Shown: positions 1 through 64,000 of the stretch, one piece after another
Position numbering within the stretch: the first letter of the stretch is position 1
How the letters are laid out: the number at the start of each line of letters is the position of its first letter
Source: Minisyncoccota bacterium
Lineage (GTDB): Bacteria > Patescibacteriota > Minisyncoccia > SW-4-49-11
Assembly (NCBI GenBank): GCA_023264145.1
Contig: JALQTA010000001.1
Location: forward strand, 15,465 to 79,464
DNA length: 64,000 nucleotides
Direction: 5' to 3'
Made by a program: the position numbers and the translations under genes
The notes under the pieces: model-generated
The model's input: only the letters and a program-made list of their open reading frames with translations
Databases searched by the model: none
Told to the model about the DNA's origin: nothing

Positions 1-1079
1 CCGCAGCCTATCCCATGACACCAGCAACTCCTATTTTTGATCATTTAGCCAAACATGCAGATGATTATGGAATTATTGCAAAGCAAGCAGAAGATGAAAT
101 ATCAGCTATTTGTATGACGGTAGGAGCTTCATATGCTGGTGCAAGAGCATTGACTATGTCATCAGGAGGAGGCTTTTCTTTAATGGTAGAGGCTTTGGGG
201 TTATCCGGGATAACAGAAACTCCTTTGGTAGTCATTAATGCAATGAGAGGAGGTCCTAGTACCGGGCTTCCCACAAAGACAGAACAGTCAGATTTACGAT
301 TTGTTCTCCATGCTTCTCAGGGAGAATTTCCTCGAGTTGTCTTAGCTCCGGGAGATAGTGTTGAATTATATACTATGATTCAACATGCTTTTAATTTAGC
401 AGATCTGTATCAATTACCAGTAATTGTGTTAACTGATAAATATTTAGCTACTTCTCAAATGATGTTCCCACAAGATATAGATATTAATGCAATATCAGTA
501 GATAGGGGAATTGTAATTAAGAAGAAAGCAGATATCGGCTCTGATACATATGCTCGATATCTTTTTACTAAAGATGGAGTTTCTCCTCGGGCCTTTCCTG
601 GTACACGTGGGATTACCTTTCACTCTGGATCAGATGAACATAATGAATATGGTGAAATTAGTGAAGACCATATCAATCGTGTCAAAATGATGGATAAGAG
701 AATGAAAAAAGAACATAGTCTTTTACCTCATATTCCGAAACCAGAAGTATATGGAAACCCTTATGCAGAGCTTACTCTAATTAGTTGGGGTTCTACAAAA
801 TGGGCATGTATTGAAGCGGTAGAATTATTAGCGAAACAAGATATTACTGCTAATGTATTACACTTTTCATATATTTATCCATTTAATATTAAAAAAACGC
901 AACCATTACTTGACCGTATTCAAAAATCAGTAGTGGTAGAGAATAATGCTACGGGACAATTTGCTGGACTTTTGAAGCAATACTTTAATTTTGAGCCACA
1001 ACATGCATTGCTCAAATATGATGGACATCCATTTTATCCTCAAGAAATTAGTAAAATTATTCATAATACAATGTTTTAA
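1..1079 (+). CDS. korA: 2-oxoacid:ferredoxin oxidoreductase alpha subunit (5' partial, gene begins upstream of window)
   Basis: The ORF 15..1079 reading frame stays open to the window edge (AAYPMTP...). Motifs GASYAGARA and RGGPSTGLPT are typical of KorA/OorA/PorA-type alpha subunits. The expected N-terminal ~25 aa are missing. Confidence 0.7.
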   Translation, partial: AAYPMTPATPIFDHLAKHADDYGIIAKQAEDEISAICMTVGASYAGARALTMSSGGGFSLMVEALGLSGITETPLVVINAMRGGPSTGLPTKTEQSDLRFVLHASQGEFPRVVLAPGDSVELYTMIQHAFNLADLYQLPVIVLTDKYLATSQMMFPQDIDINAISVDRGIVIKKKADIGSDTYARYLFTKDGVSPRAFPGTRGITFHSGSDEHNEYGEISEDHINRVKMMDKRMKKEHSLLPHIPKPEVYGNPYAELTLISWGSTKWACIEAVELLAKQDITANVLHFSYIYPFNIKKTQPLLDRIQKSVVVENNATGQFAGLLKQYFNFEPQHALLKYDGHPFYPQEISKIIHNTMF

Positions 1080-1082
1080 GGT

Positions 1083-1952
1083 ATGAAAACAAAAAAAGAT
1101 TTATCATCTCATTATACACAATCTACTCCTAACTGGTGTCCAGGATGTGGTAATTATGGTATTTGGGTTTCTATTAAAAATGCTTTACAGGAACTAGCTA
1201 TTCCAGAACATAAAGTTGTATTAGTGGGGGATGTGGGATGTTCTGGAAAATTATCTTATTGGACTCACTATAATGGGTTTGCAGGATTACATGGAAGGTC
1301 TATTCCTATTGCCGAGGGGATTAAGATGGCTAATTCAGATTTGACGGTAATTGTAGTAGGAGGAGATGGTGGGCTTCTGGGTGAGGGCTTACAGCATTTT
1401 CTTCATGCATGTCGCCGTAATGTTAATATTGCAGTTATTCTTCATAATAATCAAGTATATGGCCTTACTACTGGGCAGACTTCTCCCACTTCTGATCCAG
1501 GATATATGAGCTCCACCACTCCAGATGGATCATATGAAACTCCCCTTAATCCTTCTTTATTAGCCCTTACCGCTCAAGCTACCTTTGTATCAGCTGGATT
1601 TGCAGGGAATACAACTCATTTAACGGAGATTATGAAAGCTGCTATTTTGCACCCTGGATTTGCCTTGGTAGATGCTTATCAGCCTTGTGTAACGTATAAT
1701 TATATTAATACCTATGAATTTTATTCTAAACGCGTATATGATGTAAGTACTACTCCGTATAAACCTAATAATCGATTACGTGCAATGAAGAAATCAATGG
1801 AAATAGAAGGGGGTAAAAAATTTCCTATTGGTATTTTATTTCAGGATACTGAAAAGCCATCATTACAATCACAAATTCAAAATCGAGTAAAACCTCTTGT
1901 TAAGCAACCAATTACCTCTATATCCGTAACATCCTTATTTGAACAAGATTAG
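1083..1952 (+). CDS. korB: 2-oxoacid:ferredoxin oxidoreductase beta subunit (TPP-binding)
   Basis: CPGCGN and GDGG(L)L TPP-binding motifs. It lies directly downstream of the alpha subunit with a 3-nt gap. Confidence 0.7.
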   Translation: MKTKKDLSSHYTQSTPNWCPGCGNYGIWVSIKNALQELAIPEHKVVLVGDVGCSGKLSYWTHYNGFAGLHGRSIPIAEGIKMANSDLTVIVVGGDGGLLGEGLQHFLHACRRNVNIAVILHNNQVYGLTTGQTSPTSDPGYMSSTTPDGSYETPLNPSLLALTAQATFVSAGFAGNTTHLTEIMKAAILHPGFALVDAYQPCVTYNYINTYEFYSKRVYDVSTTPYKPNNRLRAMKKSMEIEGGKKFPIGILFQDTEKPSLQSQIQNRVKPLVKQPITSISVTSLFEQD

Positions 1953-1955
1953 TAT

Positions 1956-2762
1956 ATGGCAATTAAGATAGGAACACTGTATGTTGATAATTTGACAAAA
2001 GAAGCGGTATTGTCTCGAGTAAATAAGGCAATAGATAATCAAAAAGTAGTACAGATAGTAACTCCTTACTCAGAATTTGTGGTAGAAGCAGAAAATAATG
2101 TTCAGTTTAGAGATGCTATTAACTCAAGTGAACTGAGATTACCTGATGGGATGGGAGTTATCTGGGCAGGAGCTTATTTAGCGCATAAGTGGGATAATAT
2201 CATTCAATCTTTTTGGGGAGTATTAAATTTAGATAGTAGGTTATATTCTGTATTTCCAGAAAAAATTAGTGGCTCGGACCTCATTTATGATGTTTTGGAT
2301 CTAGCTCATACAAAGAAGTTAAGAGTATATTTATTAGGTGGTGAAGGGGAAACTCCAGAGAAAGTGCAAGAGTATATCAAATCTCATTATCCTCGTATTC
2401 AGCTAAGTGGGAGTTATGCCGGGAAAGTTCCTGAATATGATGCTGATATATATGCTGAAGTTAAAGATAGTCACTCAGACATAGTATTAGTTGCGCTATC
2501 ATATCCTAAACAAGAAATTACTGCTTCCCATATGAAACAATATTTTAAGAAAAACGACCATAAGGGCGTTATTATGTGTATTGGTGGTACATTAGACTTC
2601 TTAGCGGGAGTGCAAAAACGGGCTCCTAAATGGATGAGAAGAATGGGGTTAGAGTGGTTATTTAGATTGATTCAACAACCCAGTCGTATTCATAGAATAT
2701 ATAAGGCTACCATTTCATTTGTACGGTTAATGTATCGATATCGTCATCATATTGACAAATAG
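1956..2762 (+). CDS. WecB/TagA/CpsF-family glycosyltransferase
   Basis: 268 aa. Family-like features include the LLGG..E and CIGG..DF..G regions. The call is by pattern recognition only. Confidence 0.5.
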   Translation: MAIKIGTLYVDNLTKEAVLSRVNKAIDNQKVVQIVTPYSEFVVEAENNVQFRDAINSSELRLPDGMGVIWAGAYLAHKWDNIIQSFWGVLNLDSRLYSVFPEKISGSDLIYDVLDLAHTKKLRVYLLGGEGETPEKVQEYIKSHYPRIQLSGSYAGKVPEYDADIYAEVKDSHSDIVLVALSYPKQEITASHMKQYFKKNDHKGVIMCIGGTLDFLAGVQKRAPKWMRRMGLEWLFRLIQQPSRIHRIYKATISFVRLMYRYRHHIDK

Positions 2763-2811
2763 AGGGGTAATACGGTATAATAATATAAATTAGGCTAATT
2801 ATATTTTTAGT

Positions 2812-2949
2812 ATGGCAGTACCAAAGAAACGACATAATCATAGTAGAACGGGGAAAAATCGTTCTCATCATGCTCTCAAAAATGTTGAGGCAAGAGTTCG
2901 AGGTGTATCTCATCGATTAAAAAAGTTTCTTGCAAAAACGAACGGCTAG
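2812..2949 (+). CDS. rpmF: 50S ribosomal protein L32
   Basis: 45-aa ORF MAVPKKRHNHSRTGKNRSHHALKNV... with a classic L32 N-terminus. It is below the 60-aa cutoff of the supplied ORF track and has an RBS-like purine run upstream. Confidence 0.6.
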   Translation: MAVPKKRHNHSRTGKNRSHHALKNVEARVRGVSHRLKKFLAKTNG

Positions 2950-2989
2950 ATAGTAGTAAAAATAGAGTCCCTAAATATCAAAAACATAT

Positions 2990-3424
2990 ATGGCAAATCG
3001 GCACTTTATGCGATCAGTAGCGATGCAAACCTTGTATCAAATTGATGTATCCGATCTTTGGGGAAAAGATACTCTCTGGGATATCATACAAGAGTCCATT
3101 GCTCGAATGGCAGAAAATATTGACGATACTTCCTATATTAAAGAAGTGATTAGTGGTATTATTCAACATCGGACTGAGATAGATAATTCTATCACTAAAT
3201 ATGCTACGGGTTGGGTTGTAGAAACTATTGCTCCCGTTGAGAGGAACATATTGCGTTTGGCTATTTATGAAATTGATTATTATGCGGATGAAGATATTCC
3301 TCCTAAAGTAGCTATTAATGAAGCTATTGAGCTTGCGAAAGCTTTTAGTGGGCCTGCTGCAGGGAAATTTGTAAATGGTATATTAGGCGGTTTATATAAG
3401 GATAAAGAGCAATCTAGTGTATGA
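2990..3424 (+). CDS. nusB: transcription antitermination factor NusB
   Basis: 144 aa. NusB-like helical protein (ARMAENID..., LAIYEI..., [10 protein letters not shown]). A 4-nt overlap with downstream rnc is the usual arrangement. Confidence 0.65.
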
Positions 3425-4101
3425 GTAATTTAGCCACATTGGAAGAAGTTTTGGGATATACATTTCAGAACAAAGATTTATTAAAGCAAGCTTTGACACA
3501 TCGTTCTTATCTCAATGAAAATCCAGACTTTACCTTAGGACATAATGAAAGATTGGAGTTTTATGGAGATGCTATTCTTGAGGATATTGTAACGGGACAT
3601 TTATTCCATCATTATCAAGATAAAAATGAAGGTGAATTAACTAATTTAAGAGCGGCTTTGGTGCGAGGTGCTCATCTTGCTCAAGTTGCAGATAAGATTT
3701 CATTAGACCAATACATTAATATATCAAATGGAGAACGTAATGATCCGTCTGCAAAGGCTTATATTACTGCTAATGCTATTGAGGCCCTTATTGCGGCAAT
3801 GAGATTAGATGGGGGATATGAGGCAGCTCAGAGATTCATTGAGACATTTATTATTGTAGATTTGGATACTATTCTTGCTGAAAAATCTTTTATCGATGCA
3901 AAAAGTTTATTACAAGAGAAAGTGCAAGAAAAATATGGAATTACTCCTAAATATGAAGTTATTGCAGAACAGGGGCCTGATCATAATAAAACCTTTGAAG
4001 TTGCCGTATATGTAGGAGATGTAGAGTATGCTCGAGGAATGGGCTCCTCTAAACAAAAAGCTGAGCAAGATGCTGCGAAAAACTCATTACATAATATGTA
4101 A
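3421..4101 (+). CDS. rnc: ribonuclease III
   Basis: [12 protein letters not shown] RNase III signature and a C-terminal dsRBD-like region ([11 protein letters not shown]). Confidence 0.8.
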
Positions 4102-4104
4102 TAT

Positions 4105-4563
4105 ATGCATATAGGATATGATATTGATGGTGTTTTGACAAAACGTGATTATACTCACGTATCACGCTTTGGGGTAAGGGGTTTTGTTAAGGTTCTTCAA
4201 GCTTATTTTCCTCAAATAATTCGGAGATGGACATTGAATCAACCTTTGCAAGATGATATTGTTATTGCTCAGAAAATTTCCAAAAAGCACACCATATCTA
4301 TTATTACTGCTCGTCCTGCTTCTTTTCGTCGTTATACTGCTCAGTGGTTACATAATGTAGCACATATAGAATATGATCATTTATATTGTGTGGGATTAAA
4401 AGATGGATTTGCGGAGCGTAAGCTGAAAGTTGCTCAAGATTTAGGAATTGATGTATTATTAGATGATACCTTAGAAACAGTTACCTTGTTTTTGGAGAAT
4501 GGAATGAATGCGCATAAATTTGAAACCTGGAAAGAAGCAAAACACTATATTGAAACATTATGA
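4105..4563 (+). CDS. HAD-superfamily hydrolase (5'-nucleotidase-like)
   Basis: N-terminal DIDGVL (HAD motif I) and a DD motif near the C-terminus. Confidence 0.4.
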   Translation: MHIGYDIDGVLTKRDYTHVSRFGVRGFVKVLQAYFPQIIRRWTLNQPLQDDIVIAQKISKKHTISIITARPASFRRYTAQWLHNVAHIEYDHLYCVGLKDGFAERKLKVAQDLGIDVLLDDTLETVTLFLENGMNAHKFETWKEAKHYIETL

Positions 4564-5459
4564 CATTATGGGAAGGATTTTTATTAGGTTTGGTGCAAGG
4601 AGTTACTGAAGTACTTCCCATCTCAAGTACGGCTCATTTAATTTTGGCCCAACGTCTTTTGGGTTTAAATGATATTACGATTTCTTTTGATGTGATGATG
4701 AATTTTGGGAGTTTAATTGCGATTCTGATTTATTTTAGAGATATTTGGCTTGATTTGATTGTAGGGACATTAAATTATATTAAAATTACCATCAATGTAT
4801 GGCTTAAAAAATATCCTCAGCTAAAGAAATATGTTCCACGATTTAGATCTATGGAAACTGAATATTCACGTAATACTTCTTTTTACCAAGCTTCCAAACA
4901 GTCAGCCCAAACATTTCTCTTTTTAGGAATCGCTACCTTACCTGCTCTTATGGCGGGATATCTGTTGAAAGATTGGATTGAAAATAATGCCCGTACTCCT
5001 TTTGTGATTGCGATTGCTTTGATTATAGGGGGAATTCTATTGGGTATAGCAGATAGATGGGGGAAAAAGCATAAATCACTATCAGAACTTAGTCCTATTA
5101 ATGTTATTATTATTGGGTTTTCTCAAGTACTCTCATTAATTCCAGGATTTTCACGAACAGGGTCTACCATGATTGGAGGATTGTCAGTAGGTCTTAATCG
5201 TAAAGACAGTGCAGCATTTGCGTTCTTATTAGGAGCTCCTATTATCACCATTGCCACAATAGCATTATTGCCAGAATTTATTGCGGAATATAGTTATTCT
5301 CATGCAAATGCTCTCGCCTTTATTACCTCAGGAATTGTTACATATATTACCCTTCATATATTATATCGTATGGTACAAAAACAATCCTTTAATGTGTTTG
5401 TTGTATATCGTATCGTATTGGGAATCATATTATTAGCATTATATACATCTATACTATGA
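4560..5459 (+). CDS. uppP: undecaprenyl-diphosphatase (BacA/UppP)
   Basis: Polytopic membrane protein with SSTAHL and SRTGSTMIGG motifs typical of UppP. Confidence 0.75.
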   Translation: MTLWEGFLLGLVQGVTEVLPISSTAHLILAQRLLGLNDITISFDVMMNFGSLIAILIYFRDIWLDLIVGTLNYIKITINVWLKKYPQLKKYVPRFRSMETEYSRNTSFYQASKQSAQTFLFLGIATLPALMAGYLLKDWIENNARTPFVIAIALIIGGILLGIADRWGKKHKSLSELSPINVIIIGFSQVLSLIPGFSRTGSTMIGGLSVGLNRKDSAAFAFLLGAPIITIATIALLPEFIAEYSYSHANALAFITSGIVTYITLHILYRMVQKQSFNVFVVYRIVLGIILLALYTSIL

Positions 5460-6202
5460 AAAAAATCATCTGTAATTGGAAAATGAATCCAAATTCTCTA
5501 GATAAGGTTAATACTATTATCCAGGCTATTTTGAATTGTGGGATACCAGTAGGAAGATCTGAATTAATTATATTACCACCAACTCTTTATATATCAACAT
5601 TACAACAATATCAAAGTCAATTATTTGCATCTCTAGGGGTTCAAGATATATCTGATGCGTCTGAGGGAGCATATACTTCACAGATTTCAGCTGAAATGGT
5701 ATATAATTTGGGTTTGGAATATGCGCTTATTGGTCATTCCGAAACTCGTATGTATCAGCATTATTCGGCGAATATAATTGCTCAAAAATGTGCTCAAGCT
5801 TTACAGTATAATCTAATACCTATCATTTGTGTTGGGTATGAAGATAATCCTATAAAGGGAGAGGTAAATATTGATTTGATTAAGACAGAATTAACTTCAA
5901 TATTATCTATTGATCATAGCTTACTTCAAGATAAACATATCATTATTGCCTATGAGCCTATCTGGGCAATTGGTACCGGTATAGTTCCTAGTATAGAAAA
6001 TATTGAAACGGTAAGTATTTTAATTAAACGGTTATTCCAAGATACTATTCCCCATGAATATAATACAACGGTATCCGTGGTATATGGAGGAAGTGTGAAT
6101 AAAGATAATATTCAATCTTTGGAGACAATTCCATCTATAGATGGGTTTTTAATTGGAAGTGCATCATTAGATATTGAACAAATTCCTATTATACTAACAT
6201 AA
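5456..6202 (+). CDS. tpiA: triose-phosphate isomerase
   Basis: NWKMN N-terminus, IGHSE, AYEPIWAIGTG and YGGSV signatures. Confidence 0.8.
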   Translation: MKKIICNWKMNPNSLDKVNTIIQAILNCGIPVGRSELIILPPTLYISTLQQYQSQLFASLGVQDISDASEGAYTSQISAEMVYNLGLEYALIGHSETRMYQHYSANIIAQKCAQALQYNLIPIICVGYEDNPIKGEVNIDLIKTELTSILSIDHSLLQDKHIIIAYEPIWAIGTGIVPSIENIETVSILIKRLFQDTIPHEYNTTVSVVYGGSVNKDNIQSLETIPSIDGFLIGSASLDIEQIPIILT

Positions 6203-6260
6203 TATAATTGATACTTAGGTCATACTATGATATGCTACAAATATAGTAAATATATAGCAT

Positions 6261-6650
6261 ATGAAAATAGATATTATTACCCAAACTCAAGAAAATACTG
6301 ATTATCGTAAAGTTGTTGCTACAGGAGCAGATAGTCAATTAGTACTTATGTGTTTAAGCCCTGGTGAAGATATTGGGGAAGAGGTATATGGTGAAGTTGA
6401 TCAAATTACTATCGTAGTAGATGGTACTGGAAGATTAGAAATGCCGGGAGATAATGGACCTATTGAAGTAGGGGATTTAGTTTTTGCTCCAGCTGGGGTA
6501 AAGCATAATATTATTAATGATTCGGAAGGCGATTTAAAACTTTATACTATTTACGCTCCACCTGAACATGATCCAGGAGAAGTTCAAGCAACGCAAGGAG
6601 ATGAGCTTGAAGAAGAGGAAGTAGAGTTAACAGAAGATTTTGATGAATAA
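6261..6650 (+). CDS. cupin-domain protein with acidic C-terminal tail
   Basis: Small beta-barrel-like protein (VFAPAGVKHNIIN) ending DELEEEEVELTEDFDE. Confidence 0.35.
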   Translation: MKIDIITQTQENTDYRKVVATGADSQLVLMCLSPGEDIGEEVYGEVDQITIVVDGTGRLEMPGDNGPIEVGDLVFAPAGVKHNIINDSEGDLKLYTIYAPPEHDPGEVQATQGDELEEEEVELTEDFDE

Positions 6651-6653
6651 GAT

Positions 6654-7322
6654 ATGCGTATACTTATTGTTGAGGATGAGATAGATATCGCTGATACACT
6701 AAAATTATACCTTGAGAAGCAAGGGTATGCCGTTGATGTTAAGTATGATGGGAATACGGGATTCTCAGCATTAAAACTCAATCAATATGATTGTTGTATT
6801 CTGGATTTAAATTTACCCGGTAAAGATGGAATGGAAATTATTCAAGAAATTAGAGAAATGGGGAATACGGTTCCAACCATTATGTTAACCGCAAGATCTC
6901 AAATTTATGACAAATTAGATGGCTTTAAGTATGGAGCCGATGATTATATGACAAAACCTTTTCATTTGGCAGAAGTTGTCGCTCGTATTGAGGCAGTAAT
7001 ACGGAGATTTTCTGAAAATAAAAGTATACATTTACAGGTCGCTCAGTATGAAGTTCTTCCCCACCAAAATCGAGTTATGGAGAATGGAAAGAGTATTGAA
7101 CTATCGACTAAGGAGATGAGATTATTGGAGTATCTTATTCGAAATCAGAATCGTATTATATCAGCAGAAGAATTATTAGAACATGTATGGGATGATTCTG
7201 TTGATATGTTTTCTGATACGGTAAAGACTCATATTAAAACATTAAGAAAGAAAATAGACCCTCAAAAGCAGCTTATTAAAACAGTAAAAGGGAAGGGGTA
7301 TGGTATCTTTAGTGAGACATAA
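6654..7322 (+). CDS. OmpR-family response regulator
   Basis: Receiver domain (ILDLNLPGKDG, MLTAR) plus a C-terminal winged-helix (TVKGKGY). Confidence 0.75.
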   Translation: MRILIVEDEIDIADTLKLYLEKQGYAVDVKYDGNTGFSALKLNQYDCCILDLNLPGKDGMEIIQEIREMGNTVPTIMLTARSQIYDKLDGFKYGADDYMTKPFHLAEVVARIEAVIRRFSENKSIHLQVAQYEVLPHQNRVMENGKSIELSTKEMRLLEYLIRNQNRIISAEELLEHVWDDSVDMFSDTVKTHIKTLRKKIDPQKQLIKTVKGKGYGIFSET

Positions 7323-7690
7323 ATATATGATTTCTCTTTCACGTTCACTTCACACATAGGAGAGTATAGTATAAATAGAATCAGAGATGATTCAATAATA
7401 CTAACTAAAGAAATGAATATGAGATATCAGAAACAATTTGTTCAATCAAAAGCACGACTTATTGATTCAAAACATCGTTTGAATCTCACCCATCATATCT
7501 CTAGTATTGCTCATCATGATATGATTAAAAAAGATGGTATTGAAAGAGTCTTTAAAGGCAAACGTAGATAAGCTGTATATACACTAGACTAATCAATTGC
7601 ACCTTATTTATATGAATTACAATTAAATCTTCATTAATTCTATCTGGGAACAGATATTAGCATTCTATCAATATAGAATCTTAGTCCATG

Positions 7691-7723
7691 AGAAAAAGAG
7701 AAGATCATTACTTCTCTTTTTCT
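7691..7723 (+). promoter_or_regulatory. perfect 13-bp-stem hairpin (AGAAAAAGAGAAG-atcatta-CTTCTCTTTTTCT) immediately upstream of the sensor kinase promoter
   Basis: Inverted repeat read directly from the sequence. It is followed by TATGTTATAAT and the kinase start at 7743. Confidence 0.35.
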
Positions 7724-7742
7724 ATGTTATAATGCACATTAT

Positions 7743-8888
7743 ATGAGTCAATATTTTCACACATTGCAGTTTCGACTAACCTTGTATTATACAGGGCTAT
7801 TTGTGTTATTAAGTGTTATTTTATTAGTTACGGTGAATGTATTGGCTTTACGATATTATCAACAGACCGAATTAGGTCTTGATAGTCTATCTATATATGA
7901 TCAGCTTCTTTCAGAATCAGAACAAACATCTTTCCCTGCAGAAAAATTTATTTCTCTTATACGAGAGGTAAGAGATCAAGATTTATCAACCATTCGGCGT
8001 AGTTCATTCTTTATTTTTGCTATTTTAGTGGGATTATCTGTTGCAGGAGGAAATGCTATCTCATCTCAAATATTAAGCCCTATTAAAGATATTAATAGGC
8101 AAATAAAAGCTATTCAAGCAGAATCAATAGAAAAAATATCATATCCCCATTTGGATGAGGAGTTACAAGAATTAATTTCTTCTATTAATGAAATGCTATT
8201 GAGACTGGGGAAAAGTTTTCGTTCACAAAAAGAATTTATTGAATATGCTTCTCACGAATTAAAGACACCATTATCTGTGATGATGGCAAAGACAGATTTA
8301 CTTTTGGCTGATTCAGATATATCTTCCCCCCATCAAAAACTTATTTTGGAAGTACAGCATAAAATTGAATATTTAAATGATTTAATTAATGATTTGTCAT
8401 TATTATCTTTATCTAAGGAGCATTTACAATTTGAATCAGTAAGTATACAATCGATTATTCAGACGGTTATGAATAATACTCAAGCCAAAGCGAAAGCAAA
8501 ACATATTACGATTATATCAAAAGGGAAAAAACTTGATAAAATGATTTCATTAGTCCCTATATTGTTAACCCAAGCAGTTGAAAATATTGTTGAAAATGCA
8601 ATTCAATATTCCCCAGAAAAGAGTTCTATTGATATTGAAACCATCTTATACAATAAGTTTTTTACTATGCGAATATCGGACACAGGAGTAGGTATTCCTG
8701 AAAATGTGATTCATCGTATCTTTGATAAATTTTATCGAGTAGATTCATCGCGCTCTCGACATACCGGAGGAAGGGGGCTTGGTTTAGCGTTAACTAAGGC
8801 TATTATTGAACTTCATAACGGTACTATTCAAGTAAAATCTCAAGAGGGAAAGGGAACTCAATTCACTTTACATATTCCTATTGGATAA
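7743..8888 (+). CDS. sensor histidine kinase
   Basis: Two N-terminal TM segments, H-box ASHELKTPLS and ATP-binding G-boxes (DTGVGIP, GGRGLGLAL). Confidence 0.7.
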   Translation: MSQYFHTLQFRLTLYYTGLFVLLSVILLVTVNVLALRYYQQTELGLDSLSIYDQLLSESEQTSFPAEKFISLIREVRDQDLSTIRRSSFFIFAILVGLSVAGGNAISSQILSPIKDINRQIKAIQAESIEKISYPHLDEELQELISSINEMLLRLGKSFRSQKEFIEYASHELKTPLSVMMAKTDLLLADSDISSPHQKLILEVQHKIEYLNDLINDLSLLSLSKEHLQFESVSIQSIIQTVMNNTQAKAKAKHITIISKGKKLDKMISLVPILLTQAVENIVENAIQYSPEKSSIDIETILYNKFFTMRISDTGVGIPENVIHRIFDKFYRVDSSRSRHTGGRGLGLALTKAIIELHNGTIQVKSQEGKGTQFTLHIPIG

Positions 8889-8896
8889 CAAAATCG

Positions 8897-9712
8897 TTAT
8901 TTGGAAATTAAAGGTTTGATAATAAGAATACTGAAAAAGAGTATAGCATTGATACTGACAATGGTAGCTCCTGTTGGAATACCTCCTAAAAATGATACTA
9001 TAATGCCAAGAGTAATGCTAAATAGAGCAATAATAATAGCAATAATAAGGGTGCTTTGAAAGCTTTTAGAAATCTGTAAGCTAGAACTTGCTGGTAAAAT
9101 AAGTAAGGCTGATATAAGTAATGCTCCTGCTAATCTTATACTCATAATAACGGTAAGAGCAGTAATGATTGAAAATACAATATCAAGAAAAATCACCGGT
9201 AATCCACTAATTTTAGCTTCTTCTGGGTTAAAAGAAATTGCCATAAATTCTTGATAAAAGAGAATAATAATCGAGATAATACTAACGGAACCAATAATAG
9301 CAAAAATAAGCTCTTGTTGATTAATGGCAAGAATATTTCCAAATAAATAGCTAAAAATATCAATATTAAATCCTGTAGAAATACTCGATAAAATAACTCC
9401 TACAGATAATCCTAAGGCGGCTAGTATTCCAATAATAGCATCTCCCTCAAGAATTTTATTGCGCGTAAGAGAGTAAATAATGAGAGATGCAATAATTACA
9501 AGCGGAATAGCAATAATAAGAGGATATATTCCGAATACAATTCCTAATGCAATAGCTCCAAAACTAATATGAGCGAGCCCATCTCCAATTAAGGACATCT
9601 TTCTTAATACCAAAAAAACTCCTAATACAGCACATAATACGCCTAAAAATAGGCCTGCAATAATAGCGCGTTCTACAAATTGATATTGAAAAATTTCTAA
9701 AATATTATTCAT
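8897..9712 (-). CDS. metal (Zn/Mn) ABC transporter permease, ZnuB-like
   Basis: Polytopic membrane protein in an operon with the ATPase and binding protein. It overlaps the ATPase gene by 8 nt. Confidence 0.6.
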   Translation of the reverse strand: MNNILEIFQYQFVERAIIAGLFLGVLCAVLGVFLVLRKMSLIGDGLAHISFGAIALGIVFGIYPLIIAIPLVIIASLIIYSLTRNKILEGDAIIGILAALGLSVGVILSSISTGFNIDIFSYLFGNILAINQQELIFAIIGSVSIISIIILFYQEFMAISFNPEEAKISGLPVIFLDIVFSIITALTVIMSIRLAGALLISALLILPASSSLQISKSFQSTLIIAIIIALFSITLGIIVSFLGGIPTGATIVSINAILFFSILIIKPLISK

Positions 9713-10472
9713 GTTGATGACAAATCAGATGTTGAGAGTTCTTGCCGAAATAATTACTCATTTGATTAGATTCACAAAAGGTATTAAAGTTTCCCCAAAA
9801 TACTAATTTTTGATCAATAATCATGAGCTTTTCCGCATATGTACCAATATCATTCATATCATGAGTAATAAGAAGAATGGTGAGACCTTTTTGATGTAAG
9901 TCAGTGATAATTCTATAAAAGGTTCCCCGGACATCCAGATCTAATGCATTGGTGGGTTCGTCTAAAATAAGCATTTTAGGCTGTGATACTAAGGCTTTTG
10001 CGAGCCAAACGCGTTGTCTTTGTCCACCGGATAAATCATGGATAGACATTTTAGCTAAATGATCGATTTCTAAAGAAGCAAGAGTTTCTTGTACTTGCTG
10101 TATATGAGTATTGGAAAGTATACGAGGCCAATTGAGAGTTGAGATAAGTCCTAGGGATACAATTTCTTCTACTGTAGCGGGAAATTGAAGTGAATAATGC
10201 GTAGATGATTGAGGTACATATCCGATATAATTCCAATTCTTAAAATGTTGAATAGGTTGATTCCATAAGGTAATGGTTCCCGTATATGGATTTAAATTCA
10301 ATAATGTACGGATTAAGGTAGATTTCCCTGCGCCATTGGGACCTGCTATTCCAATAAATTCTCCTTGATAAATATCAAAGCTGATATCAGATAAAATGAT
10401 ATTATGTCCCAGTTCAACAGATATATTTGTAGCAGTAATAATCGGTATACTCATATCTATTGAGTATATCAT
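9705..10472 (-). CDS. metal ABC transporter ATP-binding protein, ZnuC-like
   Basis: Walker A GPNGAGKST, ABC signature LSGGQRQR and Walker B ILDEP. Confidence 0.7.
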   Translation of the reverse strand: MIYSIDMSIPIITATNISVELGHNIILSDISFDIYQGEFIGIAGPNGAGKSTLIRTLLNLNPYTGTITLWNQPIQHFKNWNYIGYVPQSSTHYSLQFPATVEEIVSLGLISTLNWPRILSNTHIQQVQETLASLEIDHLAKMSIHDLSGGQRQRVWLAKALVSQPKMLILDEPTNALDLDVRGTFYRIITDLHQKGLTILLITHDMNDIGTYAEKLMIIDQKLVFWGNFNTFCESNQMSNYFGKNSQHLICHQHE

Positions 10473-11486
10473 CTAATCACAGCTAAGACCACTACGAAGA
10501 TTTTTTAGATTATCTTCCATGATAGTAATAAAGGATGTATTTGATTCAAACTGAGCTTGTGTGATATTGTGAGCACCATTGAGCATAAGAATAGGAACAC
10601 CTGTTTCATTTGATACGGTCTCCGCAATACGAGGCTCTATCAGTTCTTCACTAAAGACTGCTTGAGCATTTTCGGCTCGGATGGTTTTTACCAGATTCGC
10701 AATATCTTGAGCGGAAGGTTCACTATTAGGACTTAATTCTTCAGTTGTTACATATTCAAGATTGTATTTTTTTGCTAAATATCCAAATGTTCTATGTCCA
10801 GCTTGAACGATAGTTCTATTTTTACACGTACCAAGAGTGGTAGAATATCGAGCATCTAGATTTTGAAGTTGTTGAATATAATTAGTAGTATTTGTTGTTA
10901 GGGTAGTATTATCAAATGTATTTAAAGAAGCGAGAGCTTCAGAGATGGTATTTGTTGCGGTAATAGTATTAGAGAAGTCTAACCAGAAATGAGGGTCTAG
11001 AGTATGATCTTCATGGTTTTTCTCTTCTTTATCATGTGCATGATCATCTTTTCCTCCATGATCGTGGCTATGCTCTTCTCCTTCAATAAGAGTAATATTT
11101 TTACTTGCGTCCACTACTATTACCGATGAAGGTAATGTTGCTACAATATCAGCTACCCAAGGTTCCATCTCATTCCCTGTATAAATAAATACATCTGCAT
11201 TTTGAATAGTCGTAATATCTTTAGGTGTTGGTTCAAATGAATGAGGCTCGACTCCTGGAGGGAGTAATAAAGAGACATCTCCCGTGTCAGCTGCTAATTG
11301 TTTGGCAATGTCATAGAGAGGAAATAATGTTGTAACAATAGTTACTTTTTCAGGAGTGACAGATTCAGAAGCATCATTGTTTTGTGGGGTTGATTGCCTA
11401 TTTTCACTGAGTACCAAGGTAACTGCGATAATACCCAAAATAATGGGAATGAAAAGAAGTAAAAGTCGAGATTTTTTCATATACAT
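10473..11486 (-). CDS. metal ABC transporter substrate-binding protein, ZnuA-like
   Basis: Signal/anchor peptide and a His/Asp/Glu-rich loop (EEHSHDHGGKDDHAHDKEEKNHEDH) characteristic of Zn-binding ZnuA proteins. Confidence 0.65.
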   Translation of the reverse strand: MYMKKSRLLLLFIPIILGIIAVTLVLSENRQSTPQNNDASESVTPEKVTIVTTLFPLYDIAKQLAADTGDVSLLLPPGVEPHSFEPTPKDITTIQNADVFIYTGNEMEPWVADIVATLPSSVIVVDASKNITLIEGEEHSHDHGGKDDHAHDKEEKNHEDHTLDPHFWLDFSNTITATNTISEALASLNTFDNTTLTTNTTNYIQQLQNLDARYSTTLGTCKNRTIVQAGHRTFGYLAKKYNLEYVTTEELSPNSEPSAQDIANLVKTIRAENAQAVFSEELIEPRIAETVSNETGVPILMLNGAHNITQAQFESNTSFITIMEDNLKNLRSGLSCD

Positions 11487-11593
11487 TATTATTTATACTA
11501 TGAATCAAATATATCATATATGCAAATTATTCGCAAATATCGAAAAAAGGGTGTGTTATACTATATATAGTGCATAAATAGTATAAATATCAT

Positions 11594-12229
11594 ATGATTG
11601 GGTTTATTCGTAAAAGTATAGGTATAGGATTGATATCAGGAGTTTTTTTTATTGTATATACTAATTCATCTATTAATCATGATTCTACTCCATTTGTAAC
11701 TAAGGATATACAATCACTTTCTCCACATCGAGTAGGGTTGGTACTGGGAACAAGTGAAAGAACAATGACAGGTCGTGATAACCCCTATTTTGTGAATCGT
11801 ATTAAAGCTGCCGTTGAACTATATGAAGCTGATAAAATTGAGAAAATCTTGGTAAGTGGTGATAATGCTCAAATTTCATATAATGAACCTCAGGCCATGA
11901 AGGAAGCCTTGCTTGCTCAAAATATTCCAGAGGGAGATATAGTACTTGATTATGCTGGATTTCGTACATTAGACTCAGTAATTAGGGCTCGCGAGGTATT
12001 TGGACAGACTGATATTATTATTGTGTCACAAGAGTTTCACGTGAAAAGAGCAGTATATATTGCTCGTACCAGAGGTATTGATGCAGAAGGATTTATTGCT
12101 GATGGAGTTCCATTATCTTCAGATATTCGTACTCAGATCCGAGAAATTTTAGCGAGAACTCAAGCTTGGAGTGATGTTCATATTCTTAATCGTCAGCCAA
12201 AGTTTTTGGGAGAAAAAGAAATAATATAA
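11594..12229 (+). CDS. DUF218 (SanA/ElyC/YdcF-family) protein
   Basis: N-terminal TM segment and an ILVSGDN-type core. Confidence 0.4.
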   Translation: MIGFIRKSIGIGLISGVFFIVYTNSSINHDSTPFVTKDIQSLSPHRVGLVLGTSERTMTGRDNPYFVNRIKAAVELYEADKIEKILVSGDNAQISYNEPQAMKEALLAQNIPEGDIVLDYAGFRTLDSVIRAREVFGQTDIIIVSQEFHVKRAVYIARTRGIDAEGFIADGVPLSSDIRTQIREILARTQAWSDVHILNRQPKFLGEKEII

Positions 12230-12233
12230 ATCT

Positions 12234-12263
12234 AAAAAGAGAGTTCATATGAACTCTCTTTTT
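12234..12263. terminator. 30-bp perfect palindrome AAAAAGAGAGTTCATATGAACTCTCTTTTT, a bidirectional intrinsic terminator between convergent genes
   Basis: Perfect inverted repeat with an A-run on one side and a T-run on the other. It sits between the convergent 11594..12229(+) and 12282..12482(-) genes. Confidence 0.55.
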
Positions 12264-12281
12264 AGATTATGGGAGTTATTA

Positions 12282-12482
12282 TTAAGCAGCGAGGCTTTTA
12301 TTAATAGTTCGAATACAAGTGGTACAGGCCTTTACTTTGGTTCCATCAGGAAGCGTATAAGGCTGTACATTTACTTTTTGAGTATGCTTACTGGTAGGGT
12401 TATAATTTCCACGCAATAATTTACGCTTGGTTACAACCATCGCTTTTTTTGTACAAATTGGTAATTCACATCGTCGAGACAT
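12282..12482 (-). CDS. zinc-ribbon ribosomal protein, L28/L33 family (probably L28)
   Basis: 66 aa, MSRRCELPIC...CTTC four-Cys ribbon with a basic composition. The N-terminus resembles L28. Confidence 0.4.
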   Translation of the reverse strand: MSRRCELPICTKKAMVVTKRKLLRGNYNPTSKHTQKVNVQPYTLPDGTKVKACTTCIRTINKSLAA

Positions 12483-12565
12483 ACTATAAAATTAACGGTA
12501 TTATTGAGATTAATGACAAAATATGGTATTATTATACCGGTAAAGATAATAAAAGTCAACTCCTT

Positions 12566-13195
12566 ATGGATATAGCTATTACATTAATTTTATTTCAAAT
12601 TATTATATTGATTTTTGCAGTTATTGTTCATGAGGTATCTCATGGAGTCATTGCCTTGGCTCTTGGCGATCCAACAGCCAAACTAGCGGGAAGATTAACA
12701 TTGAATCCTATTCCTCATATTGATATATACGGATCTATTATTCTTCCCGTATTAATGGGGGTACTGAGTAGTGGGGCATTTATGTTTGGGTATGCAAAAC
12801 CAGTACCGTTTAACCCATATTTGTTGAGAGATCAAAAATGGGGTCCAGCTTTGGTAGCTTTAGCGGGACCTGGTTCTAATATATTATTAGCCTTAGGATT
12901 AGGAGCATTATATCGTATCGCGGGATTATTTATGGTTATACCTACAGAAATAGGACAGCTATTTGGTATTGCTATTATTATCAATATTGTCCTTGCGGTT
13001 TTTAATTCAATTCCCATTCCGCCTCTAGATGGGTCGAAAATGATTGCACCTTTTCTTCCATACCGTGTATTAAGAAGCCAAGCTTATACGGTATTAGAAC
13101 AGCAAGGTATGTTTTTGGTCTTGCTCTTTGCATTATTTGGATTTAGATTATTAAGTCCTATTGTTTTTGGATTAGCTAATCTTATTTTGGGGTAG
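12566..13195 (+). CDS. M50/site-2-protease-family membrane zinc metalloprotease
   Basis: HEVSHG HExxH motif inside a TM helix. The start is moved to MDIAITL, because the track start at 12449 overlaps the opposite-strand ribosomal protein gene. Confidence 0.5.
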   Translation: MDIAITLILFQIIILIFAVIVHEVSHGVIALALGDPTAKLAGRLTLNPIPHIDIYGSIILPVLMGVLSSGAFMFGYAKPVPFNPYLLRDQKWGPALVALAGPGSNILLALGLGALYRIAGLFMVIPTEIGQLFGIAIIINIVLAVFNSIPIPPLDGSKMIAPFLPYRVLRSQAYTVLEQQGMFLVLLFALFGFRLLSPIVFGLANLILG

Positions 13196-13196
13196 T

Positions 13197-13475
13197 ATGC
13201 ATGTGAGTCTTATTGTTTCAGGACGAGTGCAAATGGTGAGATTTCGTGTATTTGTTGTAAAGTGGGCGCAATACTATGATGTTTGCGGAACAGTTCAAAA
13301 TAATGGAGATGGAACGGTGAAAATTGAAGCATGGGGAAGTAAAGAATCCTTACAATTACTCATACAAAAAGTACATAAAGGATCTCGACTGTCTCGCGTT
13401 GACAATGTGGCTGAGGTTTGGGATAATAAGGGGTATAGTAATTCAGAACCTCGGATTTTTAAGTTAATACACTGA
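13197..13475 (+). CDS. acyP: acylphosphatase
   Basis: VSGRVQMVRFRVFV matches acylphosphatase signature 1; 92 aa. Confidence 0.6.
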   Translation: MHVSLIVSGRVQMVRFRVFVVKWAQYYDVCGTVQNNGDGTVKIEAWGSKESLQLLIQKVHKGSRLSRVDNVAEVWDNKGYSNSEPRIFKLIH

Positions 13476-13477
13476 AT

Positions 13478-13933
13478 ATGATACAGATACTCCTTATAGA
13501 AAATGTTCCCAAAATCGGTAAGAAAGGTGATATTGTTACCGTATCAGATGGATATGGAAGAAACTTTTTGATCCGTAAACATATGGGAGTTATCCCTACT
13601 TCTCAAGATATTGCTAAATATAAAGCTCAGATTGATAAAGCTCATTACACAGAACAAGCAAGAATACAAGAGTTACAACAGTTAAAAGAAAAGTTAGAAG
13701 CTTATTCCATTACCTTTACTGTTAAGACAAATAAAGAAGGGCATTTATTCGGTGCTATTAAGGAATCAGATATTATATTACGTATTAAAGATTCTTTTGG
13801 TATATCCCTAGATAAATCAATGATAATCATTGATCATCCAATTAAAGCAATTGGAGAATATACTGTTCAAGTACATTTAACCCCTATTATCAAAACTAAG
13901 ATACAACTGTATGTCAAATCGGAAATCGAGTAA
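13478..13933 (+). CDS. rplI: 50S ribosomal protein L9
   Basis: MIQILLIENVPKIGKKGDIVTVSDGYGRNFLI is a classic L9 N-domain. Confidence 0.8.
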   Translation: MIQILLIENVPKIGKKGDIVTVSDGYGRNFLIRKHMGVIPTSQDIAKYKAQIDKAHYTEQARIQELQQLKEKLEAYSITFTVKTNKEGHLFGAIKESDIILRIKDSFGISLDKSMIIIDHPIKAIGEYTVQVHLTPIIKTKIQLYVKSEIE

Positions 13934-15566
13934 AGCAAAAAAATCTAATCCCAAATATATCTTTGTAGTAGGTGGGGTAATGTCAGGAGTAGGGAAGGGG
14001 ATTACTACTTCATCTATGGGCCTCATTCTTCAATCAAGAGGGTTTAATGTGACGGCAGTTAAAATTGACCCCTATGTTAATGTTGACGCGGGTACAATGA
14101 ATCCTCTTGAACATGGGGAAACTTTTGTGTTAGCGGATGGATTGGAATGTGATCAGGATATGGGAAATTATGAAAGATTTCTTGATACGCAATTGACGCG
14201 TACTAATTATATGACTACAGGATCAATTTATTTGTCAGTTATTGAGCAGGAAAGAGCATTAAAATTTGGAGGTAAATGTGTAAGTGTAGTTCCTCATATT
14301 CCTAATGAAGTTATACAGCGAATCAAAAGGGCACAGCAAGAACAAGATGCAGACATTACTATTGTAGAGATTGGTGGGACGGCAGGAGAATATGAAAATT
14401 TACTCTTTTTAGACGCAGCTCGTCTTTTGAAATTAGAAAATCCTCAAGATGTGTTATTTGTATTGGTAAGTTATTTACCTATTCCAAATAAAATTGGAGA
14501 AATGAAAACCAAACCAACTCAACATGCCTCACGTTTGCTCAATAGTGCCGGTATTCAAGCAGATATGATTATTGCACGTTCTACTCATGCATTAGACGAG
14601 ATTAGGAAACAAAAACTTTCTGTTATGTGTAATGTTTCAGTAGATGATGTTATCTCAGCTCCAGATGTTGATAGTATTTATCATGTACCGATTAATTTTG
14701 AAGATGATAATGTTTCTACAAAAATATTAAAAAAATTAGATCTAAGGCCACGTAAAAGAGATTTAAAAGAATGGACATCATTTACCCAAAAAATTGATGC
14801 AGCTAATAAAGAGGTTAAAATTGGAATTGTCGGGAAATATTTCAGTAGTGGTAACTTTGTATTGAGTGATGCCTATATTTCTGTGATTGAGGCAATTAAG
14901 CATGCAAGTTATTTTTATCGTATTAAGCCAGTAATAGATTGGATAGATAGTGCTGATTTTGAAAATGATCCTAAAAAAGTTTCAACCTTAAAACAATATG
15001 ATGGAATTATTATTCCAGGTGGATTTGGTGAGCGTGGGGTAGAGGGTAAATTAAAAGTAATACAATATATTCGCGAAAATAAAATTCCTTATCTAGGTTT
15101 GTGTTATGGGATGCAACTCGCTGTAGTAGAGTTTGCACGTAATGTTGCGAAAATCAAGAATGCACATACCGCAGAAATAGATCCTAAAACTTCAGATCCA
15201 GTAATTCATATTATGCCTGGGCAAGATACCAATATAGAACAAGGTTCTATGGGAGCTACTATGAGATTAGGAGAATATGTATGTGATATTACCCCAAAGA
15301 CATTAACGCGAAAACTCTATAATAGCGCTCAGGTTCAAGAGAGGCATCGTCACCGATATGAGGTCAATAATACCTATCGTGAAGAATTAGAAAAAGCAGG
15401 ACTTACCATTGCTGGAGTAAACCCAGATAATGATTTAGTGGAAATTATTGAAATTCCAAAACACCCATTCTTTATTGGAACTCAATTCCATCCTGAATTG
15501 CTATCTCATCCAACAAATCCACATCCGCTATTTAAGGGATTTATTAAAGCTTGTCACAAAAAGTAA
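13911..15566 (+). CDS. pyrG: CTP synthase
   Basis: YIFVVGGVMSGVGKG N-terminus and a C-terminal glutamine amidotransferase domain (GLCYGMQ, HRHRYEVN). A 15-aa basic N-terminal extension overlaps the end of rplI, so the true start is uncertain. Confidence 0.85.
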   Translation: MSNRKSSKAKKSNPKYIFVVGGVMSGVGKGITTSSMGLILQSRGFNVTAVKIDPYVNVDAGTMNPLEHGETFVLADGLECDQDMGNYERFLDTQLTRTNYMTTGSIYLSVIEQERALKFGGKCVSVVPHIPNEVIQRIKRAQQEQDADITIVEIGGTAGEYENLLFLDAARLLKLENPQDVLFVLVSYLPIPNKIGEMKTKPTQHASRLLNSAGIQADMIIARSTHALDEIRKQKLSVMCNVSVDDVISAPDVDSIYHVPINFEDDNVSTKILKKLDLRPRKRDLKEWTSFTQKIDAANKEVKIGIVGKYFSSGNFVLSDAYISVIEAIKHASYFYRIKPVIDWIDSADFENDPKKVSTLKQYDGIIIPGGFGERGVEGKLKVIQYIRENKIPYLGLCYGMQLAVVEFARNVAKIKNAHTAEIDPKTSDPVIHIMPGQDTNIEQGSMGATMRLGEYVCDITPKTLTRKLYNSAQVQERHRHRYEVNNTYREELEKAGLTIAGVNPDNDLVEIIEIPKHPFFIGTQFHPELLSHPTNPHPLFKGFIKACHKK

Positions 15567-15591
15567 ATAGAGAAAGGAAGAAGTGTCCATA

Positions 15592-15620
15592 TTGACAAAT
15601 ATACACTTTTATTGTATAAT
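15592..15620 (+). promoter_or_regulatory. consensus sigma70-type promoter TTGACA-17-TATAAT upstream of rpsP
   Basis: TTGACA at 15592..15597, a 17-nt spacer and TATAAT at 15615..15620, about 40 nt upstream of the rpsP start. Confidence 0.5.
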
Positions 15621-15658
15621 TGTGAGAAGTATAGTATAAATTATAGTTATTAGAAGAT

Positions 15659-15940
15659 ATGTTGCGAATTCGATTGTCCCGAGTAGGAAAGAAAAACACT
15701 CCTATTTATAAAGTAGTTGTAGCGGAAAAATCACGACCAGTAAAGGGGAAATTTATCGAATCTTTGGGAGTATATAATCCAGGGAATAAAGATCAGTCTC
15801 TTAATGCTGAAAGAATTAAATATTGGATTTCAGTAGGAGCACAGCCTTCACAAACTGTACATAATCTTTTAGTTAGACATAATATTATTGAAGCGACAAA
15901 AATTCCAGTAACTCGATTCAAGGCGAGTGAATCAAAATAA
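15659..15940 (+). CDS. rpsP: 30S ribosomal protein S16
   Basis: MLRIRLSRVGKKNTPIYKVVVAE is a classic S16 N-terminus. Confidence 0.85.
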   Translation: MLRIRLSRVGKKNTPIYKVVVAEKSRPVKGKFIESLGVYNPGNKDQSLNAERIKYWISVGAQPSQTVHNLLVRHNIIEATKIPVTRFKASESK

Positions 15941-16105
15941 TATCAATCATAGACTTTACTAATCAGGAGTATTAAGAGTTCGAATCTCTTAAGTCTACAT
16001 TTTTTAGAGGAAACACCATTTCTGTTTGTATTAACATGATAATTTTAGATACGAGACAGTTATAGGAGATATACTCTTGAAGAAAAATAGTATTAATAAC
16101 AGTAT

Positions 16106-17872
16106 ATGCAATCAAAACGACCGCAAAATCAGTCACAGTTCAAGAACAATCGTTCTCGATCTCAGGGTAAGAATTTTGCTCAAAAACGAACCATTCCCGA
16201 GACATCTCGACAAGCCTTAAAAATTATTCCTCTTGGAGGATTAGATGGAGTAGGGAAAAACATGTATCTCTTTGAACAAGAGAATGATATTTTAATTGTG
16301 GATATGGGGCTTCAAATGCCTGGAGCAAATCAACCGGGTATTGATTATCTTATCCCTAATACGCAATATTTATTAGCTAATAGTACGAAAATCAAGGGAG
16401 TTGTACTTACCTCTCCGCATCCTGATCATATTGGAGCGGTACCGTATTTATTACACCTATTCCCTAATTTACATATTTATGCAACAGAGGCATTATTTGC
16501 TATCTTAGAATCTCGACAAGATTTTTATTCTCAAGGAGTGAAGTATAAAAAACATATTATTAAACCCTATAATTCAGTTCGTGTAGGATCATTTAAGATT
16601 AATACCTTTCCTGTTCCGTTTAATGTTACTGGTGCAGTAGGTCTATGTATTTATACGATGCAAGGTAAGGTGTTTTATTTATCAAGTTATAAATTAGATA
16701 CTGAAGAGGTATCGACTCAGAGTGAAATGCTTGATTATGTAAAGGAGTTAGCTGGAGGAGATGCTTTTGCTTTATTATCAGGGAGTATTGCTAGTGAGTC
16801 AAAAGGGTTAGCTCCTACGGAAGCATCGATAGCTACCTATATCAATGAAGTAGTTTCTCGAAAAACAGGAACTATTTATATTGCAACCTTTCCATCAATG
16901 GTAGGAAGAATGCAGCAAATTGTCAGTGCTGTAGAGGCTCATAACAAACATTTATTTATTGAAGGTAAAAGTTTACTGAATACCTTTAATACCTGTCGTA
17001 AAAAGGGAATGATTCAAATTCAATCAGGGACCATTGTAGGACCAAGTTTACTTCCTGATATTCCTCGTGAATCATTAGTCATTTTGATTTCTGGATCTCA
17101 TGGAGATGATATTCCTCATTTGATGAAACTTGCCAATAATGACCATAATACCTTTACCATTCAAGCTGGAGATATTGTGATGTATCCAGGAGCACTTATT
17201 CCAGGAAATGCTCGATCAGCAGCGAAGGTGAATGATAATTTTGCGAAATTAGGAGCCTTTGTAGAATATTATCAGCCCCTAGATACTCAACATAGTGCTT
17301 ATGCACGACAAGAGGATACCTTAGCTCTCTTAAAAGCTATTCGGCCTAAATACTATATTCCTATCTCGGGATCTCATCATTTATTGAGATCTAGCGGGGA
17401 TATTGCTATTACAGGAGGATATCCTGATCGTAATGTAGTAGTAGGAATGAATGGAAAAGTAATATTATTTGATTATAAACAAAGACGTATTACACCAGAA
17501 AAAGTACCTACTACCGATGTTATTGTAGATGGTCTTGGAGTTGGAGATCTTACTAATGTAGTGATTCATGACAGACAAACTATGTCTGAAGAAGGAATTT
17601 TACATATCGTAGCTTTATTAAATCCTGATGCAAGATCTTTGGTGGGAGATATTGTAGTTGTTTCAAAAGGCTTTGTGGACAATGAATCTTCTGAAAAATT
17701 GTTTAATGAAATTAAAGAACAGACTCGACTTATTATTATGGCACTTCTTGCGCAATCTGATGAAGTAAATATGTCATATATTCGTGATGAAGTGAAAGAA
17801 AATATTAGTCGACTCCTTCTTACTAAAACTGAGCGTAGACCAATGCTTATTCCTATAATAATGAATATTTAA
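16106..17872 (+). CDS. ribonuclease J paralog 1 (metallo-beta-lactamase/beta-CASP), motif 2 degenerate
   Basis: RNase J architecture with an N-terminal basic tail. Motif 2 reads SPHPDH rather than HxHxDH. Confidence 0.65.
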   Translation: MQSKRPQNQSQFKNNRSRSQGKNFAQKRTIPETSRQALKIIPLGGLDGVGKNMYLFEQENDILIVDMGLQMPGANQPGIDYLIPNTQYLLANSTKIKGVVLTSPHPDHIGAVPYLLHLFPNLHIYATEALFAILESRQDFYSQGVKYKKHIIKPYNSVRVGSFKINTFPVPFNVTGAVGLCIYTMQGKVFYLSSYKLDTEEVSTQSEMLDYVKELAGGDAFALLSGSIASESKGLAPTEASIATYINEVVSRKTGTIYIATFPSMVGRMQQIVSAVEAHNKHLFIEGKSLLNTFNTCRKKGMIQIQSGTIVGPSLLPDIPRESLVILISGSHGDDIPHLMKLANNDHNTFTIQAGDIVMYPGALIPGNARSAAKVNDNFAKLGAFVEYYQPLDTQHSAYARQEDTLALLKAIRPKYYIPISGSHHLLRSSGDIAITGGYPDRNVVVGMNGKVILFDYKQRRITPEKVPTTDVIVDGLGVGDLTNVVIHDRQTMSEEGILHIVALLNPDARSLVGDIVVVSKGFVDNESSEKLFNEIKEQTRLIIMALLAQSDEVNMSYIRDEVKENISRLLLTKTERRPMLIPIIMNI

Positions 17873-17873
17873 T

Positions 17874-19649
17874 ATGAAATCATATCATCATTCTGAAGTT
17901 AAGAGAGGAACTACTTTTATAAATGACTTAAGTCATCAAAGTAATCAATATCTTAATGCAAAAGAACCATTTAATACTAAAGACCCGCTGTTGAAGATTA
18001 TTCCCTTAGGAGGATCAGAAGAGATTGGAGGTCGAAATATGACTGTTATCGAATACGGGAAAGATATCCTTATAGTGGATATGGGGATGAAATTCCCTGA
18101 AGAAGATCAGCCTGGTGTTGATTATATTATCCCTAATCCAAGTTATCTCAAGGGTAAGGAAGATAATATTCGAGCCGTTCTGATTACTCATGGTCATATG
18201 GACCATATTGGGGGAGTTCCTCAAGTAATGGCTATGATTGGAAATCCTCCTATTTATGCTCCTGCATTACCATTAGCTATGATGCAAAGAAGACAAAGTG
18301 AATTTACGAGTCTTCCTCAGCTGAATGGAAAAGTAATTAAACTGAATGAAAAGTTAAAATTTGGGGTATTTACGGTAACATTTTTACATATTAATCACAG
18401 TATTCCAGATTCTACGATGATTAAAATAGAAACTCCAGAAGGAACTATTTTACATACAGGAGATTTTAAAATTGACGCCACTCCATTAGGAGAAGAGCCA
18501 GCAGATTTAGATATGTATCGTAAAATTGGTGATGAAGGAGTATTATTAATGCTCTCAGATAGTACTAGTATTTCTAAACCTGGGCATGCAATTTCTGAGA
18601 CTACAATTCAGAATAATATTGATGCTATTTTTGAAAATGCTACGGGAAAAGTGATTGTTACTACCTTCTCAAGTGCTCTGAATCGTATTCAGCAAATGAT
18701 ACATATTTCTGAGAAATATAATCGCAAGGTAGTTATCGAGGGATTTAGTATGAAGACAAATATTCAAATTTTACATGAAATTGGATATGCTCATTTTTCA
18801 CCTCAGACCGTTATTAGTGCCCAAGAAGCACGGAATTTACCCCCTGAGAATTTGACTATCATTTGTACAGGAGCTCAAGGAGATGAACGTTCTGCATTAA
18901 CACGAATGGCAAATCGTGAACATCGTAATTTTCATATCGAAAAAGGGGATACGGTAGTATTTTCATCTTCCGTAGTACCAGGAAATGAAGAATCTGTACA
19001 AAAAATTAAAGATGCTCTTGCTCGTCAAAGAGCAAATATTATTCACTATAAAATGTTAGATGTACATGTTGGAGGACATGGTCATCGAGAAGATTTGAAG
19101 CAAATGTTAGAGTTAATTCGACCTAAGTATTTACAACCTATTTATGGAGACTTTTATTCTCTTAAATCGCATAGTGATATGGCTCAAGAAATTGGTATGG
19201 ACCGAGATCATATTTTATTAACAGATAATGGTCGAGTAATTCAGGTTTATAAAGGTGAAGCTCGAGTGACAACAGAAAAAGTGAATGCAAGTACTATGAT
19301 GGTAGATGGATTGGGAGTGGGGGACTTGAAAGAAGTTGTTATTCGTGATAGACAAGCTCTGGCCCAAGATGGAATTGTGACAGTTGTAATCTTAGTAAAT
19401 CTTAAACAACGTAAGGTGATACGAGAACCAGAAATTATCTCAAAGGGATTTGTTCATATGCAAACATCGACAAAGTTACTACAAACGATACAAAGTCGTG
19501 TACAAGAACATGTAGAGAAAAAGTTAGCTCATGGCGAAGATCAAAACATTGAATATATTCAGCAAACGGTACGGGAAGATTTAGGACTCTTTTTATTCAA
19601 GACAACTCAAAGACGACCGATGATTATTCCGGTTATTATTGAAATTTAA
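17874..19649 (+). CDS. rnj: ribonuclease J paralog 2 (canonical)
   Basis: ITHGHMDHIGG HxHxDH motif, a beta-CASP region and a C-terminal domain. It starts 2 nt after paralog 1. Confidence 0.8.
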   Translation: MKSYHHSEVKRGTTFINDLSHQSNQYLNAKEPFNTKDPLLKIIPLGGSEEIGGRNMTVIEYGKDILIVDMGMKFPEEDQPGVDYIIPNPSYLKGKEDNIRAVLITHGHMDHIGGVPQVMAMIGNPPIYAPALPLAMMQRRQSEFTSLPQLNGKVIKLNEKLKFGVFTVTFLHINHSIPDSTMIKIETPEGTILHTGDFKIDATPLGEEPADLDMYRKIGDEGVLLMLSDSTSISKPGHAISETTIQNNIDAIFENATGKVIVTTFSSALNRIQQMIHISEKYNRKVVIEGFSMKTNIQILHEIGYAHFSPQTVISAQEARNLPPENLTIICTGAQGDERSALTRMANREHRNFHIEKGDTVVFSSSVVPGNEESVQKIKDALARQRANIIHYKMLDVHVGGHGHREDLKQMLELIRPKYLQPIYGDFYSLKSHSDMAQEIGMDRDHILLTDNGRVIQVYKGEARVTTEKVNASTMMVDGLGVGDLKEVVIRDRQALAQDGIVTVVILVNLKQRKVIREPEIISKGFVHMQTSTKLLQTIQSRVQEHVEKKLAHGEDQNIEYIQQTVREDLGLFLFKTTQRRPMIIPVIIEI

Positions 19650-20370
19650 TCTTTCATCCATGAGCCCGATTCATCATAGTCAGGCATATCTTATCAAACA
19701 AATAGACTTACCAGATACGGATAGATTAGGGGTGTTTTATACCAGAGAGTATGGAAAGCAAACCTTACTCTTAAAGGGGATTAAAAAATCCACCTCAAAA
19801 TTACAGTATCGATTATATGATTGGGGGAAATCTGATATTGAGTTTATTGTAGGACGAAGTATATCGCGACTTATTGCCATTAAGGATATTGATTCATATG
19901 CAGATATTCATAGCAATATGAATAGTGTAGCTGTAATGGGGCTATTGTTTGAATTATTAGATCAGCTTACGGATGATAATCATCAGGATATTTCAGTGTT
20001 TGAATGTATTGATCAGTATACCTATCTTGTTCGTAACTATGCAGAGAAACCCTATAATCTTATTGGTTGGTTACTTGTTAGATTATTGTACACTCTAGGG
20101 TATGGAATGAATTTATCTCATTGTGTTGTGACAGGGAATACTAAAGCAAAAGATTTTGGTATCAGTATTCGTTCTGGTGGACTTGTGATATCTCAACTAC
20201 AATCAGATATAGATGATTATATTCCGGTTAATAAAGATTTGATTTATGTAATGAGACAATGGCAAAAGGGAGTTTGGGTAGAGATAGAAGATTTTCCCTG
20301 GATTATCGTACAATATCATTTACAATGGTATCGATTACATAGCAATTCATTAAGCTTATTAAAAGTATGA
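19639..20370 (+). CDS. recO: DNA repair protein RecO
   Basis: N-terminal OB-fold pattern (FYTREYGKQTLLLKGIKKSTSK) and a central LGYGMNLSHCVVTG block, both RecO-like. Confidence 0.55.
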   Translation: MKFNLSSMSPIHHSQAYLIKQIDLPDTDRLGVFYTREYGKQTLLLKGIKKSTSKLQYRLYDWGKSDIEFIVGRSISRLIAIKDIDSYADIHSNMNSVAVMGLLFELLDQLTDDNHQDISVFECIDQYTYLVRNYAEKPYNLIGWLLVRLLYTLGYGMNLSHCVVTGNTKAKDFGISIRSGGLVISQLQSDIDDYIPVNKDLIYVMRQWQKGVWVEIEDFPWIIVQYHLQWYRLHSNSLSLLKV

Positions 20371-20404
20371 TATAATAAAGTTATATTATTTTGTCTCCAT
20401 ATAT

Positions 20405-22309
20405 ATGGCATTAAAAGATATAGAAAAACAAATATATCAGAAGGAAGATCGCAATATCTTAGATAGAGAGCGTACACAGAACACGCCCTACAGTGTATAT
20501 GCAAAACATCAAGAAGTAACTGAGCCAGTATTTAAACCATTTGAAGAAGCTGAGCTTACATTCTTTCAGAAGCATAAGAAAAAAATAACATTATATACCT
20601 TAATTGGGTTAACTCTCTTTGTGATAATTGGGATTGTTGGCTTTTTCTATACATTGAATCAACAACGTTTCTCAGATAAACGAGTACGTATTGATATTAA
20701 GGGAGAATCTCAAGTTAGTGCAGGAGATGAAGTTACCTATACATTAACCTATCGTAATGATAATTTGGTCGCTTTACGAAATGCAGAGATTACGGTTACG
20801 GTTCCAGAAGCATTAAATGATCCTTCATTGAATTTATTAGGGCAAACACGCTCTGAAGTACGATCTTTTGAACTTCCAGAACTAGCTCCACGTTCACAAG
20901 GTGAAATTATTATCAAAGGTAGACTTATTGGAGAACAGGGGAGTATTCATACCCTCAGAGCAACATTAAGTTATGTTCCAACCATTGTCACAGCAAGTTT
21001 TGAAACAAAGGCAGAATTTGCAACTACCATAGCAGATAGTCCCGTTATTATTGATATTCAGGCTCCACTTGAAAGTGTAGGCGGAGATACAGTTGATTAT
21101 ATTGTAACAGTCAATAATAAAGGAGATAAAGATTTAACTAATTTAGAATTAAAGGTAGAGTATCCCGATACCTTTGCCTTTACCTCTGCTACTGCACCAG
21201 CAAGAGGAAATGAACAAAATATCTTTGATATTCCACAACTTAGAGCTAAGGGGAATTATAGTGTCACTATTAGTGGTAATTTAGGAGGAAATGTGCAAGA
21301 GGTAAAAATTATTAAGGCTCAAATTGGAGAAACAAGAGAAGGAGTATTTACATTATATGCTAATAGTCAAAACTCGACTCGACTCGGTAATCCATATGTC
21401 TCAGTAGTACAAACAGTAAACTCTCAGTCGGGAGTAGTATCAGCAGGAGATTTATTAGAATATTCCGTTACTATTCGTAACAATACTCAGGTAAGAATTG
21501 GGGAAGGAGCTCTAAAAGTGAAGTTAGATAGTAATTTATTAGATATTACGAAGTTAAGAGCTCAAGGAGCTGACTTTGATGCGGGAACAAATACCATTAT
21601 TTGGAGAGCGAATACCTTGCCACAATTAAGAGCTTTTGCTCCGAATGAAGAAGGAAGAGTAACATTTTCAATACCCGTAAAACAAACGATTCCTATTGAT
21701 GATTTTCAGGATATAAACTATGTAATTAAAACTCAAGCTACCTTTGAAAGTGCGGAAGTACCTACAGAGTTAGGAGTAAATCGTATTATTCAGGGGAATG
21801 CTAGTGAAGTAAAATTGGCAACAAAAATATTTCCAAAGTCATCTATTACGTATAGAAATACGGATAGTTCTATTGTGAATAGCGGTCCTATTCCTCTGAA
21901 AATTGCTCAAAAAACAACATTTACGGTTAATTGGGAAATACGCAACTTAAGTAATGATGTCTCTGGAGCTACATTTAAAGCTACATTACCTGCAAATGTT
22001 ACCTGGACAGGACAAAGTACTACGAATGGATTTGGAACCCTATCTTATAATGATAGAACCAAAGAAGTAGTATGGGATATTGGAAATATTCCTGCTAATA
22101 CGGGTATATTAAGACCATTATATAAAGCGGTATTCCAAATTGAAATTGTCCCAACGGCTAATCAATTAGGACAAGAGCCAAGTTTATTAAGTGCAATTAA
22201 ATATACCGGTAAAGATGTATTTACAGGAATTGATTTATCAGGTACAATAAATGCTTCATCGGGACGACAAGTGTCGGATATTTCCGGATCATTTAGTGTA
22301 GAGAATTAA
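20405..22309 (+). CDS. cell-surface protein with an N-terminal TM anchor and multiple DUF11-type repeats
   Basis: A repeated VSAGDxVxYTLTxxN...L..xL.V..P module appears at least four times. There is a single TM near residue 60. Confidence 0.45.
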   Translation: MALKDIEKQIYQKEDRNILDRERTQNTPYSVYAKHQEVTEPVFKPFEEAELTFFQKHKKKITLYTLIGLTLFVIIGIVGFFYTLNQQRFSDKRVRIDIKGESQVSAGDEVTYTLTYRNDNLVALRNAEITVTVPEALNDPSLNLLGQTRSEVRSFELPELAPRSQGEIIIKGRLIGEQGSIHTLRATLSYVPTIVTASFETKAEFATTIADSPVIIDIQAPLESVGGDTVDYIVTVNNKGDKDLTNLELKVEYPDTFAFTSATAPARGNEQNIFDIPQLRAKGNYSVTISGNLGGNVQEVKIIKAQIGETREGVFTLYANSQNSTRLGNPYVSVVQTVNSQSGVVSAGDLLEYSVTIRNNTQVRIGEGALKVKLDSNLLDITKLRAQGADFDAGTNTIIWRANTLPQLRAFAPNEEGRVTFSIPVKQTIPIDDFQDINYVIKTQATFESAEVPTELGVNRIIQGNASEVKLATKIFPKSSITYRNTDSSIVNSGPIPLKIAQKTTFTVNWEIRNLSNDVSGATFKATLPANVTWTGQSTTNGFGTLSYNDRTKEVVWDIGNIPANTGILRPLYKAVFQIEIVPTANQLGQEPSLLSAIKYTGKDVFTGIDLSGTINASSGRQVSDISGSFSVEN

Positions 22310-22315
22310 GAAGAT

Positions 22316-23485
22316 ATGTTTAATGTGACTGAGAAGATTCATTATCTTCGTCATGGGGTATTAGAAACGGTACATAAACAACTGAATACTCCCTTTTTCA
22401 TGCCTGTTGCGACTAAAGGGAGTATTCGTGGTATTGGAAATCAAGAAATATTGAATCAATTTCCTACTGGTATTATATTGATGAATACGTATCATTTATA
22501 TTTGAAGCCAGGATATGATTTAGTTCATAAAATGGGAGGACTTCATCAATTTACCAATTGGCCCTATGCTATTCTTACAGATAGTGGGGGCTTTCAGGTA
22601 TTTAGCCTTTCTAATATTAATAAAATTACCGAAGAAGGAGTGTATTTCCGGTCTCATTTAGATGGGAGTGAACATTTATTAAGTCCAGAGGAGTCTATAA
22701 AAACCCAATATTATTTAGGGAGTGATATTTTAATGGTATTAGATGAATGTCCGCCTGGAGGCTCTGATAGAGATTATATTCTTAATTCCTTAGAATTAAC
22801 TACACGCTGGGCTCAACGCTCTAAAGATGAGTTAGAAAGACTATTACGTACTGATCCTCGACCAGACGGAAAAAGACCTCTATTATTTGGTATTGTACAG
22901 GGAGGAATATATGAAGATTTACGTAAATTGAGTTTATCTCAATTAGAAGCAATCGGATTTGATGGATATGCTATTGGGGGAGTCTCAGTAGGAGAATCAC
23001 GAATAGATGTGTTAAAGGTAATTCGCTGGATAGCCCCGTTACTTCCTACTGATAAACCTCGATATTTAATGGGGCTGGGGAAACCAGAAGAAATAGCCTA
23101 TGCAGTCTCTTTTGGGGTTGATATGTTTGATTGTGTAATTCCAACACGAGAAGCAAGACATGGTACGATATATGTGTGGAAATCTCCCAATAAAGAAGAA
23201 GATGTTCATACCTATTTAAGAGAATTAATCAGTCTTGCTGCTGAAGATACTTTATTGCCGAAGCATACATTTTTCGATACTATTAAAATTCAAAATCTCA
23301 AATATCGTGAAGACATGAGTTCAATAGATCCATATGCTACCTGGGATGGAGCACAGGATTATACGAGAGCCTATATTCGTCATTTATATAATGTAAAAGA
23401 ACAATATGCTTTGGAATATTTAAGTCGCCATAATCTCCAATTTTATTTAGAGATGATGGAGTATATCCGATCATTTAAGGGATAA
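22316..23485 (+). CDS. tgt: queuine tRNA-ribosyltransferase
   Basis: LTDSGGFQVFSL signature, a Zn-site CVIPTR region and LMGLGKPEE. Confidence 0.8.
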   Translation: MFNVTEKIHYLRHGVLETVHKQLNTPFFMPVATKGSIRGIGNQEILNQFPTGIILMNTYHLYLKPGYDLVHKMGGLHQFTNWPYAILTDSGGFQVFSLSNINKITEEGVYFRSHLDGSEHLLSPEESIKTQYYLGSDILMVLDECPPGGSDRDYILNSLELTTRWAQRSKDELERLLRTDPRPDGKRPLLFGIVQGGIYEDLRKLSLSQLEAIGFDGYAIGGVSVGESRIDVLKVIRWIAPLLPTDKPRYLMGLGKPEEIAYAVSFGVDMFDCVIPTREARHGTIYVWKSPNKEEDVHTYLRELISLAAEDTLLPKHTFFDTIKIQNLKYREDMSSIDPYATWDGAQDYTRAYIRHLYNVKEQYALEYLSRHNLQFYLEMMEYIRSFKG

Positions 23486-23542
23486 TAGTATGCATTTATT
23501 CAAAAATATAGTATGATAGTACAAAAGACTAAAAAATAATAT

Positions 23543-24220
23543 ATGTCATATTTGGTATTTGATATTGAAACAATAGGAGATAGTTGGGATTCTCTTGATC
23601 CAGAAACACAAACATATTTATTAAAATATGCACAAACAGAAGAAGAGCAAGAAGTGGTAAAAACTACATTAGGATTATATCCTTTAACAGGGCAAATTGT
23701 AGCTATTGGATTATATGATCCAGATAAGGATATCAAAAGTGTGTATTTGCAGGCTCCACAAGGAGATTTAGAGAGTCGTTATGAAAAGGATGGAGTTCAT
23801 TACCTTGTTGGGACAGAGGCCGAAATATTAGAAATGTTCTGGGTAACCATTCGTAAATATACAACATTTATCACCTTTAATGGGCGATCTTTTGATTGTC
23901 CGTATATTTTAATGCGATCAGCGGTGCACCGTATTAAACCTACAAAAAATTTGATACCATATCGATATTCTGATAAAGAACATATTGATTTATTTGATCA
24001 ATTAACATTTTATAGTACTACCAAGCGATTTAATTTAGATTATTTTTGTAAACGCTTTGGTATTATAAGTCCTAAAAGTGCTGGGGTTACTGGGCTTGAT
24101 GTACCTCAAATGTTTATGGATGGAAAGTATCATGATATTGCTGAATATTGTATGAGAGATGTAGTTGCGACAGGTGATTTATTTAGGATTTGGAAAGATT
24201 ATATCAAATCTCCAACATGA
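23543..24220 (+). CDS. predicted 3'-5' exonuclease (PolB-exonuclease-like / RNase H-like fold)
   Basis: N-terminal FDIETIGD and C-terminal YCMRDVVATGDLF motifs. Confidence 0.45.
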   Translation: MSYLVFDIETIGDSWDSLDPETQTYLLKYAQTEEEQEVVKTTLGLYPLTGQIVAIGLYDPDKDIKSVYLQAPQGDLESRYEKDGVHYLVGTEAEILEMFWVTIRKYTTFITFNGRSFDCPYILMRSAVHRIKPTKNLIPYRYSDKEHIDLFDQLTFYSTTKRFNLDYFCKRFGIISPKSAGVTGLDVPQMFMDGKYHDIAEYCMRDVVATGDLFRIWKDYIKSPT

Positions 24221-25068
24221 TTAAACCTAAGGTATCTATTGTTATATTAGCCTGGAATAATGTTACTGATATTAAAAAATGTATTGAATCTATTCAGGCT
24301 TATTATAAAGAATATCATCAGTTAATTATTGTAGACAATGGTTCAACTGATGGAACAGCGGAATATTTATCTAATTTAAAAGATAATTGGGATTATGATT
24401 ATGCTGATTTAAGTATTATTACCAACTCAGACAATATTGGCTATGCTGCAGGTAATAATAGGGCTTTAGCAAGTATTAAGGGTGCATATACCTTATGGCT
24501 TAATCAAGATATTGTGATTACTCAAAAGAGTATTGAACTATTGACTCAATGTCTTGATGAGAACCCTCAATATGCTATGGTAGCACCTCAATTACGCTAT
24601 CCAGATGGACGTATTCAGGCTAGCTGCCGGGCACTCCCAACTGTATCACATATGCTCCAGTCAATACGAAAAGGTCAATGGAATGATGATTTTGATTATA
24701 CAAAAAGTCAAATATGCGAGCAACCTATGGCCTCGGCAATTATGATACGAAGTGAAATTATGCAAGAAATAAAAGGGTTTGATGACCATCCAGATTATTG
24801 GCTCTTTTTTAATGATGTAGATTTATCTAAAACCTTACAGGTGAATAACTATACCACCTATTATGTGGCAGAATCTCTTATGTATCATGACCATGGAGGG
24901 AGTACAAGAAAATTGCTGAATATAAAGAAGCGATTATACTGGCAAAAAGGATTTAATCGGTATTTTATAAAATGGCATTATCCTCATGGATATAAGAAAT
25001 ATTCTTTTTATATCATATCGGGGCTCATATTTAGTTTATTAGTAGTAAGAGATTTAGTTCGTAAATAG
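24217..25068 (+). CDS. family 2 glycosyltransferase
   Basis: VSIVILAWNN...IIVDNGSTDGT GT2 N-terminal core. The start is moved to MIKPKVS to avoid overlap with the upstream gene. Confidence 0.6.
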   Translation: MIKPKVSIVILAWNNVTDIKKCIESIQAYYKEYHQLIIVDNGSTDGTAEYLSNLKDNWDYDYADLSIITNSDNIGYAAGNNRALASIKGAYTLWLNQDIVITQKSIELLTQCLDENPQYAMVAPQLRYPDGRIQASCRALPTVSHMLQSIRKGQWNDDFDYTKSQICEQPMASAIMIRSEIMQEIKGFDDHPDYWLFFNDVDLSKTLQVNNYTTYYVAESLMYHDHGGSTRKLLNIKKRLYWQKGFNRYFIKWHYPHGYKKYSFYIISGLIFSLLVVRDLVRK

Positions 25069-25122
25069 GGTATCCTATTTGAATATGATATACTTAGATA
25101 TAAGGAACAGAAGTACGATATT

Positions 25123-26553
25123 ATGATTAAAACGAGAATTGCTCCATCACCAACAGGAAATCTCCATATTGGGACCGCAAGGACAGCATTATTTAATTAT
25201 TTATATGCTAAAAATCAACAAGGTATCTTTGTTATTCGGATAGAAGATACAGATACTGTTCGATCTACTCAAGAATCAGAGAGAGATATTATTGAAGGAC
25301 TAGAGTGGTTGGGTCTTATTCCTGATGAAGGAGTTTCAACATCAGGCGAGTTAGGGAATTTAGGACCTTATCGGCAAAGTCAACGAACCTCTTTCTATCA
25401 ACCATATTTGGAGCAATTAATAGAAAGTGGAGATGCATACTGGTGTAATTTAACAGAATTAGAACTAGAAACTTTAAAACAAGAAGCAATAGATAAGCAG
25501 GAACAGTTTGTATTACGATCTCCCTATCGGGATCAAAAAATAATACCCAATGAGAATTCGGTTATTCGTTTTAAAGTTCCAGATACAACGATCTTTTTTG
25601 AAGATAAAATTAAAGGAAGAATTGAATTTGATACATCGCTGTTAGGAGACTTTGTTATTGCCAAAAATCTTACTTATCCTCTATATAATTTTGTTGTGGT
25701 TATTGATGATGAGTTAATGCAGATTTCTCATATTATTCGAGGAGATGATCATATTGCAAATACCCCAAAGCAAATATTAATCAATCAAGCATTAGGATTT
25801 AGTCGTAAGCAATTTGCTCATTTACCCTTAATTCTTGCTCCTGATAAGTCTAAAATGTCTAAACGGTTTGGAGCCACTTCTATCAAAGAGTATAAAGACC
25901 AAGGATATTTACCAGAAGCATTGATTAATTTCTTGTGTTTATTGGGGTGGAATGAAGGAAATGATAGAGAGTACTACAGTTTGGGTGAAATGATCGAGAA
26001 GTTTAGTTTGAAGCGAGTACAAAAAAGTGGTGCAATTTTTAATATTCAAAAATTAGACTCTATTAACGCGCATTATATTAAGAATTTAAGCCATTCTCGT
26101 CAAATAGAATTGGGGACAGAATATTTAGTCAAAAATGGATTTGATCTTAGTAGATGGACACAAGAACAGCTAATTAAGATTATTAATGTTGAAATACAAC
26201 GTATTAAAAAATTTGCAGATATAGGAATAGAGCTCTCCTTTTTATGGGAATATCCGTCATATGATGTCACAATATTGGCTTATAAAAACATGAATAAAGA
26301 TGATATTAAGGCGAGTCTTGAGTGGAGCTTGAGATTGTTGTATACTATAGAAACAGTGGAAACAGATACCATAGAGTCTATCATCAAACAATCAATTCAA
26401 GAAGATAATAAACAAATGGGAGAAATATTATGGCCATTGAGAGTGGCATTATCAGGAAAAGAGAAATCTCCCTCTCCCTTTGAAATCATATCAATTTTAG
26501 GAAAAGAGCAATCAATTGATAGAATACAAAAAGCTCTAAATATACTTATATAA
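25123..26553 (+). CDS. gltX: glutamyl-tRNA synthetase
   Basis: RIAPSPTGNLHIGTARTALFNYL HIGH region and KMSKR motif. Confidence 0.85.
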   Translation: MIKTRIAPSPTGNLHIGTARTALFNYLYAKNQQGIFVIRIEDTDTVRSTQESERDIIEGLEWLGLIPDEGVSTSGELGNLGPYRQSQRTSFYQPYLEQLIESGDAYWCNLTELELETLKQEAIDKQEQFVLRSPYRDQKIIPNENSVIRFKVPDTTIFFEDKIKGRIEFDTSLLGDFVIAKNLTYPLYNFVVVIDDELMQISHIIRGDDHIANTPKQILINQALGFSRKQFAHLPLILAPDKSKMSKRFGATSIKEYKDQGYLPEALINFLCLLGWNEGNDREYYSLGEMIEKFSLKRVQKSGAIFNIQKLDSINAHYIKNLSHSRQIELGTEYLVKNGFDLSRWTQEQLIKIINVEIQRIKKFADIGIELSFLWEYPSYDVTILAYKNMNKDDIKASLEWSLRLLYTIETVETDTIESIIKQSIQEDNKQMGEILWPLRVALSGKEKSPSPFEIISILGKEQSIDRIQKALNILI

Positions 26554-26589
26554 AACCTATTAGGTAATCACAGAACAAATATAGATACT

Positions 26590-27837
26590 ATGAAACGAAA
26601 ATATCCTTATATACTCTCTTTTCTCATCATACTTACCTTAGTAGGTATGCCAAAGTCTATATGGGCCAATACTCAGGCAAATATTAATGCAAAAAATGCT
26701 CAAATACAACAATTAGAGCGTCAGATTCAATCAATTCAGAATACTAAAAATCAAACAACACAGCAAAAATCAGCTAAAGAAGCAGAGGTTACCAATTTAC
26801 GAAATCAAGTAAATCAACTGAATAAAGATATATCAACGCTACAAAATCAACTGAATCAAGTAGGCCAGCAAATTACAGAAACAGAAAATAATATTCAGTC
26901 TACGACACAAAGTATTCAAGAGTTGGAGCAGAAAATTGATGAAAATAAAGCTACACTTCAGGGGCTCGTAGAAAATCTATATAAACAGTCTCATGTAAAA
27001 AATGAAATTGTGGCGGTAGTAAGTGCAGATAATTTATCTGAAGTATTCAATGCAGTAAAATATTCAGATACCATACAAAATCGTATTCAAGTCCTATTGA
27101 CTGAAGTAATGGATAAAAAAGCAGCCTTAGATGTGGAAAATCAGAATTTATCCAATCAAAAAGCAACGCTTGCCTCAACTCAGGGAACATTAGAAGATAG
27201 AAAAGAATCTATTGAAAGCAGTAAAAATCAAGTACAAAGTCAAGCTCAAGCTTCGGCTGTCGCGGTGAATCAATTAAATGCTAGTTTAAACAACCTTAAT
27301 TCTCGACAACAGGAATTAGAAAGACAGCGTCGAGCAACAGCGGTAGAGTTAGCTAACTTAGAGGCAAGTTTATCTCGACAATTTGGAGGAGAAGGTCGAG
27401 TATGTTCCGCCAGAGGATATGCCTGGCCCGTGCAAGGAGGAAGAATTACGCAAGGATTTGGAATGACTCCATTTGCCCGTACTGGAGCTTATGGAGGAGC
27501 GGGACATAATGGAATTGATATTGGAGCCCCAACGGGAACTCCGGTATTTGCTACAGCATCAGGAACCGTAGTAAGTGTAGGGTTTAATAATAACTCATAT
27601 GGAAAATGGATTGTAATACGGCATGATGATGGATACTTTTCTCTCTATGGCCATTTATCAGCACAAAGTGTTTCTAATGGACAAAGTGTAACAAGAGGGC
27701 AGCGTATCGGGTCTATTGGAGCTACGGGATTTGCCACAGGCCCACATCTTCACTTCACGATTTATTTACCAAACTCATTACGTATAGGCTCTAGTCCACA
27801 AGGGGCTCCGGTAAATCCTTCAACTTGTGGATATTAA
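26590..27837 (+). CDS. M23-family peptidase with a long N-terminal coiled coil (EnvC-like)
   Basis: Signal peptide, about 250 aa of Q/N-rich heptad-like coiled coil, and a C-terminal M23 domain (HNGIDIGAPTGTPV, GHLS, HLHF). Confidence 0.7.
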   Translation: MKRKYPYILSFLIILTLVGMPKSIWANTQANINAKNAQIQQLERQIQSIQNTKNQTTQQKSAKEAEVTNLRNQVNQLNKDISTLQNQLNQVGQQITETENNIQSTTQSIQELEQKIDENKATLQGLVENLYKQSHVKNEIVAVVSADNLSEVFNAVKYSDTIQNRIQVLLTEVMDKKAALDVENQNLSNQKATLASTQGTLEDRKESIESSKNQVQSQAQASAVAVNQLNASLNNLNSRQQELERQRRATAVELANLEASLSRQFGGEGRVCSARGYAWPVQGGRITQGFGMTPFARTGAYGGAGHNGIDIGAPTGTPVFATASGTVVSVGFNNNSYGKWIVIRHDDGYFSLYGHLSAQSVSNGQSVTRGQRIGSIGATGFATGPHLHFTIYLPNSLRIGSSPQGAPVNPSTCGY

Positions 27838-27844
27838 TTAATAT

Positions 27845-28300
27845 ATGAGAAAAAAAATTAGCTATAAATCAAAACCAAACAATAATAATAGGGGAAAGCG
27901 TATTCTTCAAGGATTTGTTATCATTATTCTATTAGGATTTATTGGCTTAATTGGAAGGGGATTATGGACTACCTTTGAAAGAAAATATGCAATTGAAAAA
28001 GAAAAACAAGAATTAATGCAAAAAGTATCTCGTATTCAGCAAGATATTGTTTCATTAGAACAAGTGAAAGAATATATTAGTTCATCAGCCTATCAAGAAA
28101 GAGAAGCAAAGCAAAAATTAGATTTAAAGAAGCCAGGAGAAGAAGTTGTAATGATAACCCCAGGCTCTATTGTTGCTAATCTAAGTAATGAAGAACTTGT
28201 CTCAATCCTCAGAGATCCGCAAGCTGAAAAGCGAATTCCAGCACAAACAAATCCAGAACGCTGGTGGGCATTCTTCTTTGATAAGGAAAGATTATTATAA
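27845..28300 (+). CDS. FtsB/DivIC-like septum formation initiator
   Basis: Short basic N-terminus, a single TM, then a coiled coil; it follows the M23 peptidase gene. Confidence 0.4.
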   Translation: MRKKISYKSKPNNNNRGKRILQGFVIIILLGFIGLIGRGLWTTFERKYAIEKEKQELMQKVSRIQQDIVSLEQVKEYISSSAYQEREAKQKLDLKKPGEEVVMITPGSIVANLSNEELVSILRDPQAEKRIPAQTNPERWWAFFFDKERLL

Positions 28301-28306
28301 TAGATG

Positions 28307-28378
28307 TTGTCCGACCAGGACTCGAACCTAGATTAACAGGACCAAAACCTGTCGTCCTACCAATTAGACGATCGGACA
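28307..28378 (-). tRNA. tRNA-Gln (anticodon TTG)
   Basis: The cloverleaf was folded by hand from the reverse complement TGTCCGA-TC-GTCT...GGAC-G-ACAGG-TTTTGGT-CCTGT-TAAT-CTAGG-TTCGAGT-CCTGG-TCGGACA-A. It shows the U1:A72 pair typical of bacterial tRNA-Gln, and CCA is not encoded. Confidence 0.7.
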
Positions 28379-28552
28379 TCTGAGAATAAGTATATCAAAT
28401 TCAAAAAGATAAATCAATTGTTTGGACTAAGTAAGGAAAAAAGGAGCAATAATATACGATAATAATCCAAATAATATAATTATAAAGACTACAAATCCAA
28501 TGCTTTTTTTGACTAATCGTTTAATCTGGGAAGGTTTTATCATAGGGGTAGG

Positions 28553-28581
28553 TTGAATATTTTCTTACTATAGTGTATAAT
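28553..28581 (+). promoter_or_regulatory. sigma70-type promoter TTGAAT-17-TATAAT upstream of rplY
   Basis: TTGAAT at 28553..28558, a 17-nt spacer and TATAAT at 28576..28581, about 40 nt before the rplY start. Confidence 0.45.
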
Positions 28582-28619
28582 ACATCTATAAGGATAATAA
28601 TGTCAAGATAGATTTATAT

Positions 28620-29285
28620 ATGAAAAAAGAAGTAGTATCATTGCAGGTAGAAGCTCGGGAACAAGCAGGAAGTAAACAAAGTATATTATTAAGAAAATCA
28701 GGATTTGTACCTGGTGTTCTATATGGAAGTGGACTAGGGAAAGATAAGCCTGCTTTGATTAAAGTAAATGCGTTGGAGTTAAATAAAGTACTCGCTGAGG
28801 TAGAAGAATCAACCCTGATAAACATTATCATCGGGAAAAAATCATATCCAAGTCTTGTGAAAGATATTCACAGAAATTCTCTCAAATCAGAAATCTTATC
28901 CATTGATTTCTTCGCTCCTGATTTAAATGAAGAAGTTGAAGCTCCTGTGGTATTGGAGTTTGAAGGAGTATCTCCATCAGAAAAAGAAGGAAATACCCTT
29001 ATTAAAGCCTATCAGGAAGTAGAAGTAAGTGCTTTTCCACGAGATTTACCAGAACATTTGGTAGTAGATTTATCTACTCTTGTGACGGTAGATGATGTAA
29101 TTCGAGTAAGTGATATTGTGCTACCAAAGGGAGTAACTATTCTCTTGGATCCTGAGGAAATTATTGCAATGACAGAAGAGCCTCAAACTGAGGAAGAACC
29201 AGAACTCAGCAAAGAAGAGCTAGATGCTCTAGAAAAAGCTCAAGCAGAGAGTAACTCAAAATCTAAAGATACTGAAACTGAATAA
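28620..29285 (+). CDS. rplY: 50S ribosomal protein L25 / general stress protein Ctc, with acidic C-terminal tail
   Basis: N-terminal L25 domain (EAREQAGSKQSILLRKSGFVPGVLYG) plus a C-terminal beta-domain and a Glu-rich tail. Confidence 0.75.
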   Translation: MKKEVVSLQVEAREQAGSKQSILLRKSGFVPGVLYGSGLGKDKPALIKVNALELNKVLAEVEESTLINIIIGKKSYPSLVKDIHRNSLKSEILSIDFFAPDLNEEVEAPVVLEFEGVSPSEKEGNTLIKAYQEVEVSAFPRDLPEHLVVDLSTLVTVDDVIRVSDIVLPKGVTILLDPEEIIAMTEEPQTEEEPELSKEELDALEKAQAESNSKSKDTETE

Positions 29286-29292
29286 TCATATC

Positions 29293-30660
29293 ATGGTCCC
29301 AAAAAACAAAAAAACAGCGATAAAAACCATTCTCCTCAAATCAACTATACTTTCTCTTATAGCAGTGTTTGCATTACTCTATCCATTATATTCGGTATAT
29401 GCAAATACAAAATTAGAAGAAGTCAAAACTAATCTTCAATCTGAGCTCACGAAAATTCAGGATTTAACTGATTCAAAAAAAGAAACTGATGTACAAGTAA
29501 GAACCCTAACCAAAGAATTAGAATCTCTTGACTCAGAAATTAGCTCATCTCAGCGTAATCTTGACCTTACCAATAAAGATATAGAGGGAATTCAGTTGGA
29601 ATTGGCTGATACGCGAGCCTATATCTCTACTCTTGAGCAGACAATCGCAGCTCAAAAGAAACTCATTAAAGAATATATTAGCACTCTTTATACGCAAAAA
29701 GATGTTTCTTTATTTGAGGTTATGTTATCACAAGATCAATTATCTGATTTGGTAGGATCCGTACAAAAAACTGGAGTAATGCAAGACTCCATTGGAGAAT
29801 CTATTACTTTGGTAGAAGCAAAAGAAAAAGAAATTGTAGCAGAAAAGAAGCATCTCTTTGATAAAGAAGAAGAATTACTCGCCCTAAAACAAGCTCAAGA
29901 ACAGCAAAAGAGTTTATTAGAGCAAACTCAATCTGATAAAGAAACCTTACTCGCTCAAACTAGAGGAGAACAATCAGAATTTGAAGCATTATTAAAACAA
30001 TCATTTGCAACTAAGCAAAATTTGCTGAATAGTGTGCGTCTCTTAGGAGGATCAGATGGAAGACCAGGAGCTATTTCATTAGAGGAAGCCTATGCAATTG
30101 CAGTAAGAAATGCAGCACGATTTGGCAATAAAATACGACCTGAATATATGGTGGGTATTCTGAAAGTGGAGTCTGGACTTGGGGCCAATGTAGGAAGATC
30201 ATTTTATAAAGACTCTCTCAGTGGTTGTGCTGCACGGCCAGGAAATAACACAAGAATTAAATATCAAAAAGAAGAAGAAACATTTGAGCGAATCGTTCGT
30301 GATTTAGGATTACCATTAACGCAACCGGTATCAGGATGCCCATTCCCTAATTATCCTAGTGGTACAGGTGGAGCTATGGGACCTGCTCAATTTATGCCTA
30401 CTACCTGGGCAGGATATGAGCCTCGATTAAGGCAATTAAAAGGAGGTCCGGTAAGTCCATGGAATATTGAAGATGCTATGTTAGCAATGGGATTAAAGCT
30501 CTTAAGTGCTGTCGGAGAGCAGTCTATGGCGGGAAATGAATCGTTAGAACGACGAGCAGCATTATGTTATTTAGGTGCAGGATGTTCTGCTAAAAATATG
30601 TGGTATGCCGATAGAGTTTTAAATGAAGCGGCAAGAGCAAAAGCATTATTGGGAAAATAA
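29293..30660 (+). CDS. secreted coiled-coil protein with a C-terminal lytic-transglycosylase-like (SLT-like) domain
   Basis: N-terminal TM/signal, about 250 aa of coiled coil, then a C-terminal ILKVESGLG block reminiscent of SLT catalytic-Glu regions. Low certainty. Confidence 0.3.
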   Translation: MVPKNKKTAIKTILLKSTILSLIAVFALLYPLYSVYANTKLEEVKTNLQSELTKIQDLTDSKKETDVQVRTLTKELESLDSEISSSQRNLDLTNKDIEGIQLELADTRAYISTLEQTIAAQKKLIKEYISTLYTQKDVSLFEVMLSQDQLSDLVGSVQKTGVMQDSIGESITLVEAKEKEIVAEKKHLFDKEEELLALKQAQEQQKSLLEQTQSDKETLLAQTRGEQSEFEALLKQSFATKQNLLNSVRLLGGSDGRPGAISLEEAYAIAVRNAARFGNKIRPEYMVGILKVESGLGANVGRSFYKDSLSGCAARPGNNTRIKYQKEEETFERIVRDLGLPLTQPVSGCPFPNYPSGTGGAMGPAQFMPTTWAGYEPRLRQLKGGPVSPWNIEDAMLAMGLKLLSAVGEQSMAGNESLERRAALCYLGAGCSAKNMWYADRVLNEAARAKALLGK

Positions 30661-30665
30661 AAAAA

Positions 30666-30696
30666 CTTTCCCTACTCTAAACAGAAATAGGGAAAG
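30666..30696 (-). terminator. hairpin CTTTCCCTA-13nt-TAGGGAAAG preceded by AAAAA (a T-run on the minus strand)
   Basis: 9-bp perfect stem read from the sequence. It is positioned 3' of the minus-strand gene ending at 30722. Confidence 0.4.
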
Positions 30697-30721
30697 TGAT
30701 TCATTTGTATATCTATTGTAT

Positions 30722-31300
30722 TTATAGATTTGGTACAGCAGCAGCATACTTACTCCAAGCTTTGATTTGCCCTTCTGTTAAGTTTTGTGCATTCTGTACG
30801 GTCTCTGATAAGGTATCTACAGAGAAACTAATATCTTGACCAACGGTTAGATGATGCTGATAATAGCTATTCTTTAATACGGTTTCAGCATATAATTTTT
30901 GCTCTTTAGACAAGGTGATATTATTCATAGAACTATACTCTGCAATTGCTTTGCGAGCAAGATGAGTAACTCCATCTCCTTTTCCTGCGGATACAATAAT
31001 TGCTTCTTCGGTAGTCTTTACTTCAGTCTTAGCCTCTTTTGTCATTTCTTCTTTGGTATCGGTGTCTTCTGTCTTTGCTGTCTCTTCTGATGATTCAGTG
31101 TTTTCTGCGTCTTTGTCATTATTCTTGATATCGCTGACTTTTTCTTCTACATCTTTGTCATTCTCAGCAGGGTCTCGATTAAAGGCATAGATACCACTAA
31201 TAATCAAGAATACAATTAAAAGAATAGATACGATATTTTTCGCCCAAAATCCTTTATTTTCATCTTGCTGTTCTTCTGTTGTTTGCTTTTCTTCACTCAT
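30722..31300 (-). CDS. hypothetical membrane-anchored protein with an acidic low-complexity linker
   Basis: One TM near residue 25, an E/K/D/T-rich linker, and a ~90-aa C-terminal domain of unknown function. Confidence 0.3.
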   Translation of the reverse strand: MSEEKQTTEEQQDENKGFWAKNIVSILLIVFLIISGIYAFNRDPAENDKDVEEKVSDIKNNDKDAENTESSEETAKTEDTDTKEEMTKEAKTEVKTTEEAIIVSAGKGDGVTHLARKAIAEYSSMNNITLSKEQKLYAETVLKNSYYQHHLTVGQDISFSVDTLSETVQNAQNLTEGQIKAWSKYAAAVPNL

Positions 31301-31327
31301 TTCTATTCACCTCCTTTCCGTATTCGA

Positions 31328-32170
31328 TTATTTCTTTAAGGTAATCATCAGATGTCTATCAAGTTCTTGTATATCTTTATATATCTCAATATGAGAATAA
31401 GGAGCGGCGGTCATAATAAAGGTTGAGATATCCGGTACTTGTTCAGGATTAATCTCTATCAAGAGACGGGGATATACAATAAAACGACTCAAAATGCTTG
31501 TCATAAGCTGTTTATAGTGGTCTAATCCTTTATCAGGGGAATAGAGCGCTATATCAGGCTCATACAAAAGAGAGTCGTCTGTATATATGTTTTGATCGAG
31601 ATAGGGTAAATTGGCGACAATAATATCAGGTTGATTGGAAGGAAACTCTTGGAGTAAGTCGCTACAAATCCATGAAATAGGATGTCGTTTACCTGAAATA
31701 ATTATATCATTATTCTTGGCAACTTGTAAGGTATCGGAGGAAATATCAGAAGCCGTGATATGAGCTTGAGGGATTTCAAGAGCTAACGTTATCGCAATAC
31801 ATCCACTTCCAGTACCAATTTCCCATAAAACTGGCTCGGTATCAAAAGATTGGCTTTTGATAATATCAATAATGGCTTCACTTTCTGGCCGAGGGATAAG
31901 AGTATGCTGATTTACACAGAATATTCTTCCATAAAATTCCTTATATCCAAGAATATAGGCAATAGGTTTATGATTGATACGCTCTTGAATATACCCAAGA
32001 ATAATATCGATTTCATTCTCAGGAATATCAAGCTCGGACTGCATAATACAGTCAAGTTTATTGAGTCCGGTGACATATTCTATAATCAGATAGGTATCTA
32101 ATTCTGGAGTAGGGGAATGAGGTTTCAGGAGTATATTACTCTTCTGAATGATTTCTTTTATAGTCATCAA
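31328..32170 (-). CDS. prmC: release factor glutamine N5-methyltransferase
   Basis: EIGTGSGCIAITLA SAM-binding motif and NLPY catalytic motif. It overlaps prfA, the usual arrangement. Confidence 0.75.
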   Translation of the reverse strand: MMTIKEIIQKSNILLKPHSPTPELDTYLIIEYVTGLNKLDCIMQSELDIPENEIDIILGYIQERINHKPIAYILGYKEFYGRIFCVNQHTLIPRPESEAIIDIIKSQSFDTEPVLWEIGTGSGCIAITLALEIPQAHITASDISSDTLQVAKNNDIIISGKRHPISWICSDLLQEFPSNQPDIIVANLPYLDQNIYTDDSLLYEPDIALYSPDKGLDHYKQLMTSILSRFIVYPRLLIEINPEQVPDISTFIMTAAPYSHIEIYKDIQELDRHLMITLKK

Positions 32171-33179
32171 AGGCAGTTAATATATGAGTAAAATCACCAA
32201 GGAGAATAGATTCGATATCAGAAAAGTTCTGTTTAATACGATGATCAGTGATACGGTCTTGAGGAAAATTATAGGTTCGAATTTTCTCTGATCTATCTCC
32301 TGTTCCAATTTGATTCTTACGGAAAGCGGCTTCTTTCTCTGCCTGCTCTTGTTTCATTTTATCCAAAATACGGGTACGGAGAATTTTCATTGCCTTATCC
32401 TTATTTTTGAGCTGTGATTTTTCATCTTGACAAGATACTACGGTATTGGTAGGAATATGAGTGATACGTACGGCTGAGTCGGTGGTATTAACACTTTGTC
32501 CTCCTGGACCACTAGAGCGAAATACATCAATCTTCAAATCATTAGGATTAATATCAATATCAACTTCTTGAGCAATCGGTAATACTGCTACCGTAATGGT
32601 AGAGGTGTGAACACGACCAGCTTTTTCTGTTTTAGGAACTCGTTGTACGCGATGTACCCCACTTTCATATTGGAGATATTGATATATTTCATGACCTCTT
32701 GCTTCAAGAATAACTTCTTTTATTCCTCCCACAGGGTTTTCGGATAAAGACAATATTTCGGTTTTTGCTCCATTCTTTTGGAGAAAGGTTACATAGGCTT
32801 TGAATAATTCTAGAGCAAATAATCCTGCTTCATCACCTCCAGCTCCAGCTCGAATTTCTACAATAATTTCATTTGCAAAATGCTCTTTAGGGGATAAAAT
32901 TTCATTCCATGCGGACTCAGCTATATCGAGACGAGCTTGAAGGGAAGATAGTTCTTCAGCGGCTATCTCTTTCATTTCTGGATCATCTAATAAGGCAGTA
33001 GCTTCTTGAATTTGAGACTTGAGATGTTCAATGGTCTGTAATAATTCAATATGAGAAGCTAATTCGGTATGGCGTTTTGATATATGGATAAAATCAGGAT
33101 GAGCAAATATCTGGGGATCAGACATCTGCTCAGATAACACATCATATTCTTGTTGAATATCAGCTAAAGAAAGGCTCAT
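32136..33179 (-). CDS. prfA: peptide chain release factor 1
   Basis: GGQ motif (SSGPGGQSVNTTDSAVRITHIPT) and an RF-1-type N-terminus. Confidence 0.85.
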   Translation of the reverse strand: MSLSLADIQQEYDVLSEQMSDPQIFAHPDFIHISKRHTELASHIELLQTIEHLKSQIQEATALLDDPEMKEIAAEELSSLQARLDIAESAWNEILSPKEHFANEIIVEIRAGAGGDEAGLFALELFKAYVTFLQKNGAKTEILSLSENPVGGIKEVILEARGHEIYQYLQYESGVHRVQRVPKTEKAGRVHTSTITVAVLPIAQEVDIDINPNDLKIDVFRSSGPGGQSVNTTDSAVRITHIPTNTVVSCQDEKSQLKNKDKAMKILRTRILDKMKQEQAEKEAAFRKNQIGTGDRSEKIRTYNFPQDRITDHRIKQNFSDIESILLGDFTHILTAFDDYKRNHSEE

Positions 33180-33206
33180 ATGATAAAGGTCGCTAAATAG
33201 GGTAAC

Positions 33207-33428
33207 TTATTTTTGAGAAAGTTGGCTTTTCTTTTCCATTTTGAGTCGGAATTTTTCAACTCGTCCAGCAGTATCTACAAGAGTTCTTTTTCCGGTATAA
33301 AAAGGATGGCATTTTGAACATACTTCAATAGAAATTTTATCTCGAGTTGCTCCAATTTCAAATTCACTACCACATGATATACATTTCACGGTAGAGCGAT
33401 AATAAGTGGGATGAATACCAGGTTTCAT
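33207..33428 (-). CDS. rpmE: 50S ribosomal protein L31
   Basis: MKPGIHPTYY...CSKCHPFYTGK is a classic L31 with a Cys ribbon. Confidence 0.8.
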   Translation of the reverse strand: MKPGIHPTYYRSTVKCISCGSEFEIGATRDKISIEVCSKCHPFYTGKRTLVDTAGRVEKFRLKMEKKSQLSQK

Positions 33429-33593
33429 AGAATACAGTCTTTAGTAATACGTATAATTATCTGTAATAATATCACAGAATAAGAATAAAGTCAATGTATT
33501 ACGAGGGATAAATATTACCATAATTGCTATCTAGAGATATAATATGATATACTAACAAAAGAAATAATATATAAACATAATTATTATATTTGT

Positions 33594-34334
33594 ATGGAAT
33601 CCAATATGACTCTTGGTGACATTGTTGCAAAAATACAAAGAAAGTTCAATACGGTGGTGATTATTACCTTGACATTCGTGTTAGTGGGGGTAGGTATTAC
33701 TCTTATTCTCCCGAAACAATATCGGGCTGAATCCCAATTAGTAGTTATTCAAAAAGCAAATCCAGGGATAGATTCATATACCGCTCAGAGATCTATTGAC
33801 TCTAATGTTGATTTGCTTATTAACTTAGCCTATACCGATGCATTTTTCAGCAGTTTTACGGTAGATAATGTTGAAATTCGTAATGCCTTCCCTGAAAATT
33901 TAAAAGATAGGAGAACTCAATTTGCAAGAAATGTAGTGGTACAGGCAAGAGGAACGGGATTTATTTCAGTCTTAACCTATGATGGTTCATCAGAATTGGC
34001 CTTGACCATGAATCAAGTTGCAGTTAATAAACTTATTGACCAAGCAAAAGTTCTTTTAGGAGATACTGCCAATATACAGATAGTCAATCAGCCATCACTC
34101 TTTGATGGTGTTGGGCGGCCAGATATCACCATTAATCTATTAGGTTCTGCAATAGTAGGATTAGCAGTAGCTATAGGATATGTACTATCGCGTAAAGAAA
34201 ATACTCTTGTGTATGATTTTGGGATAGATGAAGAAGGAGGATCTTCGTCAGAGGAGTTTAATTCTTTCAATACGACCTCAGTTATACCTCCATCTATTAC
34301 TACTGATACTGAATATGATTCTCAATCCTTCTAG
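33594..34334 (+). CDS. Wzz-like polysaccharide chain-length determinant protein
   Basis: An N-terminal TM (after FNTVVIITLTFVLVG) followed by the LPKQYRAESQLVV motif region, and a C-terminal TM. Confidence 0.45.
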   Translation: MESNMTLGDIVAKIQRKFNTVVIITLTFVLVGVGITLILPKQYRAESQLVVIQKANPGIDSYTAQRSIDSNVDLLINLAYTDAFFSSFTVDNVEIRNAFPENLKDRRTQFARNVVVQARGTGFISVLTYDGSSELALTMNQVAVNKLIDQAKVLLGDTANIQIVNQPSLFDGVGRPDITINLLGSAIVGLAVAIGYVLSRKENTLVYDFGIDEEGGSSSEEFNSFNTTSVIPPSITTDTEYDSQSF

Positions 34335-35727
34335 GGTTATTTTATTGGTTGGAGCATTAGTGCTTTTTTCTGGAGTTATGCTTTTAGATAGAGGTATTGC
34401 CCCCTTTATTTTACTTGCCGCATTATTGATATTTGTGAGTATTATACGACTTTCAGTTCCTGCAGTATTTTATACGTTACTTATTATTCGTCCCTCCTTG
34501 GATATATTTGGTGCTTATGTTTTTGTCATATCTTCTAATTTACCAAGTATTAATATCGCAGGAATTGTTGCTCTTATATCAATTATTGTCAGTATTATTT
34601 TAATATATCGTTCTCAGAAAAGAATATTAACTATTCCTCTCAGTGCTTTATTTATATTTCTATTCTTTATATATGGGATATTTACCGTCTTATCATTGCA
34701 TCCTATCGCCTCTATCAATGAATTAATACGGGTATCCTCCTTTTTATTGATGTACTTTACTGGATATGTGGTAATTAATACAAAATATGATCTTACTCGG
34801 ATTATATGGGCTATTATTATATCATCCATTATACCAACTATAGTTGGGTATATCCAACTATTTAATGGGGCTGGTCTTTATACCAATCCCGGATTTGAGA
34901 ATCGTATAGCCGGTACCTTTGGCCATCCAAATGTATTGGGGTATTTTTTATTAATTATTATTGCGTTAATTGTCTATCTTTATTTTGAAAACCCAGCTCG
35001 GAAACCTTTATATAAGACATTATTAATCACCTATGGCGTTCTATTAGGGGTGCTTTTATTATCTACTTATACTCGAGGTGCTTGGATTGGGATAAGTTTA
35101 TTATTATTAGGAGTGAGTATTATTCGATATACCAAAAAAACACTGATTATAAGTGCGATTGCTATTCCTATTATGGCAATAAGTGCATTTAGCTATACGT
35201 GGGTACAAACGAATATTATTTATGATTTAACTCCATTAGAAGATATTTCAGTTATATCGAGAGTGGTGGGGCTTTTTAATGGGGATCCAAGTGACTCTAT
35301 TATATGGAGACAAATTATGTGGTCAGATATGTATAATAAGGCTTTAACCCGTCCTATTATTGGATTTGGGGCGGGGACTATCGAAATTATCGTAGAGGAA
35401 GTGAGGGGAGTTTCATTGGGAGCTCTAGAAGCTCATAATGATTATATTAAAATTTTGGTTGAAATGGGAGTAATTGGATTATTCTCGTATATTACATTTA
35501 TATTAGCGCTACTCTATAGTTTATTAATACGTATTCAATCAAAGCAGGATACCTTATTTTTGATTATGACTTTCTTGGTTTTAGCTATTTATTTATCAAG
35601 TATTTGGGATAATTTATTAAGACAAACAGCAGTAATGTGGATATTTTTTGGCTTATTAGGTGTGGTAATGAAATATCATACTATTCGTGCAAAAGATCCT
35701 TCAAAAGATTCTCCCACTGAGGAGTGA
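34315..35727 (+). CDS. O-antigen ligase / Wzy-family polysaccharide polymerase-like membrane protein
   Basis: 10-12 TM helices with a large loop containing RGAWIG and, further downstream, HNDYI motifs. The start is moved to MILNPS to limit overlap. Confidence 0.5.
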   Translation: MILNPSRVILLVGALVLFSGVMLLDRGIAPFILLAALLIFVSIIRLSVPAVFYTLLIIRPSLDIFGAYVFVISSNLPSINIAGIVALISIIVSIILIYRSQKRILTIPLSALFIFLFFIYGIFTVLSLHPIASINELIRVSSFLLMYFTGYVVINTKYDLTRIIWAIIISSIIPTIVGYIQLFNGAGLYTNPGFENRIAGTFGHPNVLGYFLLIIIALIVYLYFENPARKPLYKTLLITYGVLLGVLLLSTYTRGAWIGISLLLLGVSIIRYTKKTLIISAIAIPIMAISAFSYTWVQTNIIYDLTPLEDISVISRVVGLFNGDPSDSIIWRQIMWSDMYNKALTRPIIGFGAGTIEIIVEEVRGVSLGALEAHNDYIKILVEMGVIGLFSYITFILALLYSLLIRIQSKQDTLFLIMTFLVLAIYLSSIWDNLLRQTAVMWIFFGLLGVVMKYHTIRAKDPSKDSPTEE

Positions 35728-36940
35728 TAGTTTTTTGAGCAAAGTCTTGTATACGCAGAGAAGATTTTTGATGATATGAATTATATATTTCATCATTACA
35801 TAATATCAATTCCATAGCAGATACGAGATACTGTTCAGACTGAGATAAGGAATAGGGTTTTTCTGGGAGAGTATTATGATCAAGGGGAATTAATATTCCA
35901 TATTCTGCTTGTTCTATTATGGAGGTTTTGACGGTAATATCGCTACTTGGAGCCAATAATTCTCGTGGACCAGAATCAGAATCCGAGGCAATAACAGGAG
36001 TTCCAATGATTAAGCTTTCAACAAGTACATTGGGAAGCCCTTCATAATGAGAAGGAAGAATAAGTACTTTAGCCTGAGCAATAAATGCAAATGGGTTTTT
36101 CTGGAATCCCAGAAAGTATATATCATAATTATCCTTAATATCTTGATTATCCCATACGGTATATACCTTGAGTCCTAAACTTCTTGCAAAATTAAGATGA
36201 TATTCTCTCAAGGGGCCATCCCCCAAAATAATATACCGAATATTAGGATGAGTTTTTTTGAGACTATGAAATGCAAGAATACTATGCCAAAATCCTTTTT
36301 GACGAGATAATCTTCCGGTTGATATACATACAGGGTTTTGATATAGAGAAGCATATTCACCAATATCCTGATGAGCTAATGCTCTAATACCATCTATATC
36401 AAAAGGATTGAGAATAACTTGAATCTTATCTTTAGGGAGGCCTAATTGAATCAGATTGGCTTCAATTCCCCGAGAGACCGCAATAATACGAGTATGAAAT
36501 CGCTCTAATAATTTGACAAGACCTAAATAAATAGTACTTCTAAAGAATACTCCTTCCTGAGTATAATTAGAGGTGAGATGGCTATGAATAACTCCAATAG
36601 ACAAATGGTGAGAGAATGGTTTTGCTAAAATATTCACAAAATCAGCTCTTTCAAGATGACTAATACATAGATGTATCTGATTTTGCTTAAGATATTGAGC
36701 TAGCTTAAAGGGAAGAAGAGGAAATTGTAATAATTTTTTGAATTTAGAGGATTGTCCTTTGATATCTGATAAAAAATGTATCGAGAAATTATCGGGCATA
36801 ATATAGGAATCTTGATGTTCAAGGGCAATAATATGGACTGTATATCCTAAATCTTGGAACATCTGAGCTTGAGTAATAGCTATTTTCTGAGCTCCACCTC
36901 CTTCAAAATTGGTAATTAAGATAGCAATAGATTGTTTCAT
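35681..36940 (-). CDS. family 1 (GT4-type) glycosyltransferase
   Basis: GRLSRQKGF and LPSHYEGLPNVLVESLIIGTPVIASD GT1 C-terminal motifs. The start is set at MKQSIAIL (ATG at 36938..36940). Confidence 0.65.
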   Translation of the reverse strand: MKQSIAILITNFEGGGAQKIAITQAQMFQDLGYTVHIIALEHQDSYIMPDNFSIHFLSDIKGQSSKFKKLLQFPLLPFKLAQYLKQNQIHLCISHLERADFVNILAKPFSHHLSIGVIHSHLTSNYTQEGVFFRSTIYLGLVKLLERFHTRIIAVSRGIEANLIQLGLPKDKIQVILNPFDIDGIRALAHQDIGEYASLYQNPVCISTGRLSRQKGFWHSILAFHSLKKTHPNIRYIILGDGPLREYHLNFARSLGLKVYTVWDNQDIKDNYDIYFLGFQKNPFAFIAQAKVLILPSHYEGLPNVLVESLIIGTPVIASDSDSGPRELLAPSSDITVKTSIIEQAEYGILIPLDHNTLPEKPYSLSQSEQYLVSAMELILCNDEIYNSYHQKSSLRIQDFAQKTITPQWENLLKDLLHE

Positions 36941-37011
36941 ATAGCTATAGTATAACGTATTTTTAGAATATTGACGATAGTAGGATATATACATAACCTT
37001 GTTGTATACTA

Positions 37012-37040
37012 TTGACAAAATGGCTATTTTATGCTATTAT
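37012..37040 (+). promoter_or_regulatory. island promoter copy 1: TTGACAAAATGGCTATTTTATGCTATTAT (-35 TTGACA, 17-nt spacer, -10 TATTAT)
   Basis: Read directly from the sequence; 28 nt upstream of the island gene A start. Confidence 0.55.
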
Positions 37041-37068
37041 CACACAGAACCTTATGCCTCGGAGGCAT

Positions 37069-37992
37069 ATGTACATTCTCAAACTGATGATGGGGACTCT
37101 GGTCCTCATCGCAACCGCCATCCCGGTTATGGCACAGGGCCTTCCCGTTACCTGCAAGCAGGTGGGAGACAAGGCCGTCATCTCCACCCCCGGTTTTTCG
37201 GGGTCGTGGATGAGCTTCGGATCAGGGCGCTTGAGCCCAGCCTCGACGGAGACGGTAATTCCGAACTTTCGGAATGCACCGTTTCCCTTGGTCGGGAACA
37301 AGGCTGTGAATCCTGGTGATCCGCAGTCTTGGTTCAAGATCGAGAGGGTGACTCCCGAACAAAAGCGTGCCTCCGGGTGTGGCTTTGTTCAGGCAGGGGT
37401 CCTGATCCCGGGAAGCAACTGGACTCCGGTGCAGATCGCGAATACCCGTTCGCAACTTTCTGCGCAGGGAGGAGTGCTCGGAAATCCCGCTACCTTTGCC
37501 GTGGTTCCTGTCCCCGCCGTAGGACCGGCGACCCGTTCCAGGGTGATTATCTCTCGTAAGGGAGATGCCATCACCTTGGAACTGCCTCCTTCCACGGAGA
37601 GCAGTCAATGGGTAGTTCAGCGGGGACAGTCCGGCCCCATTGTTGGACGACCCACCACGGGTATCGAGGGGCTTCATCGCACCTCGACCTTCCTCAGCGC
37701 CTATCAGCGCTTTGAGGCGGTGGTGAAGACCAATCGTGGCTGGCCTGTCACCGTGCCCCTGACTCTTCAGGGTCTGCGGATTACTGGCACCTTGCCAGCA
37801 GATTGGCATTCCTTCGCCATTGTGGCAAGGGGATCAGGGCAGGACGCCTGGTTGCAGGTGGGCCCCGCCATTGAGCAGGGGCTTACCCAGCATGATGGTG
37901 TCCCAGATGCTTTCTGGGGAGGGCGGACGGACAATTCGTTGTTTACCGTTCCTGGGAACAACCCCAACCCGGGGTATTTCTGGACCCGCTGA
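37069..37992 (+). CDS. GC-rich island gene A: secreted protein of unknown function (307 aa, signal peptide MYILKLMMGTLVLIATAIPVMAQG)
   Basis: RBS GGAGG 4 nt upstream of the ATG at 37069 and a clean signal peptide. About 60% GC against a ~30% background. The track ORF 37012..37992 is trimmed to the RBS-supported start. Confidence 0.55.
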   Translation: MYILKLMMGTLVLIATAIPVMAQGLPVTCKQVGDKAVISTPGFSGSWMSFGSGRLSPASTETVIPNFRNAPFPLVGNKAVNPGDPQSWFKIERVTPEQKRASGCGFVQAGVLIPGSNWTPVQIANTRSQLSAQGGVLGNPATFAVVPVPAVGPATRSRVIISRKGDAITLELPPSTESSQWVVQRGQSGPIVGRPTTGIEGLHRTSTFLSAYQRFEAVVKTNRGWPVTVPLTLQGLRITGTLPADWHSFAIVARGSGQDAWLQVGPAIEQGLTQHDGVPDAFWGGRTDNSLFTVPGNNPNPGYFWTR

Positions 37993-38010
37993 TCTTCCGT
38001 TAACAAGTTC

Positions 38011-38045
38011 GCCGCCAGCACCCAGTGCTGGCGGCTTTTTCTTTT
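38011..38045 (+). terminator. intrinsic terminator GCCGCCAGCAC-cca-GTGCTGGCGGC followed by TTTTTCTTTT
   Basis: 11-bp perfect GC-rich stem plus a T-run, 19 nt after the gene A stop. Confidence 0.6.
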
Positions 38046-38072
38046 GACTTGATATATAGGGAAATATATGGT
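38044..38072 (+). promoter_or_regulatory. island promoter for gene B: TTGACT-17-TATGGT (weaker variant)
   Basis: TTGACT at 38044..38049, a 17-nt spacer and TATGGT at 38067..38072; it abuts the preceding terminator T-run. Confidence 0.35.
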
Positions 38073-38106
38073 ATGGTGAAATAGCAAATTATGAGGTTTT
38101 CCTCTC

Positions 38107-38547
38107 ATGCAAAGGCTCATCTGTTCTTTGGTGACTGTGGTTTCATTGTCCGTTCCTTCATCTGCTTTGGCTCAGTATTACCCATATCAAGGAGGTGGTA
38201 CTCAATATGGCCATCAACAGAAAGATCCTGACTATCTGGAACTCCGGTTTCGAGATGGTCGGCGGGTAGTTACATACCCTGTTTCTGGTACTCGACATGA
38301 AGATGTTGCTGCTCAGCACGGTATTGCCTACTGTGAGCAATATTGGAGAGAAGTGGTACCTCCTCCAGGATTCGGATACGCTGCAGTGATCTCTCAGGGG
38401 GCTTGTAGGGGTAGGCAGATCAATCACCAACCGATTAATCGGTACCCCGATCACAAACATCAACGTCGATGGGTAAATCCTGTTCCAAGGCAACATCTTC
38501 CCATTTTGAATGGAGGAAGTAACTGTCTGCTTTTCTGTTTTAACTAG
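38107..38547 (+). CDS. GC-rich island gene B: small secreted Cys-containing protein, paralog of gene C; the 3' end may read through past the original stop
   Basis: RBS GAGG 10 nt upstream of the ATG. Signal peptide MQRLICSLVTVVSLSVPSSALAQ. It shares a ...V/I..P.RPGFGYAA.I.Q C-terminal block with gene C. About 45 codons after that block are lower-GC and have no counterpart in gene C. Confidence 0.45.
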   Translation: MQRLICSLVTVVSLSVPSSALAQYYPYQGGGTQYGHQQKDPDYLELRFRDGRRVVTYPVSGTRHEDVAAQHGIAYCEQYWREVVPPPGFGYAAVISQGACRGRQINHQPINRYPDHKHQRRWVNPVPRQHLPILNGGSNCLLFCFN

Positions 38548-38589
38548 ATGTGTTTCTGTCCCATACAACCGTTTTCTTAATCTCTTCGC

Positions 38590-38623
38590 GCCGGTAGTGG
38601 TAAACTGCCGGTATTTTTTTTTG
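38590..38623 (+). terminator. hairpin (G)CCGGTAG-tggtaaa-CTGCCGG(T) followed by TATTTTTTTTTT
   Basis: 7-8 bp stem with one G-U pair and a 10-T run, 43 nt after the gene B stop. Confidence 0.45.
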
Positions 38624-38633
38624 CTCTAACCTC

Positions 38634-38662
38634 TTGACAAAATGTATAAAATATGCTATAGT
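38634..38662 (+). promoter_or_regulatory. island promoter copy 2: TTGACAAAATGTATAAAATATGCTATAGT (-35 TTGACA, 17-nt spacer, -10 TATAGT)
   Basis: Read directly from the sequence; 27 nt upstream of the gene C start. Confidence 0.55.
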
Positions 38663-38689
38663 GCCATCGTCAACACTTGGAGCAATCCA

Positions 38690-38998
38690 ATGAAGTGCCT
38701 TTCCAGCTTCGCCAGCGTTCTGCTGGCTTCCACCTTGCCCCTCCTCGCCGTGGCTCCCGCCATGGCAACCCCTCAGCCCCAGGAGGGTCGGGGGATGCTC
38801 CCCGATCTCATTCTTCTCAAGTTCGCCGATGGGCGAATGGAGGAGGTGTCCAATCCCTCCCGTGCTGCGGGGGGGCGGCCCCACGAAGTGGTGGCCGCTG
38901 AAAAGGGGATTCCGACGGCCTGCCAAGCGTGGCAGGAAATCCCGTCTCGGCCAGGATTCGGATACGCTGCACAGATCACCCAGATCTGTGGTAACTGA
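38690..38998 (+). CDS. GC-rich island gene C: small secreted protein (102 aa), paralog of gene B
   Basis: RBS GGAG 7 nt upstream of the ATG at 38690. Signal peptide MKCLSSFASVLLASTLPLLAVAPAMA. It ends ...RPGFGYAAQITQICGN. The track ORF 38642..38998 is trimmed. Confidence 0.5.
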   Translation: MKCLSSFASVLLASTLPLLAVAPAMATPQPQEGRGMLPDLILLKFADGRMEEVSNPSRAAGGRPHEVVAAEKGIPTACQAWQEIPSRPGFGYAAQITQICGN

Positions 38999-39021
38999 GC
39001 CTGCTCAGCAATCGTCCAATC

Positions 39022-39049
39022 GCCCCCTGCACTGCAGGGGGCTTTTTTT
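39022..39049 (+). terminator. intrinsic terminator GCCCCCTG-cactg-CAGGGGGC followed by TTTTTTT
   Basis: 8-bp perfect GC stem plus a 7-T run, 23 nt after the gene C stop. Confidence 0.6.
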
Positions 39050-39085
39050 ATTCTCTTATGATACTATTTCAGATGTTGTTATCTA

Positions 39086-39114
39086 TTGACAAAATAGCTA
39101 TTATATGCTATAAT
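39086..39114 (+). promoter_or_regulatory. island promoter copy 3: TTGACAAAATAGCTATTATATGCTATAAT (-35 TTGACA, 17-nt spacer, -10 TATAAT)
   Basis: Perfect -35 and -10 hexamers with a 17-nt spacer; 35 nt upstream of the gene D start. Confidence 0.6.
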
Positions 39115-39149
39115 CTCAACGTTCTGTACATTCTCAACGGAGTTTTCTT

Positions 39150-40280
39150 ATGAAACTTCTCAAACAACTTCTCCTGCCCATTGCAGCATGTGCTGCGGTG
39201 TTTGGAGGAATGCCTGTGGAAGCGCAGGTTGAATCGCTCTCCCCTCGAGAGCAACTCCAGCAGCTGCGTGCAATGCGCAAGGCTGCTGAAGCTCGCAATG
39301 CGAATGCGGGTGAGGTGCAACAGGTGTCCCAACCTGTGAATCCTCCCGTCCAGCAAGCTCCACCGGGTCCACCGCCCGTAATGGCGGCAATTCCGGCCCC
39401 CGCTCCCGTGCTGGCCACCCCTCCTCAAAAGGAGCAGGGGCCTTCCACTTCTGGTATCGTGGTCCCTCCTCGGGACTCGATTCCCCAGCAGGGAGAGGGG
39501 CAGTGGAAGCCCCTCCGAGTTCACACCGAATTCCGTTCCCTTCCGCGGAATACGGCTTTCGATGTGAAGGCTGAGCTGGGCACCCAGAATGGGTGGATGT
39601 TTGGGGCTCAGTTCGTGACTCAGTCTGGATCTTTCACAGGTGAGAACCTGAAGGAGATCTGGAAGGGGTCCTATACGGATACCCGGGCAGAGTTCTGGGG
39701 AGGCCGTCATTGGTCCTCCCAGGATTCTAAAACCCGGTGGTCGGTGAACGCCTTTGTGCGGCAGCTGACACATACCGATTCTGGTGAAGGCAGGAGTCGT
39801 CCGGGCAATCCGGATTCCTACACCTACACCTGGAGGAATCCGGTGAAGCCCCTCACCCAAGTGGGTGTGAGAGCCAGGGTCGAGCATGACCTCATCCGGA
39901 CGGAGAGTCAACAGCTCACCGTTCACCTCAAGGGTGAGGTGGCTGCCACTGTCTCAGGACAGTCTGGCTTGGCCTACGATGTCCAGACAGGCGTCTGGTA
40001 TCGGACGGCACGGATCGAAGCCTATGCTGAAGCCGGTGTGAATAATACCGGCGGGTACGCTAATGGTTACGGCCGTTATTACCTGACTAAGGGTGGTCAG
40101 CTCAAGCCCTTCGTGGAGGTGCGGGGTGAGGTTGGTACTGGCTACCACAACGCCCAAGTGGGCGCTGGTGTCCAGGTGGGGATCGGCAAGAACGCTTACG
40201 CCGAAGGTGTGCTTGGCTACAACGCTGGCACCTCTGGCAATGGCATGGCTGTCATCACCCGGTTCGGTTTCCGATTCTGA
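39150..40280 (+). CDS. GC-rich island gene D: secreted Pro/Gln-rich-linker protein with a beta-barrel-OMP-like C-terminus (...AVITRFGFRF)
   Basis: RBS GGAG upstream and signal peptide MKLLKQLLLPIAACAAVFGGMPVEAQ. A PxxP/Q-rich spacer is followed by about 250 aa of Gly/Tyr/Thr-rich sequence with alternating hydrophobics. It ends in the aromatic C-terminal Phe motif typical of outer-membrane beta-barrels. Confidence 0.55.
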   Translation: MKLLKQLLLPIAACAAVFGGMPVEAQVESLSPREQLQQLRAMRKAAEARNANAGEVQQVSQPVNPPVQQAPPGPPPVMAAIPAPAPVLATPPQKEQGPSTSGIVVPPRDSIPQQGEGQWKPLRVHTEFRSLPRNTAFDVKAELGTQNGWMFGAQFVTQSGSFTGENLKEIWKGSYTDTRAEFWGGRHWSSQDSKTRWSVNAFVRQLTHTDSGEGRSRPGNPDSYTYTWRNPVKPLTQVGVRARVEHDLIRTESQQLTVHLKGEVAATVSGQSGLAYDVQTGVWYRTARIEAYAEAGVNNTGGYANGYGRYYLTKGGQLKPFVEVRGEVGTGYHNAQVGAGVQVGIGKNAYAEGVLGYNAGTSGNGMAVITRFGFRF

Positions 40281-40364
40281 CGCAAAATAGAAACGATAGT
40301 AGCTATCTAATCGGAGTAATCTGAGAAGAGAAGTTGCCTTGACCGTTTCTGGTTTTGAATATAT

Positions 40365-40392
40365 CCCTCGTTGTTCGCAGCGAGGGTTTTTT
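40365..40392 (+). terminator. hairpin CCCTCG-ttgttcgcag-CGAGGG followed by TTTTTTATTT
   Basis: 6-bp stem (extendable with one mismatch) plus a T-run, 85 nt after the gene D stop. Confidence 0.45.
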
Positions 40393-40467
40393 ATTTGTTG
40401 AAAAGGTTAGACAGAGAGGGGATAATATGATATTGTTAATATAGATTATCTTATTGTTAATAAGTCT

Positions 40468-41649
40468 ATGAAAATTGCTTTTATAGGGCAAAAAGGGATT
40501 CCTGCTCTTGGTGGTGGTGGAGTTGAAAATTATGTTGACCATATTGCAGTAAGACTTGCACAGCGAGGACATGAAGTTATTGTTTACACTCGTAAAGCAT
40601 ATGCTCCGGAGGGTATGTATAAACATGTCAAGGTTATCGCGACATCTGGTATTCCTACCAAGAGTTTAGATGCGATTACGCATACCTTTACGGCATTATG
40701 GAAGAGTTTTTTTATCTCTGATTTAGACGTTTTGCATGTCAATTCAGTAGGGCCTGCTTTATTGATTCCTTTTGCACGGTTTGGATTTTTGTTAAAATAT
40801 TTAGTTACGGGTTCATATACAAAGGTCGTATTTACCTTTCATAGTGCTGATTGGTATCATGGGAAATGGAATTTATTTGCAAAATCTATGCTCAAATTAG
40901 GAGCCTGGACTGGTTGTGTCTTTGCGGATGAAGTGATTACGGTATCAAAGAGTTTACGGTATCTTGCCTATAAACAATTTGATGTACGAGCTACCTATAT
41001 CCCTAATGGTACGGTATTTAATCATATTACCTCGGATTCAGAGTTAGCTCAATTTGGACTCAAAAAACGAGGGTATATTGTTTTTATTGCCCGCCTCATT
41101 CATCATAAAAATGCTCATATTTTGATACAGGCCTATCAAAAAATGGCAAAAAAATATGGAAAAAAGCTTGTGATTGTAGGAGGAAATTCCCATACTCCTG
41201 AATATGAGAAATATCTGCATGAATTAGCTCAAGGGGATAAGAATATTATTTTCACAGGGCATCAATCAGGGAGAACGTTAAAGCAATTATTTGCCAATGC
41301 GGCTATTTATGTATTACCCTCATCGTCTGAAGGCTTATCTATTTCTCTCTTGGAAGCTGCAAGTTATGGAGTACCTGTGGTTGTCTCTAATATACGAGAA
41401 AACCGTGAAATTGTAGGAGATCTTGGACATATTGCGGAAGTTGATAGTGTGGTCTCATTAGCTCATACGATTGAAGGAGTTTTGATGGATTATCGGGGAG
41501 CCTTAGAATTAGCAGATATGTTGCAGGCAGAAATTAAATATCATTATGCCTGGAATAATATTGTAAGAGCTTTAGAAAATGTATATAAAAGAGATTCAAA
41601 TCAATATAAAGGAGCTAGTATACAAGTTACTCCAGCTTTGAAATATTAA
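40468..41649 (+). CDS. family 1 (GT4-type) glycosyltransferase
   Basis: N-terminal IPALGGGGVENYV and C-terminal LPSSSEGLSISLLEAASYGVPVV motifs. Confidence 0.65.
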   Translation: MKIAFIGQKGIPALGGGGVENYVDHIAVRLAQRGHEVIVYTRKAYAPEGMYKHVKVIATSGIPTKSLDAITHTFTALWKSFFISDLDVLHVNSVGPALLIPFARFGFLLKYLVTGSYTKVVFTFHSADWYHGKWNLFAKSMLKLGAWTGCVFADEVITVSKSLRYLAYKQFDVRATYIPNGTVFNHITSDSELAQFGLKKRGYIVFIARLIHHKNAHILIQAYQKMAKKYGKKLVIVGGNSHTPEYEKYLHELAQGDKNIIFTGHQSGRTLKQLFANAAIYVLPSSSEGLSISLLEAASYGVPVVVSNIRENREIVGDLGHIAEVDSVVSLAHTIEGVLMDYRGALELADMLQAEIKYHYAWNNIVRALENVYKRDSNQYKGASIQVTPALKY

Positions 41650-41653
41650 TAGT

Positions 41654-42940
41654 ATGGCTCGATTACTTGCTAAAATGATTCCGCTATTCAAATGGACTAT
41701 TATTACTTTGATAGGGTTAGTTTTGGTGATAGTCATATGGGGATGGGGAGCGTATGGAAAAGAAATTCAATTAGTACAAGCATTATCTCAGGATACTGAG
41801 ACCACCTATTTAGTTTTATTTCAAAACACTTTAGAATTACGTCCTACTGGTGGATTTGTAGGGAATTTTGCAGAGTTAACCATAGAAAAGGGGAGAATAA
41901 AAAATTATACGATTTATAATACAAATGCCTTTGATTTTGGAAAGCCAGGTATTGATTCCCCTCAGCCATTTAAGGATATGCTTGGGGTACAACAAATTCA
42001 GATGAGAGATGGGAATTGGTCTCCTCATTTCCCAGCTACGGCTGAGCAGATGATTTCTCTTTACGAATTACAAGGGGGAGAAAAAGATATTACGGGGGTA
42101 ATAGCAGTTAATGCTTTGCTGTTACCAGAAGTATTGAGAATTATGGGGCCAGTGACGGTGGATGGGATAGATGAAGAGTTGACAGCAGATAATGTCTTAT
42201 TAACGATTCAATATGAGTTGAATTTTGGATTTATGGAGAGGGGAGTAGATAGGCGTGATCGAAAAGAACCAATTCGGGATCTTGCAGCTCAATTAGAAAG
42301 TAAAATATCTACAACCTCACCTATGAATTTGTATCGGTTAGCAACAATGTTAGTAGATCAAGCGGATAAAAAACAGATTTTAATGTGGAGTAAGGATGAT
42401 AGGGTACAAAAAAGAATTGATAATTTAGGATGGAATGGAGTAATCGATACTGACACGGTAGGAGATTATTTTATGTTAGTGGATGCTAATCTAGGCGCTC
42501 TTAAAACAGATTATTATATGGAGAGAGATATTATGAAAACGGTTGATGAGTGTGGAGATAAGTTATGCTCTAAAATACGTATTATCTATCGTAATACCGC
42601 CAAAACAGCATCAGAATTAAATAATGACTATAAATCATATAGTCGAGTCATATTACCAAAAGATGCCTTTATTACGAATATTACCGGGATAGAATCTCGT
42701 CCAATACCTATAGATTATAGTACTGCCTATAATAAAAAATTTGCAGGATTTGAGATTAATGTTCCCTTTAATGGCCAGAGAGAGGTTATTGTGGAATATA
42801 CGATGCCTCAACTGAAGGAATATACCTTGGACATTCAAAAACAGTCAGGAATTGTAGGATATAATTTTGAATTAGAGTATCGACCAGGGAATAAAAAGGA
42901 GAAGGTATTTATTGATTCCGATTGGAGTTGGAAAGAATAA
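41654..42940 (+). CDS. DUF4012-domain membrane-anchored protein
   Basis: N-terminal TM, then the LELRPTGGFVGNFAEL motif that I recognise as the DUF4012 hallmark; commonly linked to surface-polysaccharide loci. Confidence 0.45.
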   Translation: MARLLAKMIPLFKWTIITLIGLVLVIVIWGWGAYGKEIQLVQALSQDTETTYLVLFQNTLELRPTGGFVGNFAELTIEKGRIKNYTIYNTNAFDFGKPGIDSPQPFKDMLGVQQIQMRDGNWSPHFPATAEQMISLYELQGGEKDITGVIAVNALLLPEVLRIMGPVTVDGIDEELTADNVLLTIQYELNFGFMERGVDRRDRKEPIRDLAAQLESKISTTSPMNLYRLATMLVDQADKKQILMWSKDDRVQKRIDNLGWNGVIDTDTVGDYFMLVDANLGALKTDYYMERDIMKTVDECGDKLCSKIRIIYRNTAKTASELNNDYKSYSRVILPKDAFITNITGIESRPIPIDYSTAYNKKFAGFEINVPFNGQREVIVEYTMPQLKEYTLDIQKQSGIVGYNFELEYRPGNKKEKVFIDSDWSWKE

Positions 42941-42942
42941 TA

Positions 42943-45069
42943 TTATTCAAAATGAATGTTTTCTTCAAAATAGGATAATCGAGATTTCAGTTCAGGATAT
43001 TGATTAAGGGTATAATCTTGAGATAACACTTCTTGAGATAATGATTTTGTCTGTACAATAATATCGTGATTCAACAGAGCTTCCATGCTAATATCAGAGA
43101 GTCCGGATTGATTGGAGCCAATAAATTGACCAGGTCCTCGTATTGCTAAATCTTTTTCTGCTAGTTCAAATCCACTAGTGGCTTCTTCGATAGCCTTTAG
43201 CCTTTGATTCATAGAGACTTCTTGATCACTTGTTTCGAATAAAAAGCAAAATGATTGATGTTCTCCTCGTCCTACTCTTCCTCTGAATTGATGTAATTGA
43301 GCGAGTCCAAATCTTTCAGCTCCTTCTACCACTATAATACTTGCATTCGGAATATCAATACCAACTTCAATGACTGAAGTTGCAACCAGAATATCAAATT
43401 TTCTCTGTTTAAAGTCCTGGATAATGCGGTCTTTTTCGGCAGTTTTCATTTTTCCATGCATCATTTGTATACGTAAATCAGGAAAGATATTGGTGGATAA
43501 ATCGTGAAAACTTTCTTCCACGGATCGTATATCTGATTCTTGATCAGCCTCAATTTTGGGACATACTACAAAGGCTTGTCTTCCTGATTGAATATGCTTA
43601 CGAATAAATGTATAGGCTTCAGTTCTTTTAGATGGAGGCACTAACTTTGTTTTAATGGCTTTTCTTCCTGCAGGATATTCATTTAATAAAGAAACATCCA
43701 AATCTCCATATATACTTAATGCTAAGGTTCTCGGGATGGGGGTGGCTGTCATACTTAAAAGATGAGACATAGTTTCTTTATTACTATGGGAATGTTTATT
43801 CATCATGGTTTGTAATTCAGAGCGTTGTTTTACTCCAAATCGATGTTGTTCATCAACAATAGTTAAAGCAAGATTATGATACTCAAGGCTATCTCGGATT
43901 ACGCTATGAGTTCCGATAATAATATGTACTTGGCCTCTCGATATTTTTTTTAATAACTCTTTTTTAGGAATAGTGATCCAATAATCAAGATGAGGATCAG
44001 TAGAGATGCGAGACTCTTTGGCAGTAATAAGTGCAATTACAGGGAGATTGGGGATATGAGCGGTGAGTTTGGTAATACTCTCAAAGTGCTGGGTGGCTAA
44101 TATTTCAGTAGGAGCCATTAATACAGATTGATAGCCATTATAATGGGTATTAATCATAGCAATAGTAGCTACAATGGTCTTTCCGGTTCCTACATCTCCC
44201 TCTAAGAGTCTATTCATCGGAGAAGGTTTGGAGGTATCATGTAGAATATCTTGAATTGCAGTATGTTGGGCTTGAGTAAGATGAAAAGGAAGATCTTCGA
44301 TAATAGTTTTAATAGTATCATGATGTATCGTAAGATTAGGAGCGTATTTGGATTGAAACATCATTTTTTGTTTTGCAATGTATAATTGCATAATAAAGGC
44401 TTCTTCAAAAATTAATCGGTTCTTTGCCAGGTGTATTTGTTCAACGGTTTGAGGATAATGTAAATAGCGTATGGTTTCATTAATACTGAGAATATTTGCT
44501 TTCCTGAGTATCCATTCGGGTAAAGTTTCAGGTAAGATACCAAATTGTTTGAGCGCTAGATCAATACGATAACGGATCATTTTAGAACTAATACCAGCAG
44601 TTTCAGGATATATGGGGACTAATCTATGGGAATGTAATAATATTTTATGAGGTAATATTCTTTCAAAACTCATCTGGGTGAGGGGTGTTTTGGCCGTATG
44701 TTTAATAATAGCTGATAGAGCATAGGTTGAATTAACCTGAAGAGATTCAAAAAGAAGTTTTTGATTAAATAGGGTAATAGTCAGAGTGTCACTAGTATCT
44801 TGAATGGTAATTTCGGCGATGGTTAATTTGCGTCCTCGTAGACGAGTTTGTTTTTTATGAATAATCGTGACTTCAAATACAACTGCTTGCCCATCAGGAA
44901 TGGTATTAATTTGACTGAGAGTTTGAAGATGAGTATAATTAACAAATTTTTTAGGAGGATACAGAAGTAATTGGGCTAAGGTGAATATACCTAATTTATG
45001 CAAACTATGCACAAGACGGGGGGTAGGTTTTGGTTTTAGATTTGTAATTGAGGTATAGAGAACATTCAT
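42943..45069 (-). CDS. recG: ATP-dependent DNA helicase RecG
   Basis: 708 aa with an N-terminal wedge/OB region. Helicase motifs are DVGTGKT (Walker A), DEQHRFG (DEQH) and QLHQFRGRVGRG. Confidence 0.85.
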   Translation of the reverse strand: MNVLYTSITNLKPKPTPRLVHSLHKLGIFTLAQLLLYPPKKFVNYTHLQTLSQINTIPDGQAVVFEVTIIHKKQTRLRGRKLTIAEITIQDTSDTLTITLFNQKLLFESLQVNSTYALSAIIKHTAKTPLTQMSFERILPHKILLHSHRLVPIYPETAGISSKMIRYRIDLALKQFGILPETLPEWILRKANILSINETIRYLHYPQTVEQIHLAKNRLIFEEAFIMQLYIAKQKMMFQSKYAPNLTIHHDTIKTIIEDLPFHLTQAQHTAIQDILHDTSKPSPMNRLLEGDVGTGKTIVATIAMINTHYNGYQSVLMAPTEILATQHFESITKLTAHIPNLPVIALITAKESRISTDPHLDYWITIPKKELLKKISRGQVHIIIGTHSVIRDSLEYHNLALTIVDEQHRFGVKQRSELQTMMNKHSHSNKETMSHLLSMTATPIPRTLALSIYGDLDVSLLNEYPAGRKAIKTKLVPPSKRTEAYTFIRKHIQSGRQAFVVCPKIEADQESDIRSVEESFHDLSTNIFPDLRIQMMHGKMKTAEKDRIIQDFKQRKFDILVATSVIEVGIDIPNASIIVVEGAERFGLAQLHQFRGRVGRGEHQSFCFLFETSDQEVSMNQRLKAIEEATSGFELAEKDLAIRGPGQFIGSNQSGLSDISMEALLNHDIIVQTKSLSQEVLSQDYTLNQYPELKSRLSYFEENIHFE

Positions 45070-45080
45070 AATAACACTAT

Positions 45081-45157
45081 TGGTGTACCTAAGAGGATTT
45101 GAACCTCTGGCCTCAGGTTCCGCAAACCTGCGCTCTATCCAGCTGAGCTATAGGTAC
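45081..45157 (-). tRNA. tRNA-Arg (anticodon read as GCG; CCA encoded)
   Basis: Hand-folded: GTACCTA-TA-GCTC-AGCTGGATA-GAGC-G-CAGGT-TTGCGGA-ACCTG-AGGCC-AGAGG-TTCAAAT-CCTCT-TAGGTAC-A-CCA. The D-arm is identical to enterobacterial tRNA-Arg. The track ORF 45080..45289(+) is its antisense. Confidence 0.65.
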
Positions 45158-45158
45158 A

Positions 45159-45635
45159 TTAAATCTTCAAAAAATGATCTAGGGTGTCAAAAAAAGATTC
45201 TTTCCCGTCTTCACGAGGAATATATTGAGATAATATTTCAGCAAGTTCTTCAGGATCTTCTTTACCTACTGGTATACGAGTATGAGTAAGAATACCAACT
45301 GTCATGTAAAGAGAGATAAATTGTACTTCACCTCGTTTAAAGACACCAAATGATTCGATATCTTGATATTGAAATGTCTTTTTTTGATCGAGCGTTATCC
45401 CCGTTGTGGTAATATCAATGGTAATAATCTGAGGTTCTTTATTGGAAATAATGAGGGTCAAAATAAATGTCAGTAATATCACAATGAACATCATGGGGGA
45501 TTGCTCTATAACAGCATAAGCAAGAAGGATAATTGCAATGATTCCTGCTAAGATGTACCAGGTAGGTGTTTTTTCATATCTATCAAATTCAGGTGATTGA
45601 TAGCTATATACTAAATGTGCTTTTTGTGTAGCCAT
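45159..45635 (-). CDS. hypothetical membrane protein (two TM helices plus a small soluble domain)
   Basis: ORF with two hydrophobic helices (ILAGIIAIILLAYAVI, MMFIVILLTFILTLII); no family recognised. Confidence 0.3.
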   Translation of the reverse strand: MATQKAHLVYSYQSPEFDRYEKTPTWYILAGIIAIILLAYAVIEQSPMMFIVILLTFILTLIISNKEPQIITIDITTTGITLDQKKTFQYQDIESFGVFKRGEVQFISLYMTVGILTHTRIPVGKEDPEELAEILSQYIPREDGKESFFDTLDHFLKI

Positions 45636-45689
45636 ATATTTTTGTATTATCTTGTGATTATATCATAAAATCGAGAAATACAAAATCGG

Positions 45690-46382
45690 CTATTTTTTTT
45701 GATTTTGCTTCCATTCATGAATGCGTTGATGATTCCCAGAAAGTAATATATCGGGTACAGTCCAGGTATTCGGGGCATCTTCTATAATAAGATGGGGATT
45801 GTCGGGAGTAAATTCTGCGGGTCGTGAGTATTGAGGATACTCTTTTGTATTAGTATATGTCCATGATTCTTCAGATAAGGATTCTTCATTTCCTAATACA
45901 TCAGGAATATGGCGAGATATAGCATCTAGCATGGTCAATGCCGGTAATTCACCCCCGGTTAATATAAATTGCCCAATAGAGAGTGATTCATGGATTAAAT
46001 ATTCTTCTACACGAGCATCAATTCCTTCATATCTGCCGCAAATAAAAATAATATGATTATATTCTTTGCCTAAAGAAATTGCTTTCTCTTGATTAAATAT
46101 AGGAGCTCCTGCTTTTGTAAGAATAATGTGTTTATTGGTATCTGGATATTCTTTGAGAATATGCTCTAAGGTATAATAAATAGGTTCTATTTGTAATATC
46201 ATACCAGCGCCACCACCAAATGGTGCGTCATCTACTTTATTATGACTATCGTGACTATAATCTCGTATATTGTGAATACCAATTTGAATACTTTTCTTAA
46301 TCGTATGAGCTCTCCCAATTACCCCACTATTAACATAAGGTTCTATCACTGAGGGAAAGAGGGTTAGAATGTCAAATCGCAT
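45690..46382 (-). CDS. trmD: tRNA (guanine37-N1)-methyltransferase
   Basis: MRFDILTLFP N-terminus, and GRYEGIDARV and LTGGELPA motifs. Confidence 0.85.
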   Translation of the reverse strand: MRFDILTLFPSVIEPYVNSGVIGRAHTIKKSIQIGIHNIRDYSHDSHNKVDDAPFGGGAGMILQIEPIYYTLEHILKEYPDTNKHIILTKAGAPIFNQEKAISLGKEYNHIIFICGRYEGIDARVEEYLIHESLSIGQFILTGGELPALTMLDAISRHIPDVLGNEESLSEESWTYTNTKEYPQYSRPAEFTPDNPHLIIEDAPNTWTVPDILLSGNHQRIHEWKQNQKK

Positions 46383-46394
46383 ATATCTATATGA

Positions 46395-46718
46395 TTATAG
46401 GTCTAAATCAGCAACTGCTTTATCAATATCTTCAGTGTGATTTGATCGTGTTTCATTGCGTACACCTTGTTCTGGTTCTAAAATTTTTAAATTAACTCTG
46501 GCATTATTTCGAGCTCCTACAATACGAAGTAGAGATCGAATTGCTTTTGCTGTAGATCCAGATTTTCCAATAACATATCCCATATCACTTGGATTAACTT
46601 GAAGGGTAATCAATACACCCATCTCATCCACCGTTCTTTCTATAAGAACATCATTCGGATTATCTACAATTGATTTAACAATATAGGTAACAAATTCTTT
46701 ATCTCCTGCCTTTTCCAT
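46395..46718 (-). CDS. KH-domain RNA-binding protein (KhpA/YlqC-like)
   Basis: VIGKSGSTAKAIRSLL GxxG KH motif. It is adjacent to trmD, as in many ribosomal-maturation operons. Confidence 0.55.
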   Translation of the reverse strand: MEKAGDKEFVTYIVKSIVDNPNDVLIERTVDEMGVLITLQVNPSDMGYVIGKSGSTAKAIRSLLRIVGARNNARVNLKILEPEQGVRNETRSNHTEDIDKAVADLDL

Positions 46719-46801
46719 TTCTGTGTTTTTATCTGTTAATCAAAGTTATATAAACTTTATATCCATAGTATATCATATTTAATGTTAGATACAAGCATAT
46801 C

Positions 46802-47509
46802 TTAATGAGCTAAAATAACCGCATGTATATTACGAAAACCTTTTTTATAGAGAGCTGAGGCGGCTTCATTTATTGTGGATAACGTAGTCGTTACATCATC
46901 AATCAGAATAATAATATCATTTTGGGTTGGTTTAGAGTGAGCAATGAAGGCTTCTTTGACATTGGCTATTCTTTCTGATTTATCATGAATTTTCATCTGT
47001 TGGGGAGTGTTTTTTATACGTTCTAAATCAGTATATACAGGTAATCTTAATTGGCTAGCAATATATTGAGCTAATAAATCGGACTGATTATATGTTCTAA
47101 AGAGAAGTCTTTTAGGGTGTAGGGGGATAGGACAAAGAATAATATGAGATTGTAGACGTATTGCCTGAGTTATGGCTCTGAGCATGAGTCCACCTAAAGG
47201 ATTAGATAGTTGAGGAAGATTCTTATATTTAAGATAATGAATACTTTTGCGAATAATGGGATCATTGAATAATGTGCATGATAATACGGTAATGAGATGA
47301 GAGTTTTCTAAAGGATATTGTATTTCAGTAAAGGCTGTTGGCCTAAATAAAGGAGGCTGAGTAATATGACTATTTATCCATAATTTGGGTTTATGAGGGA
47401 TTTTGAGTATGCATGTGTCGCATAAATTATCATCACTCAATGTATGGCAGATAATACATTGATTAGGGATGCAGATATTTTTGAGAAGTTGAAGGAGTGA
47501 GTATTGCAT
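46802..47509 (-). CDS. comFC: competence protein ComFC-like phosphoribosyltransferase
   Basis: N-terminal four-Cys ribbon (CIICH...CDTC) and a C-terminal PRTase motif IILIDDVTTTLST. Confidence 0.6.
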   Translation of the reverse strand: MQYSLLQLLKNICIPNQCIICHTLSDDNLCDTCILKIPHKPKLWINSHITQPPLFRPTAFTEIQYPLENSHLITVLSCTLFNDPIIRKSIHYLKYKNLPQLSNPLGGLMLRAITQAIRLQSHIILCPIPLHPKRLLFRTYNQSDLLAQYIASQLRLPVYTDLERIKNTPQQMKIHDKSERIANVKEAFIAHSKPTQNDIIILIDDVTTTLSTINEAASALYKKGFRNIHAVILAH

Positions 47510-47566
47510 ACTTGTGAATGGTATGATACTATCATACTATAGAAATACGTAAAAAATAAAAATACC

Positions 47567-48640
47567 TTGATGTTAGGAATTGGGTCAAAAAATTCATTTG
47601 GAATTGATATCGGGACACAAACGATAAAAATTTCTGAAGTTAATAAAAAAAACGGACGGATATTGGTTGAAAATTATGCGATATGGAGTAATGATATCAC
47701 CAATATTATTCAAGAAAAAAGTGGGGAGCATGCTCTTTCAGTGGAGAAAATTGTATCTATCATCCAGATGATGCTGAATAGTGCTCAGATGAATATCAAA
47801 GAGGCTTATATGGCAATTCCATCATATTTAGCTTTCTCCACGGTGATTGAAATGCCTGCCCTGTCTGCAGAAGAACTTATCACCGCAGTCCCATTAGAGG
47901 CGAAGCAACATATTCCTGTTCCCTTTGATACGGTACAATTAGATTGGGTTAATTTAGGTAAGAAAGCCTCAAAAGACACCTTAAATATTTTACTTATTGC
48001 AATTCCTAATAATGTCATTACTAAGTATATGGAAGTGAGTCAGGCATTAGGAATTACCATAAAAGGATTTGAACTTGATGTTTTCTCTGTAATACGATCA
48101 ATTGATTTGCCACCTAAGCAAGTATGTATTGTGGATATGGGAGCACGTACAAGTACTGTAAGTATTATTAATCCTGATCAACAATTACAAGTCTTACAAT
48201 CATTTGACTTTGGAGGAAATCATATTACAGAAGCGATTTCTCAGCTAAAGCATATCTCTTTAATAGAAGCTGATTTGTTGAAAAAAAATAATGGTATCTC
48301 AGGCTCTGATACTGAAGTTTCGGCTGCAGTTCAAACACGAATAAGGGGATTTATTACCAATGAAGTTGTTCGAATGATTCGTCAAACACAGGAAAGAAGT
48401 GACTTTGTGATTGAGGATATTATTTTGCTCGGTGGTTTTGCAAAAATGTCTGGAATACAGGAGTTTGTTTCAATGATTATAAAAAATAATTTTAATACCG
48501 ATAAACCAATAGCTGTTTCTATGGCAATTCCTACTCCTAATCTAACTATAAAGGGAGTTAAAGATGCAACGATAATACACTCAACCTGGCAAGATCTTGT
48601 ATTATCAATCGGTATTGGCTTAAAAGATTACAATATATAA
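47567..48640 (+). CDS. pilM: type IV pilus assembly protein PilM (actin-like ATPase)
   Basis: N-terminal FGIDIGTQTIKISEV and an actin/FtsA-like fold; first gene of the pilMNO block. Confidence 0.65.
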   Translation: MMLGIGSKNSFGIDIGTQTIKISEVNKKNGRILVENYAIWSNDITNIIQEKSGEHALSVEKIVSIIQMMLNSAQMNIKEAYMAIPSYLAFSTVIEMPALSAEELITAVPLEAKQHIPVPFDTVQLDWVNLGKKASKDTLNILLIAIPNNVITKYMEVSQALGITIKGFELDVFSVIRSIDLPPKQVCIVDMGARTSTVSIINPDQQLQVLQSFDFGGNHITEAISQLKHISLIEADLLKKNNGISGSDTEVSAAVQTRIRGFITNEVVRMIRQTQERSDFVIEDIILLGGFAKMSGIQEFVSMIIKNNFNTDKPIAVSMAIPTPNLTIKGVKDATIIHSTWQDLVLSIGIGLKDYNI

Positions 48641-48641
48641 T

Positions 48642-49175
48642 ATGGATAATATTTCATTTATTCCTGCTAATCAAAAAAATATCAATGGACAGGTTTTGCC
48701 ATACTCGAACTCAAAACCCTACAGCACAACCTTTATGTGGATAACTATATTCTTAGTAATATACGGAATAGTGGTTGCGTTAGGGTATTGGTTTTTTATT
48801 GCTGAGCGTAAGTCAATGATAACAGAAAAAATTACAGATCTAGATAGTCAAAATGCAAACTATTATCCACAAGGAAATTTAGAGCAAAGTTTTTTTAATA
48901 TAACAGATATTATACAAAAACGAAGAGATATCAATAAGATTATTCAATCTGTGGAAGCAACCTTTATTCCTAATTTAAGAGTTAAAAATATTGTATATAT
49001 TAAAAAAAATAATACGCTTTTATTATCTGCAGTTGCTCCCACAATTAGTGATGTCACAACTCAAGTAGCTGCAATCAATAAATTACCTGAAGTATTGCCT
49101 TCAGATGCGCCTTCCATTGAGCAATTAGAAAATAATGAAGGAGCATCTTTTAATCTTATTATTAATTTGAAATAA
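48642..49175 (+). CDS. PilN-like type IV pilus assembly protein
   Basis: Bitopic (single TM near residue 45) and located directly after pilM; assignment is by synteny and topology. Confidence 0.4.
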   Translation: MDNISFIPANQKNINGQVLPYSNSKPYSTTFMWITIFLVIYGIVVALGYWFFIAERKSMITEKITDLDSQNANYYPQGNLEQSFFNITDIIQKRRDINKIIQSVEATFIPNLRVKNIVYIKKNNTLLLSAVAPTISDVTTQVAAINKLPEVLPSDAPSIEQLENNEGASFNLIINLK

Positions 49176-49180
49176 TATCT

Positions 49181-49750
49181 ATGAATAAAGAAAATATCTA
49201 TTTCAATATCGCCTTTATTGTAGTATTTGGTTTTTTACTAGCTACCATTAACTCAGTAGTATCTGCTCGATTTTCGTCTGAGATGAAAAGTATCAATGAG
49301 CTTGAAAGACAATTACAAATTAAAGAAGCTTTTGCAGCTCAAAAATCTCCTCAAGAACTATCTGAAAGAATGAAAAAATCTATACCTGCTTCTCTTGATA
49401 AGTCTGCTATAACTCTTGCTCTTGATCAATTTGCTCGGGAGTCTAATGTTAGAATGCCCTCTTTGTCAGTAGAAGAGACTAAAAAACAAGCAGTATCTTT
49501 AGGAGATACCGCGGGCACTTCATCAGTATCTGAAGCCGTTAATATCCCTGTAGAGATGACAAATACTCTTAGATCTGCAACTATTGAAGTTTCCATTGAA
49601 GGAGGAAGACGAGAGATATATGCTTTTATTCAAAAAATATTAACAGCAAATCCATATATGGAGGTGACAGACCTTTCTCTTTCCTTTGATAAAGGTCTTG
49701 GTGCTGTAGAAGGGAATATTACCGCAATAACATATTATACTGGACTATGA
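49181..49750 (+). CDS. PilO-like type IV pilus assembly protein
   Basis: N-terminal TM plus coiled coil, following the PilN-like gene; assignment is by synteny and topology. Confidence 0.35.
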   Translation: MNKENIYFNIAFIVVFGFLLATINSVVSARFSSEMKSINELERQLQIKEAFAAQKSPQELSERMKKSIPASLDKSAITLALDQFARESNVRMPSLSVEETKKQAVSLGDTAGTSSVSEAVNIPVEMTNTLRSATIEVSIEGGRREIYAFIQKILTANPYMEVTDLSLSFDKGLGAVEGNITAITYYTGL

Positions 49751-49903
49751 ACAATATCATAAAATATCAAAAAACTATTGTAAGATTAAGCTGTTTTATT
49801 ATTACATTATACTTTTTATATACATTAGGGATGATTATTTTTGGAGATATAATTATGAATACAGGGTCTCCTATACCAGATATATCTATTATTAGTAAAT
49901 ATT

Positions 49904-51634
49904 TTGGTTTATAATATGATGCAATTTGATTTAAAAAAAACATTTGAAGTTCTTAAAAATGACTATCCAGATATATTTAAGGATATCCAATCTTTTGAGT
50001 CTTTACCAGAATCTGAAATCCGAACTTTTTTAGAAAAGAATTTTACAGAAAAAGAATTGTTAAAAGTCAATGCTGAGCTATTGGGGCTTACTTTTATTAA
50101 TTTAGAGGATAAGACTATTCCAAAAGAACTTTATACTATCCTTCCTTTTACGATTATGAAGCGATATACGGTAGCACCTTTTGCTCAAGAGGGGAATACC
50201 ATATATATTGCTATTGCTGATCCATATAACTATACGGCATTACAAGCAATTCGATTTGCATTTCAAGATAAGAACTTATCCTTTGAACTTCATGTAGCCA
50301 CTGAAGAAGATATTAAACAATTACTTCGTAAATCTGAAAACTTAAGTAATACGGTTACTGAGACATTAGAGGAATTTCATCAAAAAAATGAATCAGCTCA
50401 AGTATTGCCCGACGTTGATGAAATGACCACTGAAAACCTTGAGACAGCTCCTATTATCAAAATTGTATCCGTTATTATTAAAAATGCGGTAGAGGGAGGC
50501 GCCTCTGATATTCATATTGAGGGAACAGAAGAAAATGTACGTGTTCGATTTCGTGTAGATGGGGTGTTACATACGAGTCTTGTATTGCCAAAAGAAGTAT
50601 ATTCTCCAGTAGTTGCTCGTATTAAAATTTTATCTAATTTAAAAATTGACGAACAGAGAAAACCTCAAGATGGTAGATTTTCTATTTTAGAAAAGGATAA
50701 AAAAGTTGACTTCCGTGTCTCTACTTTTCCTACTCAATATGGAGAAAAAGTAGTATTGAGAATTTTAGATACTTCAAATGGTATTCGATCTATAGAAGAA
50801 TTAGGTTTTATGGGCCCTAAATTAGCAATGATTCAGGACGCCATTACCAAACCATTTGGAATGATTCTATTGACAGGACCAACAGGATCAGGAAAATCTA
50901 CTACGGTATATACATTATTATCTCAAGTCAATAAAGAAGATATTAATATTGTAACTCTTGAAGACCCTATTGAATATTATTTATCCGGGGTCAATCAGTC
51001 TCAAGTAAAGCCAGAAATTAACTATACCTTTGCATCGGGACTTCGCTCTATTTTAAGACAAGATCCAGATGTCATTATGGTGGGGGAGATTCGAGATGGT
51101 GAAACTGCGGGACTTGCCGTACAGTCAGCCTTAACAGGTCATATTGTGTTTTCTACTCTTCATACTAATGACTCTCCTGGAGCTATTCCACGACTTATTG
51201 ATATGGGGGTAGAGCCATTCTTATTATCAGCTTCTCTTCAAGTAGTAATTGCGCAAAGATTGATTCGTAAATTATGTAATGAGTGTAAGAAAGAAGTACC
51301 ATTAGAAGAAAAAGAGAGAGAGTATATTAAAAAATCTCTTGATACCTTGACTCCAGAATATATCTCTTCTGTATATAGTGGAAATTATGAAAGTATCTAT
51401 GTTCCTGTGGGATGTCCTAAATGTTCCAATGGATTTAAAGGAAGAATGGCTATCTTTGAAATTGTCTCAATGACAGAAGAGTTACAAAGCATTGTATCTA
51501 AAAATTTTAGTGAAACTGAAATTATGGATTATCTCAGAAGAAATGACTATGTAACCTTAAAACAAGATGGAATCTTTAAGGTACTTAATGGATACCTTTC
51601 ATTACCTGAGTTATTAACATCCATAGAAATATAG
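49904..51634 (+). CDS. pilB: type IV pilus assembly ATPase PilB (GspE family)
   Basis: N-terminal GSPII-like domain, Walker A LLTGPTGSGKSTT, Asp/His boxes and a tetracysteine motif (CNECK...CPKC). The start codon is uncertain; MMQFD at 49916 is equally plausible. Confidence 0.8.
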   Translation: MVYNMMQFDLKKTFEVLKNDYPDIFKDIQSFESLPESEIRTFLEKNFTEKELLKVNAELLGLTFINLEDKTIPKELYTILPFTIMKRYTVAPFAQEGNTIYIAIADPYNYTALQAIRFAFQDKNLSFELHVATEEDIKQLLRKSENLSNTVTETLEEFHQKNESAQVLPDVDEMTTENLETAPIIKIVSVIIKNAVEGGASDIHIEGTEENVRVRFRVDGVLHTSLVLPKEVYSPVVARIKILSNLKIDEQRKPQDGRFSILEKDKKVDFRVSTFPTQYGEKVVLRILDTSNGIRSIEELGFMGPKLAMIQDAITKPFGMILLTGPTGSGKSTTVYTLLSQVNKEDINIVTLEDPIEYYLSGVNQSQVKPEINYTFASGLRSILRQDPDVIMVGEIRDGETAGLAVQSALTGHIVFSTLHTNDSPGAIPRLIDMGVEPFLLSASLQVVIAQRLIRKLCNECKKEVPLEEKEREYIKKSLDTLTPEYISSVYSGNYESIYVPVGCPKCSNGFKGRMAIFEIVSMTEELQSIVSKNFSETEIMDYLRRNDYVTLKQDGIFKVLNGYLSLPELLTSIEI

Positions 51635-51683
51635 TCAAATATATAAAAGTATGATACTATCAATATATGATAAATAAATACCT

Positions 51684-52061
51684 ATGAAACATAATATACT
51701 CCTGGTTGAAGATGATAGCTTTATTACCCAAATGTATGCTACTAAAATTGATGAATTGGGGTTAAGTGTTGTAACAGCATCAGAACAAGAAGAAGTAAAA
51801 AAAGCTTTAAAATCAAATAAAAAATTCAATCTTATCTTACTTGATTTGGTTCTTCCTGATGTGAGTGGCTTTGATATTTTGAAGTGGATAAAAGGACAAG
51901 ATGCTCTAAAAGATATTCCTGTTATTGTTCTCAGTAATTTATCTTCACAGGCTGATATTAATCAAGCCTTTGAGCTTGGGGTAGTAGACTATGTAGTGAA
52001 ATCTAATTATACGCCAACTGAAGTGATGAGAATTGTACAGAAATACTTGCCAGCTACTTAA
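51684..52061 (+). CDS. single-domain response regulator (CheY/PilH-like receiver)
   Basis: 125-aa receiver with LLVEDD, LILLDLVLPD and KSN motifs and no output domain. Confidence 0.6.
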   Translation: MKHNILLVEDDSFITQMYATKIDELGLSVVTASEQEEVKKALKSNKKFNLILLDLVLPDVSGFDILKWIKGQDALKDIPVIVLSNLSSQADINQAFELGVVDYVVKSNYTPTEVMRIVQKYLPAT

Positions 52062-52082
52062 ATCTAATTAATAAAAATCAAT

Positions 52083-53156
52083 ATGCAAATCAATTTACCC
52101 GATATTATTACTCAAATTGTAACGGCGAAAGGATCAGATATTCATTTAACCACCGGAAGTAAGCCGATATTAAGAATAAAAAATCGATTAATTACCTTAG
52201 ACAATCATGAAGTTCTTACAAAGGAGGGATTAGACGAATTTTTAAATACTGCTATTCGACCAGATCAAGTTACTCAATTATATGCAGGGAAAGAGCAAGA
52301 TTTTGCCTATACTTCTTCAGATGGAGCTTATAGATTTCGTGTCAATGCTTTTATTGCTCAAGGAAATCCTAATTTAGTAATGAGATATTTACCATCTGAA
52401 ATTCTGACCTTTGAGCAATTGGGACTTCCTACTATTATGCATCAATTCAGTCAGTTGATGCAGGGATTTGTATTGGTAACTGGGCCAACGGGATCTGGAA
52501 AGTCAACAACATTAGCTTCAGTAATTAATGAAATTAATCATACCAGAGATGTAAAAGTGGTAACGATTGAAGATCCTATTGAGTTTATATATCAATCAGA
52601 TAAAAGTATTATTACCCAAAGAGAAGTTGGATATGATACGGAAAGCTTTAGTGGGGCTTTAGAATCCGCCTTTCGTCAAGATATTGATGTTATTCTCTTA
52701 GGGGAAATGAGAGATTTAGATACAATGAAAGTAGCAGTTACGGCTGCTGAGACCGGGCATTTAGTATTCTCAACCTTGCATACTAATAGTGCTGCTCAAT
52801 CTATTGATCGAATTATTGATACTTTCCCCACCCATCAACAGGGTCAGGTTCGCTCTCAGATATCAACCTCCCTACAAGCAGTAGTATCTCAGAGATTAAT
52901 TCCTACTATTAAGGGAGATTTAACTCCAGCACTTGAAATTTTATTAGCAAATAATGCAGTAAAGAGTCTCATTCGTGAAAATCGTATTTATCAATTAGAC
53001 ACCGTGATTGATACCCATCGTAAAGATGGCATGATTTCTATGAATGTATCTCTGTTTGATTTGATTCGTACAGGAATTGTATCTTATGAAACAGCTTTGT
53101 TGTATTCTCCTGATCCTGTGAGTTTAAGAAATATGTTAAAAAGATCAACTATATAA
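52083..53156 (+). CDS. pilT: twitching-motility / pilus retraction ATPase PilT
   Basis: 357 aa, Walker A VLVTGPTGSGKSTT, and the PilT-typical AIRNLIRE-like helix (VKSLIRENR). Confidence 0.8.
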   Translation: MQINLPDIITQIVTAKGSDIHLTTGSKPILRIKNRLITLDNHEVLTKEGLDEFLNTAIRPDQVTQLYAGKEQDFAYTSSDGAYRFRVNAFIAQGNPNLVMRYLPSEILTFEQLGLPTIMHQFSQLMQGFVLVTGPTGSGKSTTLASVINEINHTRDVKVVTIEDPIEFIYQSDKSIITQREVGYDTESFSGALESAFRQDIDVILLGEMRDLDTMKVAVTAAETGHLVFSTLHTNSAAQSIDRIIDTFPTHQQGQVRSQISTSLQAVVSQRLIPTIKGDLTPALEILLANNAVKSLIRENRIYQLDTVIDTHRKDGMISMNVSLFDLIRTGIVSYETALLYSPDPVSLRNMLKRSTI

Positions 53157-53165
53157 AACATTATT

Positions 53166-54383
53166 ATGGCAAAATTTAACTATTTAGCAAAAGCACAAGA
53201 TGGAAGTTCTCGAAAGGGGACGGTTACGGCATCGAATTCAGATACTGCCTTAAGTACCTTGCAGTCCAATGGTCTGATTGTTATTTCTCTACAAGATGCC
53301 AATGCTCAGTCTGTATTCTCTCAAGACCTAGAAGTATTTAATCGAGTAACTGCCCGAGAATTGGTAATATTTTCACGAATTTTGGCTACATTTCTTGAGG
53401 TGCAAATTCCTCTTGTTGATGCTATGGCGATGTTAGCTGAGCAGAATAAGAAAAATAAATATTTTACTTCGGTTCTTGCCCAAGTAATTACTGATTTACA
53501 AGATGGAAATCTTTTATCAGAAGCTTTATCAAAACATCCCAAAGTTTTTGATAGATTATATATCTCTATGATACGGTCTGGAGAAGCTTCAGGAGGATTA
53601 CAGGAGACATTGACCTATATGGCAGATTATCTTGAGGATCAGTATGAGCTCAATAATAAAATTAAGGGAGCTTTAGCCTATCCTATATTTGTGTTATTAG
53701 TATTCCTGGTTATAGGAATTGGTATAGCATACTTTATTCTTCCTCAATTAGTAGATGTCCTTCAAAGTCTTGGTACTGATACTGAGCTTCCATGGACAAC
53801 TCAACTGATTATTTTAGGATCCAATATTATTCAAAATTATATTTGGTTTCTATTAGGAGGGATTATTATTTTATTAGGAGGAATTTGGGCCTTCTTAAGG
53901 ACAGAGGCTGGGAAGAGGTTTAGTGATACCTGGAAAATTAGACTTCCTGTATTTGGAAGTTTATTTACCAAAATGTATGTAGCACGTTTTTCTACCAATA
54001 TGAAAACTCTTTTACAAGGAGGGGTTCCTATTATTATGGCATTAGAAATTAGTTCTGATGTGGTAGGAAATTATGTCTTTGAGGGTATAATTAAAGAGGC
54101 TATCGTAGAGATTAAAGGAGGAGCTGTAATGTCAAAAGCTTTCCTAAATCATGCTGAATTTCCTCAGATTGCTTCACAGATTATATCGGTGGGAGAGAAG
54201 ACTGGTAAGATGAATTCCGTTCTCGAGACATTAGCTCGATTTTATAAGAGAGAAGTTGATGTAGTGGTCGATAACTTAACCACATTAATTGAACCAGTAA
54301 TGATTGTGATACTAGGGATTGGGGTTGCTATATTTGTGATCTCAATTTTGATGCCAATTTATAATGTGGCTGGATCTATTTAA
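53166..54383 (+). CDS. pilC: type IV pilus inner-membrane platform protein PilC (GspF family)
   Basis: 405 aa with two GspF repeats, each followed by TM segments. Confidence 0.75.
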   Translation: MAKFNYLAKAQDGSSRKGTVTASNSDTALSTLQSNGLIVISLQDANAQSVFSQDLEVFNRVTARELVIFSRILATFLEVQIPLVDAMAMLAEQNKKNKYFTSVLAQVITDLQDGNLLSEALSKHPKVFDRLYISMIRSGEASGGLQETLTYMADYLEDQYELNNKIKGALAYPIFVLLVFLVIGIGIAYFILPQLVDVLQSLGTDTELPWTTQLIILGSNIIQNYIWFLLGGIIILLGGIWAFLRTEAGKRFSDTWKIRLPVFGSLFTKMYVARFSTNMKTLLQGGVPIIMALEISSDVVGNYVFEGIIKEAIVEIKGGAVMSKAFLNHAEFPQIASQIISVGEKTGKMNSVLETLARFYKREVDVVVDNLTTLIEPVMIVILGIGVAIFVISILMPIYNVAGSI

Positions 54384-54417
54384 TATAACGTAATATGAAG
54401 AAGGGGGGTGTAAATAA

Positions 54418-54810
54418 ATGAAGCAATTAAAAAAAGGATTTACACTTATCGAGCTATTGGTGGTAATTGCAATTATTGCTATATTAGCTTCTGTGGTATT
54501 GGTAAATGTAAATCAAGCTCGTAGAAGGGCACAAGCAGCAGCTATCAAGTCAGCATTATCTCAATTAAGAACTGATAAAGAGTTAAACTTTAATGGTACA
54601 AATTATCCTTTGACACCAGCAAATTCTCAAATTCGAGCTACAATATCAGCGAATAATGGAACTTTTGCTGAAACTGCAACTCCTGGTCCAGCATATTTTG
54701 CGGCATCTACCGTCCCAGGTGAGAACGCATTTTGTGTAGATAGTACAGGGGTTGCTAGAACTTTAGGAACAACCGCTACTCCACCTACCACAGCTACAGC
54801 ATGTCCATAG
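54418..54810 (+). CDS. pilA: type IV (major) pilin
   Basis: Class III signal MKQLKKG|FTLIELLVVIAIIAILA with Glu at +5 and a C-terminal Cys pair. Confidence 0.7.
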   Translation: MKQLKKGFTLIELLVVIAIIAILASVVLVNVNQARRRAQAAAIKSALSQLRTDKELNFNGTNYPLTPANSQIRATISANNGTFAETATPGPAYFAASTVPGENAFCVDSTGVARTLGTTATPPTTATACP

Positions 54811-54847
54811 TTCAAATTACGATGTATAGATAAGAGATTTAACCCTC

Positions 54848-55702
54848 TTGTCTATCATGATAATTGGAACACAATATATGATAATAGGTATTTGGATATT
54901 TTTTAGTATTATTGGCCTTGGAATTGGGAGCTTTCTTAATGTCGTTATCTTTCGGATGGAGACAGAAAAAAAGTTCTGGAATGGAAGGTCTGAGTGTATG
55001 CATTGTCACCATACATTAGCCTGGTATGAATTAATTCCAGTACTTTCTTATATTCTACAAAGAGGGAAGTGTAGAGAATGTGAAGTCTCATTATCTCCTC
55101 AATATCCTCTTGTAGAGATAGGTACTAGTTTATTGTTCGGCGGAGTAGCCTATCTTTATGCTCCAGACCTTAGTGCGATAGTAGGGTTATCCTGGATAGA
55201 TTATGTCTATGCAATGCTTGTATTGATTCTGGTTACTCAATTGATGATTATTTTTGTGTATGATGTACGGTATCAGTTGATACCCGCAATACAATTAAGA
55301 GCAATACAAGTCTTAGGCTTGATATGGTTTATACTTCATTATTATCAAAATCGTATTGTATCAGATTCCTGGTTAACGGTACTGTTGAGTGTGTCAATTG
55401 TATTATTTTTATATATTGTTACCAAAAAACAGGGAATAGGGTGGGGAGATGTAGAGCTATTCGCAGGACTTGGTTTTTTTATCCCCTTTATGTGGTTTGT
55501 CCCATTTTTCTTTGGGTCATTTATTATAGGAACCATATGGGGGCTTACCGTAATGATAATCAATCATAATAATTCTTTAAAACAAAAAATTGCTTTTGGC
55601 CCAAGTATTATTGTTTCTTTTGTGATTATGTATAGTATTATTCAGCTCAATATTGTACCTTCTGTTAATTTATGGTATTATTTAATTATTCCTAATATAT
55701 AA
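54848..55702 (+). CDS. pilD: prepilin peptidase (A24 family)
   Basis: N-terminal Cys tetrad CMHC...CREC and polytopic membrane domains. Confidence 0.7.
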   Translation: MSIMIIGTQYMIIGIWIFFSIIGLGIGSFLNVVIFRMETEKKFWNGRSECMHCHHTLAWYELIPVLSYILQRGKCRECEVSLSPQYPLVEIGTSLLFGGVAYLYAPDLSAIVGLSWIDYVYAMLVLILVTQLMIIFVYDVRYQLIPAIQLRAIQVLGLIWFILHYYQNRIVSDSWLTVLLSVSIVLFLYIVTKKQGIGWGDVELFAGLGFFIPFMWFVPFFFGSFIIGTIWGLTVMIINHNNSLKQKIAFGPSIIVSFVIMYSIIQLNIVPSVNLWYYLIIPNI

Positions 55703-55709
55703 AATAAAT

Positions 55710-56216
55710 ATGCAAAAAGGATTTTCATTAGTAGAGCTTATTGTAAGTGTCGCTATTATTAGTACCTTGTCTACTATAGGAATTACTTCTTATGCATCAA
55801 GTCAACGTAGAGCTCAACTTGATGCAGATGTAATTTCTGTATATTCTGCTATTCGTAAGGCACAAAATAGGGCTTTATCACCCTCTAAATCTGATTTTGG
55901 TATTGCTGAGACAGATGAATTATGTGCCTTAGGGGTTGATTTTCAGTCTCCTAATAGAATTAGACCTTTTGCTATATCTCGTTCTCCTGGTCCAGGAGCT
56001 CCCTGTGGGTCGTCAGGATTACCAAAAGTTTATAGGGGAGAAACTCTATTATCAACGAGCTCCTTTGGTCATACAGGTACTATAGAAGTATTATTTAGTC
56101 CACCCTTTGCTCAAAAACAATCTACAGGAAATACCAATATCCAAATTCGAAACTCAGGAAATACCTTAACAAAAACGATTACCATTAGTAGTACAGGGTT
56201 AATAAAAACAAATTAA
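55710..56216 (+). CDS. minor pilin (prepilin-type N-terminal cleavage/methylation domain)
   Basis: MQKG|FSLVELIVSVAII class III signal. Confidence 0.55.
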   Translation: MQKGFSLVELIVSVAIISTLSTIGITSYASSQRRAQLDADVISVYSAIRKAQNRALSPSKSDFGIAETDELCALGVDFQSPNRIRPFAISRSPGPGAPCGSSGLPKVYRGETLLSTSSFGHTGTIEVLFSPPFAQKQSTGNTNIQIRNSGNTLTKTITISSTGLIKTN

Positions 56217-56219
56217 TAT

Positions 56220-56774
56220 ATGAAAATATATAAAGGATCAACATTGGTAGGAGCTCTCTTAGCCGTATTCATTTTATCTACAACCTTGGTTGCAATTCTT
56301 AATTTACAAGTAAGTATTATACAGGCAGATTTCTTTCGTAAATATGATAATACCGCAAATTTATTAGTGTCTGAGGGATTGGAATTAGTACGAGCAGTAT
56401 ATGCAAATAATGTTGAAGATACTTCTTCTGCTCCTTGGAATGAAGGACTTCAAGATGGAAGATATGCTATAGATTATGGTACGATAAATGTAATGAATGG
56501 TAATCAATTATTGAGTACTCAAAGTATAGGTAATACCTGTGATACGACCACCCCACCTACAATATCTTCCTCATGTGCTCTTATGAATACTGGAACTGGG
56601 TATAGAATCAATCCTGTAGGAAATACGATATATCGGTATGTTGATATATCGGGAAGTACCTCATCTTCTTCAGAAATTCAAGTGAAAAGTGTAGTTATGG
56701 TCAGAAATCCACGATTAAATACTACAAGAGTCTATTCTGCTGATATGACATTGTTTAATGTTAATAATAAATAA
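56220..56774 (+). CDS. minor pilin-like protein (non-canonical, Gly at +5)
   Basis: MKIYKG|STLVGALLAVFILS hydrophobic N-terminus resembling PilV/PilX types that lack Glu+5. Confidence 0.35.
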   Translation: MKIYKGSTLVGALLAVFILSTTLVAILNLQVSIIQADFFRKYDNTANLLVSEGLELVRAVYANNVEDTSSAPWNEGLQDGRYAIDYGTINVMNGNQLLSTQSIGNTCDTTTPPTISSSCALMNTGTGYRINPVGNTIYRYVDISGSTSSSSEIQVKSVVMVRNPRLNTTRVYSADMTLFNVNNK

Positions 56775-56777
56775 TAT

Positions 56778-57233
56778 ATGATGAAGCAAGGATTTACCTT
56801 AGTTGAACTCACAATAGTAGTAGGAATTTTATCTATTATCTTACTTGCTATATCTTCTCCATTTGTAAATATATTACAATATCAGCGCAATTCACAACAA
56901 AATGATAATGTTAGAGATAATATTCAATTTGTATTAAATGTACTTGATAAAGAATTAAGAACTTCATCGAATCCTTCCAGTACTGGACCAGGACAATTAC
57001 AAGTTACCAATCAAGATGGTATATCAGTTACCTATACATTATCTGGAGGGGTATTACAAAAAAATGGAGTAGCTATCACTGATCCTACGATATTTACTCT
57101 TACGAATGTACAATTTACTATTAATACGAATGGTTCCCCTACAGTCCCCGTTATTACCGTTATATTAACTGCAATACCCATTAATGGGGGAGAGTCTATT
57201 ACTATGCAGGGAACAACTATGCCAAGAAATTAA
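56778..57233 (+). CDS. minor pilin (prepilin-type N-terminal domain)
   Basis: MMKQG|FTLVELTIVVGIL class III signal. Confidence 0.55.
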   Translation: MMKQGFTLVELTIVVGILSIILLAISSPFVNILQYQRNSQQNDNVRDNIQFVLNVLDKELRTSSNPSSTGPGQLQVTNQDGISVTYTLSGGVLQKNGVAITDPTIFTLTNVQFTINTNGSPTVPVITVILTAIPINGGESITMQGTTMPRN

Positions 57234-57244
57234 TACTATATTCT

Positions 57245-57670
57245 ATGAGAACAATGTATAAAGGAGATATTACCTTACTTACCGTTATTATGTTATCAGC
57301 TATTATGCTGATTATACTAGGATCTTTGTCTCAAAAATCTAGTATTGAGTCAGTTATATCACGAGAAAATCTTTATTCTCAACAAGCTTTACAAGCAGCT
57401 AATACGGGTCTTGATGCCTGGCAATATCAATTTGTACAAGGACCAGTAGATATTAATGAGCCTCTTGAACGTGATTGGCCTACTATTGCTTCTTCACCAT
57501 CAGGGGTTCAACAATGGATTCCCTTGCCTGGAGGGCCAGGAGGAACAATAGAATATCAGGTTAAATATATACCACCCTCTGGAGGAGTTCCTGCACAAAT
57601 TATTTCGACAGGGCGAGTTACACGGGGAGCACTTATTATTGAGAGAACCTTAGAACAAGAATTTAACTAG
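57245..57670 (+). CDS. PilX-like minor pilin
   Basis: MRTMYKG|DITLLTVIMLSAIML N-terminus; last gene of the pilin block. Confidence 0.35.
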   Translation: MRTMYKGDITLLTVIMLSAIMLIILGSLSQKSSIESVISRENLYSQQALQAANTGLDAWQYQFVQGPVDINEPLERDWPTIASSPSGVQQWIPLPGGPGGTIEYQVKYIPPSGGVPAQIISTGRVTRGALIIERTLEQEFN

Positions 57671-57686
57671 ATGAGGAAATTGATAG

Positions 57687-59741
<2,055 letters not shown>

Positions 59742-59800
59742 TATCTAGATTTGACCAAATAGATAATTTTGGATACACTAAGAGTATAGAGAAAACATAT

Positions 59801-60907
59801 ATGAAGGTATTATTTGCAAGTGGAGGAACAGGGGGTCATATTTTGCCTATTGTTGCGGTTAAGCAAGAATTAGAAAAAATTGGACAAGAGAGGAATATTC
59901 CGATGGAATTTTTATTAGTGGGATATGTTGATGATACGGCAAAATCATTATTAGAGTCATATAATATTCCCTATAAATCAGTATATGCAGGGAAAATTCG
60001 TCGATATTTTTCTTTTGATAATTTCCTAGATATTTTTAAGGCAATAGGTGGTCTGATTGCGGCTCAATGGTATATTTGGAAGTTTATGCCTGATATTACC
60101 TTTGGAAAAGGAGGGTATGCCAGTGTTCCTGGGGTGTTAATCTCCTGGTTATATCAAATTCCGACACTTATTCATGAATCTGATTCGGTTCCAGGCCTTG
60201 CTAATAAATTTCTAAGTAGATTTGCAAGTGTGGTTGCGGTGGGATTTCCGAAGGTAGCTGCAGTATTTGGAGAGAAAAAAACAAGTATTGTCGGAAATAT
60301 GACTCATCCTGATATTATGAATGGAAGTCGTGAAGATGCAAAAGCATTATTTGAGTTAACCATGGAAAAACCTATTCTTCTTATTGTGGGAGGAAGTCAG
60401 GGAGCACATATTATTAATCAAGTAATTTGGAGTATTTTACCTCGCCTTACGGATATTGTGGAGATTATTCATATTGTAGGTAAAAATGATACTCTTGAAG
60501 CCTCAAAAGTGAAAAAATCTCTCACAGGAAGTGAAGAAAGGCTATACCACTATGTAGGATTCTTGAATGATGAGATGAAACATGCCTATGCAGCCGCTGA
60601 TTTAGTGATTTCTCGAGCAGGAGCTTCCAGCATTGCAGATATTTGTCTTACTCGTAAACCCAGTATATTAGTTCCCATTACCGTAGATGCAGGTCAACAG
60701 AGATCTAATGCTTATGAAATGGCAAAAATTGGAGCAAGTCTTGTTTTGGAGGAACCTAACTTTACGCCTCATATTGTTATTGATAAAATAGAAGAATTAT
60801 TAAGACAACCTAATATTATGCAATCAATGTCAGAAAAGACTATACAATTTGCTTCTCCAGATGCAGCTGCTCGGATCGCAGAACAATTAGTGGTATTAGC
60901 GAAATAA
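59801..60907 (+). CDS. murG: undecaprenyldiphospho-muramoylpentapeptide beta-N-acetylglucosaminyltransferase
   Basis: MKVLFASGGTGGHILP N-terminus and a GT28 C-terminal domain (GGSQGA). Confidence 0.8.
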   Translation: MKVLFASGGTGGHILPIVAVKQELEKIGQERNIPMEFLLVGYVDDTAKSLLESYNIPYKSVYAGKIRRYFSFDNFLDIFKAIGGLIAAQWYIWKFMPDITFGKGGYASVPGVLISWLYQIPTLIHESDSVPGLANKFLSRFASVVAVGFPKVAAVFGEKKTSIVGNMTHPDIMNGSREDAKALFELTMEKPILLIVGGSQGAHIINQVIWSILPRLTDIVEIIHIVGKNDTLEASKVKKSLTGSEERLYHYVGFLNDEMKHAYAAADLVISRAGASSIADICLTRKPSILVPITVDAGQQRSNAYEMAKIGASLVLEEPNFTPHIVIDKIEELLRQPNIMQSMSEKTIQFASPDAAARIAEQLVVLAK

Positions 60908-60908
60908 T

Positions 60909-62255
60909 ATGATATATTTTGTTGGAATTAAAGGAGTTGGAATGACTGCTCTCGCTCAAGTGTTGCAAGCTCAGGGTATGAAGGTGATGGGAAGTGATAT
61001 CGCTGAAACCTTTATGACAGATAAAGTACTGGCTCAAGCTCATATTTCCGTTAAATCTCCTTTTCATCAAGATAATATTCCTCAAGATATACAATATGCT
61101 GTTATATCAGGAGCGTATTATCAAAAAGATAAAACACCTACCAATCCGGAGGTAATTGAATTATTATCGAGAAATATTCCTATTTTTACCTATAGTGAAG
61201 CATTGGGAAAAGTCTCTGAATTGTTTGCCACTACCATTGCCGTAGCTGGATCTCATGGAAAAACAACAACAAGTGCATTATTAACCTATACTTTACAAGA
61301 GTTAAATCAAAATCCGTTTGGAGTTATTGGAAGTTTTGTTCCACAATTTAATGGAAATGCATGTATTGGAGATACACAATCTCAATATTTAGTAGTTGAG
61401 GCAGATGAATATCAAAATCATTTCTTAGATCTTAATATACAATGTCTGATTATTTTGAATGTGGATTATGATCATCCAGATTATTTCCCAACTCCTCAGT
61501 TATATTATCAAGCCTTTATTCAAGCTATACATAAACTTCCTATACACAAACCTCTCATTATTAATGGGGACGATGAAACGATTAAAACACATATTCTTCC
61601 GTTTATTGAAAAAGATCGTATGATTATTACCTTTGGTTTACACAGTCATAATGATATTACTCTTAATGATCAATATGAGGTTAGTGTCAAAGGAGTGTCA
61701 TATCCTAAGATAGATTTACTGATACCAGGGAATCATAATAGATGTAATGCCTTAGCCGTGATTGCAGTATTAGATTATCTTGGATTAGATATTCATCAAG
61801 GAATAAAGAAGATGAAACAGTTTAGAGGAACACAGAGAAGATTAGAATATAAAGGTGTTTCAAAAAATGGAGCCACTCTGATTGATGATTATGCGCATCA
61901 CCCAACTGAAATTAGTGCGGGGATACAAGCCTTAAGAGAAGCATATCCTCAGCATACTCTTCATTGTGTGTTTCAACCGCATACTTTTAGTCGAACGGAA
62001 TCATTATTACAAGAGTTTGGTAAAGCTCTATCTCAGGCTGATAATGTGTATATCCTTCCTATTTATGGGTCTGCTCGAGAAGAAATAGGGACTATTACCA
62101 GTGAAGATATACTACCTTTTATTAACAATACACATACCCGTCTATATTCTGATATAGCTTTATTATTATCTGACGTAGAGATACTCACAGATAAGGATGT
62201 AATAGTAACGATGGGAGCAGGAGATGTCTGGAAAATTATTAATAATATGCTATAA
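60909..62255 (+). CDS. murC: UDP-N-acetylmuramate--L-alanine ligase
   Basis: Mur ligase with a GSHGKTTT P-loop, directly downstream of murG. Confidence 0.7.
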   Translation: MIYFVGIKGVGMTALAQVLQAQGMKVMGSDIAETFMTDKVLAQAHISVKSPFHQDNIPQDIQYAVISGAYYQKDKTPTNPEVIELLSRNIPIFTYSEALGKVSELFATTIAVAGSHGKTTTSALLTYTLQELNQNPFGVIGSFVPQFNGNACIGDTQSQYLVVEADEYQNHFLDLNIQCLIILNVDYDHPDYFPTPQLYYQAFIQAIHKLPIHKPLIINGDDETIKTHILPFIEKDRMIITFGLHSHNDITLNDQYEVSVKGVSYPKIDLLIPGNHNRCNALAVIAVLDYLGLDIHQGIKKMKQFRGTQRRLEYKGVSKNGATLIDDYAHHPTEISAGIQALREAYPQHTLHCVFQPHTFSRTESLLQEFGKALSQADNVYILPIYGSAREEIGTITSEDILPFINNTHTRLYSDIALLLSDVEILTDKDVIVTMGAGDVWKIINNML

Positions 62256-62295
62256 TAAACCGAGTATATAGGTATATGAATAAAAACTTCTGTTT

Positions 62296-62994
62296 ATGAT
62301 AGATCACGTTGCAATTATTCCAGATGGTAATCGTCGCTGGGCTAAATTAAATGGTAAAACTTCACAAGAAGGGCATTTACAAGGATTTGAAAGAACACGT
62401 GAAATTATTGAAACGGCTCTTTTGGGGAAAGTAAAAAATCTTACGTTATGGGGAGCTTCAATAGATAATTTAGCAAAGAGACCAGAAGAAGAGGTAAAGC
62501 ATTTATACAGTGGATTTCAGAAATATATCAAAGATTTACTTACCTATAAAGAAATTCACAAACAAAAAATTAAAGTTAATATTTTAGGAAAATGGCAAGA
62601 AATTTTTCCGAAACCTCTTCAAGCCGTAATTCAAAAAGCGATTGATGCGACACAAGGATATTCTAATTATACCCTTAATTTCCTTCTTGGATATAATGGT
62701 GATGAGGAAATGCTACAAGCAATACAGTCTATTGCAGAGCAAAAATTGCATAATCCAGATTTAATAGTAACTCCAGAACTGATTAAGCAGTCATTATATA
62801 CCAAAGATTTACCTCCAGTAGATTTACTGATTAGAAGTGGGGGAGAACCGCATAATAGTGTTGGTTTTATGATGTGGGATACCGCGAATGCTCACTATTA
62901 TTTTACTGATATCAATTATCCAGACTTTACGGTTCAGGAGTTTGATTCTGCATTAGAGGAATACCATAAAAGAGAGAAAAGAAGAGGTAAATAA
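62296..62994 (+). CDS. uppS: undecaprenyl-diphosphate synthase (cis-isoprenyl transferase)
   Basis: HVAIIPDGNRRWA signature. Confidence 0.85.
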   Translation: MIDHVAIIPDGNRRWAKLNGKTSQEGHLQGFERTREIIETALLGKVKNLTLWGASIDNLAKRPEEEVKHLYSGFQKYIKDLLTYKEIHKQKIKVNILGKWQEIFPKPLQAVIQKAIDATQGYSNYTLNFLLGYNGDEEMLQAIQSIAEQKLHNPDLIVTPELIKQSLYTKDLPPVDLLIRSGGEPHNSVGFMMWDTANAHYYFTDINYPDFTVQEFDSALEEYHKREKRRGK

Positions 62995-63006
62995 ATTGAT
63001 ATATCT

Positions 63007-64000
63007 ATGAAAATCATTATTATGGCCGGTGGAACAGGAACACGATTATGGCCACTTAGTAGAAATTCAAAGCCAAAGCAATTTCAAGTATTATTTGGAA
63101 ATGAGACGATGTTGCAGATGACGGTAAAGCGACTTTTAACTCACTTTAGTTTAGATGATATTTTTATTGCAACTAATCAACAATATAAGGAAGAAGTATT
63201 ACAGGAATTACCCGATTTGCCCGGAAATCATATTATTCTAGAACCAGAAAAACGAGATACTGCTCCTGCCATTGGTCTTGCTAGTATTTCAGTGAATGCT
63301 CAGTCTGATGAAGCGATAGCTTTTTTGGCGGCAGATCATTATATTCATAAGCCACAAGAACTATGTCATATACTACAAATTGCAGATGAGTTTTTACAGC
63401 AATCTCCAGAATATATTATTACGTTAGGAATTACCCCGACAGCTCCCGAAACAGGATATGGATATATCAAATATAGTCAAGAATCTCTGGTAGAAAATCA
63501 GGCTATATCTGTATACGAGGTTGATGCTTTTGTAGAAAAACCAGATTTCAAAACCGCAACCGAATATCTTGCCGATGGACATTATGTCTGGAATTCAGGA
63601 ATGTTTGTAGTACAAAAAAAGACATTAGCAGCAATGTATCAAGAATATTTACCTAATACCGCGAAAATTTTGTCTCAAATAGAGGAAAATACTATACCTG
63701 ATATTGAAGAATTATATCATCAAACCGATGCTATTAGCTTTGATTATGGAATTATGGAGAAAGCAGATCATATTGCTGTGATTCCTGCTAATATTGGATG
63801 GAGTGATATTGGGTCTTGGTCAGCATTAAAAGATATTCTTCAAGAAGAAACAACAGTTACTCATAAAGGAAGCTCCCAACACTTTGATATCGACTCAGAA
63901 CATATCTTAGTGCATTCACATAATAAAGATAAAATTATTGCTACAATTGGAATTCGTGATATAGTTATAGTAGAGACAGAAGATGCTTTGCTCGTTTCTC
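63007..64000 (+). CDS. mannose-1-phosphate guanylyltransferase-like nucleotidyltransferase (3' partial, runs off window)
   Basis: MKIIIMAGGTGTRLWPLSR N-terminus with an ORF open to the window end. It is absent from the supplied track because it has no stop codon. Confidence 0.6.
   Translation, partial: MKIIIMAGGTGTRLWPLSRNSKPKQFQVLFGNETMLQMTVKRLLTHFSLDDIFIATNQQYKEEVLQELPDLPGNHIILEPEKRDTAPAIGLASISVNAQSDEAIAFLAADHYIHKPQELCHILQIADEFLQQSPEYIITLGITPTAPETGYGYIKYSQESLVENQAISVYEVDAFVEKPDFKTATEYLADGHYVWNSGMFVVQKKTLAAMYQEYLPNTAKILSQIEENTIPDIEELYHQTDAISFDYGIMEKADHIAVIPANIGWSDIGSWSALKDILQEETTVTHKGSSQHFDIDSEHILVHSHNKDKIIATIGIRDIVIVETEDALLVS

Follow-up and report, generated by a model that had tools for sequence, protein, structure and literature searches.

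A conserved, hypervariable locus of GC-rich genes for predicted secreted proteins in AT-rich freshwater Paceibacteria

How does a strongly AT-biased genome come to hold a run of GC-rich genes, and what keeps them so? The window, as we call the whole 64-kb stretch of DNA analyzed here, belongs to freshwater Candidatus Paceibacteria (Parcubacteria, CPR) according to GTDB records. Between 37069 and 40280 its GC content is 47-64%, against 31-39% in the surrounding genome. Measured in 300-nt windows, it stays at 0.27-0.38 up to 36900, is 0.43-0.64 at 37050-40350, and falls to 0.32-0.41 thereafter, and no 1-kb block outside the segment exceeds 0.39. The compositional jump claimed in a preliminary description is thus real and calls for explanation. 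That description put the whole island at about 60% GC with a switch to G/C-ending codons. This holds for genes A, C, and D (GC3 0.62-0.71) but not for gene B, which has only 47% GC and a GC3 near that of the host; all 59 ORFs outside the island have a GC3 of 0.15-0.30. The amino acid composition of the island genes (GC1 and GC2) is also shifted, which selection on RNA can explain, as can a DNA-level bias. Ordinary translational selection is excluded, because genes with presumably high expression, those for pilin and L25, are not GC-rich. The long antisense ORFs seen earlier do exist, in register with the sense codons, but they are merely by-products, since TTA, CTA, and TCA are avoided in sense codons.

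The segment is a native, lineage-conserved locus within an envelope-glycan cluster (Wzz, Wzy, GT4 ... GT4, DUF4012). At least ten related Candidatus Paceibacteria genomes have the four slots at the identical position, with A-B-C-D standing between Wzz-Wzy-GT4 and GT4-DUF4012-RecG. Synteny and slot-specific GC are common to the window and relatives L002-L016 and L020, and each slot keeps its GC across relatives (A ~0.58, B ~0.42, C ~0.64, D ~0.57). The left GT4 anchor is syntenic in L002-L015; L020 has a different plus-strand GT4 gene there, and its slot order is B-C-A-D. The locus recurs in many lake metagenomes from different lakes and projects. Protein divergence among carriers is put at 25-45%, and for D at 54-75% of amino acids. 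The four genes are conserved within the lineage, and relatives share their composition; the preliminary description had itself named this finding as one that would refute its reading. Its view of a novel acquired secreted or surface module survives in one part: the module is previously undescribed, while recent acquisition is not supported.

Table 1. Positions of the island genes, their predicted expression signals, and the flanking anchors in the window.
Feature	Position	Strand	Remarks
Left anchor, GT4-family glycosyltransferase	35681..36940	-	Pfam Glycos_transf_1 + Glyco_transf_4; AT-rich, GC3 0.23
Slot-A promoter, TTGACA-17-TATTAT, extended -10	37012..37040	+	Slot-specific sequence kept in relatives
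Gene A, 307-aa secreted protein	37069..37992	+	Signal peptide MYILKLMMGTLVLIATAIPVMAQG; predicted beta-sandwich domains; GC by codon position 1/2/3 0.59/0.54/0.66
Terminator of A, intrinsic	38011..38035	+	11-bp stem, 9 GC pairs, T-run
Slot-B promoter, TTGATA-17-TATGGT, weaker	38049..38077	+	Kept in relatives
Gene B, small secreted Cys-containing protein of 146 aa	38107..38547	+	GC 0.47, GC3 0.36; by codon position 0.61/0.44/0.36
Terminator of B, intrinsic	38590..38612	+	
Slot-C promoter, TTGACA-17-TATAGT, extended -10	38634..38662	+	
Gene C, 102-aa small secreted protein	38690..38998	+	GC 0.63, GC3 0.71, GC-richest slot; by codon position 0.66/0.53/0.71
Terminator of C, intrinsic	39022..39042	+	
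Slot-D promoter, TTGACA-17-TATAAT, 12/12, extended -10	39086..39114	+	
Gene D, 376 aa	39150..40280	+	Signal peptide, helix, Pro-rich linker, beta-barrel; GC by codon position 0.65/0.50/0.62
Terminator of D, intrinsic	40365..40386	+	AT-rich 84-nt 3' UTR ahead of it
Right anchor, GT4-family glycosyltransferase, AT-rich	40468..41649	+	Followed by DUF4012 and RecG; kept in all relatives

Every slot begins with its own AT-rich sigma-70 promoter, specific to that slot; a Shine-Dalgarno sequence lies in the short AT-rich leader that follows, ahead of the ORF, and an intrinsic terminator closes the unit (Table 1). The promoters of A, C, and D are the top three sigma-70 matches at 33-44 kb (11-12 of 12 positions); that of B is weaker (9/12). 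The four plus-strand ORFs lie where they had first been placed, and all open with canonical Sec signal peptides downstream of Shine-Dalgarno sequences. One promoter and one terminator are predicted for every gene, as had been proposed. The architecture of GC-rich ORFs within AT-rich native expression signals is real, and unusual. The products were not recognized at first, and they have no family match in Pfam, NCBIfam, or PHROGs and no Rfam match. B and C are indeed paralogs (38% identity, E 9e-15), C corresponding to the N-terminal part of B. Gene B is itself mosaic, with a C-like N-terminal part and a tail like the B of relatives.

Gene D is confidently predicted to carry an OMP-type transmembrane beta-barrel. 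Its layout is a signal peptide, a short helix (residues 32-50), a disordered Pro-rich linker, and the barrel (residues 121-376), ending in GFRF, a C-terminal aromatic signal. Structure prediction gives a confident barrel model for the C-terminal 255 residues, which bears out the barrel-like terminus noticed earlier. D shares a Sec signal peptide with the outer-membrane beta-barrels of diderms (FadL/TodX, KdgM/NanC, OmpG, autotransporter barrels, OmpM), its C-terminal ...GFRF resembles their BAM beta-signal, and its helix and linker before the barrel recall the stalk of the tether-porin OmpM. Unlike these proteins, D belongs to no Pfam or NCBIfam OMP family and has no SLH or OmpA-like anchor domain. 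Barrels of the FadL/OmpG type belong to diderms, whereas the lineage of D is CPR, which is regarded as monoderm and as having lost porins (bioRxiv 10.1101/2021.05.31.446380). The D barrel could reside in the cell's own outer layer or in a host membrane. The pilus cluster of the window has no secretin.

The ORFs are swapped and recombined between strains, while promoters, leaders, and flanks remain in place. Between L005 and L010, flank dS is 0.004-0.10 and D has a dS of 0.35 (78% amino acid identity); between L005 and L009, the values are about 0.12-0.23 and 1.0 (63% identity). D is identical in L014 and L015 though their flank dS is 0.07-0.34, with a GT4 flank co-transferred (dS 0.011). D alleles are mosaic. 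In slots B and C, the small Cys-containing proteins come from several domain families and vary by strain; the families in the window differ from those in its nearest relative, L011. The predicted beta-sandwich protein of slot A falls into two allelic classes that have diverged deeply, and gene A of the window has 25-28% identity to the common class, A'. Substitutions rank third > first > second codon position, with a dN/dS of 0.12-0.42 (0.12 for gene A against L011). Surface exposure and diversifying selection are suggested by the signal peptides together with the barrel fold and the replacement of alleles.

In these respects the locus resembles replacement-type flexible genomic islands (SAR11, Prochlorococcus, Alteromonas). 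It occupies a fixed site between conserved flanks, lies among envelope-biosynthesis genes, and is a place where assemblies break. As in flexible glycan islands, content varies among close strains and alleles are exchanged by homologous recombination. The flexible O-antigen/glycan "metagenomic islands" of Rodriguez-Valera, Lopez-Perez, and colleagues usually exceed their genome in AT content and carry operons of enzyme genes. In contrast, this locus is far GC-richer than its genome, consists of four monocistronic slots, each with a conserved promoter and terminator of its own, and encodes exported proteins, not glycosyltransferases.

High GC is confined to the translated parts of the island and tracks the slot, not the protein family. 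Spacers have 0.32-0.45 GC (slot means 0.35-0.41), even counting the GC-rich stems of the terminators. Slot C is the GC-richest in every case despite non-homologous proteins, and a paralogous domain has a GC3 of 0.33 in B of the window and 0.68 in C. Although the genome is strongly AT-biased, island GC is also in compositional equilibrium or close to it. Polarized synonymous changes in D number 191 W>S and 206 S>W in eight trios, with no sign of amelioration, and those in A' number 555 and 856 (net S>W 1.5:1), the trios being non-independent and parsimony imprecise at dS around 1. The neutral expectation, calculated with an island GC3 of 0.6 and a genomic equilibrium of 0.22, is about 5:1 S>W. 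The modest flux in A' is compatible with slow decay.

A large excess of predicted local RNA structure accompanies the high GC in A, C, and D. Synonymous-permutation folding gave z of -6.4 for A, -3.2 for C, and -8.5 for D, against -1.3 and -1.9 for the flanks and +1.8 to -3.6 for 12 unrelated GC-rich control ORFs. The excess in slots A, C, and D spans z of -3 to -10; slot B has none. Under dinucleotide shuffles, mean z was -1.75 in the island and -0.24 in the rest of the window (p = 7e-7). Across six genomes, mean dMFE per 120 nt was -7.6 (A), -6.7 (C), -8.1 (D), and -1.4 (B) kcal/mol, and stabilization was greater on the sense than on the antisense strand (p = 1.5e-4). Because the antisense strand is stabilized too, a DNA-level or mutational cause could also be at work. 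Initiation regions are less structured than ORF bodies. One 180-nt segment of D has a consensus energy of -15 kcal/mol with a covariation term of -0.98; its specific structure is not conserved, and our claim is therefore one of generic structuredness.

We suggest that the island is probably a native hypervariable surface-protein locus of freshwater Paceibacteria in which selection favors densely base-paired messages. Going by predicted folding energies, selection would act on internal pairing of the island mRNAs, and GC-rich codons and amino acids would be the means to it. The likely benefit would be either long-lived messages that resist nucleases or a throttling of translation that keeps it in step with secretion, and the beneficiaries would be abundant exported proteins of a cell that is slow-growing and very small. 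Katz and Burge reportedly described in 2003 how bacterial coding regions are selected for local mRNA secondary structure. As in such cases, native ORFs of the island fold better than their synonymous permutations. The effect here is several times that of flanking genes or GC-matched control ORFs, and the island, unlike those cases, reaches its structure by a composition shift of ~25 percentage points. The island also recalls S-layer genes with long-lived mRNAs, in that both encode exported envelope proteins presumed abundant, from strong predicted promoters. For the long-lived S-layer mRNAs, hairpins in the 5' UTR rather than the ORF body are considered responsible for stability, whereas island structure lies in the ORF body.

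Selection on messages has several competitors, and the strongest, though unlikely, is a GC-rich donor. Here the GC would be historical baggage of an ancient horizontal acquisition, or of ongoing allele import from an unseen reservoir (another lineage, phage, or plasmid). Such a source would suit the atypical composition of all three codon positions, the plain movement of alleles between genomes, some net S>W flux in A', and A, B, and C families with no relatives outside the clade. However, searches of 5.8 billion and 1.84 billion proteins (the latter holding only five cluster representatives) gave no homolog of the island proteins outside AT-rich Paceibacteria, and viral, phage, and plasmid collections gave no match either. 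Every examined carrier is AT-rich. In the distant relative L019 (43% GC), a barrel gene stands syntenically before GT4-DUF4012 with a host-like GC3 of 0.36, equal to that of its flanks. W>S and S>W changes in D are about equal despite a dS of 0.8-1.3, GC follows the slot, and a donor leaves the excess RNA structure unexplained. The island has no integrase, repeat border, or mobility genes, and the nearest tRNAs lie ~9 kb upstream (28306) and ~5 kb downstream (45081). The preliminary description had proposed looking for an empty site, with the two GT4 genes adjacent, and none was found in any relative. These results do not support recent acquisition. The locus thus shares with classical horizontally acquired islands a sharp compositional break and surface-type genes of no assigned function, but it is present throughout the clade and lacks their integrase, tRNA or repeat border, empty site, donor, and amelioration.

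Somewhat less probable again is GC-biased gene conversion, in which heteroduplex mismatches at a recombination hot spot are repaired toward G/C. Recombination and allelic replacement are demonstrated at the locus, D alleles are mosaic, and the shift affects all three codon positions and both strands. Yet GC enrichment does not reach beyond the ORFs: every spacer is AT-rich, and so is the 84-nt 3' UTR of D, which is transcribed. The mid-tract slot B is equally variable and has a near-host GC3 in 7/7 genomes, and the GT4 flank co-transferred between L014 and L015 is not GC-rich. Highly divergent alleles replaced wholesale would leave little heteroduplex within ORFs, and sense-biased excess structure is not predicted. 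Bacterial gene-conversion effects on GC3, reportedly a few percent according to Lassalle et al. 2015, do not extend from 0.2 to 0.65.

We consider a mutational by-product improbable to a greater degree. Template switching (quasi-palindrome) or another local error-prone process would both diversify the ORFs and create inverted repeats, yielding hairpin-rich, GC-rich DNA with no RNA selection. The genes are hypervariable, both strands show excess folding, and the ORFs contain many imperfect inverted repeats of 10-20 nt, all in line with such a process. Against it, the sense strand is significantly more stabilized, slot B is as variable and has no effect, start regions are less structured than ORF bodies, and dN/dS is well below 1. 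We know of no mechanism that would restrict such a process to translated DNA.

Very improbable is the proposal that the four units are large structured noncoding RNAs and their ORFs artifacts of high GC; as a sole function this is effectively refuted. Units that stand out as GC-rich in an AT-rich genome and have strong promoters and terminators, GC that is flat over codon positions, excess predicted structure, and long antisense ORFs might suggest it. Signal peptides after Shine-Dalgarno sequences in all four ORFs, dominant third-position substitutions with the dN/dS given above, conserved protein alignments with codon-sized indels, and the confident barrel model for D speak for proteins, and there is neither an Rfam match nor, in the D segment folded, a conserved consensus structure. 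An assembly chimera or an engineered cassette, both raised earlier and suggested by nothing but sharp compositional boundaries and modular design, has a negligible probability, as both junctions recur in three other contigs, the work of two assemblers (ENA k141_409966, window 35856-38302, and the Logan assembly of SRR14560394, 35856-38043, at 100% identity; ENA k141_310219, 38607-50265, at 99.99%), and more than ten natural relatives with the shared architecture and divergent proteins are known, those from other samples and assemblers covering the entire island.

The GC-rich segment between the two GT4 genes is best read as a native hypervariable surface-protein locus, in which the messages of three of its four gene positions, slots A, C and D, would be selected for dense base pairing. 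The jump in base composition noticed initially is real. GC content in 300-nt windows is 0.27-0.38 before position 36900, 0.43-0.64 between 37050 and 40350, and 0.32-0.41 beyond, and every kilobase outside the island stays at or below 0.39 throughout the 64-kb window. The four plus-strand ORFs named in the preliminary description were recovered with the same boundaries, and they are the only ORFs between the two GT4 genes.

Positions of features, in window coordinates unless a related locus is named, with GC content by codon position for the island ORFs
Feature	Position	Strand	GC1	GC2	GC3
M23 peptidase and DivIC-like genes	26590-28300				
tRNAs nearest the island	28306; 45081				
Wzy-like O-antigen ligase/polymerase gene	34228-35727	+			
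Left GT4 gene	35681-36940	-			
ENA contig k141_409966, 100% identity	35856-38302				
Logan assembly of SRR14560394, 100% identity	35856-38043				
ENA contig k141_310219, 99.99% identity	38607-50265				
Contig ends inside the island	38043 (L022); 38302 (L021); 38607 (L001)				
ORF A	37069-37992	+	0.59	0.54	0.66
ORF B	38107-38547	+	0.61	0.44	0.36
ORF C	38690-38998	+	0.66	0.53	0.71
ORF D	39150-40280	+	0.65	0.50	0.62
Antisense ORFs, rejected as genes	37222-37809; 39108-39926				
Spacer between D and right GT4 gene (187 nt)	40281-40467				
Decayed promoter of right GT4 gene	40408-40436				
Right GT4 gene	40468-41649	+			
Type IV pilus cluster	47567-57670				
T2SSE ATPase gene	49904-51634				
Extra AT-rich ORF in related loci	L005 11349-11555; L009 11190-11417; L020 9324-9515				
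Right-GT4 promoter in related loci	L005 11597; L009 11459; L010 11594; L020 9583				

A, C and D depart sharply from the surrounding genes in codon usage. GC3 is 0.62-0.71 in these three ORFs versus 0.15-0.30 in all 59 remaining ORFs of the window. Codons ending in A are scarce (A3 0.11 versus 0.36 elsewhere), TTA, ATA and CTA are never used, and AAA makes up 0.16 of lysine codons versus 0.76 elsewhere. A k-mer depletion analysis gave no candidate motif by which nuclease-site avoidance might cause the loss of A, just the usual deficit of TAG/CTAG and a deficit of CpG. Across six genomes, CTAG in ORFs A, C and D stands at 0.08 of the base-composition expectation and CpG trinucleotides (GCG, ACG, CGC, CGA and CGT) at 0.47-0.66. 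The two antisense ORFs were rejected as genes; they share the register of the sense codons, being open because TTA, CTA and TCA are absent from those codons.

GC enrichment is restricted to translated sequence and follows gene position. In seven genomes, spacers have a GC content of 0.32-0.45 (slot means 0.35-0.41) with the GC-rich terminator stems counted in, and the 84-nt 3′ UTR of D is also AT-rich. Averaged over the seven genomes, GC is 0.58 (slot A), 0.42 (B), 0.64 (C) and 0.57 (D), a pattern repeated slot by slot. GC tracks the slot rather than the protein family, with slot C always highest, whatever its product. One paralogous domain has a GC3 of 0.33 in the window's B gene and 0.68 in its C gene.

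Island messages are predicted to be more structured than their composition accounts for. Compared with synonymous-codon permutations, which hold protein, codon usage and GC constant, island ORFs are 6-10 kcal/mol per 120 nt more stable (structure and folding results throughout are predictions). The corresponding z-scores are -6.4 for A, -3.2 for C and -8.5 for D, versus -1.3 and -1.9 for flanking genes; 12 unrelated control ORFs of 54-64% GC range from +1.8 to -3.6. Dinucleotide-preserving shuffles, computed on a sample of the window, give a mean z of -1.75 for the island versus -0.24 for the rest of the window (Mann-Whitney p = 7e-7). Over six genomes, the mean folding-energy excess is -7.6 kcal/mol for A, -6.7 for C and -8.1 for D, and it is absent from B (-1.4). 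The sense strand is stabilised beyond the antisense (-5.95 versus -4.46, Wilcoxon p = 1.5e-4, six genomes), and the initiation regions of A, C and D are far less structured than the ORF bodies. RNAalifold found a weak consensus in the one 180-nt segment of D analysed, which suggests that structuredness in general is kept, rather than any particular structure. A structured non-coding RNA was also considered; the only Rfam hits are two tRNAs elsewhere, the consensus fold is weak and the coding signature is clear, so that a purely non-coding reading is effectively refuted. The coding signature is seen in A and D, where substitutions fall in the order third > first > second codon position, with dN/dS of 0.12-0.42.

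The high GC of the island is maintained. In eight trios of D sequences (dS 0.8-1.3), polarised synonymous changes number 191 from A/T to G/C and 206 from G/C to A/T, counts to be read with the overlap of the trios and the imprecision of parsimony at such divergence in mind. By our calculation, a neutral gene that starts at GC3 0.6 and approaches the genomic equilibrium (about 0.22) should show a ratio of about 5:1 in favour of G/C to A/T. For A′, the commoner of two deep allelic classes in slot A, the ratio is just 1.5:1. D shows no sign of amelioration towards host composition, and the net flux from G/C to A/T in A′ is modest. Ordinary translational selection was rejected as the cause because AT prevails at the third positions of presumably highly expressed genes, those for pilin (GC3 0.18) and ribosomal protein L25 (0.21).

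Three other processes are less likely sources of the high GC: alleles arriving from an unseen GC-rich reservoir, GC-biased gene conversion and a palindrome-generating mutational process. Each conflicts with at least two of five observations, namely the restriction to ORFs, the dependence on slot, the maintenance of high GC, the AT-rich third positions of presumably highly expressed genes, and the excess RNA structure. Gene conversion would further be expected to enrich whole tracts, whereas the spacers, the D 3′ UTR, slot B and a co-transferred GT4 gene all stay AT-rich.

Recent horizontal acquisition of the module, one of the origins offered at the outset, is not supported. Island GC (0.47-0.63 versus 0.31-0.39 for the genome) is atypical, as expected of an acquired island. 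A single-protein query of GTDB genomes gave no matches, and a profile scan retrieved relatives. About 40 homologs of D were found, with 53-81% identity, and clustering of 1.84 billion proteins at 50% identity leaves the family with only five representatives. According to GTDB records, the carriers are Candidatus Paceibacteria / Parcubacteria MAGs from Lake Mendota and Lake Zurich. No homologs of A-D were found outside this clade, and none in viral contigs or by tblastn against phages and plasmids. In every genomic context retrieved, four signal-peptide ORFs occupy the same site between conserved core genes, Wzz-Wzy-GT4 on one side and GT4-DUF4012-RecG on the other, and no relative has an empty site. 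No integrase domain occurs in the neighbours scanned, and no tRNA borders the island, the nearest being far off. Nor does the island resemble an integron-type cassette array: no integrase is present, a separate promoter and terminator serve each ORF, and the spacers are particular to their slots instead of being repeats common to all. Without an empty site, donor homologs, mobility genes or amelioration in D, acquisition is disfavoured. Distant members of the D family have ordinary composition: one lies upstream of GT4-DUF4012 in a 43%-GC relative with a host-like GC3 of 0.36, and another, on a 30%-GC contig, has a GC3 of 0.30. This makes the barrel gene native to the wider group and its strong GC enrichment a trait derived in this clade.

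The two remaining proposals, an assembly chimera and an engineered cassette, are effectively refuted, since three further contigs reproduce the junctions and every relative context retrieved has the same architecture. These three independent short-read contigs end inside the island near slots B and C, and the MAG contig continues through. The breaks suggest heterogeneity among strains, or a shift in coverage, at the slots that vary most.

The native locus is a hot spot of recombination and replacement with fixed expression signals. Among the related loci, L005 and L010 have flanks with dS of 0.004-0.10 and D genes with dS of 0.35 (78% identical); for L005 and L009, the values are about 0.12-0.23 in the flanks and 1.0 in D (63% identical). 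The reverse is also found: L014 and L015 have identical D genes and flanks with dS of 0.07-0.34. D can thus be as little as 63-78% identical between flanks that are 93-100% identical, and alleles that otherwise differ have D segments in common in a mosaic pattern. Allele replacement at a fixed site is shared with the replacement-type flexible islands coding for exposed surface structures, and the location within an envelope-glycan cluster fits this reading.

Promoter and leader sequences are slot-specific and kept in all genomes compared. The expectation of a sigma-70-like promoter before each gene holds for A, C and D, which have the three best matches within 33-44 kb and the motif TTGACAAAAT...TATGCTA in common; the promoter of B is weaker. 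An intrinsic terminator follows each of the four ORFs, as first described. A metagenome scan for the motif common to these promoters hit generic strong promoters of unrelated organisms, and no hit encoded island proteins. In relatives, the right GT4 gene has a near-consensus promoter, TTGACA-17-TATGCTATTAT, which is decayed in the window. Because this gene too bears a strong extended -10 promoter, the promoter type is native to the genome and not specific to the island.

Island products are diverse and, as the preliminary description held, unrecognised, with no Pfam, NCBIfam, PHROGs, Rfam or PDB-sequence matches for A-D. Predictions give four signal peptides, one barrel fold and beta-sandwich domains. 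Slot A has two classes with 25-28% identity between them. In slots B and C, the products are small, contain Cys and belong to several families. The proposed paralogy of the window's B and C was borne out (38% identity, E 9e-15): the paralogy lies between C and the N-terminal part of B, whose tail matches the B proteins of relatives. Elsewhere, slot C carries a copy of the A′ N-terminal domain (L002, L005, L009 and L010) or a third family (L008 and L011), and L020 has the slot order B-C-A-D and a barrel just 28% identical. Some relatives have an extra AT-rich ORF between D and the right GT4 gene, encoding a hydrophobic, membrane-like product of 63-75 aa; the window has a spacer there.

D is predicted to encode an outer-membrane-type beta-barrel. 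The linker and barrel suspected earlier are both present in the predictions: an N-terminal Sec signal peptide, a short helix, a disordered Pro-rich linker of varying length and, at residues 121-376, a confidently modelled all-beta, closed antiparallel transmembrane barrel (pLDDT 85-94). The C-terminus, ...ITRFGFRF-COOH, is a beta-signal with a terminal aromatic, and nearly all sequences in the family alignment keep its final F. Searches of Pfam, NCBIfam and PDB sequences do not place D in a described OMP family. In the first 60 alignment columns, the N-terminus falls into two unrelated classes, MKLLKQLLLPIAACAAVFGG... and M(K)KRTILGLLAFALPLIGAPMGVKAEEL..., which separate L002, L008, L009, L011 and L020 from the window, L012, L014, L005 and L010. 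Since these classes pair with different barrel alleles, including that of L020, there is domain-level mosaicism within one gene.

Such a barrel is unexpected in this lineage. The literature regards CPR bacteria as monoderms whose porins have been lost (bioRxiv 10.1101/2021.05.31.446380), and no secretin (PilQ) is present in the type IV pilus cluster of the window, as expected for a single-membrane envelope, which makes D more puzzling. The cluster contains PilM, two small ORFs (presumably PilN/O), the T2SSE ATPase, a response regulator, a PilT-like ATPase, PilC, three N-methyl pilin-like genes and a prepilin peptidase. A bolder proposition, which we consider rather unlikely, is that a presumed single-membrane CPR clade combines a rapidly exchanging surface locus carrying a BAM-type barrel with a private, hyper-folded mRNA “dialect” that selection keeps at about 60% GC against a genome-wide equilibrium GC3 of about 22%, neither being known elsewhere. 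If true, the barrel would imply either an unrecognised outer layer or a nutrient conduit inserted into a diderm host's outer membrane, and the dialect a gene-specific, post-transcriptional expression strategy. We found no description in the literature of the locus, of GC-rich islands limited to ORFs, or of OMP-type barrels in Paceibacteria.

In the slots with consensus promoters, A, C and D, GC-rich codons and amino acids would be the means to dense base pairing. Its purpose, in a cell so small and slow-growing, may be long-lived, nuclease-resistant mRNAs, or translation throttled to match secretion. A flexible surface island, an OMP-like barrel and selection on mRNA folding are all known kinds; the compositional behaviour is unusual. 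GC-rich islands in AT-rich genomes are routinely taken as foreign DNA, whereas the evidence here points to a native locus held far from mutational equilibrium, gene by gene, within translated sequence only and with excess mRNA folding. If confirmed, this would be an unusually clean natural case of mRNA-structure selection overriding genomic base composition, and the locus is a warning for composition-based detection of horizontal transfer. A conserved, highly variable OMP-type barrel with a beta-signal also bears on the CPR envelope and on contact with hosts and phages, and localisation studies and cryo-ET have a concrete target in the D family.

Neighbouring genes show further features. The Wzy-like gene converges with the left GT4 gene, their 3′ ends overlapping by 47 nt, and this overlap is repeated in the gene calls of relatives. 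Further upstream, ordinary cell-division genes encode an M23 peptidase whose N-terminal coiled coil is long and, next to it, a DivIC-like septation protein; a tRNA-Gln follows on the opposite strand.

Follow-up and report, generated by a model that had tools for sequence, protein, structure and literature searches.

Extended -10 promoters of the sigma-70/sigma-A type combine a TTGACA -35 hexamer, a 17-nt spacer and the motif (A/G)TGnTAnnnT, whose TGn element is widespread in Gram-positive bacteria as the 'TRTG' -16 region. Strong phage early promoters may be reiterated, as in T7 with its three tandem promoters (A1-A3) and in the early promoters of T5 or SPO1. Phage genomes also harbour morons, which lie between phage genes, differ from them in base composition and consist of an ORF with its own promoter and terminator. 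Genes much richer in GC than the AT-rich genome around them are represented by lgr ('large G+C-rich genes') of Protochlamydia amoebophila (PMC2216083).

The window analysed here, a 64-kb stretch of DNA, contains a GC-rich island (~57% GC versus ~34% in the rest of the window) with four genes, designated A to D. Promoter elements with the same TTGACA hexamer, 17-nt spacer and extended -10 motif precede A, C and D, likewise with an AT-rich upstream region and a short leader containing GGAG, and the host genes of the window use the same promoter style. In contrast to the general sigma-70/sigma-A type, several non-consensus positions of the modules are also fixed (AAAT after the -35 hexamer, TGTTG at a set upstream distance, and TGC instead of the TGA of most host promoters), and they are conserved across species. 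Like morons, the island units are autonomous (promoter, gene, terminator) and differ in base composition from their neighbours, but they lie outside any prophage, are no recent insertion and occupy one slot in all relatives. The lgr genes share the high GC content, but they encode unrelated leucine-rich-repeat proteins in another phylum (PMC2216083) and are not known to share a promoter architecture with the island. Taken alone, the promoters are of the textbook sigma-70 type, and there are precedents for their reiteration. The A, C and D elements are probably genuine, long-conserved promoters of the housekeeping sigma factor (sigma-70/sigma-A type) with near-consensus strength, representing ancient paralogues under selection.

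Promoter modules and predicted transcription units

The three near-identical 29-nt cores reported in the preliminary description lie on the plus strand where they had been placed and with the letters quoted, and the TTGACA start, the ATGCTAT core and the 17-nt spacer are present at all three sites (Table 1). The repeat unit is longer than 29 nt, covering ~45 nt around each promoter. Over this length, identity is 84% between A and D and 69% between A and C. A search of both strands of the 64 kb with the originally quoted pattern, allowing up to three mismatches, returned only these three matches (0.03 expected by chance), and none of 100 shuffled sequences contained three or more. The sites have consensus scores of 11-12/12 with TG and the 17-nt spacer (5-6/6 for the -10 hexamer against TATAAT) and are the top three promoter matches within 33-45 kb. 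A position weight matrix (PWM) trained solely on the modules of relatives scored A at 39.3 bits, D at 38.7 and C at 36.0, and the best other site in the 64 kb at 6.8. Within the window, the module is thus confined to the A/C/D locus by both the pattern search and the PWM scan. The degenerate fourth copy precedes a glycosyltransferase gene of host-like GC content (40468-41649).

Table 1. Genes, promoters, terminators and related elements of the GC-rich island in window coordinates.
Feature	Coordinates	Strand	Description
Promoter module of gene A	37000-37044	+	core 37012-37040; TTGACA, 17 nt, TG-extended TATTAT
Leader hairpin of A	37053-37069	+	encloses GGAGG ribosome-binding site; ends at start codon; -7.7 to -7.9 kcal/mol
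Gene A	37069-37992	+	307 aa, signal peptide, GC3 0.66
Intrinsic terminator of A	38011-38045	+	11-bp stem, -23.7 kcal/mol, z -5.6; conserved 20-22/24 in relatives
Promoter of gene B	38044-38077	+	TTGACT-17-TATGGT (38044-38072) or TTGATA-17-TGgTATGGT (38049-38077)
Gene B	38107-38547	+	146 aa, signal peptide, GC3 0.36; paralogue of C
Intrinsic terminator of B	38590-38622	+	-15.4 kcal/mol, z -3.2; conserved
Promoter module of gene C	38622-38666	+	core 38634-38662; TTGACA, 17 nt, TG-extended TATAGT
Gene C	38690-38998	+	102 aa, signal peptide, GC3 0.71
Intrinsic terminator of C	39022-39052	+	-20.2 kcal/mol, z -5.2
Promoter module of gene D	39074-39118	+	core 39086-39114; TTGACA, 17 nt, TG-extended TATAAT, 12/12
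Gene D	39150-40280	+	376 aa, signal peptide, Pro-rich disordered linker, C-terminal beta-barrel (predicted); GC3 0.62
Intrinsic terminator of D	40365-40396	+	-14.9 kcal/mol, z -5.1
Degenerate fourth copy of the 45-nt module	40396-40440	+	TGTTG-N7-TAGACA-17-TGaTATTGT; 60% identity in register

The hexamers, the 17-nt spacing, the TG, the placement before genes and the sequence constraint at the A, C and D sites all agree with sigma-70/sigma-A promoters with an extended -10. Comparable elements are present elsewhere in the host DNA, where the rpsP promoter (TTGACAAAT...TATAAT) also scores 12/12 and many other promoters carry TATGATAnnT. According to the standard promoter model, sigma region 4 would recognise the TTGACA hexamer, region 3 the extended -10 TG and region 2 the TATAAT-like hexamer. 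The conserved upstream block (TGTTG, or TTGTTA-N4-TTGACA at D) may be contacted by the alpha subunit of RNA polymerase or by a regulator.

The leaders, described earlier as similar in length, measure 28 nt (A), 27 nt (C) and 35 nt (D) from the end of the -10 hexamer to the start codon. A GGAG(G) ribosome-binding site is present in all three. The leader hairpin of A has equivalents with other stem sequences in seven relatives. As proposed before, gene B has a weaker promoter variant, and this overlaps the T-tract of the A terminator. Intrinsic terminators (-15 to -24 kcal/mol, z -3.2 to -5.6) lie downstream of all four genes. An Rfam search of the island returned only sub-threshold noise.

The modules of A, C and D, the weaker B promoter and the four strong terminators would split the 3.3-kb GC-rich cluster into four single-gene units, each with a leader of 20-30 nt and a GGAG ribosome-binding site directing synthesis of a protein with a signal peptide. 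This arrangement predicts separate transcription of each gene, in agreement with the preliminary description. Initiation of transcription at the modules, their high strength and independent expression of the genes are expected on the basis of sequence.

Conservation of the island among freshwater relatives

The modules were found at orthologous positions in at least eight relatives (L006, L009, L012, L013, L014, L135, L137 and L139), which are Paceibacteria/Parcubacteria (CPR) genomes from lake metagenomes and represent a freshwater lineage. Orthologous sites of the A module were identified in L009, L012, L013 and L014, and those of the C module in eight relatives. Each module position carries its own ortholog signature in the spacer, and the TG before the -10 hexamer (ATGCTAT) is kept in nearly all orthologues. 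The D orthologues have a poor -10 hexamer (TAGTGT), and the term 'near-perfect' thus fits the window genome more than its clade.

The flanking proteins RecG, RF1 and glycosyltransferase are 75-82% identical to those of the relatives, and the four-fold degenerate sites of the flanks are saturated (0.26-0.46 identity). At this distance, a 24-mer footprint of the island showed 19-23/24 conserved positions in promoters and terminators, versus 14/24 (chance level) in the A, B and C coding sequences. Promoters and terminators are thus the best-conserved DNA of the island, whereas the coding sequences of these three genes have been completely turned over. The maximum of the island is at 39072-39095, upstream of and across the D -35 hexamer, where conservation over six relatives reaches 23.3/24; the upstream block of D (GATGTTGTTATCTA) is its most conserved DNA. 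The promoter of gene B is also kept in all relatives (21.3/24).

The island occupies one slot in every relative found. Gene order in L135 is B-C-A'-D, and every gene there retains its own promoter and terminator. Well-kept copies of the module also precede the downstream glycosyltransferase in seven relatives (L006, L009, L013, L014, L135, L137 and L139). Since this gene has normal GC content in the relatives, the module is not strictly tied to GC-rich genes. In the DNA sampled (~64 kb of the window genome and ~150 kb of relatives), the module is restricted to the locus of A-D and the glycosyltransferase. A scan of public metagenomes with TTGACAAAATN9ATGCTA gave at least 120 contigs with a single hit; among the matches listed, none of the contigs encodes A-D or flank proteins.

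The preliminary description considered a reiterated near-perfect promoter unusual, but the same design is ordinary elsewhere, for example in phage contigs. Six unrelated contigs (L043, L046, L070, L025, L079 and L141) have, like the island, several near-consensus TTGACA-N14-TGCTATAAT promoters located 200-1500 bp apart, each with its own small gene. Unlike reiterated phage promoters, the island modules are chromosomal, lie between housekeeping and cell-envelope genes, are absent from viral collections and drive genes for secreted proteins of anomalous GC content.

Possible regulation, mobility and duplication of the modules

The non-consensus positions fixed in the modules include the AAAT after the -35, the C of TGC, the spacers and the upstream TGTTG block. 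Because they are conserved beyond the needs of sigma contacts, the promoters may be regulated rather than constitutive. In this case, TGTTG (or TTGTTA-N4-TTGACA), AAAT and the gene-specific spacers would form the site of a dedicated activator or repressor, and four to five genes would constitute a small regulon. This is consistent with the conservation maximum at the D promoter and with the position of TGTTG, which is found exactly 12 nt upstream of the D -35 in 8/9 loci compared (CGTTG in L137). The same distance separates TGTTG from the -35 at A in L135 and in the window, and before the glycosyltransferase gene in five loci. The sequence TTGTTA-N4-TTGACA forms a 10-bp direct repeat, which is the geometry of OmpR/PhoB-type boxes, and orthologous spacers are 0.63-0.78 identical though neutral sites are saturated. 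However, a regulator gene was not found in or beside the island, the C promoters lack TGTTG, and the upstream hexamer also fits a shadow promoter (TTGTTA-17-TATTAT). Furthermore, AT-rich upstream blocks and spacer composition tune basal strength without any factor. Co-regulation of the modules is considered possible, although rather unlikely.

We regard it as improbable that morons or horizontal acquisition account for the island, with a phage or another mobile element having introduced promoter-gene-terminator cassettes of foreign composition whose promoters arrived with their cargo. Each unit does have its own promoter and terminator and a deviant composition (57% versus 34% GC, and a GC3 of 0.62-0.71 for A, C and D versus 0.16-0.28 for the host), unit order differs in L135, and alleles are mosaic among lineages. 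On the other hand, the borders contain no phage, integrase or transposase genes, tRNA or flanking repeats, no integrase was found within +/- 8 kb of the island, and no integrase or phage family is represented among the flanking genes annotated by Pfam (some flank ORFs have no Pfam hit). Presence is not patchy, with the island at the same slot in all relatives, and searches of 5.8 billion proteins, 1.84 billion representatives and viral contigs yielded no homologues of the island proteins beyond this slot to indicate a donor. The AT-rich promoters resemble the host promoter style, unlike the composition of the cargo. The island also differs from an integron cassette array, in which attC sites separate promoterless cassettes next to an integrase, as its cassettes have their own promoters and the only hairpins between genes are T-tract terminators. 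Viral origin was rejected separately: three viral matches to the 45-nt pattern represent unrelated jumbo-phage promoters, and no relative of D was found in IMG/VR.

The preliminary description suggested that an expression module had recently been duplicated or that the promoters had been built from a common part. The 84% identity of the A and D modules, the sequence GTACATTCTCAA common to their leaders and the neat order of promoter, ribosome-binding site, ORF and terminator at each gene would agree with a duplicated or an engineered (synthetic) cassette. This suggestion is contradicted by at least eight diverged natural genomes from lake metagenomes, saturated at synonymous sites, which carry the modules with ortholog-specific spacers in the three corresponding places. 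When non-consensus positions are compared, paralogous modules from one genome (0.49) show no greater similarity than those from different genomes (0.48), and orthologs reach 0.63-0.78. The sequence was also recovered from independent assemblies of four other samples, and the 54-82% protein divergence of the relatives excludes contaminants of one construct. Recent duplication or engineering is therefore very improbable.

General concerted evolution of the three promoters is ruled out by the same within- and between-genome identities, and only a transfer from A to D stands. The spacer and -10 of the window D promoter (AGCTATTATATGCTATAAT) match the A type (L012 A: AGCTATTTTATGCTATTAT), unlike those of D orthologues (AGTGTTTTTATGCTAGTGT), and the D leader contains GTACATTCTCAA, which is the start of the A coding sequence. 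L137 carries the same allele with an A-like spacer and -10, but its D protein is only 74% identical, indicating that the transfer was not recent. The notion of copying thus stands for the window D promoter and leader, which derive from those of A, but not for its recent date. The three-way likeness consists mostly of the sigma-70/sigma-A consensus itself, to which the later A-to-D copying adds.

That AT-rich intergenic DNA merely happens to look like the promoter consensus can be dismissed as extremely improbable, since the three pattern matches far exceed chance expectation and the shuffled controls, the next best PWM site is ~30 bits lower and the sites are conserved between species, even though the host DNA has 34% GC and 12 kb contain 61 promoter-like sites versus 37 expected.

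Island proteins and their GC-rich context

The GC-rich context of A, C and D is odder than the promoters themselves. The GC3 of these genes stays at 0.62-0.71 in every relative, versus 0.16-0.28 for the host. Independent assemblies from four other samples (L001-L005) contain both the junctions and the interior of the island, and misassembly or a chimera behind the GC jump was ruled out, as the junctions recur in these assemblies and in all relatives. The base composition of the island has withstood the AT pressure of the genome longer than synonymous saturation, making it a clean natural case for studying what keeps local GC off the genomic equilibrium. The cluster is probably highly expressed and its products appear to be orphan secreted proteins. 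None of A-D has a Pfam match above threshold, and a sub-threshold T2SSC hit of A (E 0.011) was not relied on. No known family was found for gene A, which has only 6 homologues in 5.8 billion proteins, and its AF2 model, based on a 6-sequence alignment, has low confidence (mean pLDDT 58.7).

The C-terminal part of the gene D product is predicted to form a closed antiparallel transmembrane-type barrel of ~14 strands. The protein has a signal peptide (MKLLKQLLLPIAACAAVFGGMPVEAQ...) and a C-terminal aromatic 'beta-signal' (...RFGFRF) with a nearly invariant F376. Signal peptide and C-terminal aromatic residue (...GFRF) are shared with 14-strand outer-membrane barrels of the FadL/TodX/PorV kind, but sequence identity to these is 8-10%, there is no Pfam match, and D differs by a long Pro-rich disordered N-terminal linker and by a model without the N-terminal plug domain. 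Moreover, the host of D belongs to a group described as monoderm, although few CPR members have been described (PMC8871954), in contrast to the outer-membrane setting of the FadL/TodX/PorV barrels.

The promoters might represent the expression system of lineage-specific, fast-evolving surface or secreted proteins, with an AT-rich and presumably monoderm CPR bacterium actively keeping their codon usage GC-rich. This could result from GC-biased gene conversion at a hot spot of recombination, or from selection acting on the mRNA or the translation of exported proteins with very high expression. D may act in a membrane that the cell lacks, for example if the epibiont attaches to a diderm host and D inserts into the outer membrane of that host as a pore, or the lineage may have an unrecognised outer layer. 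We consider this combined scenario unlikely.

A search of the literature on CPR promoters, CPR beta-barrels and GC-rich islands returned nothing specific. The practical value of the promoters lies in showing, through sequence comparison, what characterises a strong promoter and terminator in Paceibacteria, which are uncultivated and whose transcription signals are almost uncharted, and the modules could serve as parts or annotation anchors. The cluster also provides a predicted beta-barrel of outer-membrane style in bacteria whose group is described as monoderm, and the island proteins are concrete candidates for cell-surface or host-interaction proteins of epibiont-like bacteria. The island is flanked by genes for glycosyltransferases, Wzy, RF1 and RecG, and the cluster adjoins cell-envelope and pilus genes.

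Promoter modules of the island

The GC-rich stretch at 37.0-40.3 kb (~57% GC, window ~34%) contains four forward-strand genes, A, B, C and D, which encode proteins of 307, 146, 102 and 376 aa. Each protein starts with a signal peptide, and Pfam searches gave no significant family for any of them. The main interest of the locus is that it represents a conserved, compositionally anomalous cluster of orphan secreted proteins with a β-barrel, flagged by its promoters. The preliminary description placed near-identical 29-mers ahead of A, C and D, and these positions proved exact. All three share TTGACA, a 17-nt spacer and a TG-extended -10 element with 5-6/6 matches to TATAAT, followed by leaders of similar length (28, 27 and 35 nt from -10 to start codon in A, C and D) with a GGAG(G) ribosome-binding site (RBS). 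With up to three mismatches, the pattern occurs only at these sites in the 64 kb (0.03 expected; three sites reached in 0/100 shuffles), and they rank as the top three promoter-like sites within 33-45 kb. The true repeat is ~45 nt long (identity A/D 84%, A/C 69%), and a degenerate fourth copy precedes the next gene, which has normal GC content. The promoter of B is weaker, as described, and overlaps the T-tract of A's terminator. A strong intrinsic terminator closes each of the four genes (-15 to -24 kcal/mol, z -3.2 to -5.6).

Coordinates of island features and of two host promoters in the window
Feature	Position	Strand	Remark
rpsP promoter	15592-15620		
rpmE promoter	33466-33494	-	
A module	37000-37044	+	29-mer at 37012
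A upstream hexamer	37002-37017	+	TTGTAT-N4-TTGACA
A leader hairpin	37053-37069		
Gene A	37069-37992	+	
B promoter	38044-38077	+	
Gene B	38107-38547	+	
B tract shared with C	38365-38385		21 nt
C module	38622-38666	+	29-mer at 38634
Gene C	38690-38998	+	
C tract shared with B	38951-38971		21 nt
Footprint maximum	39072-39095		across D's -35
D module	39074-39118	+	29-mer at 39086
D upstream hexamer	39076-39091	+	TTGTTA-N4-TTGACA
Gene D	39150-40280	+	
Non-coding block	40332-40356		D 3' UTR
Fourth module copy	40396-40440		degenerate, 60% identity
Glycosyltransferase upstream hexamer	40398-40413		TTGAAA-N4-TAGACA
RecG and glycosyltransferase	40468-45069		

Three modules have an additional hexamer resembling a -35, placed exactly 10 bp 5' of the true one. 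This hexamer may mark either a binding site built as a direct repeat or a shadow promoter (TTGTTA-17-TATTAT). The leader of A folds into a hairpin that encloses the GGAGG RBS and ends at the start codon. Seven relatives also form an RBS hairpin of 5-7 bp here, and their stems differ in sequence in a way that looks like compensatory change. The hairpin may act by stabilising the mRNA or by gating translation.

The A, C and D elements show all the sequence-level features of sigma-70/sigma-A extended -10 promoters, and their architecture is that of the host's ordinary promoters. The rpsP promoter reads TTGACAAATATACACTTTTATTGTATAAT, another 12/12 site, TTGACAAATAGAGGGGTAATACGGTATAAT, ranks best in the stretch upstream of nusB, and TATGATAnnT extended -10 elements are present at many host genes. 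Strong promoters of this broad type precede two ribosomal-protein genes, rpsP and rpmE. Elsewhere in the window, the majority of host promoters pair TATGATAnnT with a weak -35. The motif itself is confined to the island within the window, since a weight matrix trained solely on the relatives' A, C and D modules scored the three sites at 36-39 bits and everything else at 6.8 bits or less (128 kb, both strands). Among ~150 kb of flanking DNA from the relatives, the complete pattern was seen again solely at the glycosyltransferase gene immediately downstream. Further copies may lie in the rest of the window's own genome, of which the analysis covered a fraction.

Age and exchange of the modules

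The pattern TTGACAAAAT-N9-ATGCTA-N3-T precedes A, C and D in all relatives, with a characteristic spacer and -10 at each of the three positions (A-type, GGCTGTTTTATGCTACCAT; C-type, TGATAAAATATGCTATAGT; D-type, AGTGTTTTTATGCTAGTGT). A footprint was calculated as the best ungapped 24-mer match at each window position in six relatives, with a chance level of ~14/24. Within genes A, B and C the coding sequence stays at this level; promoters and terminators score 19-23/24, B's promoter and the A, B and C terminators being comparably conserved, with a maximum of 23.3/24 at D. At non-consensus positions, orthologous modules are 0.63-0.78 identical and paralogous modules 0.49 within and 0.48 between genomes. 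The modules are thus old paralogues under purifying selection, without homogenisation by gene conversion. In the more distant relative L135 (5900-9200), the unit order is B-C-A'-D and the left glycosyltransferase lies on the other strand; every unit retains its own module promoter and terminator.

The repeated promoter reported in the preliminary description is real and well explained, and its interpretation was only partly right. Recent duplication does not account for modules that are present in all relatives and whose paralogues are equally alike within and between genomes, and the modules failed the tests for recent or engineered duplication. Nor is the reiteration in itself unusual, being a known design: unrelated metagenome and jumbo-phage contigs carry 4-7 TTGACA-N14-TGCTATAAT promoters spaced by a few hundred bases, each preceding a small gene. 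In five metagenome contigs (L043, L046, L070, L025, L079) and one IMG/VR contig of 230 kb (L141), these promoters (TTGACA-N14-TG(C)TATAAT) have A-rich upstream tracts and an arrangement resembling that of a phage early region.

The D module of the window, AGCTATTATATGCTATAAT, is unlike those of other D orthologues and matches the A-type (A of L012, AGCTATTTTATGCTATTAT), and GTACATTCTCAA in the D leader corresponds to the first codons of A (MYIL...). The relative L137 has the same D allele and D N-terminus, with 75% identity to the window in RecG and 74% in D. Since this A-like allele is common to both, the promoter, leader and first codons of A were once copied ahead of D, and not recently. 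Judged by such matches, the island alleles are mosaic among lineages. The D promoter and N-terminus match L137 (5500-5600), and C is matched only by L139 (4450-4656; 70% aa identity); in the flanks, neither L137 nor L139 resembles the window more closely than the remaining relatives do.

Genomic context and composition

The island is flanked on the left by RF1, L31, Wzz, Wzy and a GT4 glycosyltransferase, and on the right by a GT4 glycosyltransferase, DUF4012, RecG, TrmD and type IV pilus genes. An assembly artefact was rejected as the source of the GC jump, since independent assemblies from four other samples (L001-L005) contain the two junctions as well as the interior. D has 40 homologues among 5.8 billion proteins and five representatives in a library of 1.84 billion, and all those with readable context occupy the same slot between two glycosyltransferases. 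In these collections A-D have no homologues beyond this slot, and no relatives were found in viral contigs; no donor of the island is visible. A GTDB genome scan yielded four MAGs labelled Candidatus Paceibacteria, Parcubacteria group or 'uncultured bacterium', of which two are presumably Lake Mendota bins and one a Lake Zurich bin. These labels and lakes indicate a freshwater CPR (Patescibacteria) lineage as the host.

The GC3 of A, C and D is 0.62-0.71 (B is intermediate, 0.36) compared to 0.16-0.32 in eleven host genes, and the leucine codon TTA, which accounts for 44% of leucines in the latter, is never used in A, C and D. Protein identity between the window and its relatives is 75-82% for RecG, RF1 and the right-hand glycosyltransferase, 54-74% for D (down to 28% in L135), and about 28-34% or undetectable for A and B. 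Four-fold degenerate sites of RecG and the glycosyltransferase have reached saturation (identity 0.26-0.46). The island is GC-rich in every relative (L006, L009, L012-L014, L135, L137, L139), where the GC3 of A, C and D stays at 0.62-0.71 and that of the host at 0.16-0.28, although neutral sites and the coding DNA of A, B and C have turned over, so this composition is maintained rather than a relic of recent transfer. A phage moron or mobile island failed its tests, with the locus universally present and lacking a mobile context or donor, as did integron cassettes.

The paralogues B and C (38% aa identity, E 9e-15) have 21 identical nt in common, CCAGGATTCGGATACGCTGCA (PGFGYAA), which suggests a small gene-conversion tract. 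A conserved non-coding block, GTTGCCTTGACCGTTTCTGGTTTT, directly precedes the D terminator and has no Rfam match. It scores 21-22/24 in L009, L013, L014 and L135, where it is followed by an ORF of 63-68 aa with host-like GC that is absent from the window.

Expression of the units and the gene D protein

The best supported reading of the sequence is that A-D form four monocistronic units with near-consensus promoters. These would be read by the housekeeping sigma holoenzyme, with contacts to the -35, TG and -10 presumably as in the standard model, and each transcript, encoding an exported protein, would end at its intrinsic terminator. Conservation at non-consensus positions exceeds the need of sigma contacts and includes AAAT after the -35, the C in TGC, the spacers particular to each gene and, exactly 12 nt before the -35, a TGTTG that contributes to the direct repeat TTGTTA-N4-TTGACA. 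An UP-like element, adjustment of promoter strength or a regulator would each fit such conservation. Because a regulator is among these options, the strong, independent expression predicted in the preliminary description need not be constitutive.

Between species, D is 0.78-0.87 identical at codon positions 1 and 2 and 0.52-0.61 at position 3, indicating purifying selection on the protein. Its four-fold sites are also more conserved (0.52-0.61) than those of RecG and the glycosyltransferase, which suggests synonymous constraint or more recent exchange of the island. In the AlphaFold model, residues 120-376 of D form an all-β barrel (pLDDT about 90), and its C-terminus, ...GFRF, is a typical β-signal. 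The few CPR members with a described envelope are monoderm (PMC8871954). D may insert into an unrecognised outer layer of the cell itself or into the outer membrane of a host cell.

Follow-up and report, generated by a model that had tools for sequence, protein, structure and literature searches.

Two architectures of one family of exported proteins with a predicted beta-grasp domain in a GC-rich island of a Minisyncoccota bacterium

A four-gene island of exported proteins

The window, meaning the whole stretch of 64,000 nucleotides from a Minisyncoccota bacterium that was analysed, harbours a GC-rich island of four genes, here called A, B, C and D, which lies between two AT-rich glycosyltransferase genes. 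The island, its neighbours and the parts of B and C discussed below are as follows.

35681-36940, minus strand: GT4 glycosyltransferase gene, AT-rich, flanking the island
37050..40290, plus strand: GC-rich island comprising A, B, C and D, four exported-protein genes with separate transcription
37012..37040, plus strand: promoter of A, one of the repeated promoter cassettes of the island (TTGACA, 17 nt, TATTAT, TG upstream of the -10)
37069..37992, plus strand: gene A, exported protein of 307 aa, no known family
38011..38045, plus strand: intrinsic terminator of A, conserved in the related loci L025 and L026
38044..38072, plus strand: promoter-like site of B (TTGACT, 17 nt, TATGGT)
38107-38547, plus strand: gene B, 146 aa
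38107..38172, plus strand: signal peptide of B, residues 1-22, predicted cleavage after ALA
38227..38406, plus strand: predicted beta-grasp domain of B, residues 41-100, with Cys76 and Cys100
38365..38385, plus strand: 21-nt block in B, identical to that in C, encoding PGFGYAA
38407..38547, plus strand: C-terminal tail of B, residues 101-146 and the stop, rich in Arg, His, Asn, Gln and Pro, ending in NGGSNCLLFCFN
38590..38621, plus strand: intrinsic terminator of B, strongly conserved throughout the relatives, the distant L024 among them
38634..38662, plus strand: promoter of C (TTGACA, 17 nt, TATAGT, TG upstream of the -10)
38690-38998, plus strand: gene C, 102 aa, with signal peptide at residues 1-26, predicted beta-grasp domain at about residues 36-102, Cys78 and Cys100
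38951..38971, plus strand: 21-nt block in C, identical to that in B
39022..39052, plus strand: intrinsic terminator of C
39086..39114, plus strand: promoter of D (perfect TTGACA, 17 nt, TATAAT, TG upstream of the -10)
39150..40280, plus strand: gene D, exported protein of 376 aa, with signal peptide, short helix, Pro-rich linker and a Gly/Tyr/Asn-rich C-terminal region ending in RFGFRF
40365..40395, plus strand: intrinsic terminator of D
40468-41649, plus strand: GT4 glycosyltransferase gene, AT-rich, flanking the island

Each of the four genes has its own sigma-70 promoter, close to the consensus, and its own intrinsic terminator, and is predicted to be a separate transcription unit. The start of A is placed at the ATG at 37069, because the TTG listed as its start at 37012 is the -35 hexamer, and the ATG at 38642 listed for the ORF of C falls within the promoter of that gene, the start being taken at 38690. 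The promoter region of B is 77-83% identical to those of L017 and L020. None of the four proteins matches a Pfam or NCBIfam family. The signal peptide of A is conserved, and its mature part is just 28-38% identical to the slot-1 proteins of relatives. The 40 homologues of D are lineage-restricted, none with a Pfam domain, and share an invariant terminal Phe; no relative of D was found in the PDB or Pfam, and its RFGFRF end, similar to the signal at the C-terminus of outer-membrane beta-barrel proteins, suggests that D may be such a barrel.

B and C are tandem paralogues encoding Sec-exported proteins with a common two-Cys domain of about 60 residues. Both carry Sec-type signal peptides at their N-termini as read from the sequence (MQRLICSLVTVVSLSVPSSALA before Q in B, MKCLSSFASVLLASTLPLLAVAPAMA before T in C), and A22 and Q23 of B, on either side of the predicted cleavage site, are near-invariant in the alignment of the B family. 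The two proteins share 36 of 94 residues in BLASTP (38% over 94 aa, E 9e-15), and the profiles of the two families align in hhalign with a probability of 98.6% (E 7e-16). The paralogy and the signal peptides proposed in an earlier note on this DNA are thereby confirmed, and the peptide strings that it quoted for B and C are both exact.

The shared domain and its structural relatives

The same note had described a compact, Cys-containing domain of unrecognised family common to B and C, and this description holds: the domain has no match in Pfam at E up to 5 or in NCBIfam at E up to 1, peptide, bacteriocin and C-terminal sorting families included, and a sequence search of the PDB gave none. A profile search against 1.84 billion representative proteins returned no homologue outside the lineage except for one weak match, a eukaryote-style protein of ubiquitin-like repeats (E 6e-5).

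AlphaFold models both domains with confidence. In B, residues 41-100 (pLDDT 89-94) form strands at 42-47 and 53-56, a helix at 64-70 and strands at 78-83 and 91-97, and in C, residues 36-102 (pLDDT 93.7, pTM 0.79) adopt the same beta-beta-alpha-beta-beta order, with strands at 4-9 and 15-20, a helix at 30-36 and strands at 44-48 and 57-63 in the numbering of that model. On these models, the domain is a beta-grasp with the topology of the ubiquitin-like beta-grasp superfamily, in which a mixed sheet packs on a single helix. Nearly all of the best Foldseek matches are UBX, ubiquitin-like, SUMO or protein L folds, at a probability of at most 0.99 and TM-scores of 0.5-0.6 with E-values of only 0.02-0.1, and chains of PRC2/SUZ12 also appear among the matches of the B model.

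The likeness to ubiquitin-like and UBX domains lies in the beta-beta-alpha-beta-beta order within about 60-75 residues, the best matches being the UBX domain of UBXD7, the UBL domain of HOIL-1, ubiquitin and SUMO. By eye, the stretch from the first strand through the turn and second strand to the helix, LLKFADGRMEEVSNPS..PHEVVAAEKGIP here, also looks like a 33-letter stretch of ubiquitin. However, B and C have one strand fewer than ubiquitin, two conserved Cys residues and a Sec signal peptide, and neither has the C-terminal Gly-Gly of a ubiquitin-like modifier: C ends in ICGN, and the domain of B leads into the tail. No significant profile relation to ubiquitin, UBX, Rad60-SLD or similar families was found, hhalign giving a probability of 1.3% against ubiquitin and 35% against the ubiquitin-like repeat unit, and B and C would be bacterial envelope proteins, not cytosolic modifiers.

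These comparisons bear on the idea that the domain was captured from a eukaryote and serves as a secreted, host-mimicking effector, an origin that would also explain the foreign GC content of the island. The fold matches, the single eukaryote-style hit in the profile search and a weak match of the E-type protein, found in slot 3 of some relatives, to the Raf Ras-binding domain (Pfam, E 1e-3) all point that way. Nevertheless, the similarity is marginal by hhalign, the di-glycine end is missing, and Sec export with a probable disulfide argues for an envelope location. Moreover, a freshwater plankton metagenome is the source of at least one relative, a host association is not known, and genes for type III, IV or VI secretion did not turn up in the window. 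Taken together, we regard a eukaryotic capture as very improbable.

The second likeness is to protein L and the B1 domain of protein G, which are found on surface proteins of Gram-positive bacteria and are likewise four-strand, one-helix beta-grasps of about 60 residues on exported bacterial proteins; protein L chains gave the highest target-normalised TM-scores in Foldseek (0.54-0.60). The similarity is one of fold alone, since B and C have a single domain, no tandem array of B1-type repeats, no LPXTG anchor and no sequence similarity to these immunoglobulin-binding proteins, carry a predicted disulfide and show no sign of a vertebrate host.

The tail of B and the block shared with C

The two proteins differ in what follows the domain. 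As the earlier note had observed, C stops directly after ICGN and B reads on; the stop of C lies two residues past the common domain, and the extension of B measures 46 codons that have no match in C. That note suggested that B once had the end of C and that the rest is probably non-native, AT-rich sequence, read through because the stop had been lost, the frame had shifted or the assembly had collapsed near 38400-38420. The predicted disorder of the tail (pLDDT 31-37 in AlphaFold) fits such an accident, as does its rapid change: between the window and L026, the closest pair (95% nucleotide identity, with the reading frame of B kept), the tail shows eight non-synonymous changes and one synonymous, against three and six in the domain of B.

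The comparison with homologues nevertheless leaves this proposal with next to no probability. Tails of 44-54 residues are present in all seven full-length homologues of B (P0001-P0007, 49-92% identity, from several species) and in the B genes of the syntenic loci L003, L006, L017, L019, L021, L026 and L029, and they align in frame with that of B, from a conserved Q.NH..N..P...H to NGG..C near the end. Such homologues with the long extension are the very finding that the earlier note had named as evidence against its own suggestion. The tail also occurs, together with a B-like signal peptide, around a different central domain in a second type of B protein, B2 (P0008; L024, 1694-2089). Sequencing error is also disfavoured, as the sequence of B is identical in three assemblies: L001 (37708-39558) and L002 (37946-38845), each a contig of another assembly, have one mismatch each to the window, both outside B. 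A third match, L022 (38607-43280), is exact over a range that does not include B. The other two frames of the tail are closed by direct reading, and its composition (GC3 0.38, GC 0.44) does not differ from that of the domain of B (GC3 0.34, GC 0.48), contrary to the claim that the tail becomes progressively AT-richer. It is B as a whole that is AT-richer than C along its length (GC3 0.35 against 0.71).

The tail is therefore a genuine, conserved part of the protein and a native module, being present in every B orthologue and behind a different central domain in B2, and not the product of a sequencing or mutation accident. The outcome is mostly a correction: nothing in B is broken, and its full-length annotation is warranted. 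The balance of changes between the window and L026 points to weak constraint or diversifying selection on the tail, whose precise sequence may be of little importance. The lineage of the window differs just in the final few residues, with an end of the form NGGSN-CLLFCFN in place of NGGGG-C-x12-15-C elsewhere and a stop about nine codons earlier than in the other orthologues; the CLLFCFN ending is shared by the window, P0001 and P0008.

The short form of C is equally native, because its ten homologues (54-99% identity) all end at the same place, in CGN, CN or CSR. C-type proteins consist of a signal peptide and the domain, with the stop always two residues past the second Cys. In B-type proteins, the signal peptide is followed by a Gln-rich linker, the domain and a low-complexity tail of 44-54 residues, which closes with a Gly run and a Cys pair. 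Since the tail is found in every B orthologue and the C family always stops at this point, B is the domain with a tail module and C the domain alone. B and C are two architectures of one new, previously undescribed, lineage-restricted family of exported proteins with a modelled beta-grasp domain.

The paired Cys residues at the end of B raise the possibility of a pro-protein, in which the domain and the low-complexity linker would deliver a disulfide-closed C-terminal peptide, freed after the Gly run and acting as an antimicrobial or signal, with C as an unrelated free domain. A Gly run followed by Cys, 12-15 residues, Cys and the stop is kept in P0002-P0007, L017, L021 and even the distant B2 protein of L024 (CLFKKWTRDGGFAIGNC). 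The putative released peptide, CLYKQWNRKSGFQVGNC-like and 14-17 residues long in most B orthologues, would form a cationic and aromatic loop, and bacteriocin-like products are often encoded at strain-variable loci. Against this, the loop is shortened to CLLFCFN in the lineage of the window itself (window, P0001 and P0008), and the scanned genes of the island and its flanks include neither a C39 peptidase/ABC exporter nor an immunity gene or a maturation enzyme. The precursor has a Sec signal peptide in place of the double-glycine leader of bacteriocins and pheromones, its Gly run lying near the C-terminus, and NCBIfam recognises no peptide or bacteriocin family. A released peptide consequently seems to us decidedly unlikely. 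The tail likewise matches no C-terminal sorting signal (PEP-CTERM, GlyGly-CTERM, MYXO-CTERM and others; NCBIfam at E up to 1), and the last 7-17 residues contain no helix of transmembrane length.

An identical DNA block in B and C had also been noted. It is present, albeit with other dimensions: it measures 21 nt and not 18, and starts at 38365 and 38951 rather than at 38372 and 38954. The block, CCAGGATTCGGATACGCTGCA, has no further copy in the window, and none of 100 shuffles contained it twice. It is unlikely to be due to chance, because B and C use the same codon at all nine shared residues within residues 87-97, as against about 31% of those upstream, and agreement at seven of seven codons has a probability of about 3e-4 before correction for position.

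Comparison with relatives places this identity in one lineage. The B and C blocks are identical in the window and L026, whereas in L021, L019 and L017, B is set apart from C within one genome by 4-8 of the 21 positions, which argues against a general nucleotide-level constraint. In L021, C has the identical 21-mer and B has CCAGGCTTTGGTTATGCTGCA; other B orthologues use TTT, GGT and TAT codons, and other C orthologues encode GFGFAAE or GYGFVAE with GGC, TTC and GCC. The C gene of the window leaves the consensus of its family (P, Y and a GCA codon) exactly inside the block, towards B. An identity tract in one lineage with sister lineages differing is the pattern expected of gene conversion, and the 21-nt identity would be a short ectopic conversion patch between copies 586 bp apart, of ambiguous direction and with statistics that rest on a single short tract.

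Chance, or shared selection on the nucleotide or codon string in both genes, could instead account for the identity. The encoded GFGYAA is better conserved than the rest of the domain; every B gene has GCT GCA, some C genes have GGA TTC, and only three or four synonymous sites separate the B gene of the window from other B genes. Given the departure of C from its own family within the block and the jump in codon agreement there, such an explanation is unlikely, and conversion is preferred.

A possible role in the envelope and a mosaic locus

Considered as a whole, the evidence is best explained by paralogous, Sec-exported beta-grasp proteins, one with a native tail, that share a conversion patch and serve as putative envelope binding modules in a mosaic island, an account that we hold to be probable, albeit with considerable room for doubt. 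B and C would be abundant proteins of the periplasm or surface, whose two domain Cys residues would pair in a disulfide once exported. Candidate ligand contacts are the polar and aromatic residues D42, H64, E65, Q78, W80 and Q97, all of them invariant, and the PGFGY loop. B may be held or presented by its disordered Asn/Gln/aromatic tail, and C may be free.

The surroundings of the island suggest a more specific role. Genes for Wzy_C, two GT4 enzymes and DUF4012 flank it in the window, and Wzz lies upstream in the syntenic loci L003 and L017, which marks a surface-polysaccharide cluster. B and C could accordingly be accessory subunits comparable to the SLBB (soluble-ligand-binding beta-grasp) domains of Wza-type polysaccharide exporters, which are envelope beta-grasps encoded in polysaccharide biosynthesis loci, and could bind the glycan of the Wzz/Wzy/GT4 locus in a lineage-specific export route with D as its outer-membrane beta-barrel. 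The predicted fold of B and C and the barrel-like end of D are in line with this role; no Wza-type (OPX) export protein is recognisable among the genes checked, and composite export systems of an OPX protein and a separate beta-barrel are known in other bacteria. However, A, B, C, D and E have no match to SLBB (PF10531) or Poly_export (PF02563), even at E up to 5, and Wza is absent from the top 50 Foldseek matches, which are ubiquitin-like, UBX or protein L folds. B and C are free-standing small proteins that vary between strains, the genes being swapped even among close ones, whereas export machinery is normally conserved. An export role of this kind is rather improbable, and the broader reading of B and C as envelope binding modules is retained.

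The variation between strains is pronounced. The island occupies the same syntenic site in L003, L006, L017, L019/L020 and L024, with promoters, signal-peptide codons and terminators kept between strains and the mature coding parts highly divergent or replaced outright; the domain of B is 65-87% identical in nucleotides to that of L017, and slot 3 holds a C, E, C2 or A-like type depending on the strain. In composition, too, the island stands out, its GC content being 0.55-0.66 against 0.31-0.39 in the remaining window, and the GC3 of A (0.66), B (0.35), C (0.71) and D (0.62) exceeding the 0.21-0.28 of seven host genes. This 3.3-kb block of orphan exported genes lies about 25 GC points above the genome. 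The proteins that it encodes are less well conserved than the regulatory parts that drive them, and entire mature domains are exchanged among strains whose nearby sequence is otherwise 95% identical.

Hypervariable surface-antigen and O-antigen loci offer a close parallel, with conserved flanks and regulatory sequence around deeply divergent, exchanged alleles and a location among Wzz, Wzy and GT genes, and the island would evolve, like the polysaccharide locus around it, under diversifying selection. It differs from them in that the conserved units are scaffolds of promoter, signal peptide and terminator for each gene around orphan protein genes, and in that the GC content of its cassettes exceeds that of the genome by about 25 percentage points.

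A bolder and tentative reading, which we consider doubtful though worth stating, is that B and C are the outward mark of a locus of cassette exchange. In such a locus, four conserved AT-rich scaffolds, each of near-consensus promoter, signal-peptide codons and terminator, would act as fixed expression sockets and recombination anchors, within which unrelated cassettes encoding the mature domains of orphan envelope proteins are swapped among strains, and the tail of B, with its terminal Cys loop, would be a portable anchoring or presentation module for different heads. The cassettes would long have been held at about 60% GC (GC3 0.6-0.7) in a genome of 34% GC, which could reflect GC-biased gene conversion at a hot spot of recombination or a steady import from some as yet unsampled, GC-rich pool. 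If recombination maintains the GC excess, the locus would be an unusually clean natural case of GC-biased gene conversion or cassette exchange in bacteria, and if the proteins are surface-exposed, they would be candidates for the recognition of phages, predators or partners in an uncultured freshwater lineage.

B and C also assort independently among strains, so that they need not act together: one B allele accompanies C in L021 and an unrelated E-type gene in L029.

The GC-rich island and its regulatory signals

The most unusual feature of the window is a GC-rich, cassette-like island of 3.3 kb (37050-40290), with a GC content of 55-66% in a surrounding genome of 31-39% (about 34%), which carries four genes for exported proteins, designated A to D in their order along the DNA.

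Features of the island (window coordinates)
37069-37992, + strand: gene A, first of the four island genes
38107-38547, + strand: gene B, second; complete gene, 146 aa
38690-38998, + strand: gene C, third; complete gene, 102 aa
39150-40280, + strand: gene D, fourth; orphan exported protein, 376 aa
37000-37044, 38622-38666 and 39074-39118: 45-nt promoter cassette (TTGACAAAAT..TATGCTATNNT, extended -10), before A, C and D
40396-40440: weaker copy of the 45-nt promoter cassette

The GC3 of A, C and D (0.62-0.71) is far above that of host genes (0.21-0.28, about 0.22), while B, despite belonging to the same island, has a value of 0.35. Searches of the island against phages and plasmids returned no match, and no donor lineage can be named for it. 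A GT4 glycosyltransferase gene lies on each side, with Wzy_C and DUF4012 adjoining. Relatives with RecG and RF1 proteins 78-83% identical to those of the window show this arrangement and this GC pattern at the syntenic site too. All four proteins lack relatives in Pfam, NCBIfam and the PDB. An SLBB-like role of B and C in polysaccharide export, at a site flanked by glycosyltransferase genes, is not favoured by the present data.

Each island gene is provided with its own promoter-like signal, a near-consensus extended -10 promoter, and its own terminator-like signal, a hairpin followed by a T-run. The predicted promoters of A, C and D form one repeat family, TTGACAAAAT...TATGCTATNNT, with no further members in the 64 kb. 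The ATG at 38642, which opens a longer listed ORF for C, was rejected as its start, as it begins within C's own promoter. In the 5′-UTR of A, a hairpin (ATGCCTC-GG-AGGCAT, 37054-37071) covers the GGAGG ribosome-binding site and reaches the ATG at 37069, and could be a translational control element. The island is also flanked by the 10-mer ACGATAGTAG, found in exactly two copies in the window (36974-36983 and 40293-40302; 0.04 expected) as part of an imperfect direct repeat of 17 nt, and not found at the relatives' loci.

Paralogy of B and C and the native tail of B

B and C are paralogues, as the earlier note had proposed: they share 38% identity over 94 residues (BLASTP, E 9e-15), and the profiles of their orthologues match each other with 98.6% probability (E 7e-16). 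Both carry, as likewise claimed, a signal peptide; it is of typical Sec type, read from the sequence as ending in ALA|Q for B and AMA|T for C. The two proteins differ in how they end. C-family members always terminate two or three residues past the second Cys (ten clusters, 54-99% identity), whereas B continues into a C-terminal tail, which the earlier note regarded as probably non-native, the outcome of a lost stop or a frameshift.

This reading of B as a broken gene is refuted. When 5.8 billion proteins were searched with B, eight relatives emerged, and all seven that are full-length (49-92% identity) have an extension of 44-54 residues after the domain, in frame with that of B; such homologues are what the earlier note itself had named as speaking against its reading. 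The aligned tails share a layout, namely a Q.NH..N..P..H start, a variable middle rich in Asn, Gln, Gly, Tyr and His, a Gly run and a Cys, and the same tail was read directly from the B genes of seven syntenic loci (L003, L006, L017, L019, L021, L026 and L029). Two contigs from two other assemblies (L001 and L002) span B with 0 differences inside it; a third contig, L022, is identical to the window from 38607 on and does not reach B. L026 differs from the window at 5% of the bases of B with the frame undisturbed, and stops are present in the two remaining frames across the tail. The AT-richness of the tail, offered as an argument for its being non-native, fails as well, since its GC3 (0.38) is close to that of the domain (0.34) and B is AT-richer than C (0.71) throughout. 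The architectures of B and C are thus both native.

The eighth relative (P0008) and a 131-aa protein from a more remote relative (L024 1694-2089) combine the signal peptide and tail of B with a different central domain. As B shares its tail with these B2-type proteins, the tail must be an older module than the present head domain of B. The central domain of the B2 type (L025 463-795, which is P0008, and L024 1694-2089) has four Cys (..DTC..V.SQGL.C.Y..TRTH..), and its last strand (PGFGYAA...) is apparently missing. In the window lineage (the window, P0001 and P0008), the stop comes some nine codons before that of other orthologues, and the tail ends in NGGSN-CLLFCFN rather than NGGGG-C-x12-15-C. 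Comparison of the window with L026 gives eight non-synonymous changes and one synonymous change in the tail, against three and six in the domain; the tail is therefore weakly constrained or diversifying.

The DNA block described in the earlier note as identical in B and C is present, but measures 21 nt rather than 18, and its positions, 38365-38385 and 38951-38971, differ by a few bases from those first reported; the window holds no further copy. The C gene of L021, 83% identical to that of the window, carries the identical 21-mer, and L026 B has the window's version. At this block, L021 B reads CCA GGC TTT GGT TAT GCT GCA, with TTT/GGT/TAT codons also used in other B genes, and the peptide encoded by other C genes is GFGFAAE or GYGFVAE, in GGC, TTC and GCC codons. 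The absence of the identity from these other B and C genes shows that it is specific to one lineage and reflects no general constraint. Amino acids shared by B and C upstream of the block have the same codon in only about 31% of cases, and those within residues 87-97 in 9/9. The simplest account would be a short ectopic conversion between the two copies, 586 bp apart, with signs of direction that are mixed: the P and Y residues and the GCA codon of C look B-derived, and the TTC, GGA and TAC codons of B look C-like.

A predicted beta-grasp domain

AlphaFold, given 19 family sequences, models residues 36-102 of C as strand-strand-helix-strand-strand (pLDDT 93.7, pTM 0.79). In the model of full-length B, residues 41-100 score 89-94, and the signal peptide, linker and tail fall below 50. 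Foldseek searches of the PDB and viral models matched almost exclusively UBX, ubiquitin-like, SUMO and protein L domains, with probabilities up to 0.99 and TM-scores of 0.5-0.6, but weak E-values of 0.02-0.1. Among 1.84 billion representative proteins searched with the family profile, the only matches were family members and a single eukaryote-style ubiquitin-like-repeat protein (E 6e-5, summed across seven repeats). These matches could prompt the view that the domain mimics eukaryotic ubiquitin-like proteins, which the present data do not favour; direct comparison of the family profile with ubiquitin was not significant. The predicted fold is therefore named beta-grasp, with assignment to no known sequence family: B and C form a new, orphan family, though its structural kind is familiar.

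Two Cys are present in each of the two families, the first after the helix and the second where the last strand ends, each offset by one residue between B and C in opposite directions, a pattern that fits one conserved disulfide. Residues invariant in both families include D42, H64, E65, Q78, W80 and Q97, which are candidate contact residues. B might be tethered or presented through its disordered tail, with C free; the alternative that a C-terminal peptide is released from B is not favoured by the present data.

Mosaicism of the island and its probable envelope context

The island is mosaic, as comparison of the window with L017 or L020 shows: nucleotide identity is 75-83% in promoters, signal-peptide codons and terminators, and identity is 20-48% in mature A and 23-42% in the B tail. 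Promoter cassettes and terminators are more conserved across species than the proteins between them. At slot 3, the C promoter and signal peptide are kept and the mature domains are unrelated: A-like (N-terminal) in L026 (969-1322), C2 in L025 (931-1200), beside a B2-type gene, and the E protein in L003 (10550-10939), L006 and L029 (1679-2038), which matches the Raf Ras-binding domain weakly (E 1e-3). L026 is 95% identical to the window in B, yet differs at the 3′ end of A, and L017 and L024 share 91% identity in RecG and just 41% in D. The variable mature domains set between conserved promoters, signal peptides and terminators make the island a hypervariable locus whose regulatory scaffolds are conserved. 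L021 pairs one B allele with C, and L029 pairs the same allele with E, so the partnership of B and C is not obligate. Sample ERZ27267563 yielded the island only as an assembled 1851-nt fragment (L001, window 37708-39558) broken inside A and D, which is consistent with strain-level variation within that community.

We infer that B and C are abundantly expressed, disulfide-bearing and exported to the envelope, and that they are probably small binding modules under diversifying selection. D, with 40 homologues, every one within this lineage, comprises a Pro-rich linker and a Gly/Tyr/Asn-rich region, and its invariant ending, RFGFRF, resembles the signal that outer-membrane barrel proteins carry at their C-terminus. 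In three relatives, a hydrophobic ORF of 57-67 aa (L006 2738-2941, L017 11111-11284 and L024 5081-5272) separates D from the GT4 gene downstream; this ORF is missing from the 188 nt available in the window (40281-40467). A type IV pilus cluster at 47567-55702 encodes PilM, PilB, a pilin and a prepilin peptidase, with probable PilN/O and PilT/C. Because this cluster has no PilQ secretin gene from PilO to PilB, it suggests that the organism may be single-membraned, at odds with the outer-membrane-like ending of D.
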